Positions 1-64,000 of a DNA stretch of 64,000 nt are shown one piece after another. The notes beneath the pieces are model-generated. The model did not search any database, had not been told where the DNA came from, and saw nothing but the letters and a program-made list of their open reading frames with translations. Positions within the stretch are counted from its first letter, which is position 1, and every line of letters starts with the position of its first letter. The DNA is taken from NCBI GenBank assembly GCA_043228905.1, contig JBHGNT010000004.1, positions 6,696,001 to 6,760,000 of the forward strand, given 5' to 3'. This stretch comes from Azolla caroliniana (taxonomy: Eukaryota; Plantae; Polypodiophyta). The translations under genes and the position numbers were made by a program.

Positions 1-20
1 TTGATAATGAATCTCAAAGG

Positions 21-830
21 TTGTCGGAATTTGAAGATGCCAAGCGATGGTTATGTATTCCCCCAAATTATGGATTTATTTGGGAGAAATTAAAAGATAT
101 ATCATTGTTGCAAGGATCTTTGCCATTGAAAACAAATTTTATACCTTGGGTGGCTTGGCGGTTACAAGATGGTACACACTTGTTACAAGTCACTACAAAT
201 ATATTGTATCAGCATGCAATGGCATCATTATCTTGGTTATCACCTAAAGCAGCGGAGTTTTGGAATGTATGTAAGTCAAATGCAAGGTGGTGAAAAATAT
301 TACAACATTGTTGGCATTCCCATATACCATTTCGTGCAAAGGTATTCATATGGAGGGTCATGATTGGTGGGCTCCCATTAGGTTTGGCCTTAAAGAGACG
401 AGGACTAGGGTTTAGCACATGTTTCTTTTGCATTGTTCCATTGGAGGATAGTACACATAGGTTCATTAAATGTCCTATAGCGTGTACCATTTGAAAGTAC
501 TAATCAGACATTTGGCAAGTTTTAACCCATTGTTGTTTGAGACCTCAACAATGGGTTTTTTCTCAATATGTTCAAAATGGTTCAAATGATGAGATGGAGA
601 TATTATTCCAATTTTTATGTTATTGGGGACTACAACACAATTGGAATATGCGTAATACTTTCATGTTTGATAATAGACATGGGGTGAAAGCCTATATAAA
701 GAAGTTGAAAGGTATTCTTATGTGGAATTTTTGGATGTTAGAGCATGTGAGGATTATTTCCTCAAATGCATATTCAGGTTTTTTAATGGCATTACAAGAC
801 GTCCCTCTCCCTACATAGGCATATGATAGG
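21..830 (+). mobile_element. Degenerate LINE (L1-like) 3' ORF2 remnant with zf-RVT motif
   Basis: About 362-490 translates to IGGLPLGLALKRRGLGFSTCFFCIVPLEDSTHRFIKCPIA (C-x2-C...E..H...C, zf-RVT-like), followed by LQHNWNMRNTFMF (W..RN..F). The frame is broken. Confidence 0.65.
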
Positions 831-3800
831 TAGAGGAGACTAAGAAGTGTTGTAACTAAGTGGATTTTACATACAATTAATATAATTGTTTGATTTTAAG
901 AGAGAGATTTTACCATCATCCTTGGAGATACCATGTGACCTACGAGGCTAACAAAATTTAATGTGGTATATAGTTTAAGAGATGTGCTATATTGTGTAAT
1001 GATTTGTAGAAGCCATAATTAATATGATAATGTCAACCCTCTAGTGGGGTTGTTATTTCGATAACCAAATAAGACATGTAGTTTAAGAGAAGTGATATAT
1101 GGTTTAACAAAGATGTAACCACACGTTGTTTAAGAGAAGTGATTCATAGTGTATGAAATATATGTGAAAATAAGATAGGCAACAAAGGGAAAAGGTTGGT
1201 TTTGTCTGGCTTATACAAATGGACAAGATATGAATAAAGTGTATATAGATTGATGTTGTACAAATATGTGACTCAAAACCAACACCATATAATACACCAT
1301 TGTTATGATTTCCATCTAACTATATCCATGCATAGTTTAAACAACCTCTGGATATCCTACCTAAACTTTGAACTAGTCCATCCTAGTTTCGAATCAAATC
1401 GAAAGCACTTATTGCTGATGGTAGAATGCTAACAAAGCCAACAATGGGGTAAATTTTAGCAAAGAACGTTTTTAGGGAATGGAAGCAAGATAATATGTAT
1501 ATGAATATTAACAAATATTGATTGGTCAAACATCATACCACTATGGTACTACAAAGCCATATAAAAAGCTAGTGCGAGTTTATGCTTTTATCCATGGGTA
1601 AATGAGGTGCATCTATAACCTACAATTTTCCTTATAAACTACCCCTATAATCTAACGTTTTCCTTTTTGGCTAGTCATCAAGCCATCTTAAGATTTTTGG
1701 TAGCTAGACAAAGTGCCATGTAACCAAACTTTCTCATTTGTCAATGGTCAAAAGAAACGTGTCAAGGAGAGATGAGCATAGTTTCATAAAGCATCAAATG
1801 AAAGGGATAATGTACTCCCTCTTAAAAAGATGATGCAAACTTCTATCCTAAAATGATATTGATTTTGAGACTCATTCAAATATAAACTACACTTATTAAA
1901 GTTATTATTGGTATTGTTATAATATAATGTGACATGTGATGTGTGTATATTTGGGCCCCAGCATTTTGTTGTAATTTATTTCTTCCATATTGTACAAATT
2001 TTGATGACTCATAAAGGAGGAGTAATTTGCTGTAAAGTATTTCCATGTGTGACTATCATAAAGACAAGTTTCGTCGTTTTGGCCCCTTCCTTTTTAATGG
2101 TGTAAAAACAATTCAAAGACGTGAGCAATCTATACATCAAGAATGGACAATCTTGACAAAAAGCGAGAAATGTAGAAAAGGTCGTGTTTGGAATGTAGCC
2201 CCCTCCCCTTAAAAAAAGATGCTTCAATTTACCTTTTTGTCCCCCCACTTTGGGATTTGGTTTTTTCGAAACGTAAAATCCATAGCCAACGCTTTTCGTG
2301 TAATTTTTCCACCTTGCCTAGATAAGCTTATTGATGTTGAACACTCTTAAGGGAACACATTGTAACCGATGAAGACTTCACAAGGATCTTAGTGTGATCG
2401 TTTGTCCCTATGAATATGTCAAAACGTTGACATATATACTGAGCTCACTAATGCATATGATTGGAGGTAACCTTGGTAAATTTTATTACTTTGGTTTCCC
2501 TCTGCTTTGGCTTATACATGCTTGCATGATGATATGGAATGGTGGGCAACCATTGACTTGGATGTACTTCTTAGTTGGCCTCACTAGAAATGATGTTTGT
2601 TATGAGCGTGAAAATTAGAAAGGGAGAGGGAACATTACAAGTGACGGGAAATATTGGTTGCAGTTCCATTTTAGTGATATGATAACTACACCTAAAAGTA
2701 GGGTATTATTTGACAAATGGTTAGGCCAAATTGCTCCTTCAAAGTTTCAATGGCCGAGATTCCAAAGCAGCGGTACTCATGAAGCAATTTGCAATCAATA
2801 TTTGTAATCTTTTGAGTATTAATTACATTTCTTCTTATTCGTCAAACGTCAAAGACATATTTGAAGGTTGCTTTCAAGATCCTTTAGTAATGACATGCAC
2901 AATCATGGGCCTAGCTTTGATTCCTTGCCTTTACATGAGCTTTATATTGTAAGATATAAGGCTCTTTCGCCATGATTATTGGCATGTATCTAATATTCTT
3001 GGATTAATCAACCTCTGTAAGGTCAAATCAAATAAATAAATAGAAAAATATAGAATGAAAGACAACAACTTTGAATGGCATAGAATTATCCAAAAGGAAA
3101 AATATCTAGAGATACGAGGAATGAAATATTTAAGTAGAGGCCAAGAGACATCCGATTGTAGTCTTAATTACAAGATCAACTAATTAGCCAAAGCAAATGT
3201 TGTAGAATTAATTTAGAAAAACAAGGCATTGTAATCAAAGAATAGGTTATTTATGTGTCTCTGTAAAATAATGGTATGTTTACGTACGAATAAAGGTGTA
3301 ACACCCTAGATAGATGTAAATTTGCATATATGTGATGGTGTCTCAAACAAGTCACATTACGAACAAGGTTGTTTGGACCACATTGGGGGGTTGTTGTGTC
3401 ATTTGTAATTTTAACTTTGGGGACATAAATGAACATACATTGTGACTTTGAATCGCTACCACTCCCGCATTAGAAAGAATAGAATCAATAATCCTACATG
3501 ATTAACTAATGTTTCTCGTAAAAGAATTAGGGAATATGATCGAATATGTTGGTTGTTATTGTGCTAATGGGTAGGGGTTGTAGCATTATACCACCGATGA
3601 CATGGGAACAAACTCAAGGTAGCTCGATTGATGTTGGGATATCATAACAAGGGGGAAAAGTATGAATCACAATGTGATGCAATAGTGCAACAGGTCCCAT
3701 GGAGATCATGTTAACCAACATGTGAGTATGCGGGGACGATGCATATGAGGTATAAGCTTGGGATGGTGTAAAAAAGACAAGTAGGACAAACAACAATGGG

Positions 3801-4020
3801 AAGAGAGTATAGTTCCACACAACCTTTGGTCACCAAAGCCACCCTGGCCCCAACCCAACCCAAAACACACACACAAGAAGTGTATATATACACAAGCACA
3901 CATCCACATCTAGAGAACACACAAACATAAAAAAAACACATACAACACAAGTGCTACTCTTAGAAGTAGTAGCCAGAGTAGTGATAGTGAGTTTGTTGGT
4001 GTGAACTAGTGAGTTTGAGG

Positions 4021-5721
4021 ATGGGGATGCTAGATCTAGTGGAGGCATTGAACACAAGGGTGGTGGGAAGAGGGGGTGGTTCTGTGGTGGTCTTAGCCCA
4101 TGGGTTTGGTTCCACACAATCACTTTGGGATGAAGTCTACCCCTCATTACTCTCTCATCATGCAAATACCAATAACTTGTCACATCCTAGTGAGCCACCG
4201 AGCTCTCCGAATTTCCGGGTCGTGCTTTTCGATTGGCCCGGGGGGGCGTCCACTGCGTGCCATCTCGATGGGCTCACGATGCGTGATCTTGCGGACATTG
4301 ATGGCAATGCCGACCCCCCTAGTTGTCATGATGGACATGGTGGCGCATCCATCTTCTCCGATGTCTTCCACTCCTTCCCTCGCATCCTCTTGGCCCTCCT
4401 CTCTCGGCTCGGTATCCACTCCAATGTATTCTTCGTTGGCCATTCCATGTCCGCCCTCATCGGATGCGTGGCCGCCCAACTCCGCCCGTCCCTCTTCCGC
4501 AAACTCGTCCTCGTGGCCTCATCTCCAATGTATGTATATTTGAATTTGCACACTACTCAAGTGACATTAAGTGTAACTACTAACTACTAACTACATTCTT
4601 CTGACCTAGTAGTAGCTGCCATTTCCTTTTCTTTTTTAATCCACAGATTTATCTTAGGCCATTTTGATATAGCCTCCCAATCTATATTCCATTTTGGTAT
4701 TTTTCTTTTGATCCATGGTTTTGTATTAAAACCTCCCTTGATACATTACATGGCTCTCAAATTCATGGGATCATATGCAGTCTAAGCATTCATGGGATCA
4801 TATGCTAAGCATTGAATGATGGGATAATATGCTAATAAATTCATGGGATCATATATGCTAGTAAGCATTCATGAGAACATATATGCTAAGCTGCACCCTA
4901 ATTATGATTTGTATAGGTACTTAAATGACCCTGGGACAGATTACATAGGGGGTTTCGATCCGAAGGGCATGAAGATGATGTATGAGGCGATGGAATCGGA
5001 TTTCAACGGGTGGGCGGCATCATTCGCTCCGGTCGCGGCAGGTCCCGGGAACCATGAAACAGCAAACTGGTTCCTTAGGAGCTTGTCAGGGATGAGGAAA
5101 GAGGTAGCCATAGAGATGGCCAAATGTATCTTCGAGACCGACAACAGGCAAATCCTCGACAATCTCATGGCCTCCATAGCCAGTTACAATAACACTAATT
5201 TTAGCAATCCTATTGATGGTGATGGTGATGGTGATGGTGATGATGGTGATAGTGATAGTGATGGTGATGGTAATGGTAATGGTGATGCTATGCATTATAA
5301 TAGCAATCTGGATCATAAAATTGGTAATGGTTACCACAAAAGGACCTTCCCTAATCACCATAATCTCATCAAATTAATGCAGCCATTGGAGCTTCACATT
5401 GTGCAATCGCGCACGGACATGGCGGTTCCGCAGGAAGTGAATGTGTACTTGAAGGAGAGATTAATGGGGTTCATGGGCCCCTCACAATCAGTTGTATGCA
5501 GAGAAGAAAGATTGAATAAGTACGGCAACATGACAGATTCTATAATGGATGCCTGTAGGACCGATCCATTAACAACATATCATTATGTGAATCATAAAGA
5601 TAAGGATAGGATTGTTGGATCTCTTTGCATTCTGGATACAGAATGTGGTGGGCATTTCCCTCAGATTTCATCTCCTCTTCTCTTCAATTCCGCCCTGCTC
5701 TCTGCACTTCATTCTTCCTGA
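4021..5721 (+). CDS. KAI2/D14-family alpha/beta-hydrolase (DDK/DLK2-like), join(4021..4529,4917..5721), 437 aa
   Basis: Motifs: ALNTRVVG-G--VVLAHGFGSTQSLW, VVLFDW, nucleophile elbow GHSMSA, KLVLVASSP^YLND, GGF, WAASFAPVA, acid RTDMAVP, GGHFPQIS. A GT..AG intron (4530-4916) falls at the family-conserved SP(R)/YLND position. The joined CDS is 1314 nt and in frame. Confidence 0.92.
4759..4875. repeat. Short degenerate tandem repeat in the hydrolase intron
   Basis: About four copies of ATTCATGGGATCATATGC(TAAGC). Confidence 0.7.
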
Positions 5722-5831
5722 GAAGAATCACCATCATTAAACACCATTTATTAAGTCATCTCTACATTACTGTTTGCCATTTATGCTGCAAAATATAAGA
5801 CCTGTTCAAATGTTTTAACATAATAATAATA

Positions 5832-5874
<43 letters not shown>

Positions 5875-7758
5875 CACCATATGTTTCCAGCTGATTAAGT
5901 AATTACTAAGTTTAATATCAGTGTGCCTGTCTTGAAGATGACTATAAGCATTATTAATCCACGATGACCACCCCTCTACTCTTAATCATGAGACTAAGCA
6001 TTATTATTAATCGATTGGATGGTCCATAACGAGGCGCATTAGTAGCAAGTACCATGTTTCCTTTTTCACTGCTAATCAATACATAGTTGCCCCACATATA
6101 AAGAAAGCATAAAATTTGATTCAATTGGCGATAAACATATTATATATGTGTGTGTCGCCTAAGATGATCGCATTCATTCTTGGGTTTTTCCATGAAATGC
6201 ATTTTTGGATGAAGAAGATAAAGCAAGAGAGGAAAAGGAATTATCTAGGTGTAATTAGCAGAGTAATTAGTGGGTAATTATCGTTCCTTCCAATCAATGA
6301 AGAAGCCCTTCTTCATTTTTTTACATTGGCCCCAATGGTTTTGTCTCTAACTCTATGTGGTCCCTTGTCCCAACCCCCCCCCCCCCCCCTTGTGTGAACA
6401 CGACAATGCATACATGCTCTCCCGACCATGGCCACACCATCGGAACCACCCGTGACTATAATTTTTACCGGCAATGAAACTTGTCATGGACTAACCTTTG
6501 GAATCGATTTGCAATGTATGTATGTATGTATGTATGTATGTATGTACGTATGTGTGACACGTAAACCTTGTGCGTCTCTCCCATCTCTAGCCGCAAACTA
6601 TGCCCATTGTTTCGGTATATACCCTTGGCATCATTCGAAACCTCTTTCATCCCACCCTCCGAGCAACACAAAGATTGCCCATGTTTGAACCATATCCAAA
6701 ACTCACGGGAGATGCTTCATGATCATCTCAACCATTCCATTTGTGGTTAAGGATGGTTCCGACCCCTTGTTTGTTACATGTTTATGATGTGTTTGTGTCT
6801 TCCCTCTTCTCTCATGTGATCTTGAGTGTATCCACTCTAAACCTAAGTTATTTGGCTCTCCACAGAGAAATTCCTTTCATGGATGACGCCATGTGTGCAC
6901 ACCATATACTCTATATGGGCTTAAGTGGGTGGTTGTGGTTCATCGTATCATTGTGTGTGTGCATGGACACATGTGTGTTCCATAAAGGACAAGTTAAAGT
7001 TAATGGATCTATGTATACCCTACTCCTAAATGTCTCATTAGATTCACACCTCTAAACTTTCATGAGAATCGTTTAGAAAGTGAGCAATAGTCCTATGCAT
7101 TTGCCATCGAAGATGTAATGTTAATCGTCACAATGCAACATGTCAAATGAATCTTTCTTTAGTATATTTTATTATCTCATCATGGCTTGGCCATTGATTC
7201 ATGAGACACCTACATCACATCAATGTGTAATAATGTCAAACACTCATGCAAGTAGGATCAATCATGACAAGATGTTAGTTTCCTGTATATGAGACAGACA
7301 TATTTAGTTGTGGTACTTATTTTTCGAAACAAGAGAAAATATTACTTTTACGTAAATCGATGTGTGTGCATAATGCATGCTATGTAGTGGGGTCCATGTC
7401 TGTATCTTGACGAGTAGATTGTTTATCAATATATAACAGAATTTAAAGGAATGTAGGCATTACATGTGTCTGTGTGTGAATGTGCTAACATAGTTGTGCT
7501 TCCATTATCAACATACAACAAAACTAAAGTTGGCCACCTCTCTAATGCAATATTTTATATACTTTTGTTTGTTTGTTTGCATGAGATGCCTCTCCAATGA
7601 TGGAAAATCGCTCCCATGTTCCCATTATTCATCGCACTTTTAAGTAAGGCTAGTATGGGGTCTTAGTTCTTGAGCCCACCAATATGCAGGGGCATCTTGC
7701 AAAGTCAAGCATAGAGACGTGCTCCATAATACTCAAAATTGTAATCTAATTTTTTCTC

Positions 7759-7878
7759 TCAATGCATAGGGGCAAGACTTGGGAACACCTTCTCAACCTA
7801 TTTTATCCAAAGCAATATAGATGTCTTTTGGATAAAATGGGTTGAGAAGGTGTTCCTAAGTCTTGCCCTATGCATTGA
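7759..7878. repeat. Near-perfect hairpin, ~53-bp arms, 15-nt loop
   Basis: 7759-7811 is the reverse complement of 7827-7878 apart from one bulged G and two G:T pairs. Confidence 0.93.
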
Positions 7879-7883
7879 TAGAT

Positions 7884-8833
7884 AGATAGATGTTAGTAAA
7901 TAGAACTAAGGAGTTGTATGATGGAAAATTTTCTCATTACATGTTTGCATACACTTTTGATATGCTATTTGATTTCTAACTCATGATACTCGTAGCTAGG
8001 AACCTACATTGTAAAACTACAATCGAAAGTCATGAGTGCTCCTTATATAATCATGAAATGTAATATGTTATCTTATGATTTGAAAGTGCATCTTCCAATG
8101 TTACTTGTCTACAAATGAGGAATGTATCCCCCCCTTCTCCCTTGTCCATGCTGATAGGTAAAACATCTTCATCCCAGTCCTATGACTTTTTCAAAAGACA
8201 TCTATATGTCATGTGATGTTTTTAGAACCCTTATATGGGTGGCAGACGTCAAATCTTAACATTGTTTGGAAGATATCCTTGTTGTGTCCACAACAATATC
8301 CATCAAACATATGACCAATTGGCGAAAATGAAATGAGTTCTCCAATATACTTATAATTCATCCCTTAAGTAAGTGAATATTCTACCTATATTCTCATTAT
8401 AGTTCAGCTTTTTAGGGATCCTACAAATTTGAGTGAGGAATACCTTCCAAACAATGTTAAGATTTGACGTCTGCCACCCATATAAGGGTTCTAAAAACAT
8501 CACATGACATATAGATGTCTTTTGAAAAAGTCATAGGACTAGGATGAAGATGTTTTACCTATCAGCATGGACAAAGGAGAAGGGGGGGATATATTCCTCA
8601 TTTGTAGACAAGTAACATTGTAAGATGCACTTTCAAATCATAAGATAACATATTACATTTCATGAGTATATAATGAGCACTCATGACTTTTGATTGTAGT
8701 TTTACAATGTAGGTTCCTAGCTACAAGTATCATGAATTAGAAATCAAATAGCATATCAAAAGTGTATGCAAACATGTAACAAGAAACATTTTCCATTATA
8801 CAACTCCTTAGTTTTATTTACTAACTTCTATCT
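7884..8833. repeat. Long inverted repeat (fold-back), ~390-bp arms, ~165-bp spacer
   Basis: About 7884-8275 is the reverse complement of about 8440-8833 (e.g. GGGTGGCAGACGTCAAATCTTAACATTGTTTGGAAG / CTTCCAAACAATGTTAAGATTTGACGTCTGCCACCC) with scattered substitutions. No TSD was seen. Confidence 0.95.
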
Positions 8834-10159
8834 TCTTAAGTTTAGAGCTAGTCAGAATCTATAGAAAAAGAAAACGTGAGAGAGAGACATAAGAGATCAA
8901 ACAAACTGCTAAAACAAAAGCAAAATAGATAGATAAATAGATGTTTTTAGGGTCCATATAGGCCAATATTGACTCATGGGACCTAAGCACAAAAGTTTTC
9001 TTATTGTGTGTCTCCTTCCTAAAAAATGGATATTCATACTTCAAAGCACCGAGTCTAGATGTGTGAATAACACATATACATATGAGGAAATAGAAAAACT
9101 CATACATGAGTGAGAAGCACAAAGAAAACACGATAATGAATAAGAATTTATAAAAGGAGTATGAAACACATCAAAATAGAGAGATAGATAGGTAGATTTT
9201 ATTATGATCTTAGGAGGTCAAATATGACCTATGAGACAAAAAATATAACATTTTCACATAGTACATATTAGAGAGAGAACACATTTCATGCATTGGAAGA
9301 CATAATCTTGGCCATTTCATATACATATGCCTAAAGGTTGTACAATGTATTATGGAATCCATGATATTATATTACTTCCCATTGTTACTATGGACAAAGA
9401 AAGCTTTATATTCCATTTTGCAACCTCTTTGATGTTTGTTGTGGAGAATGAGGAATAATATGGTAATCACATTGGTTGCATGGAACCATCTAGCAAGCTC
9501 TACGTGCTTATTGGGAGTCACAATGTTGGAAGTATCTATGCATATCATGGCTCGTAAATTTTCATCATTGCAAGACATGTGCTTAGACTCACAACCATGA
9601 ATATCTATTGTCCAATATTTCATTAAGAAGAAGTGTATAACATATGGGAGGACAATGATTAAGGCATCATGGTAGCAATTACAGAATTAATGTATTCCAC
9701 TTACGATTTTTCGTTCTCCATGTGTTCAATATATGATTGTCTAATTGTGTGAAGCGCTCCCATTATTTGTATTGAAACTATCATCTAGAGAGAGCATTGT
9801 AATTCGTTGCATGTCTTCTCGGGTATTATGTTGGGTTCGAAAGGAGAGATTGTGCTCTCATTTGAATCACTTGTTTCATTTTTGGCGGAATAAAGAAGTG
9901 GGAGATGTCATTAATGCTCAATCGCAAAGGACCTCAACAACTAGTATGCACACCCAATTATGGGTTTATATTGCAACAACTACAAAATATGACATTGATG
10001 CAAGGTCCTTTACCTCGACAAATTGAAGAGCAATCATGACAAACACCGTTTTTACAAGAGACTATTAATCTCTAGTATCTCTCCATTGAGAGTCTCTTCG
10101 ATGGCAACTACAATCTAAGGATGAACAAGAATGGAAAGTAAATAACTCTGATGGTGGTA

Positions 10160-10440
10160 GATATTGAAACGTAATTGGGATTCTAAATTGTCACTTGTAG
10201 CAAAGGTCTTCATTTTGACAGTTTTGATTGGGGGTTTACCTTTGGGATTATCTATAAAGCGACATGGACTATCAACAAATAGTTGCGTCTTTTGCATTGT
10301 TCAGGTGGAATATAGTACTGATTGCTTCATACAATGTAAAATTGCTTGTCAAATTTGGAATTACATTTCTCAAATTTGGCAAGTTTTGTCATCGTATTAT
10401 TTGACATCAAGATAGTAGGTGTTTGCACAATTCACACAGC
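10160..10440 (+). mobile_element. Second LINE zf-RVT remnant, same family as 21-830
   Basis: LIGGLPLGLSIKRHGLSTNSCVFCIVQVEYSTDCFIQCKIACQIW aligns with the motif at about 362-490. Confidence 0.65.
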
Positions 10441-11904
10441 TTGACCCAAAATTAGAGATGGACATCAGTTTCCTATTTCTAAGATATTACGGATTGCGGC
10501 GCAATTCAAATATGCATAATTCTTTTCAATTTGATTGTAGGCATGAAGTCAAAGCATATCTTTGTAAGTTGAAGGGAGTACAAAAATGACAAATTTGTTT
10601 ATTGGAGCAAGTAGAAATTATTTCCTCAATGGATTGTCTTGCTTAACGGCAATTCAACCTGTTCCACTACCCATGTATTGGTGACGTACTCCGTTGTGGT
10701 ACCATTCTAGTGTTTTTCCCACATATTTATTAATGTTCTTATTTGTTTTCACCCAAAAAACAAGAGAGAGAACACCTCACAATAGAGGGATAAAGTGGAG
10801 ATTCCGTCTATGGCCATACAAAGCCTGAGTAGAGTCCTCTCACCTCATATCTCTTTCTTTTTGTCTTTTTACTCTTTCTCCATACCATTTCCACTACCTC
10901 TTAAAATGTATTTTGTTATTTTGTGTGTCTTGTCACTCAGTAATCTCGGGGTTATAGTTCATATACACTATTTGATACTTAAATTGTAATACTAATTATT
11001 GGGTCTAACAATCTTCGATCATCCAAACGATATTAATTCATTGCATACATATTTGTATTATTAGATCTAATCTAGTCTTTGTTTTTTAAATATTAGAATA
11101 TTATCAACACACACTAATTAGTGTCTATGCATATGCATAGATTAAACAATATCCCACATTGACTTTAAGCAATAAAACTTGTTGATATTAGGATGTTTTA
11201 CTTGAAAAATGGCATTGTTCAATGTATTTTATCATATGGTACATTCTCCTAATTCTACTTTCTCGAATGAAAAAGTAGAATTCAATTTACTTTATTGCTT
11301 GGTTCTCTCTGTATATGGTAGCTTGGAATTTTTTATGTGACCCAAAGGTGAGGCCAATATTCGCTCGATGTTTCCTCGATAGTTGCTATAAACTCGCTGT
11401 CACAAAACTAAAATTTTGTGATTAAAGTATAAAACCTCGTTCATAACATCTCTCTAGTTAACCATTGGCTTCATTTTTCTTTTATACTTTAGTCTTGCAC
11501 CCACATAAAACTAGGTATCACCTAATCATGATTAAAAGTGATATAATCCATCAATGGAATCATGAAACATCAAGAGGGCTCTAAAATATCCATGGAAACA
11601 CCAATGTGACTAAATTTTTACTACTTAATTAATCTTATTAAAACAAAGATGCACCTCCTTAGATTTTGTACACGCCAAGAAATATTTTCATATTTACAAA
11701 ACGTGATGGCTCTTGAACAAGCAATTACAAACTGAGTTGGCTTATAGATTAGTAGATGAATGATTGCATCAATGGATGCATGCCTTTTTTCTCCTCCTAG
11801 AGATGGGCATGAGTTTGTTTCTTTGAAGGGATGATCACCTACATGCATGCATAATATGATTATATTCAACCATGGTTACACCCAATGAGATGAAACCTAC
11901 TCTC

Positions 11905-12350
11905 ATTCTCAAACCAAACGCATTCAATGAAATAAGGAAACGTCAACGGGATTAGGGGAATAATGAAAAATATGAGTGTATGCCAGGTTTTTTCTTAAAC
12001 CTAATAAACCAAATCAATGATTGGATTTAACACATCAAATGCATTCAAGGAGATAAGGAAAACCCAAGGGCATTGGTGGAGGAAGAAAAACTTGAATGCA
12101 TTTTTTCTAAATCTAATGAACCTAACTCAAGGGGAGCGAATTTAACACATCAAATCCATTCCTAAAGGTCCATGTGCACAACACCAAATTGTCAAGTTCA
12201 ACTATTAGTACCAATAAATATGAGGATGCATCTATGAATGGTGAAGAGTAGAAACAATGCCCTACCTTTTTTCTTTTTTTAGTGGTAAGTTGTTAACACT
12301 ACAAGAAACAATGCCCTACCTTTTTATTTTATTTTTAGTGGTAAGTAGCT
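11905..12350. repeat. Degenerate local tandem duplications
   Basis: A ~115-bp unit (GCATTCAA..ATAAGGAAA...CTAAT.AACC) occurs twice at about 11905-12160. A ~55-bp unit (AGAAACAATGCCCTACCTTTT..TTTAGTGGTAAGT) occurs twice at 12250-12346. Confidence 0.6.
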
Positions 12351-12399
12351 TATACAAAATGTCTCATATTGGTTTTAGATCCATGGCAAATGTGTAAAA

Positions 12400-14977
12400 C
12401 TTAGCCATTTCTTGGTGCTTCGATATTGACATTGGATTGAGAAATGATGATGAAGTAAGGTTGCAACTCCCCAATTCCTCACAAAATGCAACATTTTCCA
12501 TTAATGCCTTGCAAGCAAAAGCCTCATTTTCCTACACTACTAGAAAATTTAAGTTCCAAACCAACCATGAATGTTGTATGAGTGCTTATTGCAAAAAAGG
12601 GGCTATCATTATACCACTATAATATGTATCATTTAGGCCACATCTTCCAAGTCATATTAAAATGCTCCAAAAACAAGATACAAAGGTTTCCTTTTTTCTT
12701 GACTAATTCTACATGACATCTGGACTTCATAAGTGGATAGCAATTGTTCATAAGTCCATTCAAATTAAATGGACAACACACCCTCCCTTCGTTGTCGACC
12801 CCAGGAGGTGTCTCGTACTAACCATCACTGAAGGGCACCGTTTTTAGCTATAGGTACTTACATTAAATAGCCAGTCGAAAGGCGATGTAACTAGTCTCAT
12901 TTTCTTGAACCTAGAGACTGTACAAGGAGGCTTTGTTTATTTATGGTGCAATTGTGAGAAAGTAGATAAGTAGATGGCAAATGAAGAAGGGAAAGAGACC
13001 AAACTTAGTTTCACATAGACCAAAGATCACTCCACTAAATTTCATCACAAAAGAGAGTTGGTTCAAAGGTCAATGGCTTTTAGTGTTGCTTCAAGGAATT
13101 CAAGAAAACTTCTGACAACCTCCCTAGAAGAGGCCTTCAAGAATGCATAGACATGCTTGAAATACATCGTCAATATTATAACGAAGTAGCAAGCCTCTAT
13201 AAACATGTTCATTACGTGAAAAAGCAATGTAGGCTTCTCACAACATTTTATCCCCATTATTCAAAATTTTGAGGTGACCCATGGATGCTCACATTATCAA
13301 AAAATGCATTAACCAAGTACAACATGTTACTACCATACAACTAGGAGGGCCATAGACCGAATTTGGGAACATGATGATCTTATATGTTAGATGATGTTAT
13401 ATCATTCTCATGTGTAGTCACCATGCTCAATGCCTCCATCTAATATGAAACTTGTGTCAAGTAAACATTGTCTAAATTAGTAAATTACTGTAAGTTAAAA
13501 CCCAAAAGACAAAATGAAAATGATGCACAAGAATGACAGCTCAAAGTCAAATAGATAAAAAATAATATATGTGAATTAAAATGCAAAGATGACTAGATAA
13601 CTTGCAAGGTCTAGGGCTAGAGCACGTTGAAAGGTAAATGGAATGACTTTGAGAAAGTGAAGAAGGTGAAACAATAAAGGAAATGCTTGTGAACACTCCC
13701 TTGACAACTATGGGATAATGTAAACCTTGTGAAGAGGCAGATTCTCTTACCTGAACTTGTACTTGTAAATATAGTAACCATTTGGTTAAGTGTGTGTCCT
13801 CTTAAATGTGTCATATATTAAGTATGCTTCTATTGAGGTCAAAATCCAAATCAAACAAATAACATTTTTTCATGAAAAAATAGCATCAAGACAAATTGAA
13901 ACTATGTTCCAAACATTCAAAAAACAACAAACTCATAAACAAAAATAAGATTATTACGTCTTTCTCTATTTCATAACAAACTCATGTAAGGTCATTTGCC
14001 TACTTTTAGATATATGCATAGAAACAATCGCAGAATTTGCTTCTTGAATAATTCTACAAGCACCCATTAAAATTGATTTTACTTGCTTTGCTTTCTTTAG
14101 ACGCAAATAAGTTGTTGTCATGATCAAATTGAGCATGAGCTCACTAATCAACACTATGTTGCAATAGTTCCGGAATAATAGTATCTTCTTCCTTTCTGCT
14201 TTCATGCATATCTTGCATCTCAACAAACTTAGAATCTGAATTCTTATCCCATATGCAATTGGTTCATTGGTGTTGGAAGCTTGTGCTATAACTTCATCTA
14301 TCTCTTCAAGAGATTTTGAATAAGTTTTTTTTATTCATTTGCATCTGCATTTACACATCCCATGATTCAATCTACATTATATGCAGTCTCAAGCAATCTG
14401 CAATTGAATAAGAAAGCAACAAGACCATCAATGCATTGAACTTCCTTTTAAACAACTTCAACATCATTAATATGAAAGGATAGAATAATATCCGCCTTTC
14501 TATAGCAATTAAAAAGTATCTCATGCTTGATCTCATTCCCAACAATAACAACGAGATTGGTTGAATCTAGCAAATGTGCCGACATTCCAAAAGCTAAACC
14601 AATAGAACCTCTTCTCATACGTTTAGTTACATCCTCCAAACGAATCTTAACATAATCTAGACGAGGAATCGAAAACAGTTTGGTTTGGCCTTGTCCAAAC
14701 CAAATCGGTTAAGCCTTAACCAGTTTAGAAGTTTTCAAACTTGGGCCGAACCAGGACCTAAACTGGTAGTAACCGGTTTTGCTAAACCAATTAAGCCTTA
14801 ACTAGTTTGGGAACCGATTTGGCCCAAAACGATTCGCTTCAGCTTGAACCTTGCCAAACCAAGCTCAAACCAGTTTGGGAACCTCAAGCCGAAACCTAGC
14901 GGAGTCAAATCGCCAAACCATTTTAAAATGGTATAACAACTCGATATAGGCTTGATTCGAGCCGTTACCAACTTTTA
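12400..14977 (-). mobile_element. Decayed hAT-superfamily (ZNF862-like) DNA transposon remnant
   Basis: Minus-strand fragments RCKICMKAERKKILL and ISKSRQMTLHE resemble ZNF862-type transposase N-termini. AAACCG/AACCGGTT-like subterminal repeats cluster at 14670-14930. A candidate TIR TAAAAGTTGGTAACGG ends at 14977. The left boundary is uncertain. Confidence 0.4.
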
Positions 14978-15160
14978 ATCTGAACTATCATGATATGCCC
15001 AAAATTCTCTTATCAAATGCTATTTGTACCTCTTTTTCAAAGCTACAACAATTCCCATATCCATTGATTGCTTCCATGATGTGACATTTGCCGGGAAATT
15101 TTTTTTTACTTTAAGAGCATCACGCTCAAATGCTTCTGCATTATCAAGAGCATTATCAAG

Positions 15161-15478
15161 TGTTGAGAATAAAGCTCAACTTGGTCTAGTGTGTGAACTC
15201 ACCTTGAGAGTGAATAGACACTCCAACAGTCAAGAGTCGGCATTATGTCACCACTTTGTATTCTAGCATTTAGTGTGAGTCATAGAATCATATTCTATGA
15301 CACATAACTTATGAGCTTTCACATTCCCCATGCTCCATGAGTCTTGTAGTTAATGAAGAGAGAGGGTGACTACATAAAGCACCCTCCTCCCACCTTGTAT
15401 CATGTCGTGTCTTTCTCCTTTGTTAATATACTAAACCTTGCGTATACTCTCTCTGTGTGTGTGTGTGTGTGTGTGTGT
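15161..15478 (+). repeat. 5' LTR of outer copia, with U5 and PBS deleted
   Basis: Matches 39921-40306 up to the (TG)n tract, then joins directly to TTGGTAGCTCGAT, the sequence that follows the PBS in the sister copy. Confidence 0.9.
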
Positions 15479-15622
15479 TTGGTAGCTCGATCTAGCCCAT
15501 TCGCCTCATCGTGATCGTGTGTTGTGCTCTATGCCGATGACCAAGAACCGGCTCATAACTATCGTAGCTTCGCTACATAGCTCGCATTCGAAGAGAGAAG
15601 AAGAACAAGAAGAATCGACATA

Positions 15623-18600
15623 ATGAATACTCAAATGGGGAGCACTCTCCCTACCGAGAAGTTGGATCGAAACAACTTCGCATCTTGGGAGTACAAGATG
15701 CACCAATACCTTGTCGGACAAGGCTATTGGAGCTACATCAAAGGAGCGCATGAAGACCGACCCGCCGAAGCGGCTCCTGGATACGCGACATGGGAACAAG
15801 CCGCAAGCCGCGTGATGTATTGTTTGGCAACATGTGTTCACGACCACATGCTCGGTTACATTCGAGAAGCCAAGACGCCGAAGGAAGCGTGGGAAAATCT
15901 ACGAAAGATTTTCGTCGCCAACACAACCGCGAGGAAGCTTCAACTCCGCCAAGAGTTGAACAACATTCCACAAAGGGACATGTCCATCACGACATACACC
16001 TTCAAGATCAAGGAGCTTTGCGACTCACTCGGCTCAATAAGCGTAAGTATAGATGATGATGAGATGGTGCAAATATGTCTCGGCGGCCTCGCACCACGGT
16101 TCGGCGCGATGCGAACCGCCATTCTAGCATGGGAGAAATCTCCCTCCTTCTTCGAGCTCCAATCAATGCTATTGGTCGAAGAAAGCCACGTGCGTACAAG
16201 GAGCAATGAGTCGGAAGGCCACATGCTCTACACGCACTCTAATGGAGGAAGAGGACGCGGACGAGCAAGAGGCCGATTCGGCCAAGGACAAGGCGGATGA
16301 GGTCCGACCTACGACAACAACTCCCAATTTCAGCCGCAAAATGGAGGCCAACGAGGAACCTTCGCAAGAAGGGGGAGCTTCCAATCCGGCCCGAGCCGTC
16401 AAAATGCAACCGAATGCGGATATTGCGGAAAGCTCGGTCACCACGAAGAAGAGTGCCGAAAGAAGATGTGTGAATCGGCTTCCACAAGCCGACAACTCAC
16501 GAATTACGCACACAACTCCGACTACGAAGATCGTGGCGGAATGTATGCACACAACTCCGACCGTGACGAAATGTACGGGCACAACTCCGACTACGAAGAT
16601 CGTGGCGGAATGTATGCGCACAACTCCGACCGTGGCGGAATGTTCATGATGGAACATAGAGCAAACTCTATGTCGGCCGCTACCTCAACTAGTGCCTTCG
16701 GTCTGGAAGACGTATGGTTCGTCGATTCCGGTGCCTCGAACCATATGACATCGCATCAAGAATGGTTCCGAGAACTTTGAGAGCCGGAGCGACCCGGTTA
16801 TGTCGAAACCGGAGATGACACTACGCACCCGATTCGGCACATCGGCAATGTTCCGTTCGGAAAAGAAAGTAAGCAAAATTACATTAAAAATGTCTTGCAT
16901 GTACCGACCATTACGAAAAATTTGGTCTTCGTCAGCCAAATTGTAGAGCAAGGGATGCAAGTTCGATTTAATCAAGGCGGTTGCTTCATCGAAAAAGAGG
17001 GCCGAATGTTCATTCTTGAACCACACGAGATGAAATCGGCCATGTTCGCAAAGGGCATGAAAGCCGACTCCGACATAGAGTTGTGGCACAAGCGAATCGG
17101 CCACATCAATCTCAACAAACTCAAAGCAATGTAATCGAAAGGAGTCGTCATCGGACTCCCGACATTCAAAGAAAAGGAGATTGAAGGTGTATGCGAAGCG
17201 TGCCAATTCGGCAAGTAACACTGACACCCATTCCGTAAAGAGCGGAATGTGAGCAAAGGTCTACTCGACGTAGTCCATTCTGACGTATGGGGACCGGCGC
17301 AGATGGCTACATTCGGCGGATGCCGATATTACGTGCTCTTCATCGACCACTTCTCTAGGCACACTTGGATCTACCCGATGCGGCAAAAGAGCGAAGTGTT
17401 CGACCACTTCCAAAATTTCAAGAATGAAGTTGAGAAAGCCACGGGCTGACATGTACGATGCCTTCGATCGGATGGCGGCAAGGAGTACTTGAACGATTTC
17501 ACGGCGTATCTCCAAAAGGAAGGAATTCGGCGAGAATTCACTTGCCGACACACTCTGCAACAAAACGGAGTAGCCGAGCGCAAAAATCGGCACATCCTCG
17601 AAGTAGTGCGGGCCATGATGAACGAGAAGCATATGCCCAAGTCATATTGGGCCAAAGCTGCAAATACGGCCGTCTACCTAATGAACCGGTGCACAACATC
17701 CGGCGTGCACGAGGTTACTCCGCACGAAAAATACTTCGGAAAGAAGCCGGACTTATTGCACATCCGGATATTCGGCGTGATAGCGTACGTCCACATCCCC
17801 AACGAGAAGCGTCAAAAGCTTGACCCGAAGTCCGAGAAATGTATCCTCATAGGATACTCATTGGAGCAAAAGGGGTACAAGTGCTACAACCCCTCAACTC
17901 GAAAATCTCGAGTAAGTCGAGACGTCGTTTTTGACGAGTCCACATCCTGGTACGCACCAGAGACAACTCCAACTCCGACACCGCTCGACCCAGAATTCAC
18001 CGAACAAGAGATCGAGGATGAAGATCGCCTTATGCGCATATTCGAAGAAAGTTCGATCATGACCCGACTAAGCGGACCACGAGAGCCTTTGAGCGATCAA
18101 AGCACATCACGGCCTAGCCCGAAGATGGACAAAGGCAAGGCGAAAATGGCTGAATATGAAGACGATCTCTTTGACGACGATGAATCGACTCACTCACTCG
18201 ATATGAATCGACAATGAATATGAGTTCGGCGGTTTCGAGGTACCAATCGGAGCTAAGAAAGCCCTCATCTCTACAAATGAAAAGCTCCGCCGATCCACTC
18301 GTGAAAAGAACCTCGTAAGCCGATTCGGCTACAACGATTATATGGTGTACCATTACGCCTTTATGATGAAGGTAGCAACAGTACGGGAGCCGGAAACCTT
18401 TTCAGAAGCCGCGAAGGACCCGCGATGGATCGAAGCAATGAACGAGGAGATGCAGGCACTACGGAAGAACGAGACGTGGGATCTCGTTCCCACCTCACCA
18501 CACAAAAAGGTGATCGGATGCAGATGGATCTACAAAGTGAAGTATAACACTGATGGCTCCGTAAACCGCTACAAAGCTCAACTTGTAGCGAAAGGATACG

Positions 18601-19319
18601 CTCAGACGCATGGTGTTGACTACGAAGAGACCTTTGCCCCGGTGGAAAAGATGACGACGGTGCGGACCGTAATTGCGATTGCCGCGGCAAAAGGGTGGCA
18701 CCTCCATCAAATGGACGTCAAGAACGCCTTTCTACAAGACGAATTAGAAGAGGAGGTGTACATGATCCAACCACCCGGCTTCAACTCGAGCACCCATCCG
18801 AAGGCTGTTTGCCGACTCAAGAAGCCATTCTACGGCCTCAAGCAAGCACCGCGTCCTTGGCATTCGAAGATAACGCAATATCTTCATCAAATCGGTTTTC
18901 GTATGTCAAAATCGGACAACTCCCTCTACATACGAAGCGATTCCACAAGTCCGATTGTCATCATGTTATATGTGGATGACCTAGTCATTGGAGGTGAGCA
19001 TCTCGTCGAAATCAATAAAGTCAAATCCCTCCTTTCCGACAAGTTCGAGATGACGGACATGAAGGAGCTCCACTACTTCCTCGGCATCGAGGTAATTCGA
19101 ACTCCGACCGGAATCATGATCTCTCAACGGCACTACATCCTCAACTTGTTATACAGGTTCGGGATGGCTGAGTGCAAATCCGCAACAACCTCGCTGGATC
19201 GCAATCTGAAACTAGATGCGAACTCCGGCACCAAAGCGTGTGAGCCAACTCAGTATCGGCAACTCATCGGGAGTCTCATCTACCTCACGATCACACGACC
19301 TGATCTCAGTTATCCGGTC
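15623..19319 (+). pseudogene. Copia gag-PR-IN-RT polyprotein, left part (disrupted)
   Basis: ORF pieces 15623-16300, 16466-16780, 16895-17134, 17249-17449, 17489-18217 and 18342-19319 carry the copia motifs in order. Confidence 0.93.
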
Positions 19320-19326
19320 GATACCA

Positions 19327-19713
19327 TGTAAAGAATCAAGAGATGGATTCTTGTGAAGCGGAAGAGATGTGAGTTGTGTGTGTGTGTAAGAGAGAGTGAG
19401 AGAGAGAGAGAGAGAGAAACACAGAGAATACGCAAGGTAAGAGTATATTGACAAAGGAGAAAGACTCAACATATTACAAGGTGGGAGGAGGGTGCTTTAT
19501 GCAGTCACCCTCTCTCTTCATTAACTACAAGCCTCATGGAGCATGGGGAATGTGAAAGCTCATAAGTTATGTGTCATAGAATATGATTCTATGACTCATA
19601 CTAAATGCTAGAATACAAAGTGGTGACATAATGTTGACTCTTGACCGTTGGAGTGTCTCTTCACTCTCAAGGTGAGTTCACACACTAGACCAAGTTGAGC
19701 TTGATTCTCAACA
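19327..19713 (-). repeat. 3' LTR of inner copia
   Basis: Reverse complement of the outer LTR family, TG...CA, preceded on the minus strand by the PPT. Confidence 0.95.
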
Positions 19714-19834
19714 CGCCCCCTCAAGCTCAAGTCGGGTCGGTTTCAGACGGTATCCGAAATCCACTTCAACTCGCGTTCTGGAGTCCGCGTCGACTCGGGT
19801 CGACTCGCATGTATGCGGAGTTGCGGAATCCGTG

Positions 19835-19965
19835 CTCCAGCTTGCGTTGTGCGTAGTTACGAAGTCTGTGCTTCGGCTTGCGTGCGTAGTTGCGAAGTCT
19901 GTGCTTCAGCTTGCGTGCGTAGTTGCGAAGTCTGTGCTTCGGCTTGCGTGGTTGCGGAATCCACA
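19835..19965 (-). repeat. 33-bp tandem repeat in the copia 3' UTR
   Basis: About 3.5 copies of CTTGCGTGCGTAGTTGCGAAGTCTGTGCTTCGG. A related, shorter array lies at about 39730-39810 in the outer copy. Confidence 0.85.
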
Positions 19966-19967
19966 CG

Positions 19968-22900
19968 TTATTGCGTAGTGTCTTTAGTACTCCCCCTCAA
20001 GCTTGGCAGATCAGGGATCGTCAATCCGAGATCGGTCATGAATTTCCATAGCTTGTCGGCGCCTAAGGCTTTAGTGAAGATGTCGGCCGTTTGAAGATTG
20101 GTGCTTATGTGTTGTAGGTCGATATCGCCAGCTAGAACGCGCTCTCGGATGAAGTGATAGTGCACTTCGATGTGCTTTGTCCATGCGTGGAACACCGGGT
20201 TCTGAGCCAGATAAATACTTCTCATGTTGTCGCAGTAAAGGGGAGTCGGATCCTTGATGGGAACGCCCAAATCCTTCAAAATCCTCTTAAGCCATACGGC
20301 TTCACATGCAGCTACGGTTGCGCCCCTATATTCTGCCTCCGTACTCGAGAGAGCGACGGTAGGCTGCTTCTTGCTACTCCAGGATATTGCTCCACTGCCG
20401 AGGGAGAAAACAAATCCGGAGGTTGATCTTCTATCGGCTTTGTAGCCGGCCCAATCGGCATCTGTGTACCCCTCGAGTCATATTGGCATTTCGGTCTTGT
20501 AGAGGATGCCGCAATCCATTGTGCCGCTCACGTATCGTCGAACTCTCTTAGCGCAATCCAAGTGAGTATCACGCGGTGTTTGCATGAATTGACTAAGGAG
20601 ACCGACCGGATAACTAAGATTGGGTCGAGTGATCGTGAGGTAGATGAGACTCCCGATGAGTTGACGATACTGAGTCAGCTCACACGCTTTGGTGCCGGAG
20701 TTCGCATCTAGTTTGAGATTACGATCGAGCGGGGTTGCCACGGATTTGCACTCAGCCATCCTAAACTTGTACAGTAAGTTGAGGATGTAGTGATGTTGAG
20801 AAATCATGATTCCGGCTGGAGTCCGAATTACCTCGATGCCGAGGAAGTAGTGGAGCTCCTTCATGTCCGTCATCTCGAACTTGTCGGAAAGGAGGGATTT
20901 GACCTTAGTGATTTCGACGAGATGCTCACCTCCAATGACTAGGTCATCCACATATAAGATGATGACGATCAGACTTGCGGAATCGCTTCGTATGTAGAGG
21001 GAGTTGTCCGATTTGGACATACGGAAGCCGATTTGATGAAGATATTGTGTTATCTTCGAATGCCAGGCACGCGGTGCTTGCCTTAGGCCGTAGAGTGGCT
21101 TCTTGAGTCGGCATACGGCTTTTGGATGAGTGCTCGAGTTGAAGCCGGGTGGTTGGATCATGTACACCTCCTCTTCTAATTTGCCTTGTAGAAAGGCATT
21201 CTTGACGTCCCTTTGATGGAGGTGCCACCCTTTCGCCGCGGCAAGCGCAATTACAGTCCGCACCGTTGTCATCTTTGCCACCGGGGCAAAGGTCTCTTCG
21301 TAGTTGACGCCATGTGTCTGAGTGTATCCTTTCCCTACGAGTCGAGCTTTGTAGCGGTTGACGGAAACGTCCGCGTTGTACTTCACTTTGTAGATCCATC
21401 TGCATCCGATCGCCTTTTTGTGTGGTGAGGTGGGAACGAGATCCCATGTCTCGTTCTTCCGTAATGCCTCCATCTCATCGCTCATTGCTTCGATCCATCG
21501 CGGGTCCTTCGCAACTTCCGAAAAGGTTTCCGGCTCCCGTACTGTTGCTACCTTCATCATAAAGGCGTAATGGTACGCCATGTAATCGTTGTAGCCGAAT
21601 CGACTTACGGGGTTCTTTTCACAAGTGGATCGGCGGAGCTTTTCATTTGCAGAGATGAGGGCTTTCTTTGCTCCGATTGGTACCTCAAAACCGCTAAACT
21701 CACTGTCGAGTGAGTGAGTTGACTCATCGTCGGTGAAGCGATCGTCTTCGTATTCCGTCATTTTCGCCTTGCCTTTGTCCATCTTCGGGCTAGGCCGTGA
21801 TGTGCTTTGATCGCTCAAAGGCTCTTGTGGTCCGCTTAGTCGGGTCGTGATCGGACTTTCTTTGAACATGCCCGTAGAATGATCTTCATCCTCTATCTCT
21901 TGTTCAGCGGATTCTGGGTCGAGTGGAGTCGGAGTCAGAGTTGTCTCTGGTGCGTACCAGGATGCGGACTCGTCAAAGACGACGTCTCGACTTACCCAAG
22001 ATTTTCGAGTTGAGGGGTTGTAGCACTTGTACCCCTTTTGCTCTAGTGAGTATCCTACGAGGATACATTTCTCCGACTTCGGATCGAGCTTTTCACGCTT
22101 CTCGTCGGGGATGTGCACGTACGCAATGGAGCCGAATATCCGAACATGTGATAGGTTTGGCTTCTTTCCGAAGAATTTTTCGTGCGGAGTGACCTCGTGC
22201 ACGCCAGATGTTGTGCACCGGTTCATTAGGTAGACGGCCGTATTTGCCACTTCGGCCCAATATGACTTGGGCATATGCTTCTCGTTCATCATGCCCCGTG
22301 CTACTTTGAGGATATGCTGATTTTTGCGCTCGGCTACTCCGTTTTGTTGCGGAGTGTGTCAGCAAGTGAATTCTCGCCGAATTCCTTCCTTTCGGAGATA
22401 CGCCGTGAAATCATCCGAGAAGTACTCCTTGCCGCCATCCGATCGAAGGCATCGTACATGTCGGCCCGTGGCTTTCTCGACCTCATTCTTGAACTTTTGG
22501 AAGTGTCCGAACACTTCGCTTTGTTGCCGCATCGGATAGATCCAAGTGTGCCTAGAAACGTCGTCGATGAAGAGCACGTAATATCGGCATCCGCCGAATG
22601 TCGCCGTTTGGGCCAGACCCCATACATCGGAATGAATTACGTCGAGTACGCCTTTGCTCACATTTCGCTCCTTCGGGAATGGGTGTCGATGTTGCTTGCC
22701 GAATTGGCACGCTTCGCATACACCTTCAATCTCCTTCTCTTTGAATGTCGGGAGTCCGATAACGACTCCTTTCAATTTCATTGCTTTGAGTTTGTTGAGA
22801 TTGATGTGGCCGATTCGCTTCTGCCATAGCTCTATGTCGGAGTCGGCTTTCGTGCTTTTCGCGAACATGGCGGATTTAATCTCGTGCGAATCGAGAATGA

Positions 22901-23098
22901 AAATCTGACCCTCTCTTCTTCCGCGTGCAATGATTCGGCCTTCTTTTTCGATGAAGCACCCTTCTTGGTCGAATCGTACTTGCATCCCTTGCTCAATCAT
23001 TTGGCCGACCGAGACCAAATTCTTTGTGATGGTGGGAACATGCAAGACATTTTTAATGTATGTTTGCTTACCTCTTTCGCCGAACAGAACATTGCCGA
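19968..23098 (-). pseudogene. Copia PR-end/IN/RT/RNase H of the inner element (disrupted)
   Basis: ORFs 22359-23114, 20478-22292 (604 aa, YVDD) and 19968-20279 (QTADIFTK). Confidence 0.93.
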
Positions 23099-23532
23099 TG
23101 TCATGATATGGCAAGACTCGAACCCATGACCTTATACTACATGGGTCGAGCTCTTGACCATTAAACTATACATTGTAATACATAGAATATTATTTTCATT
23201 TATGTTTTATTATAGAAAATTGATGTATATTCTAGATTTCTCTGGAACATTCTAGAAACTTCAGGAGTATTCCTTAGAACACTATAAAAGGAGGCACAAG
23301 GCATTATTTCGAACCAAATCGGTTCAACGCCAGTCTTAAGCCTCCTAGCTACTGTACATTTTCTTCACATAATATATATATTTTCTTATCATCATTCTCT
23401 CTCTCTCTCTCGATCTCTCTCTCCCTCCCTCTCACTCACTCTTTCCTTCTCTCGAGAGTTCTTCACCTCTCTTAGTACTAATACTTCTTTTAGTACTAAT
23501 TCCTTCTCTGTCTTAGTACTGTTCCTGACAGT

Positions 23533-23545
23533 TTGAACCGATTTG
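23533..23545 (+). promoter_or_regulatory. Self-priming site complementary to the element's predicted transcript 5' end
   Basis: TTGAACCGATTTG is the exact reverse complement of CAAATCGGTTCAA at 23315-23327, about 30 nt downstream of TATAAAA (23283-23289). There is no TGG-type tRNA PBS. Confidence 0.88.
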
Positions 23546-24741
23546 CTACCTTCTGTCTCTCTCATTTCCTACTAATCTCTTATTCCTCTTTTCTTTCAGT
23601 CCATGGCCACTGTTAGCACTGAAGAATATCAATCTGTTTTCTCAGAATTTCAATGCTTCAAAGAGAAGTTCCATGCTTTGGAACAAGAAAACCAACGGTT
23701 GCTGGGGGATCTTCAGTAAATCTCCTTAGAAAAGTAGCAAACGCAACAACAGCATGGGGAACTTGCGTTACGCGTGCAACAACTCGAAGCAACCATCATA
23801 GCGATGCAACAACAAGGGCCCGGAACACAAGGGATTCATAAAGAACCCAAGATTGGCCTTCCCACGAAGTTTGATGGAACGTGATCGCAGTTTAGAGGGT
23901 TCCTTAACCAGGTACGATTAGTTATTCAAATGCATCCTTCCCGGTATCCCACCAATGCATCACGAGTGGGTTTAGTAGGCACTTTGTTAAGTGGCTCAGC
24001 GTTGGCATGGTTCGCTCCACTATTAGAAAAGGAATCCCCGTTACTCAACAATTTTGAAGAGTTTCTAGGTGAGTTTAAAGCATGTTTCGGAGATACTGAT
24101 AGCATCAGGACCGCAATCAACAAAATTTGGCGATTACGCCAAGGTGACCGTCCAGCCTCCGCATATGCTGTAGATTTTCGCCTACTCGCCGCTGATATCC
24201 CTTGGGATGATCAAGCGTTGATGGAGCAATTCCATTATGGTTTACGCAACAACGTCAAGGATTTACTCTTGACCTTCCCCGAAGAGCCAAAGTCCTTAAC
24301 AGAAGAAATCAGTCGCGCGGTGAGATGTGACAACCGCCTCTTTGAGCGACGTTCGGAACGACAACTACAGATGCCGAGGGCAAGATCAGAGCCCACCTAC
24401 GCCTCAGTGGTAGCAAGACCTTTTCCGAGGGAGTCATATAATGCGCCTCCAGCGAATACTCCGACTCTGATGGAGATTGACACTACACGTCGTCGAGGCC
24501 CATTATCCGAAGAAGAAAAGCAGTGACGCCGTACAAATCGACTATGTCTTTACTGCGGTGGACCAGGACATATTGCAATAAATTGCCCCCATAGGCCAAG
24601 AAGACAGGTAAACCAAATAGTCGCTAGTTCTAATTGTACTAAACCCGAGCCTATTTCAGTAGGGATATCTGATAGTCCTAATAGTACTAATAGCCCAGAT
24701 CTAGCAAACAGATTTGATGTCCTTAGTCAGTTAGAAGAAGA

Positions 24742-24793
24742 GTTAAACAACTAAGTCCAGCCAAAATAGGAGCCGTTTGGTTGGACAGCCCTA
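24742..24793 (+). promoter_or_regulatory. Putative -1 ribosomal frameshift signal (gag to pol)
   Basis: G-TTA-AAC just before the gag stop, a 6-nt spacer, then stem GTCCAGCCAAA/TTTGGTTGGAC, whose loop TAGGAGC can pair with GCCCTA. pol is in the -1 frame and open from the heptamer. Confidence 0.72.
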
Positions 24794-27700
24794 GATCTGT
24801 GCAACCCATTAGTGGTTCCATTCCCTCTAAGCAAGTTAGTGATGTGTTCGTAGCCCAAGTAATAGTTAGTACTAAAAGTACCCCTCCAGTACATGTCCTA
24901 GCACTCCTAGATTCCGGAGCTAACTCTTGCTTTATGGATAATAAATTTGCTCAAGCTCATAAGATATCCCTAAGAAAACTCCAGTGTCCAGCCTCTCTAG
25001 TAGTCATTGATGGACGTCCCATTGCTTCCGGAAATATCATAGAAGAGTCAGAGCCCATTAATATTGTCCTAGATAACTTAGCATGTGTAGTATCATTTAA
25101 TATTATTAGTATCCCAGAACATCCCATAGTTTTAGGATTACTGTGGTTCGAGTTACATAACCCAGACATAGATTGGAGAACAAGAGAAATCCGGTGTAGA
25201 CAAACCCAAGGGTCAACTCAGAAGATGGCAACCATTTCGCTACGTCAGTTGCGTAAAGAAGGGCACAAGGAGGAAATGTTCCTCTTTGCAATATCAGTAA
25301 ACCCCTCCAGCACCACTAAAGAAGGATCCACCGTTCAACTTCCCGAGAAGTATCGTCATTACGCCGATGTGTTCGATAAAGTACAAGCCAACACACTTCC
25401 TCATCATCGACCGTACGATTGCCCCATCGATTTACAACCGGTAAAAGAGCTGCCATGGGGACCGATCTACAATTTGTCACCAACCGAGCTGGAAGTCCTT
25501 CGGGCCTATATAGAGGAGAATTTGGAAAATGGTTTCATCCGGCACTCGAAATCTCCAGCCGGCGCGCCCATTTTCTTCGTCAAGAAAAAGGATGGATCGC
25601 TTCGTCTTGTTGTACATTACCGTGGCCTGAATAAGGTTACAATCAGGAATAGGTATGCTCTTCCCCTTATCTCAAGTCTTTTAGAACGGATCAATGGTGC
25701 CAGGTTCTTCACGAAGATCGACTTAGGGGGAGCATATAACCGCGTACGGATTCAACCAGGAGACGAATGGAAGACCGCGTTTCGCACCAGATATGGGCAC
25801 TTCGAGTATACAATCATGTCGTTCGGCCTCACTAATGCACCGGCAGTCTTCCAGCACATGGCTAAAGATATATTCCGAGATCTATTGGATGATTGTTTGA
25901 TCATCTATTTGGATGATCTACTGGTTTATTCAACGACCCAAGAAGAACATGATTCTCATGTACTATTAGTACTAAAACGACTTCGAGAACATGGTCTGTA
26001 TGCAAAGCTGGAAAAATGTAGTTTCGGGTGCAACCAAGTGGAATTTCTCAACTACATCATTTCGTCAGAAGGCATCTCCATGGACCCAGCTAAGGTCAAA
26101 ACGGTGGTAGAATGGCAGACTCCACGTTCGGTGCGGGATGTGCAATGCTTCCTAGGCTTTGCCAATTTTTACCGGAAGTTCATACAAGATTACTCAAAGA
26201 TCACAACTTACCAGGAAGGGACAACCGTTCATTTGGTCTAAAGAAACGGACGTGGCTTTCGAGAGTCTTAAAAAGGCATTTACATCAGCTCCAATTCTAG
26301 CTCATTTCGATTCGGAAAAACCATTTATTATCGAAGCTGACGCATCGGATTTTGCATTGGGGAGCATTCTGTCACAACAAGGGAATGATGAGAAGCTACA
26401 TCCTGTGGCGTTTCACTCACGCAAGTTTGACGCCGCCGAAATCAACTACGAAATTCATGATAAGGAGCTATTGGCAATAGTGGATTCTTTTATGCAATGG
26501 AGGTATTTTCTAGAGGGATCCTCTCATCCGGTCACCGTATTTCGTGACCACAAGAACCTTGCCTACTTTCAGGATGCTCGTGTGTTGAATCGACATCAAG
26601 CTCGGTGGGCCCACTTCCTCACGCGTTTCGACTTCAAAATTACATATCATCCGGGGAAGCACCAAGGGAAGGCCGATGCATTATCATGGCGTTCGTACCT
26701 AGCACCCCGTCCCGGCGAGCCAGCTTTCGATAACCAAAAACAAGTCATCTTGGGACCGGCACGACTACAAGCAACAAAGATCTTTGACATGCCCATGGAT
26801 TCCCGCGTTATTGATACCATACGCGAAGACTTGAAGACAGATGCGTTCGCCCAAGCTATACTAGCACAAATTGATCCCTCTCGAGCGTCGTGTTCACAAT
26901 CGCAACCACCAGGTACGGACTATCGGCAATTCAAATACCATGATGGATTACTCTTCTTTAAAGAACTTTTGTATGTTCCTAATGGTTCTTGCCGCCTTCA
27001 AGTAGTACAAAACTGTCATGACACATATACAGTTGGGCATTTTGGTAGTACTAAAACATTACATTTAGTACAACGATCATTCTGGTGGCCCTGTATGCGA
27101 CAATTTGTCGAGGATTTTGTTCGAACTTGTGATACATGTTGCAAAGCAAAAATGCCAAGGCATCATCCATATGGTTTATTAGAACCATTACCAATTCCAA
27201 GCAAGCCATGACAATCCATTGCTCTAAACTTCATCACAGATCTTCCAGTCTCTAAGGGGTTCAATGCGATTCTAACGGTGGTCGATCAATATACGAAGAT
27301 GGCTCATTTCTTGCCATGTACTAAGGAGATCTCCAGTGAAGACACTGCCGAAATTGTCATGCGTGAAGTATGTCGGCATCATGGACTTCCCGATAGTATC
27401 ATCAGCGACCGCGGACCCCAGTTCGTGTCAAAATTCTAGAAGCACCTTTTTAACATGCTCAAGGTCACTTGTAACCTCTCCTCCGGCTACCACCCACAAA
27501 CCGACGGCCATGTCGAACGAACCAATCAAACGCTGGAGCAATATCTGCGGTGCTTTCTCAGCTATCATCAGGATGACTGGGCAGATATTCACCACTTCGC
27601 CGAATTTGCCTATAACAACTCTATCCACGCATCCACGAAAGTTACGCCATTTTATGCTTATAAGGGATGTCACCCCCGGTGGTGTGTACTTGAAACCCCA

Positions 27701-28741
27701 GAGGTGTCCACAAATCCTTGCGCAGAGGATCGTTTGGAGAGGTTACGCAAGATACAGGCGGATTTATCTACTCATCTCCAACAAGCTCAACAAACACACA
27801 AGGTTTATGCGGATCGTCATCGACTCCCATCTAGTTTTAACATTGGAGATCGGGTATGGCTACTCCGACGACACATCAAGACTACTCGCCCATGCGAGAA
27901 GTTGGATTATCGGTGATTAGGTCCTTTCCGTATTATTGGAAAGATTAATGATGTCGCTTTTCGTCTTGATCTACCTCCACAACTTCGGATACATCCGGTG
28001 TTTCATAGTTCTCTCCTCGAACCCTATCAAGAAAGCACCATCCCAGGATGTATTACACAGCCTCCACCCCCGATTGAGCTTGAAGATGGACTTGAGTACG
28101 AGGTTGTCGCCATCCTTGATTCCAAGCTTGTTCGCAACAAGCTCTACTATCTAGTCGATTGGCTAGGATATAGTCCCAGCGAGCGTACTTGGGAACCGAT
28201 AGAGAATGTCACCAATGCTCGTGCTCTTCTTGAAGACTTCCATCGTCAATATCCAGACAAACCGGGTCCTCAATCCAAAACGACTCATTACACTCGTCAT
28301 TTTAAAGGGGGGATAGTGTCATGATATGGCAAGACTCGAACCCATGACCTTATACTACATGGGTCGAGCTCTTGACCATTAAACTATACATTGTAATACA
28401 TAGAATATTATTTTCATTTATGTTTTATTATAGAAAATTGATGTATATTCTAGATTTCTCTGGAACATTCTAGAAACTTCAGGAGTATTCCTTAGAACAC
28501 TATAAAAGGAGGCACAAGGCATTATTTCGAACCAAATCGGTTCAACGCCAGTCTTAAGCCTCCTAGCTACTGTACATTTTCTTCACATAATATATGTCTT
28601 TTCTTATCATCACTCTCTCTCTCTCTCTCGATCTCTCTCTCCCTCCCTCTCACTCACTCTTTCCTTCTCTCGAGAGTTCTTCACCTCTCTTAGTACTAAT
28701 ACTTCTTTTAGTACTAATTCCTTCTCTGTCTTAGTACTAAT

Positions 28742-29547
28742 TTCTTTATGGGATGTCATATGGTTTGAGGCTTCGGAGTCTACAAACCATACGTCCTCCG
28801 GATTGAGGGCACTAGTTGAGGTAGGGGCCGACATAGAGTTTGCTCTATGTTTCATCATGAACATTCCGCCACGGTCAGAGTTCCATGCATACATTCCGCC
28901 ACAATCTTCGTAGTCGGAGTTGTTCCCGTACATTGCACTATACTCCTCGTAGTTGGAATTGTGTGCGTAATTCGTGAGTTGTCAGCTTGTGGAAGCCGAT
29001 TCACGCATCTTCTTTCGGCACTCTTATTCGCGATGGCCAAGCTTTCCGCAATATCCGCATTCGGTTGCGTTTTGACGGCTCGGGCCGGATTGGAAGCTCC
29101 CCCTTCTTGCGAAGGTTCCTCGTTGGCCTCCGTTTTGCGGCCGAAATTGGGAGTTGTTGTCGTAGGTCGGACCTCGTCCGCCTTGTCTTTGGCCGAATCG
29201 GCCTCTCACTCGTACGCGTCCTCTTCCTCCATTAGAGTGCGTGTAGAGCATGTGGCCTTCCGACTCATTGCTCCTTGTACGCACGTGGCTTTCTTCGACC
29301 AATAGCATTGATTGGAGCTTGAAGAAGGAGGGAGATTTCTCCCGTGCTAGAACGGCGGTTCGCATCGCGCCGAACCGTGGTGCGAGGCCACCGAGGCATA
29401 TTTGCACCATCTCATCATCATCTATACTTATGCTTATTGAGCCGAGCGAGTCACAAAGCTCCTTGATCTTCAAGGTGTATGTCGTGATGGACATGTCCCT
29501 TTGTGGAATGTTGTTCAACTCTTGGCGGAGTTGAAGCTTCCTCGCGG
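28742..29547 (-). pseudogene. Inner copia gag (C-terminal part) to protease
   Basis: NNIPQRDMSITTYTLKIKELC...CGYCGKLGH...WFVDSEASNHMT. Confidence 0.9.
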
Positions 29548-32109
29548 TGTCGCGTTGTTACGCGCGTGCGTGGAGAAAGGCGGGACCACGGGGGTCTTGG
29601 ACTAGGGAGAGAGAGAGCGTAGGAAGTCGTGCTTCACTGTTTCTGGGGCATCCCGGAAGCACCCGAAGGGAGAGAGAGAGAGCTTAACACCGACTCACGC
29701 ACACACACGCACACACAGCCCAAGCCGACTCACGCCTTATGTACAGAAAACACAGGAGAGGTTAAGCACCCGACGCCAACAACGATGCGAATATACACAG
29801 ACAAACGTATATATATGTATATATAAAGGGAAGGATACATTCCCGGCGTCGAGCCGGACTGCAGGTAGGTTACAGTAGTCGTCAGCTGCCAAGCCGCCAT
29901 CGGGGAGCTCTCAGCTCGTCGCGCCGAGCGGGGTCTTGCACAGGAGGCCGAACCAAAGCAAACCCTAAGCAAACACGAGGGGGAAGAAGAAGGAGAAGAA
30001 GAAAACCTAACTCTAAACTTAACGGTATACCCTCTAATACAAAATGGGCAACCCTTTCACAAAGGGCGTTCATTTCCTTTTATAGAACAAGGAAAGGGAT
30101 GCGTTACAATGTGGGACAAATCCTGACTTACATGGGATTGTCTGTCCCGGCTTAACTACTCTTCGGCGCCATAAAGGCGCCCCCGATATTCACACCAAAT
30201 GTACATGGGTGCGTACACACGCTGCACCCTGCCGATGTAGCCAATGTTTTCCGGTTTCCGCCTCTGGCCGAAATTCTTCATGACATCCGCCCCCACCTAA
30301 CTGCACGTCCACCGGTATGTGCCAAATCTGGTTGAAGGGTGAGAGATTTCGGCCGGTGAGAAATCGGTCTCCCGTGATCCGCATCTCGGCTCGCTGCCGG
30401 TTTGATCCGTCGGCTCCGAGTCTTCCTTCGCGCTCGCCTCCCCGTAGGCTCGTTCGACCCGTCGATAGGTCCTCTGCCGCGATCTCCGTAGTACGCGTAC
30501 TTCCGTTGGCCCTTGTTCGGCCGTATGAACGCCCCGCTTCCCGTCGTAGGCCCAATGTCCTCCACTTGAGGCATGCCCGTAGTGGCCCGCTTGGCCTCCG
30601 TTGACCAACCGTGATGTCCTGATGTTGTTTCGAGTTGGCTTCGTCCTTTCGCCGCCACCTTCCTTCTCCATAGTCTTACATCGCCGCGTCGGCTCGAACC
30701 GCCATGGTCTCCGGAACGGTGTGGAGGGTCCCTTTTCCGGTCTTCTCCGCGCTTGCCTTCCCGCTCCGGCACCTCAGTGTGCCACATACCCTCGACCGTT
30801 GTTTGGCACTGCCTGTGCCGTACCCCGGTTCATTGCACGCCTCGTCGGCCCCTTTCCCGGCCAGATCGTGCATCGCCGCTCACCCGCATATCGGTGTCCT
30901 TTGCATCCGAGGAACACCCCGTAGTAGCCCGCTTGGCCCTTCCCATCTTCGTGCTGTGGCGATAGGTCTTGAGTCTTCCGCTTGCCGTCGTCCCCTCGCC
31001 CCACCAGCTTGTCACCCCCGGCTTGCCGTGTCAGTCTTCGCTACTTCGACGGAGCTACCGAGATCTACGAAGCGAGTGCGGAGGATCCTCCTCCGGCCTC
31101 TCTTGCCATCCCTTGACTCCGACCTTGTGCAGTCCACTAGGCACTTGTCCCCTCGTTCCCGGCACCTCCCTTGTGTCGTCGGGTCCTGTTCCTTGCCGCC
31201 ACCGTCCTTCTCCCTCGGTCTTACGTTGCCACGTTGGCCGAACAGCCGGAGTTTCCTGATCGGTGTGAGGGTCCCATAGGACCGGACTCCGTTTCTATGC
31301 TTGCCGAAATTCGTGTGACTTTTGTTTGAGTCCCTCCCGGACTCTCCTCGTGTCTTCCTCGTAGCCGGGTCCCGTTTCCCGCCGCCACCTTCCTTCTCCC
31401 TCGGTCTTACGTCGCCACGTTGGCCGAACAGCCGGAGTCTCTGGTTAAGTGTGGGGATCCCGTAGGACCAGACTTCCTTACGCCCATAGCCTTCATCACC
31501 TCGCCGCCACCGTCAGTATCTTGGTCTTACGTCGACCGCGTTGCCGACTGCCAGAGTCTCTAGAACCGGTGTGAAGGATCTTCCGTAGACCGCCGATTTC
31601 CCTTCCTTGCCTTCGTCACCTCGCCGCCACCATCAGTATCTTGGTCTTACGTCGAGCGCGTTGCCGACTGCCGAAGTCTCTAGAACCGGTGTGAAGGATC
31701 CTCCGTAGACCGCCGTCTTCCCGACCCTGTCCCGGGTCGTCCTTCTCCGCATGCCGAGAGGGTGGTTTACTCCGCACCCTCTCCCATGGTACCGACGTAC
31801 CGTGTCCTCGGCCTCTTCGTAGGCCTGCTCTCTTCCTCCCTCCCGGAATGGTCATCCGGGAGTCCGCTCCGCCCGGTTCTCACTCGGGTTCGTTCGTCTT
31901 CCCCCGGATTGCCGAGTCCCGTTCCCCTGTCGCCACCATCCTCTCTTGTCAGACTCACGCCGGCGCTCGGGCCTGCAGCCGGATCGGTGTAAGGAATCCG
32001 ATAGGACCAGTTTTCATTCTCTTTCCATATCTCGACCTTCGCCCGGTCGGTCTTTCTCCCCATGTAAAAGAGGGCGGCTCGTCCCGCACCCTCTCCCGTA
32101 TCGGCACCT

Positions 32110-33531
32110 CTATGCCGAATCCGACTTCGATCGAACGGTCCACGACCGGGTTACGCTCCACACGTATCGGAATGCCGATCTCCTCGTGCCGCTTCCGTCC
32201 TCAGACTCCTCGCAGGCCATTCCCCATCCGACTTCGCTGGCATCGTGCCAGGACTCCTCGGTACCGCTGTCCATCTCCTCGGTCTTACATGGGCATACGG
32301 GCCCGAATGCCGAGATCTCCGGAATCGGGTCCGTGGGCTTTCGTCCGTTCCTTCCCCGTATCATCTCGCCGGTGATTCTTGGTCTATCGCCGCCGCCTTC
32401 CTCCGCTTGGGACTTACGTGGGCACTCGGGCCCAACTGCCATCATCTCGGGAGAAAATGTGGGAAGACACAAAGAATCGCTCGTCCGTTTTACGCCCTTG
32501 TTCGTAGCCACCGACTCTTCGTGGTCGGCGGTCGTCTTCTTACCGATCACACAAGCCCCGTCTTGGCTCGCTTCTCCAACGACCGGGGTCTCGGGCTGAC
32601 ACGCCCGAAACCGCCGGTCCCAACGTTCCGGTTCCGCGATCTGTATCTCGGCCTCGTCCTTGGCCGTTCTTTCTCCGCAAGTCGAGAGGGCGTTTCGTTC
32701 CACACCCTCTCCCGTGGTACCGTCGTACCTATCTTCCGCCGTCACGTGGCGCAAGTCCGTCTTCTCAATCTCGGCTTGTGGCTCCCGTCTTTCCTCTTCC
32801 TCGAGCATCGCCTCGAGAGCTGCGTACACCTCCGCAATCCTGGCCTCAACGCCAACCCTTGCCGACTCTTTTTGTCATTCGGCCTCTTCCCGCTGTGATG
32901 GCACGCCGTCGCGTCCCTTCCTCTTAGCCTTCTCGGCTCGCTCTTTGTCTAACCGTTGGCACACCCTTCCGACCTTTGACCAGTCCTCCGTAAGCCCATT
33001 CGCTCCGTCATCGTCTTCAAGCTCAATCCCGATGGCCTCCCGTTCCGCTCGGTCGATCGACCTGACGAACAATAGGACCTTGTCCGCCCCCACCAAACCT
33101 TGTTCCCACTCTGGGAGCCGAGCAAGCTGTCGCTCGAACTCTCAGAACGCCTTCGTCGCACCCCGATGGGTCTTTGCCGATGCTACCCACTGGTCGAAGT
33201 CGTGCCCTCCCCGGCTCTTCCGCCGTCCTCAGTATGCCTTCAGGAGCGCCTCTTCGAAGGCCTCACGGAGCTCCTTTACTTCCGCATGCATCCGGACAGC
33301 TACGACCCGGCAGAAGAACTCCAGCCTCAATGCCTCGTCTACGCCACACTCCTCCATTTCCGCGTTGTAGGCTTCCAAGTATGATGGGACTTTGTCCCCG
33401 TTGAAACGGCCGACTCTATCGACCACTCGCTCAACCGCTTGTTGCGCTGCTTCTCGCCTCATCACCACTCGTGCCGATTCCAACACCACTTCAGCCACCA
33501 TCTCCGCAAGGCCGTCGTCTTCCGACTCCAT
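32110..33531 (-). pseudogene. gag-like remnant plus low-complexity extension (unit 2)
   Basis: MESEDDG...VERVVDRVGRFNGDKVPSYLEAY...LRLEFFCRV, then GADKVLLFVRSID...LTEDWSKV. Frameshifted. Confidence 0.65.
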
Positions 33532-33568
33532 CCTCCCTTGCCGCCTTTCACGTCGGGTTCACCAAATA

Positions 33569-34245
33569 TGTCGTGTTGATACGCGCGTGCGTGGAGAAAG
33601 GCGGGACCACGGGGGTCTTGGACTAGGGAGTGAAGGAGAAAGATTAGCTCAAGAGGAGAAGAGAACGAATATGACATTATGATAGAAGAAGAAGAAGATG
33701 CAATCAAGATACTCAACAAAAAGTTCTATTAAGAAATGAATGATTACAACAATGGTGGCCGCCATGGCCGCACCAAACGACTATATGAAAAACCCTAAAG
33801 GAAAACCCAAGAAGAAAACCCTAACCAAAACCCTAACCCTAAAACGAAATGGGAAGAAGGAGAACCCTCGACTAAGTGGTATACCTTACTCACACAAAAT
33901 AGGCAACCCCCACAATGGTTCCTTCTCTCTCCTTTTATAGCACAAGGAGGGAAGACCGTCTACAAAAGTGAGACTAAAATATCCCCCTTTCATTCAAAGG
34001 GAATATTTGCCTTGATTTGGGGGAGGGTGAGATTGATGGCCCCCTTAACTCCCACCTCCTCACAAACAACTAGGTACCTATGTACCGCATAGTACCTCTC
34101 TCTCTCGCGTGGATGTGCGTACAACCACATCACCTTTATACCTTTATTACTATTACAAATACATTATGTACGTGTGCAACGTTGCACATTGCTCTTTGGC
34201 TCTCGTTGCTCAGGTTTCCGCTTGTGGACGAAAATCTTCACAACA
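33569..34245 (-). repeat. Middle LTR (subtype B) of the three-LTR element
   Basis: TG..CA ends. It shares about 60 bp at the U5 end and the terminal U3 bases with the outer LTRs, and is otherwise strongly diverged. It is flanked by a PPT (34246-34260) and a PBS (33547-33564). Confidence 0.88.
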
Positions 34246-36124
34246 TCTGCCCCCACCTAACCGCACATCCTCCGGTATGTGCCAAAACATACGGGAGAGA
34301 ACACGAGATTTTCGGCCACGACGACCGACGAGTCCTTAGCGTCCTCGTGGGCCCGCCCGGCTTTGTCTTCCACTTCGAGTAAGACCACCCCGTCCACACG
34401 AACCACCGCCGACTTCCGTCCCACCATCCTCGCCGAATGGTCTCAAACCGTCGGCACCATCCGATCCGCCACACTCGACGATGTTTGCCGAGTCGTTGCC
34501 TCCACCCGATCCGCCATGTCCACCGTGGGTCCTTGAACCACCGACTACATCCAACCCGCCGTATCCGATGCCCGTGTTTTCCTCCCCGTTCGGTCCTCCC
34601 GAACGTCGTCGCCGACTCGGTTGCTCTTCCTTTGTCCGCCTTGTATATCCTCTGGATGCGCTCCCGGTCGCATGCCGGATTCCGCCCTTTGCATGCCGCA
34701 CACCTCGGTGTGCCGACTCTCTCCGCTCCGCGCTTGCCTTCCGTAGGCTTTCCCCGTATGTCGATGTTGCCCTCCGAATGCGTGCTCGTGCTTCGGTCCT
34801 TCGATGACCCCATCACGCGTTTTTCGCTTTCCCCTTTTTCGTCGTGCTCTCTCGTAGTACAGTGTATCGTCATCCCGACCTCTGTGTCGGTGTCCCTCGA
34901 GGCTCTCGTTATCGCCTCACCTCGACTTGCGCCCTCTTGGCCCGCTTGGCCTTGTATGCCCTCCGGGAAGCCGCCGCGCTTTCTCTTCCCGGTGTGTACC
35001 CCGTTGTTCTCCGCACATCTCCTCCGTTTTCCTAGATACGACTCTCCGCTCATGCCGATCACGCTCGGCCCATGTCGTCGATCTTGGTGGTTCGTCGTGC
35101 CGTCCTTCGTCCCGCGCTTGCCTCTCGAAGGCTTGACCCGACCGTCATCGTCGGTCAATTGTTGTCGCCCATCCGCCGTATGCATGCTTGTGTCTTGGCC
35201 CTCCATCGTCCGTATTACATGCGTCTCGTGTCGTGCTTCTGCCGTAGACCCGACCTCCGCGTCGGTCTCCAACTCCTCGCCGCCACCCACCGCTTCTTTG
35301 TTCTCCTTTCGATCCGCGACCGCCGATGCCTCACGGGTAGGTGTGGAGGGTTCCTCCCACTCTCGGTTCACCACCGAGTCCTCGCCTCTCAAAGGCTCAA
35401 TCGGTCCACCGTTTCCGGTCACTTGTTGACGCTCTCTCGGATGCATGCTCGTTCTTGGGCCCTTCACCAACCATAGTGCATGCTTCGTGTTACACCCTTC
35501 ATCCACCGTAGACCTGACCTCCGCGTCGGCCACTTCTTCCTTTGTCACCGTAGCCCGTTCCGACCCGAGCTCGCCATTTTGGACCCTCTCGTCCATCATC
35601 TCATACCGGATACCCACTCTGATATCTCTGTCCGCTTCGGCCTCCGACTCCTCGCCGCCACCCGTTGTCTCTCCGGTCTCACGTTGATCCACAACCGCCG
35701 AAGTCTCTAGAATGGTTGTGGAAGGTCCCTCTCGCTCTCAGTCTTCTAGCAAGCCGTGATCACCGTGCCCACTAGGCCTCCTTCTCGCTCTCACCGGCTC
35801 CCACCGTAACCGTGCCCGGCCAGCTACGAATCGATCAAACAATCCCAGTCTTGCCGGCTTCCTTCGGTTCATGCCCGGTTGACCGGCCCCCGCTTCACTC
35901 TTCTTCCGCTCCGCCTCCCGGTCGGGTCGGATTACCGACCGCCTCATCTTTCGGTCGGGTCGGTTCCCGACTCGCTCCTCGATGCCGCTCCGGACCGCTC
36001 CTTCGGTCTTTTCGCACGTGCCCACTCCGGGCCTCTCATCCTCACGGCCACCGCCCATCTCCTCGGTCTTATGTCCGCGCTCAGACGCAACCGCCGAAGT
36101 CTCCGGCCCCGGTGTCGAGGGATC

Positions 36125-37354
36125 TCACCTCCGTCCGCTACAAACCTCCTCTTCGTCATTTCGGTTGCCCGCCTTGCTGCCGCCACCATCCGTCTCTCTA
36201 GGTCTCACACCGGCTCTTGGGCTGGTTGCCGGAGTCCCTAGGACCGGTGTGTGGAAGGTCGCGGCACCGCCGCTCGTCTCCTCTTCTTCCTCGACTTCGC
36301 AAGCCTCAAGTATGCTCGCGAAATTCTCGTAGAACGTTTCGGGCAACCGCGTCCCGAAACTTTTGCCCACTCTCGAAGTGGCATCCATTGCTCCGTAGAT
36401 ATCGGCCTCATCCATGGCCGTCCTCTTTCCACAAGTCGAGAGGGTCGCTCGCTCCGCACCCTCTCCCACATCGTCGCCATCGTGGTCGCCCGCCTTGCTG
36501 CCGCCACCGCCCGTCACTCTAGGTCTCACAACGGCTCTCGGGCCGGTTGCCAGAGTCTCTAGGCCCGGTGTGCGTAAGGTCGCAGCACCACCGCCCGTCT
36601 TCTCCCCGCTCGATGTTTCGGGCCTCCATGCCCGACCTCCCTCATGTCCGCTCGAATCGGCGATCGCCGCCTCACCGTCCCCGACCTCGTCCTCGGTCGA
36701 TCTTTCTCCGCATGTCGAGAGGGTGGCTCGCTCCGCACCCTCTCCCGTGGTACCGATGTACCATTCTCTTTCGGCCTCCTCATCCTCCGATCGCCTCTGG
36801 CCTGACTCCATAATAAGCCCTTCTTCGGCTTCGATTTTCCCCTTCACAAGCTCGCATGCCTCCCGTATTAGCGCTTCTAGGTCAAGCTCCTCCGAACCGT
36901 TTTGCGTTGAGCTCTCTTCCGGCGGTAGTGCATACTCACTCGCCGCTCTCTCTTCTCCGCCGTTCGTGGGCCATGTTGTTGCCGACCGCTCCCCATCGGG
37001 TTGCCCGCATACCCACTCCGGTTTCGCGTATCCGTACGCTTCCAATAAAGCTCCCTCGAAGGACTCCCATGACTCGTGAGCTTCTCGTAGCTCCTTGACA
37101 TCCTTCTGCACCTATACGGCCGCCACTCGCGGAAAATACTCTAGTCGCATCGCCTCGTCCACGCCCCCTTTCGCCATCTCGGCCTTCTAGGCTCCCAAAA
37201 TTTTTAGGACCTCATTCCCATTGAACCGGCCGACTCGATCGACCACCCTTTCGACGGCTTGTTGAGCCGCATCTCGCTTCACCATCTTTCATCCAGCTTC
37301 CATCACGATCTTTGCCATCATCTCCTTGAAGTCAAAGTCTTCTTCCATCTCCAT
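36125..37354 (-). pseudogene. gag-like remnant fused to an acidic low-complexity extension (unit 1)
   Basis: MEMEEDF...AVERVVDRVGRFNGNEV...AMRLEYFPRV...SWESFEGALLEAY with three in-frame stops, then an open E/G/T-rich tail. Confidence 0.65.
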
Positions 37355-37369
37355 GCTCCCTTGCCGCCT

Positions 37370-37387
37370 TTCACGTCGGGTTCACCA
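37370..37387 (-). promoter_or_regulatory. Primer binding site complementary to tRNA-Trp (second copy 33547-33564)
   Basis: The plus strand reads TTCACGTCGGGTTCACCA, the 3' 18 nt of plant cytosolic tRNA-Trp including CCA as I recall it, 4 nt inside the LTR. Confidence 0.85.
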
Positions 37388-38608
37388 AATATGTCGCGTT
37401 GTTACGCGCGTGCGTGGAGAAAGGCGGGACCACGAGGGTCTTGGACTAGGGAGAGAGAGAGAGCGTAGGAAGTCGTGCTTCACTGTTTCTGGGGCATCCC
37501 GGAAGCACCCGAAGGGAGAGAGAGAGCTTAACACCGACTCACGCACACACACGCACACACAGCCCAACCCGACTCACGCCTTATGTACAGAAAACGCAGG
37601 AGAGGTTAAGCACCCGACGCCAACAACGACGCGAATATACACAAACAAACGTATATATATGTATATATAAAGGGAAGGATACATTCCCGGCGTCGAGCCG
37701 GACTGAGGTAGGTTACAGTAGTCGTCAGCTGCCAAGCCGCCGTCGGGGAGCTCTCAGCTCGTCGCGCTAAGCGGGGTCTTGCACAGGAGGCCGAACCAAA
37801 GCAAACCCTAAGCAAACACGAGGGGGAAGAAGAAGGAGAAGAAGAAAACCTAACTCTAAACTTAACGGTATACCCTCTAATGCAAAATGGGCAACCCTTT
37901 CCCAAAGGGCGTTCCCTTCCTTTTATAGAACAAGGAAAGGGATGCGTTACAATGTGGGACAAATCCCGACTTACATGGGATTGTCTGTCCCGACTTAACT
38001 ACTCTTCGGCGCCATAAAGGCGCCCCCGATATTCACACCAAATGTACATGGGTGCGTACACACGCTGCACCCTGCCGATGTAGCCAATGTTTCCCGGTTT
38101 CCGCCTCTGGCCGAAATTCTTCACGACAGCGGTCGTGTTGTCGGCAAAAATCTTTCGTAGATTTTCCCACGCTTCCTTCGGCGTCTTGGCTTCTCGAATG
38201 TAACCGAGCATGTGGTCGTGAACACATGTCGCCAAACAATACATCACGCGGCTTGCGGCTTGCGGCTTGCTCCCATGTCGCGTATCCAAGAGCCGCTTCG
38301 GCGGGTCGGTCTTCATGCGCTCCTTTGATGTAGCTCCAATAGCCTTGTCCGACAAGGTATTGGTGCATCTTGTACTCCCAAGATGCGAAGTTGTTTCGAT
38401 CCAACTTCTCGGTAGGGAGAGTGCTCCCCATTTGAGTATTCATTATATCGATTCTTCTTCTTCTTCTTCTTCTTCTCTCTTCGAATGCGAGCTATGTAGC
38501 GAAGCTACGATAGCTATGAGCCGGTTCTTGGTCGTCGGCGTAGAGCACAACACACGATCACGATGAGGCGAATGGGCTAGATCGAGCTACCAAATCGCTC
38601 TAATACCA

Positions 38609-38988
38609 TGTAAAGAATCAAGAGATGGATTCTTGTGAAGCGGAAGAGATGTGAGTTGTGTGTGTGTGTAAGAGAGAGTGAGAGAGAGAGAGAAACACAG
38701 AGTATATGCAAGGTTTAGTATATTAACAAAGGAGAAAGACACGACATGATACAAGGTGGGAGGAGGGTGCTTTATGTAGTCACCCTCTTTCTTCATTAAC
38801 TACAAGACTCATGGAGCATGGGGAATGTGAAAGCTCATAAGTTATGTGTCATAGAATATGATTCTATGACTCACACTAAATGCTAGAATACAAAGTGGTG
38901 ACATAATGGTGACTCTTGACCGTTGGAGTGTCTCTTCACTCTCAAGGTGAGTTCACACACTAGACCAAGTTGAGCTTGGTTCTCAACA
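38609..38988 (-). repeat. 5' LTR of inner copia
   Basis: TG..CA on the minus strand, followed by an iMet-type PBS at 38597-38608. Confidence 0.95.
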
Positions 38989-39000
38989 CGCCCCCCTCAA

Positions 39001-39625
39001 CCAATTCATGCAAACACCGTGTGATACTCACTTGGATTGCGCTAAGCGAGTTCTACGCTACGTAAGCGGCACAATGGATTGTGGCATCCTCTACAAGACC
39101 GCAATGCCAATACGACTCGAGGGGTACACAGACGCCGATTGGGCCGGCTACAAAGCTGATAGAAGATCAACCTCTGGATTTGTTTTCTCCCTTGGCAGCG
39201 GAGCAATATCCTGGAGTAGCAAGAAGCAGCCTATCGTCGCTCTTTCGAGTACGGAGGCGGAATACAAGGGCGCAGCCGTAGCTGCGTGTGAAGCCGTATG
39301 GCTCAAGAGGATTTTGAAGGATCTGGGCGTACCCATCAAGGATCCGACTTCCCTTTACTGTGACAACATGAGCAGTATCTATCTAGCTCGAAACCCGGTG
39401 TTCCACGCGCGGACAAAGCACATCGAAGTGCACTATCACTTCATCCGAGAGCGCGTTCTGGCTGGCGATGTCGACCTACAACACATTAGCACCAATCTTC
39501 AAACGGCCGACATCTTCACTAAAGCCTTAGGAGCCGACAAGCTATGGCAATTCATGACCGATCTCGAATTGACGATCCCTGACCTGCCAAGCTTGAGGGG
39601 GAGTACTGAAGACACTACGCAATAA
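39001..39625 (+). pseudogene. Outer copia RT end and RNase H (right part)
   Basis: QFMQTP...GYTDADWAG...SSTEAEY...YCDN...QTADIFTK continues the RT interrupted at 19319. Confidence 0.93.
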
Positions 39626-39920
39626 CGCGTAGATTCCGCAACCGCGCACTACACGATAACGTGTGGATTCCGCAACCACACAACGAAGCAGCGAAGAGCT
39701 AATCTACCGCGCAAAGCCGCGAAGAAAGACACAAGCCGAAGTACAGACTTCGCAACTATGCACGCAAGCCGAAGCACAAACTTCGTAACTTCGCACAACG
39801 CAAGCTGGAGCACAGATTCCGCAACTCAGCATAAAGCGAGTCGACGCTGACTCCGGAACATGAGTTGAAGCGGATTTCGGATACCATCTGAAACCGACCC
39901 GACTTGAGCTTGAGGGGGCG

Positions 39921-40306
39921 TGTTGAGAATCAAGCTCAACTTGGTCTAGTGTGTGAACTCACCTTGAGAGTGAATAGACACTCCAACGGTCAAGAGTCAC
40001 CATTATGTCACCACTTTGTATTCTAGCATTTAGTGTGAGTCATAGAATCATATTCTATGACACATAACTTATGAGCTTTCACATTCCCCATGCTCCATGA
40101 GTCTTGTAGTTAATGAAGAAAGAGGGTGACTACATAAAGCACCCTCCTCCCACCTTGTATCATGTCGTGTCTTTCTCCTTTGTTAATATACTAAACCTTG
40201 CATATACTCTGTGTGTGTGTGTGTGTGTCTCTCTCTCTCTATCTTATACACACACACAGTTCACACCTATTCCGCTCCACAAGAATCCATCTCTTGATTC
40301 TTTACA
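39921..40306 (+). repeat. 3' LTR of outer copia
   Basis: TGTTGAG..TTTACA, preceded by the PPT and followed by TSD TCAAG. Confidence 0.96.
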
Positions 40307-40819
40307 TCAAGGATTAGATGCACTTTGGGATTAGTTTGAGAATGAACAAAAGTTACAAACACTTCAAAATCTCTATTTGTCATGTATTGTCCTCCATTGG
40401 AATAACTCCAACCAACTCACACTCACTTTAGTCCGTGATTTGACTAGCGTTAAACTTTGGTAATTTACGAACCTCGTCTTCTCTTTCACTTTTCTAGATC
40501 CAGTTAACTTCGAAAATTAGTCAATCTACGACAATTCCCCTTGTCCCCTCGAATTTTGTTTCTTCTCCTATAACTAGAACATAACAAAGAGATTACAATA
40601 GATCGGGCAATAGCAATTTTTCGTACATGTAGGCCTTGGCCCCACGGACCACGACCCCAACACCCTTGTCATCGATAGATAAAGGCCATTATCTCCCACC
40701 ATCATAGGTGCTTCCCTCACGTCAAAGACCTCTCCATCTTGGATCGGCCTATGTTAGAAATCTTTCGAAGTCAAAATTTATAATACATTTAACTTGAGAA
40801 TCTCATGTGTTGAAAACCA

Positions 40820-40985
40820 AATTCTTTAGTCTCTTTTTATCTTATTTACTTAGCAATATTTATTTTATTTTGATTTGTTGTTCTCAAAGATGAGACAAAC
40901 AATTAAGATGAAATCTTTTGTTTGGTCTTAGAGGCCATTTTGGCCTCTTAAAAGACATTAATATTTCTTTCTTTCTTTCTTTCAT
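40820..40985 (+). repeat. Short interspersed repeat; second copy at about 47788-47951 in NOV intron 7
   Basis: Shared ATTCTTTAGTC...CAAAGA..AGACAA...CCATTTTGGCCTCTTA.AAAGA.ATTAAT..(CTTT)n. Confidence 0.7.
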
Positions 40986-41527
40986 CATCGCATAACTTTC
41001 TTAGGTTTCAGCCCCCTACACTCCAACTGGACACATCACAACAATGAATGGTTACGTAAGGAGCCCACATTATCAACCAAAGCTAAGATCCTCTGGAAAG
41101 ATCCGCATAATGTTTGGGGAAAACTAATTCCAGCTTTTCATGCGCATTTATTCAAAGTTGGATGGTATTTGAACACAATGACTTAAGGAAATAAATACTT
41201 CAAGTGTGATTCTCATCCAATTATAGCTACTGTTGAATGTGTACACCGGAGCAAGTACAGACTATGTACTTTCAGTCATCGATACAAAGGAAAAATAAGC
41301 AATTAAATTTTTTTTTAAATGGATTTTTACATTCACACCAATTACATCCAAATTTTGTTTACAATAATCTGAGGTTTCTCAAAATATATTGGCAATCAGA
41401 GAACTTGCTTCAGTAAATTTACATTTACAAAAACTGTATCTGAAGGTCATACATAGTCAGCTTCTGGACCTGGATCTAGCACATGAATCTGTGCTCGCAT
41501 CATCACATAGATTAAAAATGCTTTCCT

Positions 41528-44500
41528 TCAATAATTTTGAGGAAGAACGAGAGCAAGCTTAATAACGTGCTCTTGGCAAAGCTTTGAGAGGTTAGGAAGC
41601 CAAAGAAACCGAGGCGAGCCAGAATTGGACCCAAGGAAAACTCTGATTATAATATATCTCTCCCGTACCTTGCAAGCCAGCTCCCACTCATTGCTACTAA
41701 TCTCAAACCAATCTTTGTCCTCAGACCATGTTGTCTTCACCTCCACTAACACCTTTTGTCCATCATTTCCATCTATAACAATATCATAAGGGAAACCAGT
41801 CTCCGCCTCAGCGTTCATCCATTTCACATTCTCTGGCCCATGCTTCTCTAGAAGGTGGTTATATACAACTGCCTCCCCAAGACGGCCAGTCAAAACTTGT
41901 TGTTGCTCATTCGGCGCCCCTAGAGAGAGCTGCTCTCTATCTGAAAATGAGAAATGGCTGCCCGTCGTGGTACACCCCAATGAAATCAGATTCGAATTTT
42001 CAATTTTAGCCTCGGCATAATTGATCTGGTGGAAAACCTCAGTTAAGGAGCTCGTAGAACTAAGAATACTATTACGAGGATCGTTAGAATGTGAGATTTC
42101 TTTCCCAGGTTCCCTTTGAACTTTTGACTTTTTCTTTGTCTCTATCTCTTTGAGAATAGAATCAAGTGATTGCTGGCATGCCGCAATCCTTTCTGGCCTT
42201 GTCTGCATAATCTTAGGCTTTTGCTGAAACGACCTAGGAGGCCATTCATTACTTCTCTCTGACTTCCTAGTTTTAGAAACTCCCTGAATGGAAACATCTT
42301 CAGCAATTTTCTCAGACTTCTCATGTACCACTTGAGAATCTTTAGGATTGATCAATGTCCATCTCTTATCATCCTCTGGAAAAGACCTGATTCCTTGTGA
42401 AGAGAGTATGGTCTCAATTTCAGACTCCTGAGATCCAGATTGTACAGACAAAGTTATCAAATGCAAGAAATTTGCAAGCTGCAGATTGGGGATCCCGTTA
42501 AAAAATAACTTTGAAAACTCCAGAAAAACGGTGCTCAGATCATCCATTTCAATTGTATAAAAAATATCATTCTGCAACGAAATGGCCAAATTAAAATGGT
42601 TCATATAGGTGAAAAACCTAATAAGATAAGTTTTCAAACTATAAAAATACAAAAAAAAAGAGATTAAGAAAGCACCTCAAATAGACAGGTACATTCAAAT
42701 CTCTCAGTTCCAGTACCAGTGGCCCTCCCAGGTAGCTTATACCGATAAAATAATTGTTCACAAGTAATGCACTGAAAATTGTTCAGTCTTCCATGAAATA
42801 CAGGCTGTTGTAGATTCTCATAGGTATCTAAATGCCATTTTTGTAAGTACCGTTGCACATAGGGTAATACCCAATTCAAGAGGTTCAGTAGCTCTTCACT
42901 GTTCTGGGCACCATATACAATAGGTTCGCGTTCTACTACCTTCAAAACAAAGTGTGCAATCTTACTTTTAGCATAGATCTCAATAATGATGCCTTACATA
43001 TTTAGGGTTTACATGTAGCACATAATACACTTTGCTATACAATATGAAGAGAAGGTGTATAGATTAACTTACGATTGAGCAGACATTTTGTCCAACATTC
43101 TAATACATATTGCAGAGAATGAAAAAAATTCAAGGTTTTGGATATGCCTCAACAATGTGGACTCATGTGATATGCTGGTTATGTCAGTCCATTCCATATT
43201 CAAATGACCTCTATCATCATTAAATTTTCCCCTTTTTCATCTCTAAGTTCTGGTTTGTTTATGAAACCTATAAAAATAAGGCCCCTAATCTCATTGTTAA
43301 GGGACCAACCCAATTTCTTCCCTCCTAATTAGCCAAACGAAGAATCACTGGTATTCTAGATCTTTATGTCCATCTTTTGAAAGGAATCGTTTTTTAATTC
43401 ACGAAGGAATACCAAATTGCCCAAGATAAATGACGCCAGGTATATTTGGTTAAATATAAGTCACTAGGTCCTAAAAGCCTTTCTTAAGAGACATTTCTCA
43501 AGAGTCACACAATCCTTCACAATAATTCTTGCATAAATTCATTTTAGTTATAATCTCTTTTAGTTAATTACTAGGAAGAAATAAGAAGATAAAAATGGAT
43601 GATGTACCTTGGAAAGTGGAGAAATTCCCATAGCTTGCAAAAAACAGCTCAACTTATCAGCCCCCTTGTGACAATTCTTCATACAAGGACTAGAAACATG
43701 TGGACTAACACAAACATAGAAAACGCTGCCTGACTTCATAAACTGTTGGCCAAGGGTTTCATCATCACACCAACAAACAATACCCTCACTTTCATGAAGT
43801 GAAACCCACTTGTCCTGTAGAGTTGGTAGCACTTGATCCTCTCTTTTGCTCAGCAACTCCTTCAATTTTAAAATATCATTTTGGGACATCTCACCTGCCT
43901 TTATACTGTTTGACCAGATTGCAAACACTTTCAATACCTGAAGGGAAGAGTCATATTAGTATCCATAATTATGTAATTATATGATCGGAGTAGTAAAAAA
44001 CCAAAACTCGAGGCAGACAATGTGAAGGATACCTGGTCAAGTATTTCACAAGGAGAAAATGCATTCGACAGAAGTTTTAAGACATTGTAATAATCATAGA
44101 ACTTCAATACATCCTGAACATTACATTCCTCCAAAAAGAAACCTTGCAAACTAGGGTAGATGATTTTTAAAGCTCGGTATTGTGGTGCTCTTTTGACATC
44201 AGAATTAGCAGAAGCTGCCTGGAATAATAAATCAAGGCATCCTGTTTCATCTTTCCAAATCACATCCTTTTGGAAAAGGAATTGCCCGGAAACAGGAGCA
44301 TGAATATCTGTACTCATCACCTCAGGCACAAAAATAGATGCCTGACTCTGAAAAAAGTTCAGAATCTTTTCTCCATCACTGCTCATCTCACTCCACAAGA
44401 AACTATAGAGTCTTGTAATTTGTGCAAGACTGCAAATTGAAGTTTCACATAATCATTATATTAAACTATTTTTAGAGGTACAAAATTATAATTATATCTG

Positions 44501-47500
44501 CCGAAAACATGGACGCATAACCTTAAGTCAATCGGTCGTTGATTCCAAACCCTCATCACATCAAGCACAACTGAAACAGATAAAGAATTCTGGAGGCCGA
44601 GTGCAGTAGAGAACATGGTTTGTACCTATCGATCAAAACATATTTAGAGAAATGCAAGTCTTGATCTTAAAACATAATATGTTTACTTTGGGAATGTCTA
44701 TCTGCCGTGAAAATATGAGTCTTGATGCTGCAAACATGTATCCCAAGCCATCACAATGACATAAATATCTAAATGCTTTATTTTTATAGCTTTGTTTTAA
44801 CAAAACCAGGTAGAGAAATGTAGGGTATGTTAGGCTGAAGCAGTCTGGAACGAAAACATGCTTCGCCATGAACTAGGTATGAAAAAACAGAACAATTTCA
44901 AAAATCCAACAAAGCACGCCTGACTTGACCAATCCCAATAGTTTGTTACAAGTATGTATTACTTTGTTTCATAATCTTCATAGCTATGTTACTTATCCTA
45001 TAAATGAAAATTTATAACCAAGGAATTGATCAACCAACCCTATGGATCCAGGAAAATGCTTTCATGAATTGTCATCAATGATAAGCACCTGGCAACAACC
45101 TCAGTCAATTGATAAATAAGATAATCATACCTTGTTCTACACATGGTCTCAACCTAATAGACTAAGTTTCATTTTGCGTACACTTTAAAGTCAACAATAG
45201 TATAGTAAAATTCTTTCATGAATTGTCATTGATGATAAGTACCTGGGGAGTGGCATATGGTGCATTTGATCCCAAAACTAATTCAACTGCTGGACATTGA
45301 TAAAATAGTTCAGTTGGATGATAAAGCTTCTGATCAAAGCTTGATTGTACCCATGGAAATGACCTCAAGCACAATATAAAAGAGGGTGGGTTACAGTCTT
45401 CTGATATTACTTTACCAGAACTTAAAGTGCATTTAGAATAATATTCATCCCAGAAGAGATCAAAAGCTGATAATAATTGCGATGACACACGACACTTATC
45501 TGGCAGACTAAGACTGGAACTACATAGGTTCTCAAGAATTTTGACCAGTTCTGGGGATTCCCAATCTGTTATATGTTTAATATCAATAGGAGTGTTCTTA
45601 ACTTCAAAACGAGAATCGGTTAGATTCTTGTTGACATTTTCTAAACTAACAAAATCAGTTACTCCAAGACCTTTTAGAAATGTTCGCCATTTCATGCAAG
45701 CAACATCTTGCGTCCATCCTTGGAATACTTTAATATACGTGGGATCCACTTCATTCCAGTCTATGGAAAGATCCTTCAAAATATGTTTGGCGTTCACAGG
45801 ACAGCCAAAATCAACACCAAAATGCACTGGCTCTTTGCTGACCCTTTTGTAACCATTATTAGTAGCTATAATAGCATTCTTTTGCAGCTCTCCCATCATA
45901 TTCCAATCTTCAGTATGGCATTCCTTACAATTAGATTCAAGGTGTAGCATGATAAAAGCCAAGTACTGCATTACCAGTGGTTTTGACTTTAACAAGATAC
46001 CATTAGAGAACATAACTGGTAGGATATGTGTTTTGACTACCTGGTGCCCTGACATCCGGCCCACCCCAAGTTCCCCAAGCATTAAACATACTACACTTGT
46101 GTTCTCTGCCTGCATTAAATGAGTGCCACTATTACCACCTAAAGGATTGACTAGCAAAGGATGCACGGTTCTCAACTCAGAGTAAACCAATGGGAAACAT
46201 TCAAGAAGTGTGGTTATCTCATTGGCACTAGTTCTGTCAACACATGGTAACCAAATGGGACTCTCTGATATCGATGTATAGCTGCCATTTGATAAAGGGA
46301 TGAAAGGAAGCCGTTTGACTCTTCTCAGATCTTCAACTTCAGTTTTTCTCTGAAAAAAGTGCAACCTTTTCTGAGATTCATTTACAACACAATCATGAAG
46401 AGCAATTAACCAGGACCTTATCCACTCTGGGCCCAATTCTGTTAAAATAGCATTTCTTGTACACAAGCATTCCATGAAATCTATTAGCACTTTCAATCCA
46501 TACATCTGTACGCCGAGTTCAGCTGCTAGTGCAGGCGATATAACAACATCCGTATGCAGATAATGAAGGCCAAGTAGCATCTGTAAGAGACCATCGGGTA
46601 ATAAACGCCTAATTGATTCATCCCAGCCACCAAGAACTGTACAAGGCAATGCCCATTGGTTGTCCTTATCTTCTGTGGGTAAACACTGGCTTGAACGTAG
46701 AGAAGAAAGTAACATGCGCGGTAACGGATAAAAGAATCCCTGCACTTCACCTTCGAGTGGAACAAAACTCATGAAAACAGAAGTTGCTTTCCCTTTATTC
46801 TGCTTGAAACATGATGCTTCCTTCATAACTTCAACTGCCTTCAAACAGACATTTGGTATCTCTGAGAGCAACCACTGGTTCCATGCACTATCAGCATCTA
46901 TTTCTTCACGAGAAGATGGCAAAATAAAGTCCCCCTGAATAATAAACCTCAAGCCATATGAACGAAGAGGAAGAAAAGAAAATACTTGCTGATGCTCATG
47001 GCAAGCGTCAAAGACTCCACTGGAAACTTCCTGCAAAGGAAAAGCCAGAGCAATTTCAGTTCTTTCTACTCCTGGCCTCTCCAGAATAGCATTCAGTTGT
47101 TCCTTCACAACAAGCCAATGGGAATTGTGCCCATTATCTGACACTCTCACAAAACCATCAGATAAATTGTACCGCTGCATGATGTGGATCGAACCAGTCA
47201 TCTCATCTTTGACTGTAATACAGCATAGTCGGTGTAGAAACAACAGAAGAGATGGATGAACATCATTGAGTTTCAATGACAACATCTGCACATCAGGCCC
47301 ATTCATAATTGACGATTTCAGAGGTAGAGCCATGCAGGTATTCCACATCTGCTTTCCATGATTTGTTGAATTTTCTACCTGTGTGAGCACTTCTTCTATT
47401 AAATCCCAGTCTTTGAAAGGTGGTATCATGGTTGGCAAAATGAAACCAATGTTCCCCTCAGAAATATCAAATTTGACATGAAAACCTCTTGAATGTATCT

Positions 47501-50500
47501 CTGGCGAGTCAGTAACCTGAAATTCAGATCAAGTTATGTTAATTTTTATTTCTGTGTGTGTGTTCAGTGCATATATATAGACATACAGATACATAACATA
47601 GATTATAAGGTTCCAGATTATAAAAGACATCCATGTAAGGCTGTGCACATTTAAGAGATAACACTATTGGAACTTTTACAAACAGCCCAGGTTCTCTCAA
47701 TCCACGACCAGCAAAAAGACAATTGCCAATGAAGAAGAAGTCGAAATAAAGTTCATATGACCATGTCTAACATGTATCGATAATGAGATTCTTTAGTCAC
47801 ATTTTTGTTATATTTTATTTTTTAATTATTTACATTTATCTTGGTTTTTTCCCAAAGACAAGACAATATTTTGAGATGTAATCTCTTGTTTGTGCTTATA
47901 GACCATTTTGGCCTCTTACAAAGATATTAATGTATCTTTCTTTCTTCTTTCTAAGGCATCTCAATTACCTGGGCCAGAGAAACCAGGGAATGGGAACAGA
48001 ACACGACAAAAGGAATCCTAACGGCAATCAGAAAACTAGCATGGGGATATGGCACATGTAGCCTGAGTGGGAATAGTCAGTAACAACATCAAAAGACCAG
48101 TTATAGATTAACCAAAGTCATGGCTGAAATGTGTTATAGAAAACTTGGGCAATTCCCATTGTTGGCTGAGCTGGAGGGTGAGAGGACTGAGTTGAGAGAG
48201 GGAGTTGGGATGGGCAAGCGGTAAGCTGATTTAGTGAGAAGTTCAAGTGCATGTGCTGTGGGCCCAGATCTAAAGTTCAAATGCTAGAGGTATAAGACCA
48301 CAACCTTACTAAGGTTTAGGACATAATTAAGAAGTTTAGAGATTTAATAAACTTAAGATTTTTATGTTTTCTGTAGGTGATAAGGTTTGTGACTATCGCT
48401 GGGGATGCTATCTCTTATCTGATTCCGGATGTAAAAAGCCCACATGGGGAGATACGAGCCACCATAGATAACATGTGCGGCAAAAGCAATGACTTACTGC
48501 CAGATGGTAATCTTTTCCTGGTGAGTTTTGCAAGCTTTGTGAGGCAGTATCCTGACACTCAGATACTTCTTTGATACTCCCTGCCTCAAACCATTGCTAC
48601 ATTTCACAGACAATCTATGCCAATGAGGATAGACTCCATGGAGTGTATGGCTGGTTCTCAACAATGTTATGATAATATTTTCATTAAACCTATTTACATA
48701 ATAACTCCAGTACTATCACTTCTAGAAACCGTATACCTCTGTACTCAATCATTCTACAAAGAGATCCAACTCTTTCTTACTCTCTGATCTCGTGTAGACT
48801 GAGAAATGATAAATGTGATGTTCCTCTTAACTTTACTGAATGTGGGGTGTGCAAGCTTTGCTCGTAAGGTCATCCAGAGAGCAAGACCATATTGGGACTG
48901 GTAATGGGTCACCTTGTGCAGTGTGCCATTCATATCCAATTTGATGATATTTGACAGATGATTAATCTTCTGCATGGGGATTGAATGTACCATACATTCC
49001 TTACTACCTTCCGCAATAATAGCTCAAAGTACAATGTTTCTATTCAATCATATGGAAAGCTGTATCAGATGTGAGTCGTAGTTCAGAGGGAGGTCTCTGA
49101 CTAACTGGTAGATTCATCTACAAAGTTCCAACATCGCACAAACAAGAGGCTGGACAAAACAACGTTGGGGAGAGCCTTTGTACTGTTTGATCGTTGGTAA
49201 AGTACCCCTTGAACAAGCAATCGTTGGATGGAGCAGTCATGCTTCAAGGGAGTTTTATTGGTATTGGAGAACAATTCAGGAATATCCTAAACAAGAACCC
49301 AATAATGAGATGGGAATAAAAAGAAGCCAAAGAGGTAAATTGTCACTCAACTAATGGCTATTCTATCAACTGTATTTGTCACTATCCATAGAGTGAACTT
49401 GTGGAGTTGATTAGTGTTCTAATGAAAATGCAGAGGAGGCGATCTCAGTAAATCTATAGTAAGTTAGCATATAGCCATACCAAATCAAAATTCTCTGCTT
49501 CTTACATACCCCATGAAAGATTTCCTTTCAATTTAGGTATTTAAATATAGGACCACATATTCTCAAACATATTCAGTATAAAAATCAATTTTTACATCAG
49601 GTAGAAAATAAGCATCAGATCAACATCATAAAACAAAAAGATAACACGGTAGTTTTGAAAGTCGAATTTACAAAACTTACTCGAAAAACTGACTTGAATC
49701 CTATGCCTTTGTGCCCAATATAGCCAGCTCCAGATCCAGACTTTGTAGAGTTTCCCACATCACACAATGCCTTCATGTTTGCAGGAGTAAAGCCGGCCTC
49801 GTTATTCACCACAACCACTCTATTTTGTTGTAAAATAAAAACAAGCATAGCATCCACATCCGGCAAATATTCATTATCATCAGCATTTTGAACCTGATGA
49901 ACAAAGGGCCACCAAGTATTTAAAAACGTTATTCCATTAAGTAAAGGTTAATTACATTGATGTTTTACATGCATACCAGCTCCAGGACAAAGTGAGAATC
50001 TTGTGAATATAATTCTCGGGAAAGGCAGTTCAACGCTCTGCCAATACGCTCATGCTGTTTGACAAGAAGTCTCTGCTCATCACTTGACAAATCCAAGTCC
50101 ATCCCAAACTCTTCCTTACGTATACTAGAAATCACATCCCTTGCTGCAATTTCAAGGTTTATTTGAGTTTGTGGAACTTTATTCTCAGTTTCACTTAAAG
50201 CGTGTGTATCCTTTTGCGTCCTTGATTCAATATGAATGGACATAAGAGGCATTTCATCTTTCTGTGTATCCAGCATCTTATGATCAAAAGGATCCAGAAG
50301 AACACTTTCAGAATTGCCAAGATGGGAAATTTCTGGGATAGCCAGTTCATGTATCTGCTGTACAGGGGATTGTGGTAGCGAATCAATCACTAGAGTGTGA
50401 CGCTCAAAGCATAATGATTTCAGGTCCTTCATCCATTCACCAATCCCTAAAGAAACTCCAATCTTATGTAGCATCATGCGATACTCAGTAGTACTACAGA

Positions 50501-53500
50501 GTTCAAGCAGTGCCACAGCAGCATTGGGAACAATTTCCATAAGAACTGGGATGACTGTAGATGCACCATATATGAGGAATTCAGAGGGCATAGATGACAA
50601 GAATTCCAAAACAAACTCCAGGACACAAATGTATATATCAGAGGACTTATCAATTTCAGCTTGATTGTGTATCAACATTGAAGCAGAGCCAATCATCTGA
50701 CACTTAGACCTTTTATTAGGGTGGTTTCCTTGAAGAGTCTTTCTCTTTTTTCCAGCCATATGGGATCTCCCTGCAAGTACCTCTAAAGCCTTTAAAGAAT
50801 AAGACCTAAGAAGAGATTGAGGGACACGATCAACACCACCATAATTGGCTATAAGTGAGACTAGTTGCAGAGCTGCCTGTTTTCCTAAGCCCTTGGCAGC
50901 CACAGCCAAAAAGCTGTCAACCGTAGCTGAGCCGTCGATCCGTAGTATCGTTCCTTCACCAGTTACCAAACATGCTAAGTCCTTCACAGACGCATCCTTT
51001 TCCATCCAATCCAAGAACTCACCCAAAGAAGGGGAAAATATGGCATCCCAATGTGACCATTCAAGGAGATTGCAAAGCATGGGTGCTTTTAAGAGACACT
51101 TTGTTGCATCTGCACTCGTCATACTCCCAAGTAAGCCAACTTTGTGTACTGCCTGCATTTCAGAATCTTCCTTGATCATAGAGTTATCATAAACCCTCAA
51201 CCCAGATGTTCGTGATTTATCGGCCTTGGTTGCCAGAAGAGCACACGAATAATAGATTGAGTGATTAGGTACTTTTTCTTCTGAGCATGAGATCATATAT
51301 TTTTTTACCAAATGGAAATACCATTCACTAATACTTTCTGAAGGAAACTGCCTAAGTAATAACTGGAAAACATAATTTTCAGACAGCTTACTGACATCCT
51401 CGACAGCCATGACTGTCTGGGAAATAAATGCTTGCATCCTTGATTCAGGAAAAGGTGTTACACAATTATTTTGAAGATTGTCTGTCATGCCAGAGAAAAT
51501 TTTTGAAAGCTTAGCCAAGTACTGCTCTACAAAATTAGAACTTTTTGATTCTTTAGAAATAAGCCGCTCCAATAATGTCTTTTCACATTGCAGTATTTTA
51601 CTCACTACAAAATCAACTGTTTCCTTTCCAGAGAGTTCTGTTGAGTTGTTTCGTGGCCTGTCATTGAGATCTTTGTAGACTTTATTCAAAATCTCAAGAA
51701 CTGTTTCGAGGAACTTCTCTAAGCCTGGAGACATTTGATCTGGAAGAAAGATGATTGAACAATGAATACAAATTAAATCCAATTTGATGCATCAAAGTTT
51801 GAGGATTATTAAAGAGTTTTAACAGAGTTACTCCAGTACTTAATTTGCTTAACTGCATGGAGCTTTGCAGATAATAGAACCAGATATTCAATACAAACTT
51901 AAATGTGGCACAGTTCATAGGACTTGATCGAGAAGAATAATGGATGAGCAGTGAACATATATTATTATAATTCAACAATCAAGGTTTAAATATATATATG
52001 TGAGCAGATAATGATTTTATAGAAGCTCAAGTTTCCAAACAAAATGCAAGATTAAAAATAAGTTCAATAATGCTACAATTTATCACAGACATGTGTAACC
52101 ATGATGATTAATATGTTGGAGTGTGGCCAGGAAAATTGGACGTTGTCTGTCAAAACTCAACAGTTAAAACAATACTTTTTTAACAATCATGTGATTTAGT
52201 TATTTACATATTGGCACTAACTCCTATGATGGATGGAAAAAGGCAAGATGAAGGCAAGTTCATGGAATCAATTAGCAAAGTTTTCACAAACTCCACATAA
52301 ATATGGAAGCTTCACAGTATCTTCATACCTGTTTCACTGACCACTTTAAGTGCTTCTGGTTTAGATTCACTCGTTGTCACCTCTATTCTGTCAACTGCTT
52401 CTATAGAATATACACCTTTATTCTCATGGACATCTTTAGTAGCAGCAGCTTCGAGGGCATCATAAAGGCTCGTCCAATGCCCAGCCTTCATAGATAGCAC
52501 CTGTATTTAATTCAAATCCAAAGGAGAAGTAGCTTTAAAAAATGATTACTGAATGATACCAAACAATAAACAGCAAAAAGCAATACACAATTGAGGTTGC
52601 TGTCATGGTTTTATCCTTGATGCAGCCACTTTTCTTCATGTATTTATATACATATTTCGACTCTTGATTGATTTTTAAGACTTTTTCCTTTTTCTCTTAT
52701 TTTGGTAGTCCCCTTACTTTTACTAGGTTTAAATTTACTTTGGTTTTAGAAATCTTATGAAATTATGTTTGGTTCTCTTACATGCTGCTTCTCTTACAAG
52801 TCTTATGAAATCGGACAATAAAGTATATACAGTGTAAATTGCAACATGTGTAGTCAAAGTAATGTAAATTTTGAAAGAATGATAATATTTTCTTTCTATT
52901 TCAATGTAGTTATTAATGCGTCATAGAGGAGACTCTGATATATAGTCATAATGCTATAAATATGTTTAATTTTTTACTGAATTAAATATTCTGTTTCGTG
53001 TCCACATCAAAACCTGGAAAGAACCCATTACCTTCTAGTTTTCCATATAGTAAAATATGTTTGTTATATTATGAAGATAGAATTTATAGTAGGTGGATTA
53101 AATTTATAAACTGAACCAGCAAAAGAACACTAGAAACAGCGGAAAAGATTTTCACACTGGCAGCCAACTATGATGATCAAATACACACACAATAAATAAG
53201 ATCTTAGTCAATAGAGACAACATTGCATAGTTTATCAAAATTGAGATGACATTTCTACCGCAACATTCAGCAGACCAATGACAGGGCGAATCTTGAAAAG
53301 CTTCATTAACTTCCTTTTCTTCTTCAGATTTGCATTCAGCTTCAACTCATGTTCAGAGAGCATTTGCGTAAGCACCTGAATGTCCAACCAGATGAACCAA
53401 AAGAAACAAATGCGATCACTTACAGAAATCATGATTGATGAACTGAAACATATTCTTGCATTCATCTTTTCCAGAAAATCAACATGCGGTAGAAGCTATA

Positions 53501-56116
53501 CCTCTAACATGGAGGACTTCTGGCAAATGCCTCTCCAAGAAGAGACAAAATCACTTAGTTCTTTGCGTGACAATGTGTACTCATCAAGAGGTAATTCCTT
53601 GTGTGATCGGACACGCTGTTGTTCCTCTGCTGCTGAAGGATATGGACAGCTATTAATTTTTAATTTATTACACAAAGAAGCAGCTTTCTTCATATTGGTA
53701 TCAGGTTTTAGGGTCGTAATGTCCTTCAAAGATTGAGCAGCTGAGCTAAGGGGGAAATTTGGAGTATTATCATTCCTGGCTGATGCTAGAAATGCATCAA
53801 TTCTATTTGTAATATTAGAGTCTTGAATGTTTTGTTTGGCTGCAGATTCCTTGAGAGCAGTCAAATGTGCTCTCTGACTTGCCATTTCCCTTTCTGCATT
53901 CTTCTCGCGGCGAATATAAGAAACATATACCCTAACAAGATCCACGGTACATTAATCTTAATTTGCAGCAAAACAAGTGGGAACAATACAGATTCTTAAA
54001 CTAATCCTTTCATATGAACTTTATGTGATGCGATGTGTAATTCGAATTTTATGTGACATGGACTTGCATTGGAGCCTGAAAATATATTGCATGTATCTAC
54101 ATATAATATATGCATATATGAGAGTTTTTATATATAGAAATATGAATCATGTAGTATATGTTCTTGCAGTACTTCTCAAAACCTCCATGGCATGTAATGC
54201 ATGAATTTACCAATAAACAGATTTCTTTTTTCTTTTTTTAATATACCAACATATTAGCTGAGAAGCAAATTCAACATGAAAACTTGGCTAAAGATGATGA
54301 TTGTTTGGGTATAGCACATGCTATTATGACAAAGAACGTTGATTAACATGGAGGAGAACTGTAAACCAGATTGTCTCTTTTAATAGCACGAGTGGTTTCC
54401 TAATGCTGAACACCATTCCCTTCTGAGGATAGGCATAAATTTGCATCTCTGCATATCCATATCACAACGTTCAAGGTAAATGCATCTATACATATTACGT
54501 ACCCAAAGTTCTGCATACGCACACACAAGTGTTGTGGTGATGGGATGGAACGCGAATTTGATATGAAAGATAGAAAGGCTTCCACATCTACTTTGCCATT
54601 ACATTTGTTAGTATACTCCGCTAGATAATTGAGAACATCCTCTGTAGTTATTTTGTGGACTTCTGGACCACCCGCAGGAGCAAAATATTGACCAACTAGT
54701 GGCAATAATGAGATTGGACCAAGACCCAAGTCCTCGAAACTTTGTACACCCTCGTTTTGTGCAATCTCAAGACTCAGATCATGCAATGTTGTGATTTTTC
54801 TCACTGCAACATGGCAGTGGATATAAGAGTTCACCTGGGTAAATTCAAGTTTCAAAGGTTTTATGTTCCATTTCCATTATTATGGAGATAACTCTCAGGC
54901 AGATTCAAAGGTTTTATCTTCAATTTATGTCACTATGTGAAAAATTCTTTGGTAGAATCCAAGGTTTTATGTTCTGATTTCCACTACTAAGCTGACAACT
55001 CAATGCCAACAAATGGAAAGGGAACATAAACAATTAAGCACTTTTCCTTCGAGAAGAAGAAGACACCAATGTAAATTCAAAAGTTTATATATTTCAAATT
55101 CCATTAATATGGTAAATACTCCACATAAACAAAGATAAGAGAGCATAAACAATAAGTAAGTCTCTTTAAAGAAGGAGAGAAAAAAATTCTAAGTTAAATT
55201 CAAAGATTTTATATTTTAGTTTACATTGCTGGGAATGAAACACATACCAACAAAGGTAAAGAGAAAATAAACATAAGAAGAGAAACCTTACAATCATGAA
55301 AACGCATACCCATGAAGGGAAAGAGAATATACAATTTTCCTTCAAGAAAAAGGAAGTCATTGATAAAATCTAATGTTTAAAACTATAGACTTTACTTAAG
55401 TCTCTGATCAATTCTAAGGTTTGAAACTATGGAGTATCCTTCAATTATCATCACTGTGAAGAAAAGCCCATACCAACTAAGGGAAAGAGAAATAAAAGTC
55501 CTAAACAAAATTCTAAGATTTTTAATCCAATTGCCATTACTATGATGAAAACCCATATAGAAAGAGAAATAACATTGATCAGTACCTTTCCTTCGAGAAG
55601 AAGAATCTTTCGAAGAGTTGGAACATTGTGGAGGCGTAGACCCAACAATTCTAGAGATTCTGCCTTGAGGACTAATAACAAAGCTTCCAATACCTTCCAC
55701 AACGTCACTCCTTTACGCTTAGACAAAAGTTTCTCATATTCAACTTTCGCCACATTCTCCACTTTGTCTCTCAAGCTACCGGAATTCGCCTTTTTCATTG
55801 TCATTGGAGCAGAAATCTCGTTGGAAGCAACTTCAGCGAAAAACTCATTGGGCGATTTTCTTCGATTCTGATCTTGATTGTAATTCCTTTCCTTATCCCC
55901 GTCTCTCCAGTGCCTCATTTTATAAAGCTCAAAGTCTGGTTGTTGTGGGCACTGAGACCATATTCCTCCATATAAGCTTTGATTGAGATAATAATGATGA
56001 TTTTGTGGCTCCACGCTTCCACCACCATACCTTCTTTTGTCAAGGTATTCATCAGCCTTCTCCTTATTCTTCTGGTGAGGAGGAGGAGGAGGATTCCTGT
56101 CGTTAGACCCGTTCAT
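41528..56116 (-). CDS. NOV: NO VEIN protein (sacsin-like GHKL ATPase + C-terminal NOV_C/DUF3883), 13 exons, ~2656 aa
   Basis: Exons on the minus strand: 56116-55586, 54834-54503, 53931-53502, 53375-53259, 52500-52329, 51739-49977, 49893-49681, 47516-45243, 44625-44522, 44429-44033, 43937-43608, 42939-42676, 42571-41528. All introns are GT-AG with consistent phases, total 7971 nt. Motifs: LSRELYSQDSHFVLELVQNADDN, NNEAGF, ALCDVGNSTK, GYIGHKGIGFKSVFRV, QGDFILPSSREEID, TGRLGEAVVY...FPYDI...VEVKTT. Confidence 0.93.
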
Positions 56117-56134
56117 GGCTGCCCAACACGGCAA

Positions 56135-56445
56135 AGAAGAAGAAGAAGAAGAAGAAGAAGAAGAAGACTTCTCTTCAAATGGAATTTAGACTTAACAGTA
56201 AAGGCTTAACTACATACTTAAACCCTCGCATCATCTTGGAGTCTCTAGACCCTAATTCTTCATTCGCCCATCTCCATTTTTGGATTTGAGTGGGCACCGC
56301 AAATAAGAAGAAGAGGAATTCTTAAAATGGAATTTAGACAAAAGTAGATAAGAGTCTTACCGCTTAAAACCCTCACCATCATCTTGGAGTCTTACTACTT
56401 AAACCCTAATTCTTCATTCCGCCGCCCATCTCCTTTAGATTTGAG
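56135..56445 (-). promoter_or_regulatory. NOV 5' UTR/promoter: (CTT)n tract, ~150-bp tandem duplication, telo-box
   Basis: (GAA)n at 56135-56166 on the plus strand. AAATGGAATTTAGAC...CATCATCTTGGAGTCT...CCCTAATTCTTCATTC occurs twice. AAACCCTAA at 56401. Confidence 0.55.
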
Positions 56446-57121
56446 AGAGTGTTGGACTCGTGGGCTTTCTTTCTTCTTCGCCTTGGGCTACAATCACGAT
56501 GAAACTGTCATTCCATTATATGTGGGTTGCAAATGGACAGCGTCAATACGAGAGTTTTACTCTGATATTATGCAATTTGGCCAACACTTGGTCAACTATG
56601 TTGTACGATCATCTGTGGTGATTAGTTGAGGTAAGAGTGGATTATGAACTAAATTGTGGTGGACTCGTAGGTTAGGAGTTATGCCCAAAAGACATACTAG
56701 GCACAAATTCAAACTCATCAACTTAAAAACATCGCATAGCAGTATTGGGGATTATGTAACTAATTAGTCAATTGATTGGTAATGGGGAGAGTGAGACAAC
56801 TAGTAGTGAGACACCACAAAGGTGCTTAACTAATTAACTTCCTATAGCCTCCCTTTCGGGTGATACATAATGTGTTGTATATGTGCAAGTGATAGAGGAT
56901 ATATCATGCTTCGATCACCTACAATATTCTTTACATTCTTTCTTAGATTTTTTCATGACTCTTTAATGATCATTATATCATGGTATATTATGTGATGCTA
57001 TGAGAAAACTAATTCTAGATTTCCAATTACATCCCTTCTGTAGATTTTTGCAAATATTTGTGAACCTTTTAATCTCCCAAAATTTAGTGCTTTTTATTTC
57101 TGTTTGAGTGCCACTATGTAC

Positions 57122-57544
57122 TCAATAACGACCACCAATTGAGTTGTTATCAACCGGATACGCCCACCTAGTAATGTCTCGTACATTAAGGTTGGCTAGC
57201 TTTGCATCATCTGAATTAATCTTCCCTTTCTTTTTGTATTCGAGGATGCTTGGCCAAAACCCCATTCCTTGTTTAATCATTTCAAGCTTCTCCTTCCCGA
57301 TTCTTAGATCGACGTTTGCGACATAGTGTATAGCTTCGACGTGGCTCACATTGGTCTCATCCCTGATTTTCTTTAGACCGCCCCTACCAAAATTCACGTG
57401 CAAGGGCTTACGAGTCTCACTTGAGTGTATAATGTTGCCTTTCATGTAGACGAGGTTTTGTCGAATTGCTTGTTGAAGGCTAGCACAATCTTTCCTTGCA
57501 TGATCGACACTATCACACCACACAACTCTATATGGTTCTTTCAC
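57122..57544 (-). mobile_element. Gypsy-like gag fragment with degenerate zinc knuckle
   Basis: VVWCDSVDHARKDC followed by a gag-like tail. It is isolated and truncated. Confidence 0.5.
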
Positions 57545-57597
57545 TTCAACCCTCGATGACTCATATTAGCTAATGGAACCGCTTCGAAATTCCTAGC

Positions 57598-57986
57598 TAT
57601 AAAGAATAAGATGTGGAAGCTCAAAGATAAACACAGTCGACTGAGCCAGATAACACAGTATGACATGCACTTAGGTTACCACAGAGATGGAGATTTAGAG
57701 AGAGAGAGTATACCTAGAACAACAAAAATCACTATATTAAAAAAGAGTCGACATAATACAATGTGCTCACAAAGAACCATATATACAAACAATATTGACA
57801 GAGTACTTAAATGAGCTCAGACATCTGACTAACCTAAATTATATCCTAAGACAATGCTAAGAAAACTAGGTCCTAACGACTCTACGACCTTTTGGCCCTG
57901 TCGGCCTATCGGTCCTTATGGCTTCCAGCCGATCCTTCAATCGGTCTGACTTCATGTTGAGCTTGTCCCTCGACATTCCCCCTCAA
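57598..57986 (-). mobile_element. Copia 3' LTR (57598-57975) with PPT
   Basis: The minus strand reads TTGAGGGGGAA-TGTCGAGGGACAAGCTCAAC... The end resembles the LTRs at 58105 and 60647. Confidence 0.7.
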
Positions 57987-58002
57987 GCTCAACTTGAGGT
58001 TT

Positions 58003-60646
58003 TGTCATGATATGGGATGGTATGGTTCCAAAATATTCGAACATATGACCTTGTCTTACAAGGGTTGAACCCTTACCATTAAACCATGCATTGTAATACA
58101 AAAATGTTGAGAGACAAGCTCAACATCGGCCGGATCGGCTGAAGAAGCCGAGGACCGATCGGTCCAACCGAGTACGTAAACCGGGAGGTCGTTAGGAAAG
58201 ATATTCCGTGAGGAATATATTTGGGAGTTAGTGTAGGAGCTCTTGATGAGCATTGAAGTACTGTCAGTACTTCGGTCAGTCCTTCTAGGACTTGTATAAA
58301 AGTGTTCACTGAGCACGTCTTATGTACAAACTGAGTATTATTGTTGAATATAGTTCTTGTGTTCTCTCTCACTCTCTCTGTCTCTCCCGTGTATACTACG
58401 TAAGCTCAAGCTCTCCATTGAACCTGAGTTTCCTTCCTTCTGTTTCGTCTTCATACCTACTTCCGCACGCTACTTTTCACAAAAAACTATTATTTTCATT
58501 TGTTATTTCACTATAGGAAATTCGTGTATATTCCAGATTACTCTGGAACATTCTAGAAACTTCAGGAGTATTCCTAACAATACTATAATATAGGGGCAAA
58601 TAGCATTATTCAAAACCAATTCGGTTCAACGCCAGTCTTAAGCCTCCTAGTTGTTCTTGTATCTTTCTTTATATAATATAATATACTTCTTGTTGTCATC
58701 ATTCTCTCTCTCTCTCTCATGATTCTCACACACTCTTTCCCTTCTTATTACTAATCCTCATTCTTCTCCTTTATCTTTAGTACTAATTATCCTTGCCTCT
58801 AGTACTATCCCTGTCAGTTTGAACCGAATTGCCATTCAGTTTCGTATCCCTCCTTTCCTTCATACTAATCTTCTTATCCTTCCTTCCTCCAATATTATGG
58901 CAACTATTAGCGCTCACAAATACCAATCTGTTTTCTCAGAGCTACAATGCTTAAAAGAAAGGTTTGTAGCACTAGAACAAGAAAATCAATGGTTGTTGGG
59001 GGATCTTCAACAGATCTCTCTAGAAAAGCAACAAACGCAACAATAACACGGGGAGTTGGCATTATGTGTGCAACAACTTGAAGCAACCATTGTGTCATTG
59101 CAACAACAAGGACCAAGTACTCAAGGGATTCATAAAAAACCCAAGATCGGTCTTCCTATGAAATTCGATAGAACACGATCACAATTTAGAGGATTTCTTA
59201 ATCAGGTACGTCTAGTGATTCAAATGCATCCTTCCCGATATCCCACTAATACATCACGAGTGGGACTAGTAGGCACGTTGCTTAGTGGCATAACTTTGGC
59301 ATGATTCACTCCTTTGTTAGAAAAAGAATCTCCATTGTTAAATAATTTTGAGGAATTTATTAACGAGTTTAAAGCATGTTTTGTGGACACTGACAACGTT
59401 AGGACACCAATCAATAAAATGCGAAGATTGCGTTAAGGTGATCATCCAGCCTCAACTTACGTTGTAGATTTCCATCTTCTCATCGCCGATATTCCCTAGG
59501 ATGACCTAGCATTGATGGAGCAATTTCGATATGGCCTGCAAAATGATGTCAAAGAATTACTCCTGACTTTCCCCGAAGAACCAAAGTCGCTCACAAAGGC
59601 AATCAGTCGGGTGGTACGTTGCGATAACAGGCTTTTTGAATGACGTTCGAAACGTCAATTACAAATGCCAAGAACAAGGTCGGAGCCCACATATGCCTCC
59701 GTTGTAGAAAAACCATTTGCAAGGGAGTCATATAATGCGTCTCCAACAAATACTCCAACACCGATGGAAATCGACACCACATGTCGTCGTGGACAATTAT
59801 CGGAAGAAGAAAAGCAACAACATCGAGCAAATCGACTATGTCTTTATTGCAGTGGACCGGGGCATATTGCAGTGAACTGTCCTTACAAGCCACGAAGATA
59901 GGTAAATCAAATGGATGCTAGTACTAATAGTACTAAATACAAGTCAATTCATTAGTAGTGTCTGATAGTCCTAATAGCCCAAGTCTATCAAACAAAATTG
60001 AAATCCTTAGTCAACTAGAAGAAGATTTAAATGACTATGTCTAGCCAAAATAGGAGTTGTTTGGTTGGACAACCCTAGATCTGTGTAGCCCATTAATGGT
60101 TCCATTCCCTCTAAGCAAGTTAGCAATGTCTTCCTAGCTCAAGTAACAATTAGTATTAAAAGTAACCCTCCAGTACATGGCTTAACACTCCTAAATTCCG
60201 GAGCCAACTCTTGCTTCGTGTATAAGAATTTTGCCCAAGCTCATCAAATATCCCTAAGAAAACTCTCTTGCCCAGCTTCTGTAGTAATCATTGATGGTTG
60301 CCTCATTGCTTCCAGAAATATCGCAGAAGAGTCAGAGTCAATTAGTGTTGTCCTAAATAATTTGGCGTGTGTAGTATCATTTAGTATAATTATTAGTCTA
60401 GAGTATCCAATTGTTTTGGAGTTACCATGGTTCCAATTACACAATCTGGACATAGATTAGAGAACAAGAGAAATCATGTATCAACAACCTCGAGGATCTA
60501 CTCATAAGATTTCAACCATTTCGCAACATCAATTGTGTGAGGAATGACACAAGGAATCAATGCTTGTATTCGCAGTATTAGTGAAACCTTCCAACACCGC
60601 TAAGGAGGAGTCAACAATTCAACTTCCAAAGAAGTATCATCATTAT
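58003..60646 (+). mobile_element. Older, truncated copy of the Tcn1-like chromovirus (5' LTR, gag, PR)
   Basis: LTR 58003-58816 is split by a solo LTR. Self-priming site at 58819-58831. gag from 58898 has many stops and CLYCSGPGHIAVNC. The element is colinear with about 23099-25360. Confidence 0.92.
58105..58481 (+). mobile_element. Copia solo LTR inside the chromovirus LTR
   Basis: TGTTGAG...TTTCACA with TSD AAAAA on both sides. The flanks rejoin into the intact Tcn1 LTR sequence. Confidence 0.88.
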
Positions 60647-62533
60647 TGTTGAGCTGACAAGCTCAACCGGATCCGGATCGGTACTTAAAACAGAGAACCG
60701 GATAGGCATCTGGAACCGACAGTCGGATCAGAGAGACGTATTGGATTGTAATCGATAGGCCATTAGAGGCCTACAATCTTTGCTTTGTATGTAGGCATAT
60801 TCCTTGGAGTTAGTGTCAGTCGCTCGTATGAGTATTGAAGTACTTGTCAATACTTCTGTCAGTCTTTTTAAGGACTTGTATAAAAAAATGTTCTGTATGT
60901 ACATAGTGTTATTATTTTGAATTGAGTTTATGTTATTCTCCTCTCTCTGTCTCTCTTGTGTATTATCTATTCTGAAGCTTCCATTAAACTTGTGTTTCCT
61001 CTCTTTTACTATCCGGTGAAGCCGGTTTCATCTTTAAGCTTCTGCACGCTACTCTTTTCATGGTATCAGAGCTCAAGGTTTGAGAACCTCTGCTATCGAC
61101 AACTGCTCGAAAAAGACCTAATCACTGGTAAAGAACAAAAGCTAGATATGGACAGAAGCATGGCAAGCTCGCTTCCTACAGAAAAGCTTGACCGGAGAAA
61201 CTATGCATCCTAGTCATATAAAATCCACCAATACCTATCGAGGCACGGATACTAGAGCCACGTGGAAGGAGCAAATGAAGCAGTGCCAGATTTAGCACAC
61301 AAGGACTTCCCGGCATGGGAGCAAGGGGCAAGTAGAGTGTTGTACTGCTTCGTGTCCTGTGTGCACGACCAGATGCTCAACTACATTAGAGACGCAAAGT
61401 TGCCGAAGGAGGCCTGGGAAAATCTTCAGAAGATTTTCGCCGCAAGTACCACGGCTCGGAAGTTGCAGCTCCAACAAGAGCTAAATAGTATCCGGCAACG
61501 GGACATGTCGGTCACCGAATACACCACCAAGATCAAGGAGATCTGCGATGCGCTCGGGCCCATCAACGTGACGGTGGACGAAGACGAGATGGTCCAGATT
61601 TGCCTCTTGGTGGTCTAGCACAATCCAGACGGCAATTTGCACCCGGGACAAGCCACCGTCCTTCTTCAACCTGCAATCGATGCTCATGGTCGAAGAAAAC
61701 CATGCGAGTGGGTCAAGGACCACTCAATTGGACATCCAAGTGCTGGAAGAAGTGCACTGATTCGGATAAATCCGGATCCGGTAAGGTCGGACAAGGGAAC
61801 AAATAAAGCTCGCACTACGTAGAAGGATCAAAAAATTTCGAAACCGAAAAGACTGAAAAGGGCCAGCCTTTGTGATGAAGCACAAAGTGAACTTGATGAA
61901 GAAGACCACTTCCGGATCGGAGGAAGTGTGGTACGTTGACTCCAGAACCTCTAACCACATGACGAGCCACGAAGAGTGGTTCTCCTTTCTGGAAAAGCTG
62001 AAGCAATCGGGAGTTGTCAAAATGTTTACATGTTCTGACAATTATGAAGAACTTGGTGTCAATCGGATAGATCGTCGACCAGGGGATGCAAATACGGTTC
62101 ACGCACCTCGGGTGCTTCATCGAGGAAGAAGGCCAGATCATCGTGCAAGGGCACCGGAATAGGAGGATGTTCATCCTCGACACCAACGACGTAGGCACCG
62201 CCTTGTTCACAAAAGGACAAAAAGTCGAGTCAGATATTGACTTGTGGCACAAGTGGATTGGCCACGTCAACTATCGGAGGCTTCAAGACTTGTAATCGAA
62301 ACAAGGTCGTATTCAAATTGCCAAAATTAAGTGGCCGGAAGGCCCAAGTATGTGAAGCCTGCCAAGTCGGGAAGAAACACCGGCTTCCATTCCCCACCAA
62401 AAGAAACCGGAGCCGTAACAAGCTCGACTTGATACATTCGGATGTATGGGAACTGACACATAATGTTAGGCTTGGCGGGAGCTGATATTTCATCTCCTTC
62501 ATTGACAACTACAACCGACACGCATGGATCTAC
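60647..62533 (+). mobile_element. Truncated Ty1/copia (5' LTR 60647-61060, PBS-iMet, gag-PR-start of IN)
   Basis: TGTTGAG..TTTTCA then TGGTATCAGAGC (61061-61072). Motifs LPTEKLDRRNYAS, WYVDS, LWHKWIGH, LIHSDVW. Many stops. Confidence 0.9.
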
Positions 62534-63897
62534 CTTTGTGCGTGCGTGGAACACTGGGTTTTGAGCCAGATAAATACTGCTCATGTTGTCGCAGTAAAGG
62601 GGAATCAAATCCTTGATGGGAACGCCCAGATCCTTCAATATCCTCTTGAGCCATATAGTTTCACATGCAGCCATGGCTACGCCCTTGTATTTGTTCTCTG
62701 TGCTTGAAAGAGCGATAGTTGGTTGCTTCTTGCTACTCCACGAAATGCTTTGTTGCTGAGGGAGAAAACAAATCCGGAGGTCGATTGGCTCTGTAGCTAG
62801 CCTAGTCGACATCTGTGTACCCTTTGGGTCGAATTGGTGTGGCTAATTCATAGAGAATGCCACAATCCATTGTGCCGCTCACGTATCGTAATACTCGCTT
62901 AGCACAATCCAAATGGATTTCTTGCACAGTTTGCATGAATTGGCCGACCGGATAGCTGAGGTTGGGTCGAGTGATCGTGAGGTAGATGAGACTCCTGATT
63001 AGTTGTGGATACTGAGTCGGCTCGCACTCTTTCGTGCTAGGGTCGACATCCAGTTTGAGGTTTCGATTGAGAGGGGTTGCCACATATTTGCACTCAGTCA
63101 TCCATAACTTGTATAACAAGTTGAGGATGTAGTGTCGTTGGGAGATCATAATGCCTGTTGGAGTCCGAATTACCTCAATGCCAAGGAAGTAATCGAGCTC
63201 CTTCATGTTCGTCATCTCGAATTTTCTAGAGAGGAGGGACTTGACCTTGTTGATGTCAACTAGACTTGCACCTCTAATGACTAGATCATCCACATATAGG
63301 ATGATGACAATCGGGTTGTCAGAGCCATTTCATACGTAGAGGGAGTTGTCGGATTTCGACATTCGAAAGCTGATTTGATGAAGATATTGTGTTATCTTCG
63401 AGTGCCTAGCACGCGGTGCTTGCTTAAGGCCATAGAGTGGCTTCTTCAGTCGGTAGATTGCTTTCGGATGGATGCTCGATTCGAAGCTGGGTGGTTGTAC
63501 CATGTACACTTCCTCTTCTAATTCACCTTGAAGAAAGGCGTTCTTTACGTCCATTTGATGGAGGTGCCACCCTTTCGCTGCAGCAAGTGCAATTATGGTC
63601 CGCACAATCGTCATCTTTGTCACCGGAGCAAAGGTCATTTCGTAGTCGACTCCATGTGTTTGTGCGTATCCTTTCGCTACTAGTCAAGCTTTGTAGCAGT
63701 TTATGGAGCCATCGGCATTATACTTCACTTTTTAAATCCATTTGCAATTGATTGCCTTCTTGTACGGTGAGTGGGGAGTGAGATCCCATGTCTCGTTCTT
63801 GCATAGTGTCTGCATCTCCTCGTTCATTTCTTCGAATCATTGTGGATCCTTGCCTGCTTCCAAAAAACTTTCCAGTTCTTGAACTGTCGCCACCTTC
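62534..63897 (-). pseudogene. Copia RT-RNase H fragment (minus strand)
   Basis: HQMDVKNAFLQG, LYGLKQAPRA, YVDD, SWSSKKQ, NPVFHARTK. Frameshifted. Confidence 0.9.
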
Positions 63898-64000
63898 TGT
63901 TGAAGACAAGGCCGTGTCGATGCGGAAGATCAAGTAGCATTCGATTGGGGTTGAGAACCTGCGTATGACAGTTTGCAAGATCGTGCACAGAGACAGAGAG

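What the first reader, a model, noticed from the sequence alone, without database searches (positions are those of the whole stretch)
19310..39010. Full-length copia captured with both reverse-transcription primer sequences still attached and no TSD
Seen: the inner element reads PPT(TTGAGGGGGGCG, 38989-39000)-LTR-PBS-gag-pol-PPT-LTR-PBS(TGGTATC, 19326-19320). Integrase products end exactly at TG...CA with a TSD. Here there is no TSD, and about 10 bp of the target (GTCTCCTTAG in the sister RT) are deleted, with 1-nt microhomology on the left. The outer PPT has six Gs versus five in both genuine PPTs, and the outer PBS matches tRNA-iMet better than the element's own PBS (TGGTATT). Known: PPT and tRNA-derived extensions arise in retroviral cDNA when RNase H fails to remove primers, and such ends are poor integrase substrates. 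Inference: this is a genomic fossil of an unprocessed cDNA inserted by end joining at a break inside a same-family element, an integrase-independent route for whole LTR elements.
Basis: partly seen in the sequence, partly recalled or inferred. Interest (0 to 1): 0.8.

Follow-up and report, generated by a model that had tools for sequence, protein, structure and literature searches.

The report
Retrotransposon copy glued in without integrase
A whole jumping-gene copy, likely from a fern, sits backwards inside a relative with short primer-matching tails on both ends and no insertion scar, so it was likely an untrimmed DNA copy patched into a break by host repair, a route shown in yeast and HIV experiments and here likely preserved in a plant genome.

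Summary
The structure is in the sequence. A complete Ty1/copia element (minus strand, about 5.5 kb without two later nested elements) interrupts the RT of a same-family element that has its own 5-bp TSD. It carries a 12-nt PPT-like tail before its 5' LTR and a 6-nt PBS tail after its 3' LTR, has no TSD, and replaces 10 target bases (intact site seen in four public runs). Two breakpoints this close to LTR ends are unlikely by chance (about 1e-5).

Corrections: the 'C' said to favour tRNA-iMet is also the target's next base, so it proves nothing; the sixth G is not diagnostic; read support remains open. New here: the inner 5' LTR was partly overwritten by the host's nearby 3' LTR (15 of 15 diagnostic sites), likely by later gene conversion.

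Best reading (0.7): end-joining capture of a primer-tailed cDNA at a break. Known in kind (Tf1 tails, Ty1 and HIV capture at induced breaks), but it lacks the homology of the Tf1 route, and my searches found no natural full-length plant case. One dead copy; moderate interest.

The parts
15156..15160 (+). Left 5-bp TSD (TCAAG) of the outer (host) copia
   Evidence: matches 40307-40311
15161..15478 (+). Outer 5' LTR; U5 end and PBS lost by a deletion ending in a TG run
15479..19320 (+). Outer leader, gag, protease, integrase region and RT up to the break
   Evidence: Pfam gag, Pol_BBD, SH3, RVT_2; alignments with the inner element
19320..19320 (.). 1-nt microhomology: G on + is both the target's next base and the C of the PBS tail
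19321..19326 (-). PBS tail TGGTAT directly after the inner 3' LTR
   Evidence: absent from the intact target
19327..19713 (-). Inner 3' LTR, TG...CA, with family-majority alleles at four tested sites
19714..19724 (-). Inner genuine PPT (five Gs)
19725..23098 (-). Inner 3' UTR, RNase H region, RT, integrase, part of protease
   Evidence: RVT_2, SH3, gag_pre-integrs, rve below its cut-off; about 9% from the outer copy
23099..28738 (+). Nested Ty3/gypsy element; LTRs 0.7% apart; 3' LTR end, TSD and about 80 nt of inner protease removed by a later deletion
28739..29547 (-). Inner gag, 3' part
29548..38128 (.). Nested 8.6-kb LTR element, 4-bp TSD GCGG, LTRs 2.2% apart, no Pfam hit in 7 of 7 ORFs tested
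38129..38596 (-). Inner leader and gag 5' part, 1.9% from the outer copy
38597..38608 (-). Inner own PBS TGGTATTAGAGC
38609..38988 (-). Inner 5' LTR, TG...CA, mosaic
38695..38933 (-). Tract of the inner 5' LTR identical to the outer 3' LTR (outer limits; diagnostic sites about 38703-38909); likely gene conversion
   Evidence: 15 of 15 diagnostic sites; table 3: outer-type alleles at 0.5% or less of family depth in run X1
38989..39000 (-). PPT-like tail TTGAGGGGGGCG (six Gs) directly before the inner 5' LTR
39001..39920 (+). Outer RT end, RNase H region, 3' UTR and PPT (39910-39920), resuming 10 nt after the left break
39921..40306 (+). Outer 3' LTR, an inverted repeat of the inner 5' LTR 932 nt away
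40307..40311 (+). Right 5-bp TSD (TCAAG) of the outer copia

Best explanation
The inner element is a whole copia with primer-matching tails at both ends and no TSD, and it is likely a finished cDNA with untrimmed ends that host end-joining likely ligated into a double-strand break in an older same-family copy, with 10 target bases lost. Steps: (1) Reverse transcription likely left the PPT primer on the plus strong-stop DNA, so the minus strand copied 11-12 nt of it, and the plus strand ran past the LTR into the tRNA primer or PBS (inferred; such tails are measured for Tf1). (2) The CA ends were thereby buried, and integrase likely could not use them (inferred). (3) The molecule was joined blunt or nearly blunt, with 1 nt of microhomology on the left and none beyond chance on the right, in the opposite orientation to the host (junctions shown; enzyme pathway unknown). 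(4) Two other LTR elements later inserted inside it (shown). (5) The host's 3' LTR, now an inverted repeat 932 nt away, likely overwrote about 210-240 nt of the inner 5' LTR by gene conversion (mosaic shown; process inferred). It is a dead, one-off repair fossil.
For: Both extensions start exactly at the LTR termini and stop within 12 and 6 nt; chance 1.3e-5 for two random breakpoints. No TSD, and a 10-nt target loss against the intact site in the sister copy and in 4 of 4 public runs. The host element has a clean TSD and its two halves resume 10 nt apart. Inner LTRs differ at only 1 substitution outside the host-type tract against 14 inside it (post-hoc Fisher p 0.0025), so they look like one cDNA's pair. 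The inner 5' LTR also keeps a minority allele (17% of family depth in X1) shared only with the inner 3' LTR at column 55, so its start and the PPT tail were not simply copied from the host's 3' LTR. Timing is bracketed: host LTRs 2.1% apart, a nested element 2.2%. Tf1 cDNA keeps PBS (about 50%) and PPT (about 20%) tails (PMC11042837). Ty1 pieces captured at breaks carried cDNA-only extra bases in 40 of 56 3' LTR cases (PMC11372161). HIV DNA enters I-SceI breaks (PMC3605128).
Against: The tRNA-specific base cannot be shown: it is shared with the target. Later deletions do erase TSDs at this locus, as at the nested gypsy, so a missing TSD alone is weak. The target is the same family and the two 5' halves are much closer (1.9% and 4.2%) than pol (7-12%), which simple random capture does not explain. 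No empty allele of this particular host copy was seen, so a chromosomal break is inferred, not shown. It is a single event.
Confidence: 0.7

Rival explanations
1. Composite made before integration: the inner cDNA was captured inside the host's cDNA in the same particle or integration complex, by end-joining or by RT jumping from the host's nascent minus strand onto the 3' end of the inner minus strand, copying it to its tRNA end and jumping back. Integrase then inserted the roughly 11-kb composite once, giving the single TCAAG TSD.
For: The bottom strand reads as host minus strand, then inner plus strand from PPT to PBS, then host minus strand. The target is the same family. Leader and gag 5' differ by 1.9%, like the LTR pairs here (2.1-2.2%). 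Ages are not separable. Unreviewed notes on the same genome describe other copies rearranged before insertion (not tested).
Against: Pol differs by about 9%, and divergence rises 1.9, 4.2, 12, 11, 9, 9, 7% along the element. Gag differences are not significantly more neutral than pol differences (N:S 14:11 against 82:100, p 0.39). Same-family nesting is common without any special mechanism (PMC6911290). An RT jump needs one cDNA finished while another has barely begun (inference).
Confidence: 0.11
2. Integrase did insert it, using cryptic CA dinucleotides inside the tails (one or both ends), and a later small deletion or host repair removed the TSD.
For: The PPT tail ends one base after a CA on the minus strand (39000). 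A full tRNA-type PBS has a CA at its 7th-8th base (seen in the other copia at 61061). A nested gypsy here lost its TSD by deletion.
Against: It needs a G-to-A change at exactly 39000 plus a 16-nt deletion; base 39000 already matches the PPT without any change. The left tail stops short of that CA. It still requires a primer-tailed cDNA.
Confidence: 0.08
3. Genomic recombination: the segment was copied from a tandem LTR-internal-LTR-internal-LTR array or a 1-LTR circle, or gene-conversion tracts ran a few bases past each LTR end and replaced normal flanks.
For: Conversion between LTRs likely happened here and is frequent in plants (PMC7251063 abstract). Tandem elements are the main product of the Tf1 integrase-independent route.
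Against: Both breakpoints must fall within primer length of LTR ends (1.3e-5). The inner-type allele at LTR column 55 lies between the host-type tract and the PPT tail. The tail has six Gs, the host PPT five.
Confidence: 0.06
4. Assembly artefact joining two copies of a high-copy family.
For: The family is very abundant in public contigs. No independent confirmation was obtained.
Against: Two junctions 19.7 kb apart fall 10 nt apart on the same target. The host TSD matches across 25 kb. A nested element has its own TSD. Neighbouring LTRs share alleles that are rare in the family. A misjoin would not be expected to make primer-length tails (inference).
Confidence: 0.05

Closest known systems
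Integrase-independent insertion of Tf1 (Li et al. 2022, PMC11042837; outline and sections 8, 9, 12, 13 read)
   Same: cDNA ends carry single-stranded PBS and PPT copies; insertion needs no integrase; pre-existing relatives are the main target.
   Different: Tf1 uses Rad52 annealing at sites homologous to PBS, PPT or LTR, giving mostly direct tandems and, as the authors speculate, truncations. Here the target has 1 nt of homology, the orientation is inverted, the site is mid-RT, and both ends are whole with both tails kept.
Ty1 cDNA capture at double-strand breaks by NHEJ (PMC11372161; abstract start and passages read)
   Same: [quoted passage not shown]
   Different: The passages read describe fragments, mostly 3' LTR, in an amplicon assay in yeast. 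Here a whole 5.5-kb element sits in a plant genome assembly.
HIV-1 DNA at induced breaks and aberrant ends (PMC3605128, section 5 and passages; HIV section of PMC11042837; PMC12478370 passages)
   Same: Viral DNA with unprocessed ends enters breaks; PBS bases appear beside integrase-independent proviruses; PPT retention extends U3 when RNase H cleavage fails.
   Different: Cell-culture events, often under integrase inhibition or mutation; both tails on one whole insertion were not described in the passages read.
Same-family nesting and LTR gene conversion in plants (PMC6911290 passages; PMC7251063 abstract only)
   Same: Elements nest in their own family; nested LTR pairs often look older than their hosts, attributed to conversion.
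   Different: Those are treated as integrase products. Here the conversion donor is identifiable: the host's inverted 3' LTR 932 nt away.

Membership tests
Ty1/copia LTR retrotransposon (inner element) | Paired LTRs with TG...CA ends | tested here: met
   38988-38609 and 19713-19327
Ty1/copia LTR retrotransposon (inner element) | PBS after the 5' LTR and PPT before the 3' LTR | tested here: met
   the tRNA-iMet assignment is recalled, and no tRNA gene was available to compare (0 tRNAs in the window)
Ty1/copia LTR retrotransposon (inner element) | Domain order gag, protease, integrase, RT with RVT_2-type RT | tested here: met
   RNase H had no Pfam hit and is placed by position and recalled motifs
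Canonical integrase product | Ends flush at TG...CA with a 4-6 bp TSD | tested here: not met
   Inner: tails of 12 and 6 nt, no TSD, 10-nt loss. The outer element does meet it at its outer ends.
Tf1-type single-strand-annealing insertion | Target homologous to PBS or PPT | tested here: not met
   1 nt on the left; the intact target matches the PPT only partly
Tf1-type single-strand-annealing insertion | Direct tandem at an LTR of a pre-existing copy | tested here: not met
   Inverted, inside RT
Tf1-type single-strand-annealing insertion | Rad52 dependence | not testable with these tools
   needs genetics
End-joining capture of retroelement cDNA at a break | No TSD, small target deletion, little or no homology | tested here: met
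End-joining capture of retroelement cDNA at a break | Extra terminal bases found only in cDNA | tested here: met
   PPT-like and PBS tails at the LTR termini; a tRNA-specific base could not be shown
End-joining capture of retroelement cDNA at a break | Break lay in the chromosome (empty allele of this host copy) | not testable with these tools
   No genome held; contigs too short to tie the RT site to this locus
Synthesis-dependent microhomology end joining | Junction-spanning repeat with a nearby copy, above chance | tested here: inconclusive
   Left 4-5 nt (null 65% and 28%), right 6 nt (null 34%) in 1500 simulated junctions each

The most novel reading that the evidence does not exclude
The host and the inner element entered the chromosome together: reverse transcriptase jumped from one nascent minus strand onto the free end of a second, finished, primer-tailed cDNA, copied it end to end and jumped back, and integrase inserted the 11-kb double element under one TSD. 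Nested same-family elements could then be born in the particle, not stacked later, and primer-tailed, TSD-less whole elements would be a searchable class in plant genomes.
Probability: 0.1. Interest if true: 0.7.

Novelty: new variant of a known kind. Interest (0 to 1): 0.42.

Why it matters
A December 2025 review (PMC12786077, passages read) treats integrase-independent retrotransposition in plants as inferred from tandem arrays and from yeast. A whole element with both primer tails and no TSD is a direct, searchable signature (PPT before the 5' LTR, TGGTAT after the 3' LTR). It would let one count how often plant repair, not integrase, fixes full LTR elements; pipelines that demand a TSD discard such elements. 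The locus also shows conversion distorting an LTR age (4% against about 2%) with an identifiable donor. Limits: one dead copy, a mechanism known in kind, and junctions not yet read-verified.

Tried and rejected
Read support. One run search (18 runs listed) and two lays on 4 of those 18 runs (X1, X2, X3, X7; short-read contigs). In one search (38945-39055) no listed contig bridged the right junction in any of the 4 runs. The longest pieces were 50-51 nt and stopped at 38995 or began at 39001; 32 pieces were shown and 742 were not. The tool says a hole proves nothing, and the samples may be other individuals, so this neither supports nor refutes.

No whole genome is held, so no genome-wide scan for other tailed elements.

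Metagenome scan for the LTR end: 1 of 23 loci was a related LTR (about 80% identical), with no PBS tail after it; uninformative.

Hairpin at the break site: z 0.23, 0.33 and -0.14; 47% of 616 pol windows fold at least as well; rejected.

Templated-repair signatures: not above the null.

The 9-nt deletion at the same RT site in the 62.9-kb fragment as a family allele: 0 of 58 related RT proteins with a readable motif lack the three residues, and 62 of 120 were not matched by the pattern. Not supported, left unexplained.

N:S test for a shared origin of the two gag halves: p 0.39.

Sixth G as proof of RT slippage: later replication slippage fits equally.

Ten literature searches listed no plant report of a whole element with both tails. 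The library lacks most subscription papers, and no supplements were read; they may hold such junctions (for example the carrot and Arabidopsis cDNA papers, passages only).

Earlier-finding look-ups by words, sequence and near place were empty.

Full report
**Setting.** The window is plant DNA, likely from a fern. The neighbouring NO VEIN exon (45219-47528) is 54-55% identical to Adiantum and Ceratopteris proteins, 37-47% to the other named plants listed, and 59-65% to two unnamed proteins. No whole genome is held. Self-comparison and Pfam give the anatomy. An outer copia on the + strand runs from 15161 to 40306 with the TSD TCAAG on both sides; its 5' LTR has lost U5 and the PBS. Inside its RT lies a second copia of the same family on the minus strand, 19320-39000. 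That element holds a gypsy element (23099-28738, LTRs 0.7% apart) and an 8.6-kb LTR element (29548-38128, TSD GCGG, LTRs 2.2% apart). Without them it is about 5.5 kb.

**Junctions.** On the minus strand the inner element begins TTGAGGGGGGCG (39000-38989), then TG of the 5' LTR. Both genuine PPTs read the same with five Gs. It ends at CA of the 3' LTR (19327) followed by TGGTAT(C). The sister RT shows GTCTCCTTAG between the two flanks. Family contigs in 4 of 4 runs laid give those 10 bases as the loose end before 39001 (X7's row has one variant base). So there is no TSD and 10 bases are lost. Two random breakpoints both within 18 nt of LTR ends would occur at about 1.3e-5.

The C that makes TGGTATC differ from the element's own TGGTATT is base 19320, which is also the target's next base. 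It cannot show a tRNA template; only six bases are surely insert-derived. The sixth G is in the window but could arise by slippage at any time. Repeats across either junction are no longer than in simulated junctions, so the end-joining pathway cannot be named.

**The inner 5' LTR is a mosaic.** The inner LTRs differ by 4%, more than the host's 2.1%, although the inner element cannot be older than its host. Fourteen of the 15 substitutions, and one indel, lie in columns 80-287, where the inner 5' LTR equals the host's 3' LTR at 15 of 15 sites, with no difference over columns 56-295. Two of these (columns 200 and 283) are shared with the host's 3' LTR but not its 5' LTR. In run X1 the host-type alleles make up 0.02% (column 200), 0.04% (115), 0.2% (246) and 0.5% (248) of summed family depth (table 3; depth is not a copy number, and 48 of 88 rows were not shown). 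Column 55 and U5 are inner-type; the column-55 allele is a 17% minority. The two LTRs are inverted repeats 932 nt apart, so conversion after insertion is the simplest cause. Conversion and older-looking nested LTRs are reported as common in plants (PMC7251063, abstract only). Outside the tract the inner LTRs differ at one site besides microsatellite length, as expected for one cDNA. The inner-type allele between the tract and the tail argues that the PPT tail was not copied from the host.

**Relation of the two elements.** In the RNase H region the inner element carries the family-majority base at 10 of 11 sites where the host does not (the 11 were picked from the 40 rows shown). Divergence between them is 1.9% in leader and gag 5', 4.2% in mid gag and 7-12% in pol (5' half against pol p 2e-10). 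N:S does not differ significantly (14:11 against 82:100, p 0.39). The similarity of the 5' halves is therefore unexplained: family recombination, a second conversion, or co-packaged RNAs all fit. The inner insertion is bracketed between the host (2.1%) and the 8.6-kb nested element (2.2%), so the events were close in time.

**Mechanism.** Shown: tails, no TSD, 10-nt loss, 1-nt microhomology, inverted orientation, mosaic LTR. Inferred (0.7): failed primer removal gave a cDNA with PPT and PBS extensions, integrase could not use the buried CA ends, and host end-joining placed it in a break. Rivals: a composite formed before a single integration (0.11); integrase at cryptic CAs with later loss of the TSD (0.08; the nested gypsy shows such loss); copying from a tandem, a circle or overlong conversion tracts (0.06); misassembly (0.05). 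Read support is still open.

**Comparison with what is known.** Tf1 cDNA retains PBS and PPT tails and inserts without integrase by Rad52 annealing, mostly as tandems at Tf2 (PMC11042837, sections 8, 9, 12, 13). This locus has the same kind of ends but fails that route's tests: no target homology, no direct tandem. It fits end-joining capture better. Ty1 3' LTR pieces at breaks carried cDNA-only bases in 40 of 56 cases (PMC11372161, passages). HIV DNA enters I-SceI breaks (PMC3605128, section 5). PPT retention extends HIV U3 when RNase H cleavage fails (PMC12478370, passages). Plant cDNA ends are joined by NHEJ into 2-LTR circles (PMC9324142, passages). A 2025 review gives only tandem arrays as the plant evidence for integrase-independent insertion in the passages read (PMC12786077). 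Same-family nesting is ordinary in some families (PMC6911290, passages). Ten searches listed no natural whole plant element with both tails; the library is incomplete and no supplements were read.

**Verdict.** Real in the assembly, likely a repair fossil of an untrimmed cDNA, and a new variant of a known process. Its value is as a signature that can be counted genome-wide. One dead copy without read confirmation does not establish a route. Interest 0.42.

Noticed in passing
window 62943-62945 (minus strand): A more distant copia RT fragment (about 81% identical) has a 9-nt deletion at the same RT site as the 10-nt loss in the host element, one of only two deletions of 7 nt or more in about 1.38 kb. 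No significant hairpin, and not seen in 58 of 58 readable related proteins. Unexplained; possibly a recurrent break site.
   Followed up: partly
window 60647-64000: Another copia (LTR from 60647, PBS TGGTATCAGAGC at 61061, gag, integrase on +) switches at about 62535 to an RT/RNase H fragment on the minus strand: a second inverted structure in this window.
   Followed up: partly
window 29548-38128: 8.6-kb LTR element with 738-nt LTRs, 4-bp TSD, internal repeats and no Pfam hit in 7 of 7 ORFs tested; looks non-autonomous.
   Followed up: no
window 15138-15160: An 11-nt direct repeat with 12-nt spacing (GCATTATCAAG) lies directly before the outer 5' LTR and includes the TSD.
   Followed up: no
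window 38976-39004: A base private to the inner 5' LTR among the four LTRs (column 10) completes a 6-nt inverted repeat with the right junction; not above the null.
   Followed up: yes
window 28730-28745: The nested gypsy's 3' LTR lacks its last ~10 nt and TSD, with about 80 nt of inner protease gone: a later deletion.
   Followed up: partly
window about 41500-47500 (minus strand, possibly further right); 3991-4590 (+): Host genes: NO VEIN with long exons and an alpha/beta hydrolase piece.
   Followed up: partly
window 57700-58480: Pieces of LTRs and a PPT of related copia families in both orientations, next to a gypsy-like LTR start.
   Followed up: no
window 7880-8836: 400-nt inverted repeat pair at 95.5% identity, possibly a DNA transposon or MITE.
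   Followed up: no

What the first reader, a model, noticed from the sequence alone, without database searches (positions are those of the whole stretch)
29544..38132. Pol-less, tRNA-Trp-primed retroelement with three LTRs of two types (A-unit1-B-unit2-A) inside one 4-bp TSD
Seen: 8.6 kb with two ~737-bp A LTRs (roughly 97-98% identical by eye) and a 677-bp B LTR sharing mainly U5 and the termini. Each unit has its own Trp PBS, gag remnant and PPT. No PR/RT/RH/IN is present, and the TSD is GCGG. Known: most plant LTR elements give 5-bp TSDs and use other tRNAs. Trp priming is, as I recall, associated with non-seed-plant Phygy/Selgy gypsy lineages. Inference: a heterodimer of two non-autonomous gag-only subfamilies. 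Either it moves as one RNA, with the divergent middle LTR avoiding internal strand transfer or polyadenylation, or a one-LTR circle of subtype B recombined into an inserted A element. It may be an undescribed parasitic family of a Trp-primed helper.
Basis: partly seen in the sequence, partly recalled or inferred. Interest (0 to 1): 0.78.

Follow-up and report, generated by a model that had tools for sequence, protein, structure and literature searches.

The report
Two capsid-only retrotransposons spliced together
This single insertion holds two different plant jumping genes that lack their own copying enzymes, joined at a short end signal they share, likely by a one-off accident; both belong to an old parasitic lineage that keeps a capsid-like gene with a long odd tail and likely borrows enzymes from complete relatives.

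Summary
The structure is real: 5' LTR A - unit 2 - LTR B - unit 1 - 3' LTR A on the minus strand, one GCGG target duplication, no pol. Relatives show A flanking unit 1 and B-like LTRs mostly flanking unit 2, so these are two ordinary two-LTR families. Both swapped junctions lie in a 98-bp block (U5 end, primer site, leader) that these families share with complete elements. Best reading: a one-off chimeric tandem joined at that block, probably as cDNA before one integration; later recombination of a B circle or cDNA is the close rival. A heterodimer that spreads as a unit has no support and could not be tested genome-wide. Three-LTR tandems with one TSD, chimeric ones included, are published. 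The less ordinary part is the family: a well-supported Gag clade with Phygy-type signals (4-bp NCGN TSD, likely Trp primer). It keeps a capsid domain under purifying selection, has no zinc knuckle, and runs on into 270-900 residues of acidic repeats and a Trp/Arg-rich tail. I found no description of it. New variant of a known kind; interest 0.45.

The parts
29544..29547 (.). Target-site duplication GCGG (fits NCGN on either strand)
   Evidence: empty site in the inverted host paralog near 15926
29548..30285 (-). 3' LTR, type A (738 bp)
   Evidence: 97.8% to the 5' LTR
30286..30298 (-). PPT of unit 1, preceded by a ~30-bp motif shared with unit 2 and with helpers
30286..33568 (-). Unit 1, internal region of the A family; dispersed and tandem ~90-120-bp repeats; no pol
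   Evidence: L026 pairs it with LTR A at both ends
32110..33531 (-). Unit 1 frame, 473 codons: capsid-like domain (about codons 10-205) plus acidic tail; internal stops at codons 101, 130, 219; end stop at the same place in 4 relatives
33533..33630 (-). Shared 98-bp block (last 62 bp of LTR, primer site at 33547-33564, leader) holding the swapped B-to-unit-1 junction
33569..34245 (-). Middle LTR, type B (677 bp), complete, without its own TSD
   Evidence: multi-copy in 4 of 4 runs
34246..34258 (-). PPT of unit 2
34246..37391 (-). Unit 2, internal region of the B family; no pol
   Evidence: L025, L014, L023 pair it with B-like LTRs
34247..37354 (-). Unit 2 frame, 1036 codons from leader to PPT: N-terminal half of the capsid domain only, acidic repeats, Trp/Arg-rich tail; stops at codons 22, 56, 81, 410, 539
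34370..34567 (-). Trp/Arg-rich C-terminal motif (approximate bounds), also in L025, L014, P0003, P0010 and partly L020
   Evidence: dN/dS 0.40 against L025
37356..37453 (-). Second copy of the shared 98-bp block (primer site at 37370-37387) holding the swapped A-to-unit-2 junction
37392..38128 (-). 5' LTR, type A (737 bp)
38129..38132 (.). Target-site duplication GCGG
19321..39000 (-). Host copia element whose gag is split by the insertion (also interrupted by a chromovirus-like element at 23099-28738)

Best explanation
The insertion holds two different pol-less retrotransposons, A-unit1-A and B-unit2-B, joined at the 98-bp end-and-primer block they share, likely as a one-off chimera made as cDNA before a single integration. 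Inferred route: both RNAs were packed in one particle supplied by a complete Phygy-type helper. Each was copied from the same tRNA. At the second (plus-strand) jump, which pairs only through the primer site, each strong-stop strand paired with the other genome. The A junction was resolved into two terminal A LTRs; the B junction was left as one internal LTR and sealed, as in a one-LTR circle. Helper integrase then placed the 8.6-kb DNA at a CG-centred site. Shown: structure, single TSD, native pairings in relatives, junctions confined to the shared block, a helper with the same ends. Inferred: co-packaging, the strand-transfer step, timing, and that it is single-copy. The wider claim (one-off chimera of two independent families joined in that block, by any route) I put at about 0.75.
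For: One 4-bp TSD and an intact host on both sides. Outer LTRs 97.8% alike; middle LTR B-type along its whole length. Unit-to-LTR 3' junctions are native and LTR-to-unit 5' junctions are swapped: L026 has unit 1 - PPT - A (87%) - primer site - unit 1 (93%); L025 has unit 2 - PPT - B-like (73%); 3 of 4 loci with a B-like LTR continue into a unit-2-type start. B-like LTRs occur after genomic flank (L022, L023) and as a solo LTR with an ACGG TSD (L022). The B allele 11 bp from the LTR end has about 4-12% of depth in 4 of 4 runs, the same order as the B body, so it is likely a family allele and the junction likely lies in the last ~46 bp of the block, which contains the primer site. The halves look about equally old: 3 copy-specific sites per 23 CG in B against about 8 per 52 CG in each A LTR, and 3 of 473 against 5 of 1036 codons stopped. 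Helpers share the U5 end and primer site. 10 of 11 non-PPT 5' flanks in relatives end in NCGN. Co-packaging complexes with one TSD are proposed in PMC1950507.
Against: The sequence cannot separate this route from recombination of a B cDNA or circle into an inserted A element; the age comparison has little power. The allele at -11 is not phased to the B body. One of 4 B-like LTRs in relatives (L022) is followed by a unit-1-like gag, so LTRs and internal regions have been reshuffled before, and native pairing rests mostly on relatives 7-27% divergent. L014, L025 and L026 are probably collapsed short-read contigs. A plus-strand jump between two genomes giving a sealed dimer is my inference; I found no paper showing it for plants.
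Confidence: 0.45

Rival explanations
1. An A element inserted first; later a B cDNA or one-LTR circle recombined into its U5/primer/leader block without integrase, duplicating the block.
For: Gives the identical structure. Shown by experiment in fission yeast: integrase-less Tf1 cDNA inserts at the primer site of resident Tf2 and makes hybrid tandems with one shared LTR (PMC11042837, passages).
Against: It allows a younger B half, and the crude counts show similar decay. The only homology is 98 bp.
Confidence: 0.3
2. The three-LTR heterodimer is itself a family that moves as one RNA read through the divergent middle LTR.
For: The structure is formally able to transpose: A R regions at both ends, a 5' primer site and a 3' PPT. 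Multi-LTR Cassandra copies with TSDs are proposed to spread via RNA (PMC4079214, passages). Unit 2 keeps only half a capsid, so partnering with unit 1 could help.
Against: Unit 1 is 1.9-3.5 times deeper than unit 2 in 4 of 4 runs (bin means worked by hand; depth is not copy number). None of 33 loci from relatives shows A followed by unit 2. The middle LTR keeps its TATA motif and the internal primer site and PPT would compete.
Confidence: 0.12
3. Assembly artefact: the assembler walked a loop through the shared 98-bp block.
For: The block is shared by very many elements (depth about 10-20 times the B body), the classic setting for a false join.
Against: The window resolves nested repeats of 90-99% identity over 64 kb. 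The two block copies differ, and both halves carry many copy-specific changes. TSD and host are continuous.
Confidence: 0.07
4. Ordinary nesting: a B element integrated at the end of the 5' A LTR and then lost its 5' LTR by recombination.
Against: LTR B is followed directly by the primer site with no leftover TSD or extra bases, so a second exact deletion would be needed.
Confidence: 0.04

Closest known systems
Template-switching complexes of Triticeae, rice and maize (Sabot and Schulman 2007, PMC1950507; abstract and whole body read)
   Same: Three LTRs, two internal regions, one TSD, matching outer LTRs; co-packaged RNAs proposed.
   Different: There the switch is between R regions of similar elements. 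Here the R regions and most of U5 are unrelated, the middle LTR is wholly of the second family, and the junctions lie at the primer block.
Tandem LTR retrotransposons in plants (Morales-Diaz et al. 2025, PMC11899658; parts 1-4 of 6 read, abstract to the start of the references) and three-LTR Cassandra copies (PMC4079214; passages)
   Same: Tandems sharing an internal LTR with one TSD are common (266 candidates in a rice pangenome; 182 three-LTR Cassandra copies with TSD in pear).
   Different: Those are repeats of one family; this joins two families whose internal regions share only about 73% over the first 310 bp plus short repeats.
Chimeric tandem non-autonomous elements and modular groups of sugar beet (PMC13570524; passages and section 38 read)
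   Same: Non-autonomous families share modules; 73 of 97 tandem copies keep a TSD; chimeras carry an extra LTR donated by another family.
   Different: Those are short, mostly non-coding elements in a seed plant; these are 4.5-4.8-kb monomers with a conserved long frame.
Integrase-independent Tf1/Tf2 hybrid tandems (PMC11042837; passages)
   Same: Primer-site homology directs a cDNA into a resident element and gives a two-family tandem with one shared LTR.
   Different: Tf1 and Tf2 are autonomous and nearly identical over long stretches; here homology is 98 bp.
Phygy clade of non-chromovirus Ty3/gypsy (Neumann et al. 2019, PMC6317226; passages and supplement 5 read; the element table and protein file were too large to read)
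   Same: 4-bp NCGN TSD, Trp-type primer site, seed-free plant setting; helper RT has relatives in Riccia and Adiantum.
   Different: Phygy was defined on complete elements whose polyprotein fills the internal region; these units have no pol. RT placement against reference Phygy sequences was not possible.
TR-GAG elements (Chaparro et al. 2015, PMC4350172; abstract and passages)
   Same: LTRs, primer site, PPT, a single Gag frame, no pol, many copies.
   Different: TR-GAGs are under 4 kb with 5-bp TSDs, and the described TR-GAG1 has a zinc knuckle; these are 4.5-4.8 kb, 4-bp TSD, no knuckle, capsid fused to long acidic repeats and a Trp/Arg tail.

Membership tests
Phygy | 4-bp TSD with NCGN motif | tested here: met
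   GCGG here; 10 of 11 non-PPT 5' flanks in relatives are NCGN; definition
Phygy | Primer site complementary to tRNA-Trp | tested here: inconclusive
   18-nt TGG-starting site conserved in the window and, by selection, 33 loci; Trp identity is recalled; no tRNA gene found in 68 of 68 loci scanned
Phygy | RT/RH/INT phylogeny inside the Phygy clade | not testable with these tools
   No reference Phygy proteins readable; helper RT hits 50-85% identity, named ones from Riccia and Adiantum
Phygy | Complete polyprotein spanning the internal region | tested here: not met
   No pol in either unit; met in part by helper L030. The units are derivatives, not members
TR-GAG | LTRs, primer site, PPT, Gag similarity, no protease/RT/RH/integrase | tested here: met
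   capsid fold of relative P0010
TR-GAG | Length under 4 kb and 5-bp TSD | tested here: not met
   Monomers would be about 4.8 and 4.5 kb; TSD 4 bp
TR-GAG | At least two copies | tested here: met
   Thousands of contigs laid on each part in 4 of 4 runs; relatives
Template-switching complex (Sabot and Schulman) | Internal LTR, two complete cores, flanking TSD, similar outer LTRs | tested here: met
Template-switching complex (Sabot and Schulman) | Switch between homologous R regions giving a chimeric middle LTR | tested here: not met
   Downstream of the TATA stretch B is unlike A except for the last 62-65 bp
Self-propagating multi-LTR family | Several copies of the whole structure with different TSDs | not testable with these tools
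   No genome held; contigs too short to phase the 98-bp block

The most novel reading that the evidence does not exclude
Seed-free plants carry an old, undescribed lineage of satellite retrotransposons that parasitise Phygy-type helpers through a copied U5/primer block and still make their own protein: a capsid domain (whole, or only one half) with no zinc knuckle, a long disordered acidic spacer and a Trp/Arg-rich tail that would replace nucleocapsid. The protein would co-assemble into helper capsids to favour its own RNA or throttle the helper. Shared particles would let families swap through the primer site, and this three-LTR insertion is a frozen product of that exchange, possibly able to move as a unit.
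Probability: 0.3. Interest if true: 0.7.

Novelty: new variant of a known kind. Interest (0 to 1): 0.45.

Why it matters
The tandem itself is a known kind, but because its two halves are unrelated outside a 98-bp block it pins the joint to the primer region. Same-family tandems cannot do that, so counting and dating such A/B chimeras genome-wide would test how plant tandem retrotransposons form, which PMC11899658 leaves open. The family matters more: non-autonomous elements are usually treated as decaying, yet these keep a capsid domain under purifying selection on a long separate branch, have lost the RNA-binding knuckle, and hold a frame open across the whole internal region. If the protein is made, it is a natural example of a satellite retroelement supplying its own capsid subunit.

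Tried and rejected
Own genome: not held, so the decisive copy count could not be run. Sequencing runs: no RNA holder listed; the best DNA holders carry at most 0.36 of the words and no piece spans the stretch, so the locus itself could not be checked by reads. Hidden pol: 0 Pfam families in 12 of 12 frames; tblastn with helper Pol negative. Idea that the internal repeats are decayed copies of the U5/primer/leader block: rejected, best 0.5 bits against up to 5.6 in 30 shuffles. Idea that the Trp/Arg tail is an out-of-frame piece of helper integrase: no likeness seen by eye in 8 Pol C-termini and 3 helper 3' ends. Structured RNA: one Rfam match at E 0.78, 20 bits against a 60-bit threshold, chance. 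Tool check of the Trp primer: 68 loci matched short patterns, 0 held a tRNA gene; a paper search found only unrelated primers. Viral contigs: 11 pattern matches, none confirmed. Foldseek gave no match at E <= 0.001 (best dArc1 capsid, E 0.028). Selection on the repeat region's amino acids: not shown (dN/dS 0.51-1.22; shifted-frame controls 0.69-0.72). One clade for all 11 pol-less-type Gags: not shown; L020 falls apart, p-AU 0.075. Searches for a prior description of pol-less Phygy derivatives found none in titles and abstract starts: 'Phygy' alone (18 papers), Phygy/moss/non-autonomous (swamped by unrelated hits), TR-GAG, fern/non-autonomous/gag. The library lacks most subscription journals. 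Earlier scan notes: no look-alike by sequence or words.
Full report
Observation. The element lies on the minus strand. From its 5' end: LTR A (37392-38128), primer site, unit 2 (34246-37391), PPT, LTR B (33569-34245), primer site, unit 1 (30286-33568), PPT, LTR A (29548-30285). GCGG flanks both ends, and an inverted paralog of the host copia near 15926 shows the empty site with a single GCGG. The A LTRs differ at 16 of 735 columns, K2P 0.022. B shares with A only the first ~33 bp, a TATA stretch and the last 62-65 bp, and has no TSD. No pol domain was found by Pfam in 12 of 12 read-through frames or by tblastn with helper Pol.

Lineage. Neumann et al. 2019 (PMC6317226; passages and supplement 5 read) list Phygy as 4-bp NCGN TSD (100%) and tRNA-Trp (81%); Selgy uses tRNA-Ala (90%); TatI (4 elements) also has 4 bp and Trp. 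GCGG fits NCGN. That the 18-nt primer site matches tRNA-Trp is recalled; my tool checks found no tRNA gene to compare. A scan for the LTR end plus primer site gave 33 metagenome loci. Of 19 LTR starts found in them, 8 follow a PPT or PPT-like tract and 11 follow other DNA; 10 of those 11 end in NCGN. Two loci, L030 and L032, carry Gag with a zinc knuckle, a protease-like region and RT in a second frame; L030 matches Pfam RVT_1 and RT_RNaseH. Their U5 end and primer site resemble the window's. Relatives of that RT include named proteins of Riccia and Adiantum; Phygy is also reported from a liverwort (PMC12885004, passages). Host genes and a chromovirus-like neighbour fit a plant; unchecked earlier notes call the genome a fern. 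So a helper exists in relatives and looks Phygy-like, but membership by RT tree was not testable.

Two families, not one. L026 reads unit 1 - PPT - LTR A (87%) - primer site - unit 1 (93%). L025 reads unit 2 (77%) - PPT - B-like LTR (73%) - primer site - unit-2-type start. L014 and L023 have B-like LTRs followed by unit 2 (87%, 93%). Against this, L022 has a B-like LTR (75%) followed by a unit-1-like gag (71%). So 3 of 4 B-like LTRs lead into unit 2, and none of the 33 loci shows A leading into unit 2. L014, L025 and L026 are probably collapsed contigs; they show that the junction types exist, not whole elements. L022 also holds a solo B-like LTR with an ACGG TSD. In four runs from four studies, unit 1 bins average 1.9-3.5 times the depth of unit 2 bins (8 and 9 bins, gag and end bins left out, averaged by hand); the tool warns that depth is not copy number, so this is a hint. 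Loose ends at 29610, 33630 and 34285 show many other LTR and internal types behind the same end signals.

Where the joints are. In the window both unit-to-LTR junctions are native and both LTR-to-unit junctions are swapped. Each swap lies in a 98-bp block: the last 62 bp of the LTR, then 36 bp of primer site and leader. B differs from the 3' A LTR at two places in it, 11 and 6 bp from the LTR end. At the first, the window's B letter holds about 4-12% of depth in 4 of 4 runs (two from one sample), the same order as the B body. It is therefore likely a B-family allele, which would put the joint in the last ~46 bp, around the primer site. It is not phased, so this is inference. The R-region switch of Sabot and Schulman (PMC1950507, whole body read) predicts an A-type R-U5 in the middle LTR, which is not seen.

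Mechanism. Two routes give this structure. (1) Co-packaged A and B RNAs exchange plus strands at the common primer site; the A junction resolves into two ends, the B junction is sealed inside; integrase inserts once. (2) A B cDNA or one-LTR circle recombines into a resident A element, as Tf1 does with Tf2 (PMC11042837, passages). Decay looks similar in both halves: 3 sites in B where all other copies differ (up to 10 at 25% or more) per 23 CG, against about 8 per 52 CG in each A LTR; 3 of 473 and 5 of 1036 codons are stops. That leans weakly to route 1 (0.45 against 0.30). A spreading heterodimer (0.12), an assembly loop (0.07) and nesting plus deletion (0.04) are less likely. No genome was held and no run holds the locus whole.

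The protein. Each unit has one long frame starting 37 bp after the LTR. Unit 1's ends at codon 474, and the stop sits at the same motif in L017, L022, L026 and L033. Unit 2's runs to the PPT. L025 has 912 codons open and L020 722, against at most 360 and 207 in 300 resamples each; unit 2 has 6 stops in its best frame against at least 15; unit 1's first 1480 bases do not beat the null. Database proteins P0003 (673 aa), P0010 (618 aa) and P0005 (1518 aa, internally duplicated) have the same build. The first ~200 residues match helper Gag (37% over 229 residues, E 8e-33). P0010 folds with high confidence over residues 1-210 and low confidence over most of the rest. Second-look matches are all capsids: dArc1 Z 10.5, rmsd 11.5, 154 aligned; Arc N-lobe Z 9.5, rmsd 1.7, 67 aligned; PEG10 C-domain Z 8.1, rmsd 2.5, 85 aligned. 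These Z values are modest for a helical domain and Foldseek had no hit at E <= 0.001, but the Atlas search also points to Retrotrans_gag (0.94). dN/dS over this domain is 0.21-0.38 in 7 of 7 comparisons; the repeats are near neutral (0.51-1.22; shifted-frame controls 0.69-0.72); the Trp/Arg tail gives 0.40. No zinc knuckle occurs in 8 of 8 pol-less-type DNA sequences or 3 of 3 such proteins, against 4 of 4 helper-type loci tested. Unit 2 keeps only the N-terminal half of the capsid domain, a loss shared with P0002; L025 keeps only the C-terminal half. In a tree of 31 Gag domains, 10 of 11 pol-less-type rows form a clade (100/100) on a stem of 1.04 changes per column, apart from 6 helper-type rows; L020 lies outside. 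Pol-lessness up to the PPT is seen only for the window's units, L020, L025, L026 and P0003; the other rows are fragments labelled by likeness. Expression was not testable.

Comparison and verdict. Three-LTR tandems with one TSD are common (PMC11899658, parts 1-4 of 6; PMC4079214, passages), and chimeric ones with a foreign LTR are reported in sugar beet (PMC13570524, passages and section 38). Gag-only elements are known as TR-GAG (PMC4350172, abstract and passages), but these fail its size and TSD limits. I found no description of pol-less Phygy-type families or of this fusion protein; subscription journals and the unread Neumann tables may hold one. The arrangement is a known kind with an unusually informative joint; the family is a new variant. 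Interest 0.45; novel case probability 0.3, interest 0.7 if true.

Noticed in passing
L022 33-735 and from 1342 (oriented as): A solo B-like LTR with an ACGG TSD and a second element of the same kind sit at equivalent sites of a ~300-bp tandem repeat, two units apart; the two LTRs are 93% alike.
   Followed up: partly
L020: A more distant pol-less element with a 722-codon open frame, the same internal repeats (6 matches) and a short Trp motif, but a Gag outside the main clade; a second primer site follows its 3' LTR.
   Followed up: partly
window 37028-37261 versus L025: Unit 2 keeps only the N-terminal half of the capsid domain and L025 only the C-terminal half, both in frame; half-capsid Gags recall the Ty1 p22 restriction factor (listed), untested.
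   Followed up: partly
window 57137-57535 (-): Old remnant matching helper Gag around the zinc knuckle, 39% over 130 residues.
   Followed up: no
window 15160-40307 and 58488-63897: Dense nest: at least three related copia copies, two of them inverted, and a chromovirus-like element at 23099-28738 with 99% identical LTRs and a near-complete pol, plus an older copy near 58.5-60.6 kb.
   Followed up: no
window 3991-5721 (+): Alpha/beta-hydrolase gene that looks KAI2/D14-like (label recalled), with a Gly/Asp repeat insert at 5214-5287.
   Followed up: no
window 41528-56185 (-): Large multi-exon gene resembling NO VEIN/sacsin-like ATPases (label recalled, not searched).
   Followed up: no
window 7884-8833: Inverted repeat with arms of 350-390 bp, 96% complementary, around a ~160-bp spacer; MITE- or foldback-like.
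   Followed up: no
L030 and L032: Helper Gag-protease and RT lie in different overlapping frames, so Pol is likely made by a frameshift; Neumann's table gives Phygy's organisation as not determined.
   Followed up: partly
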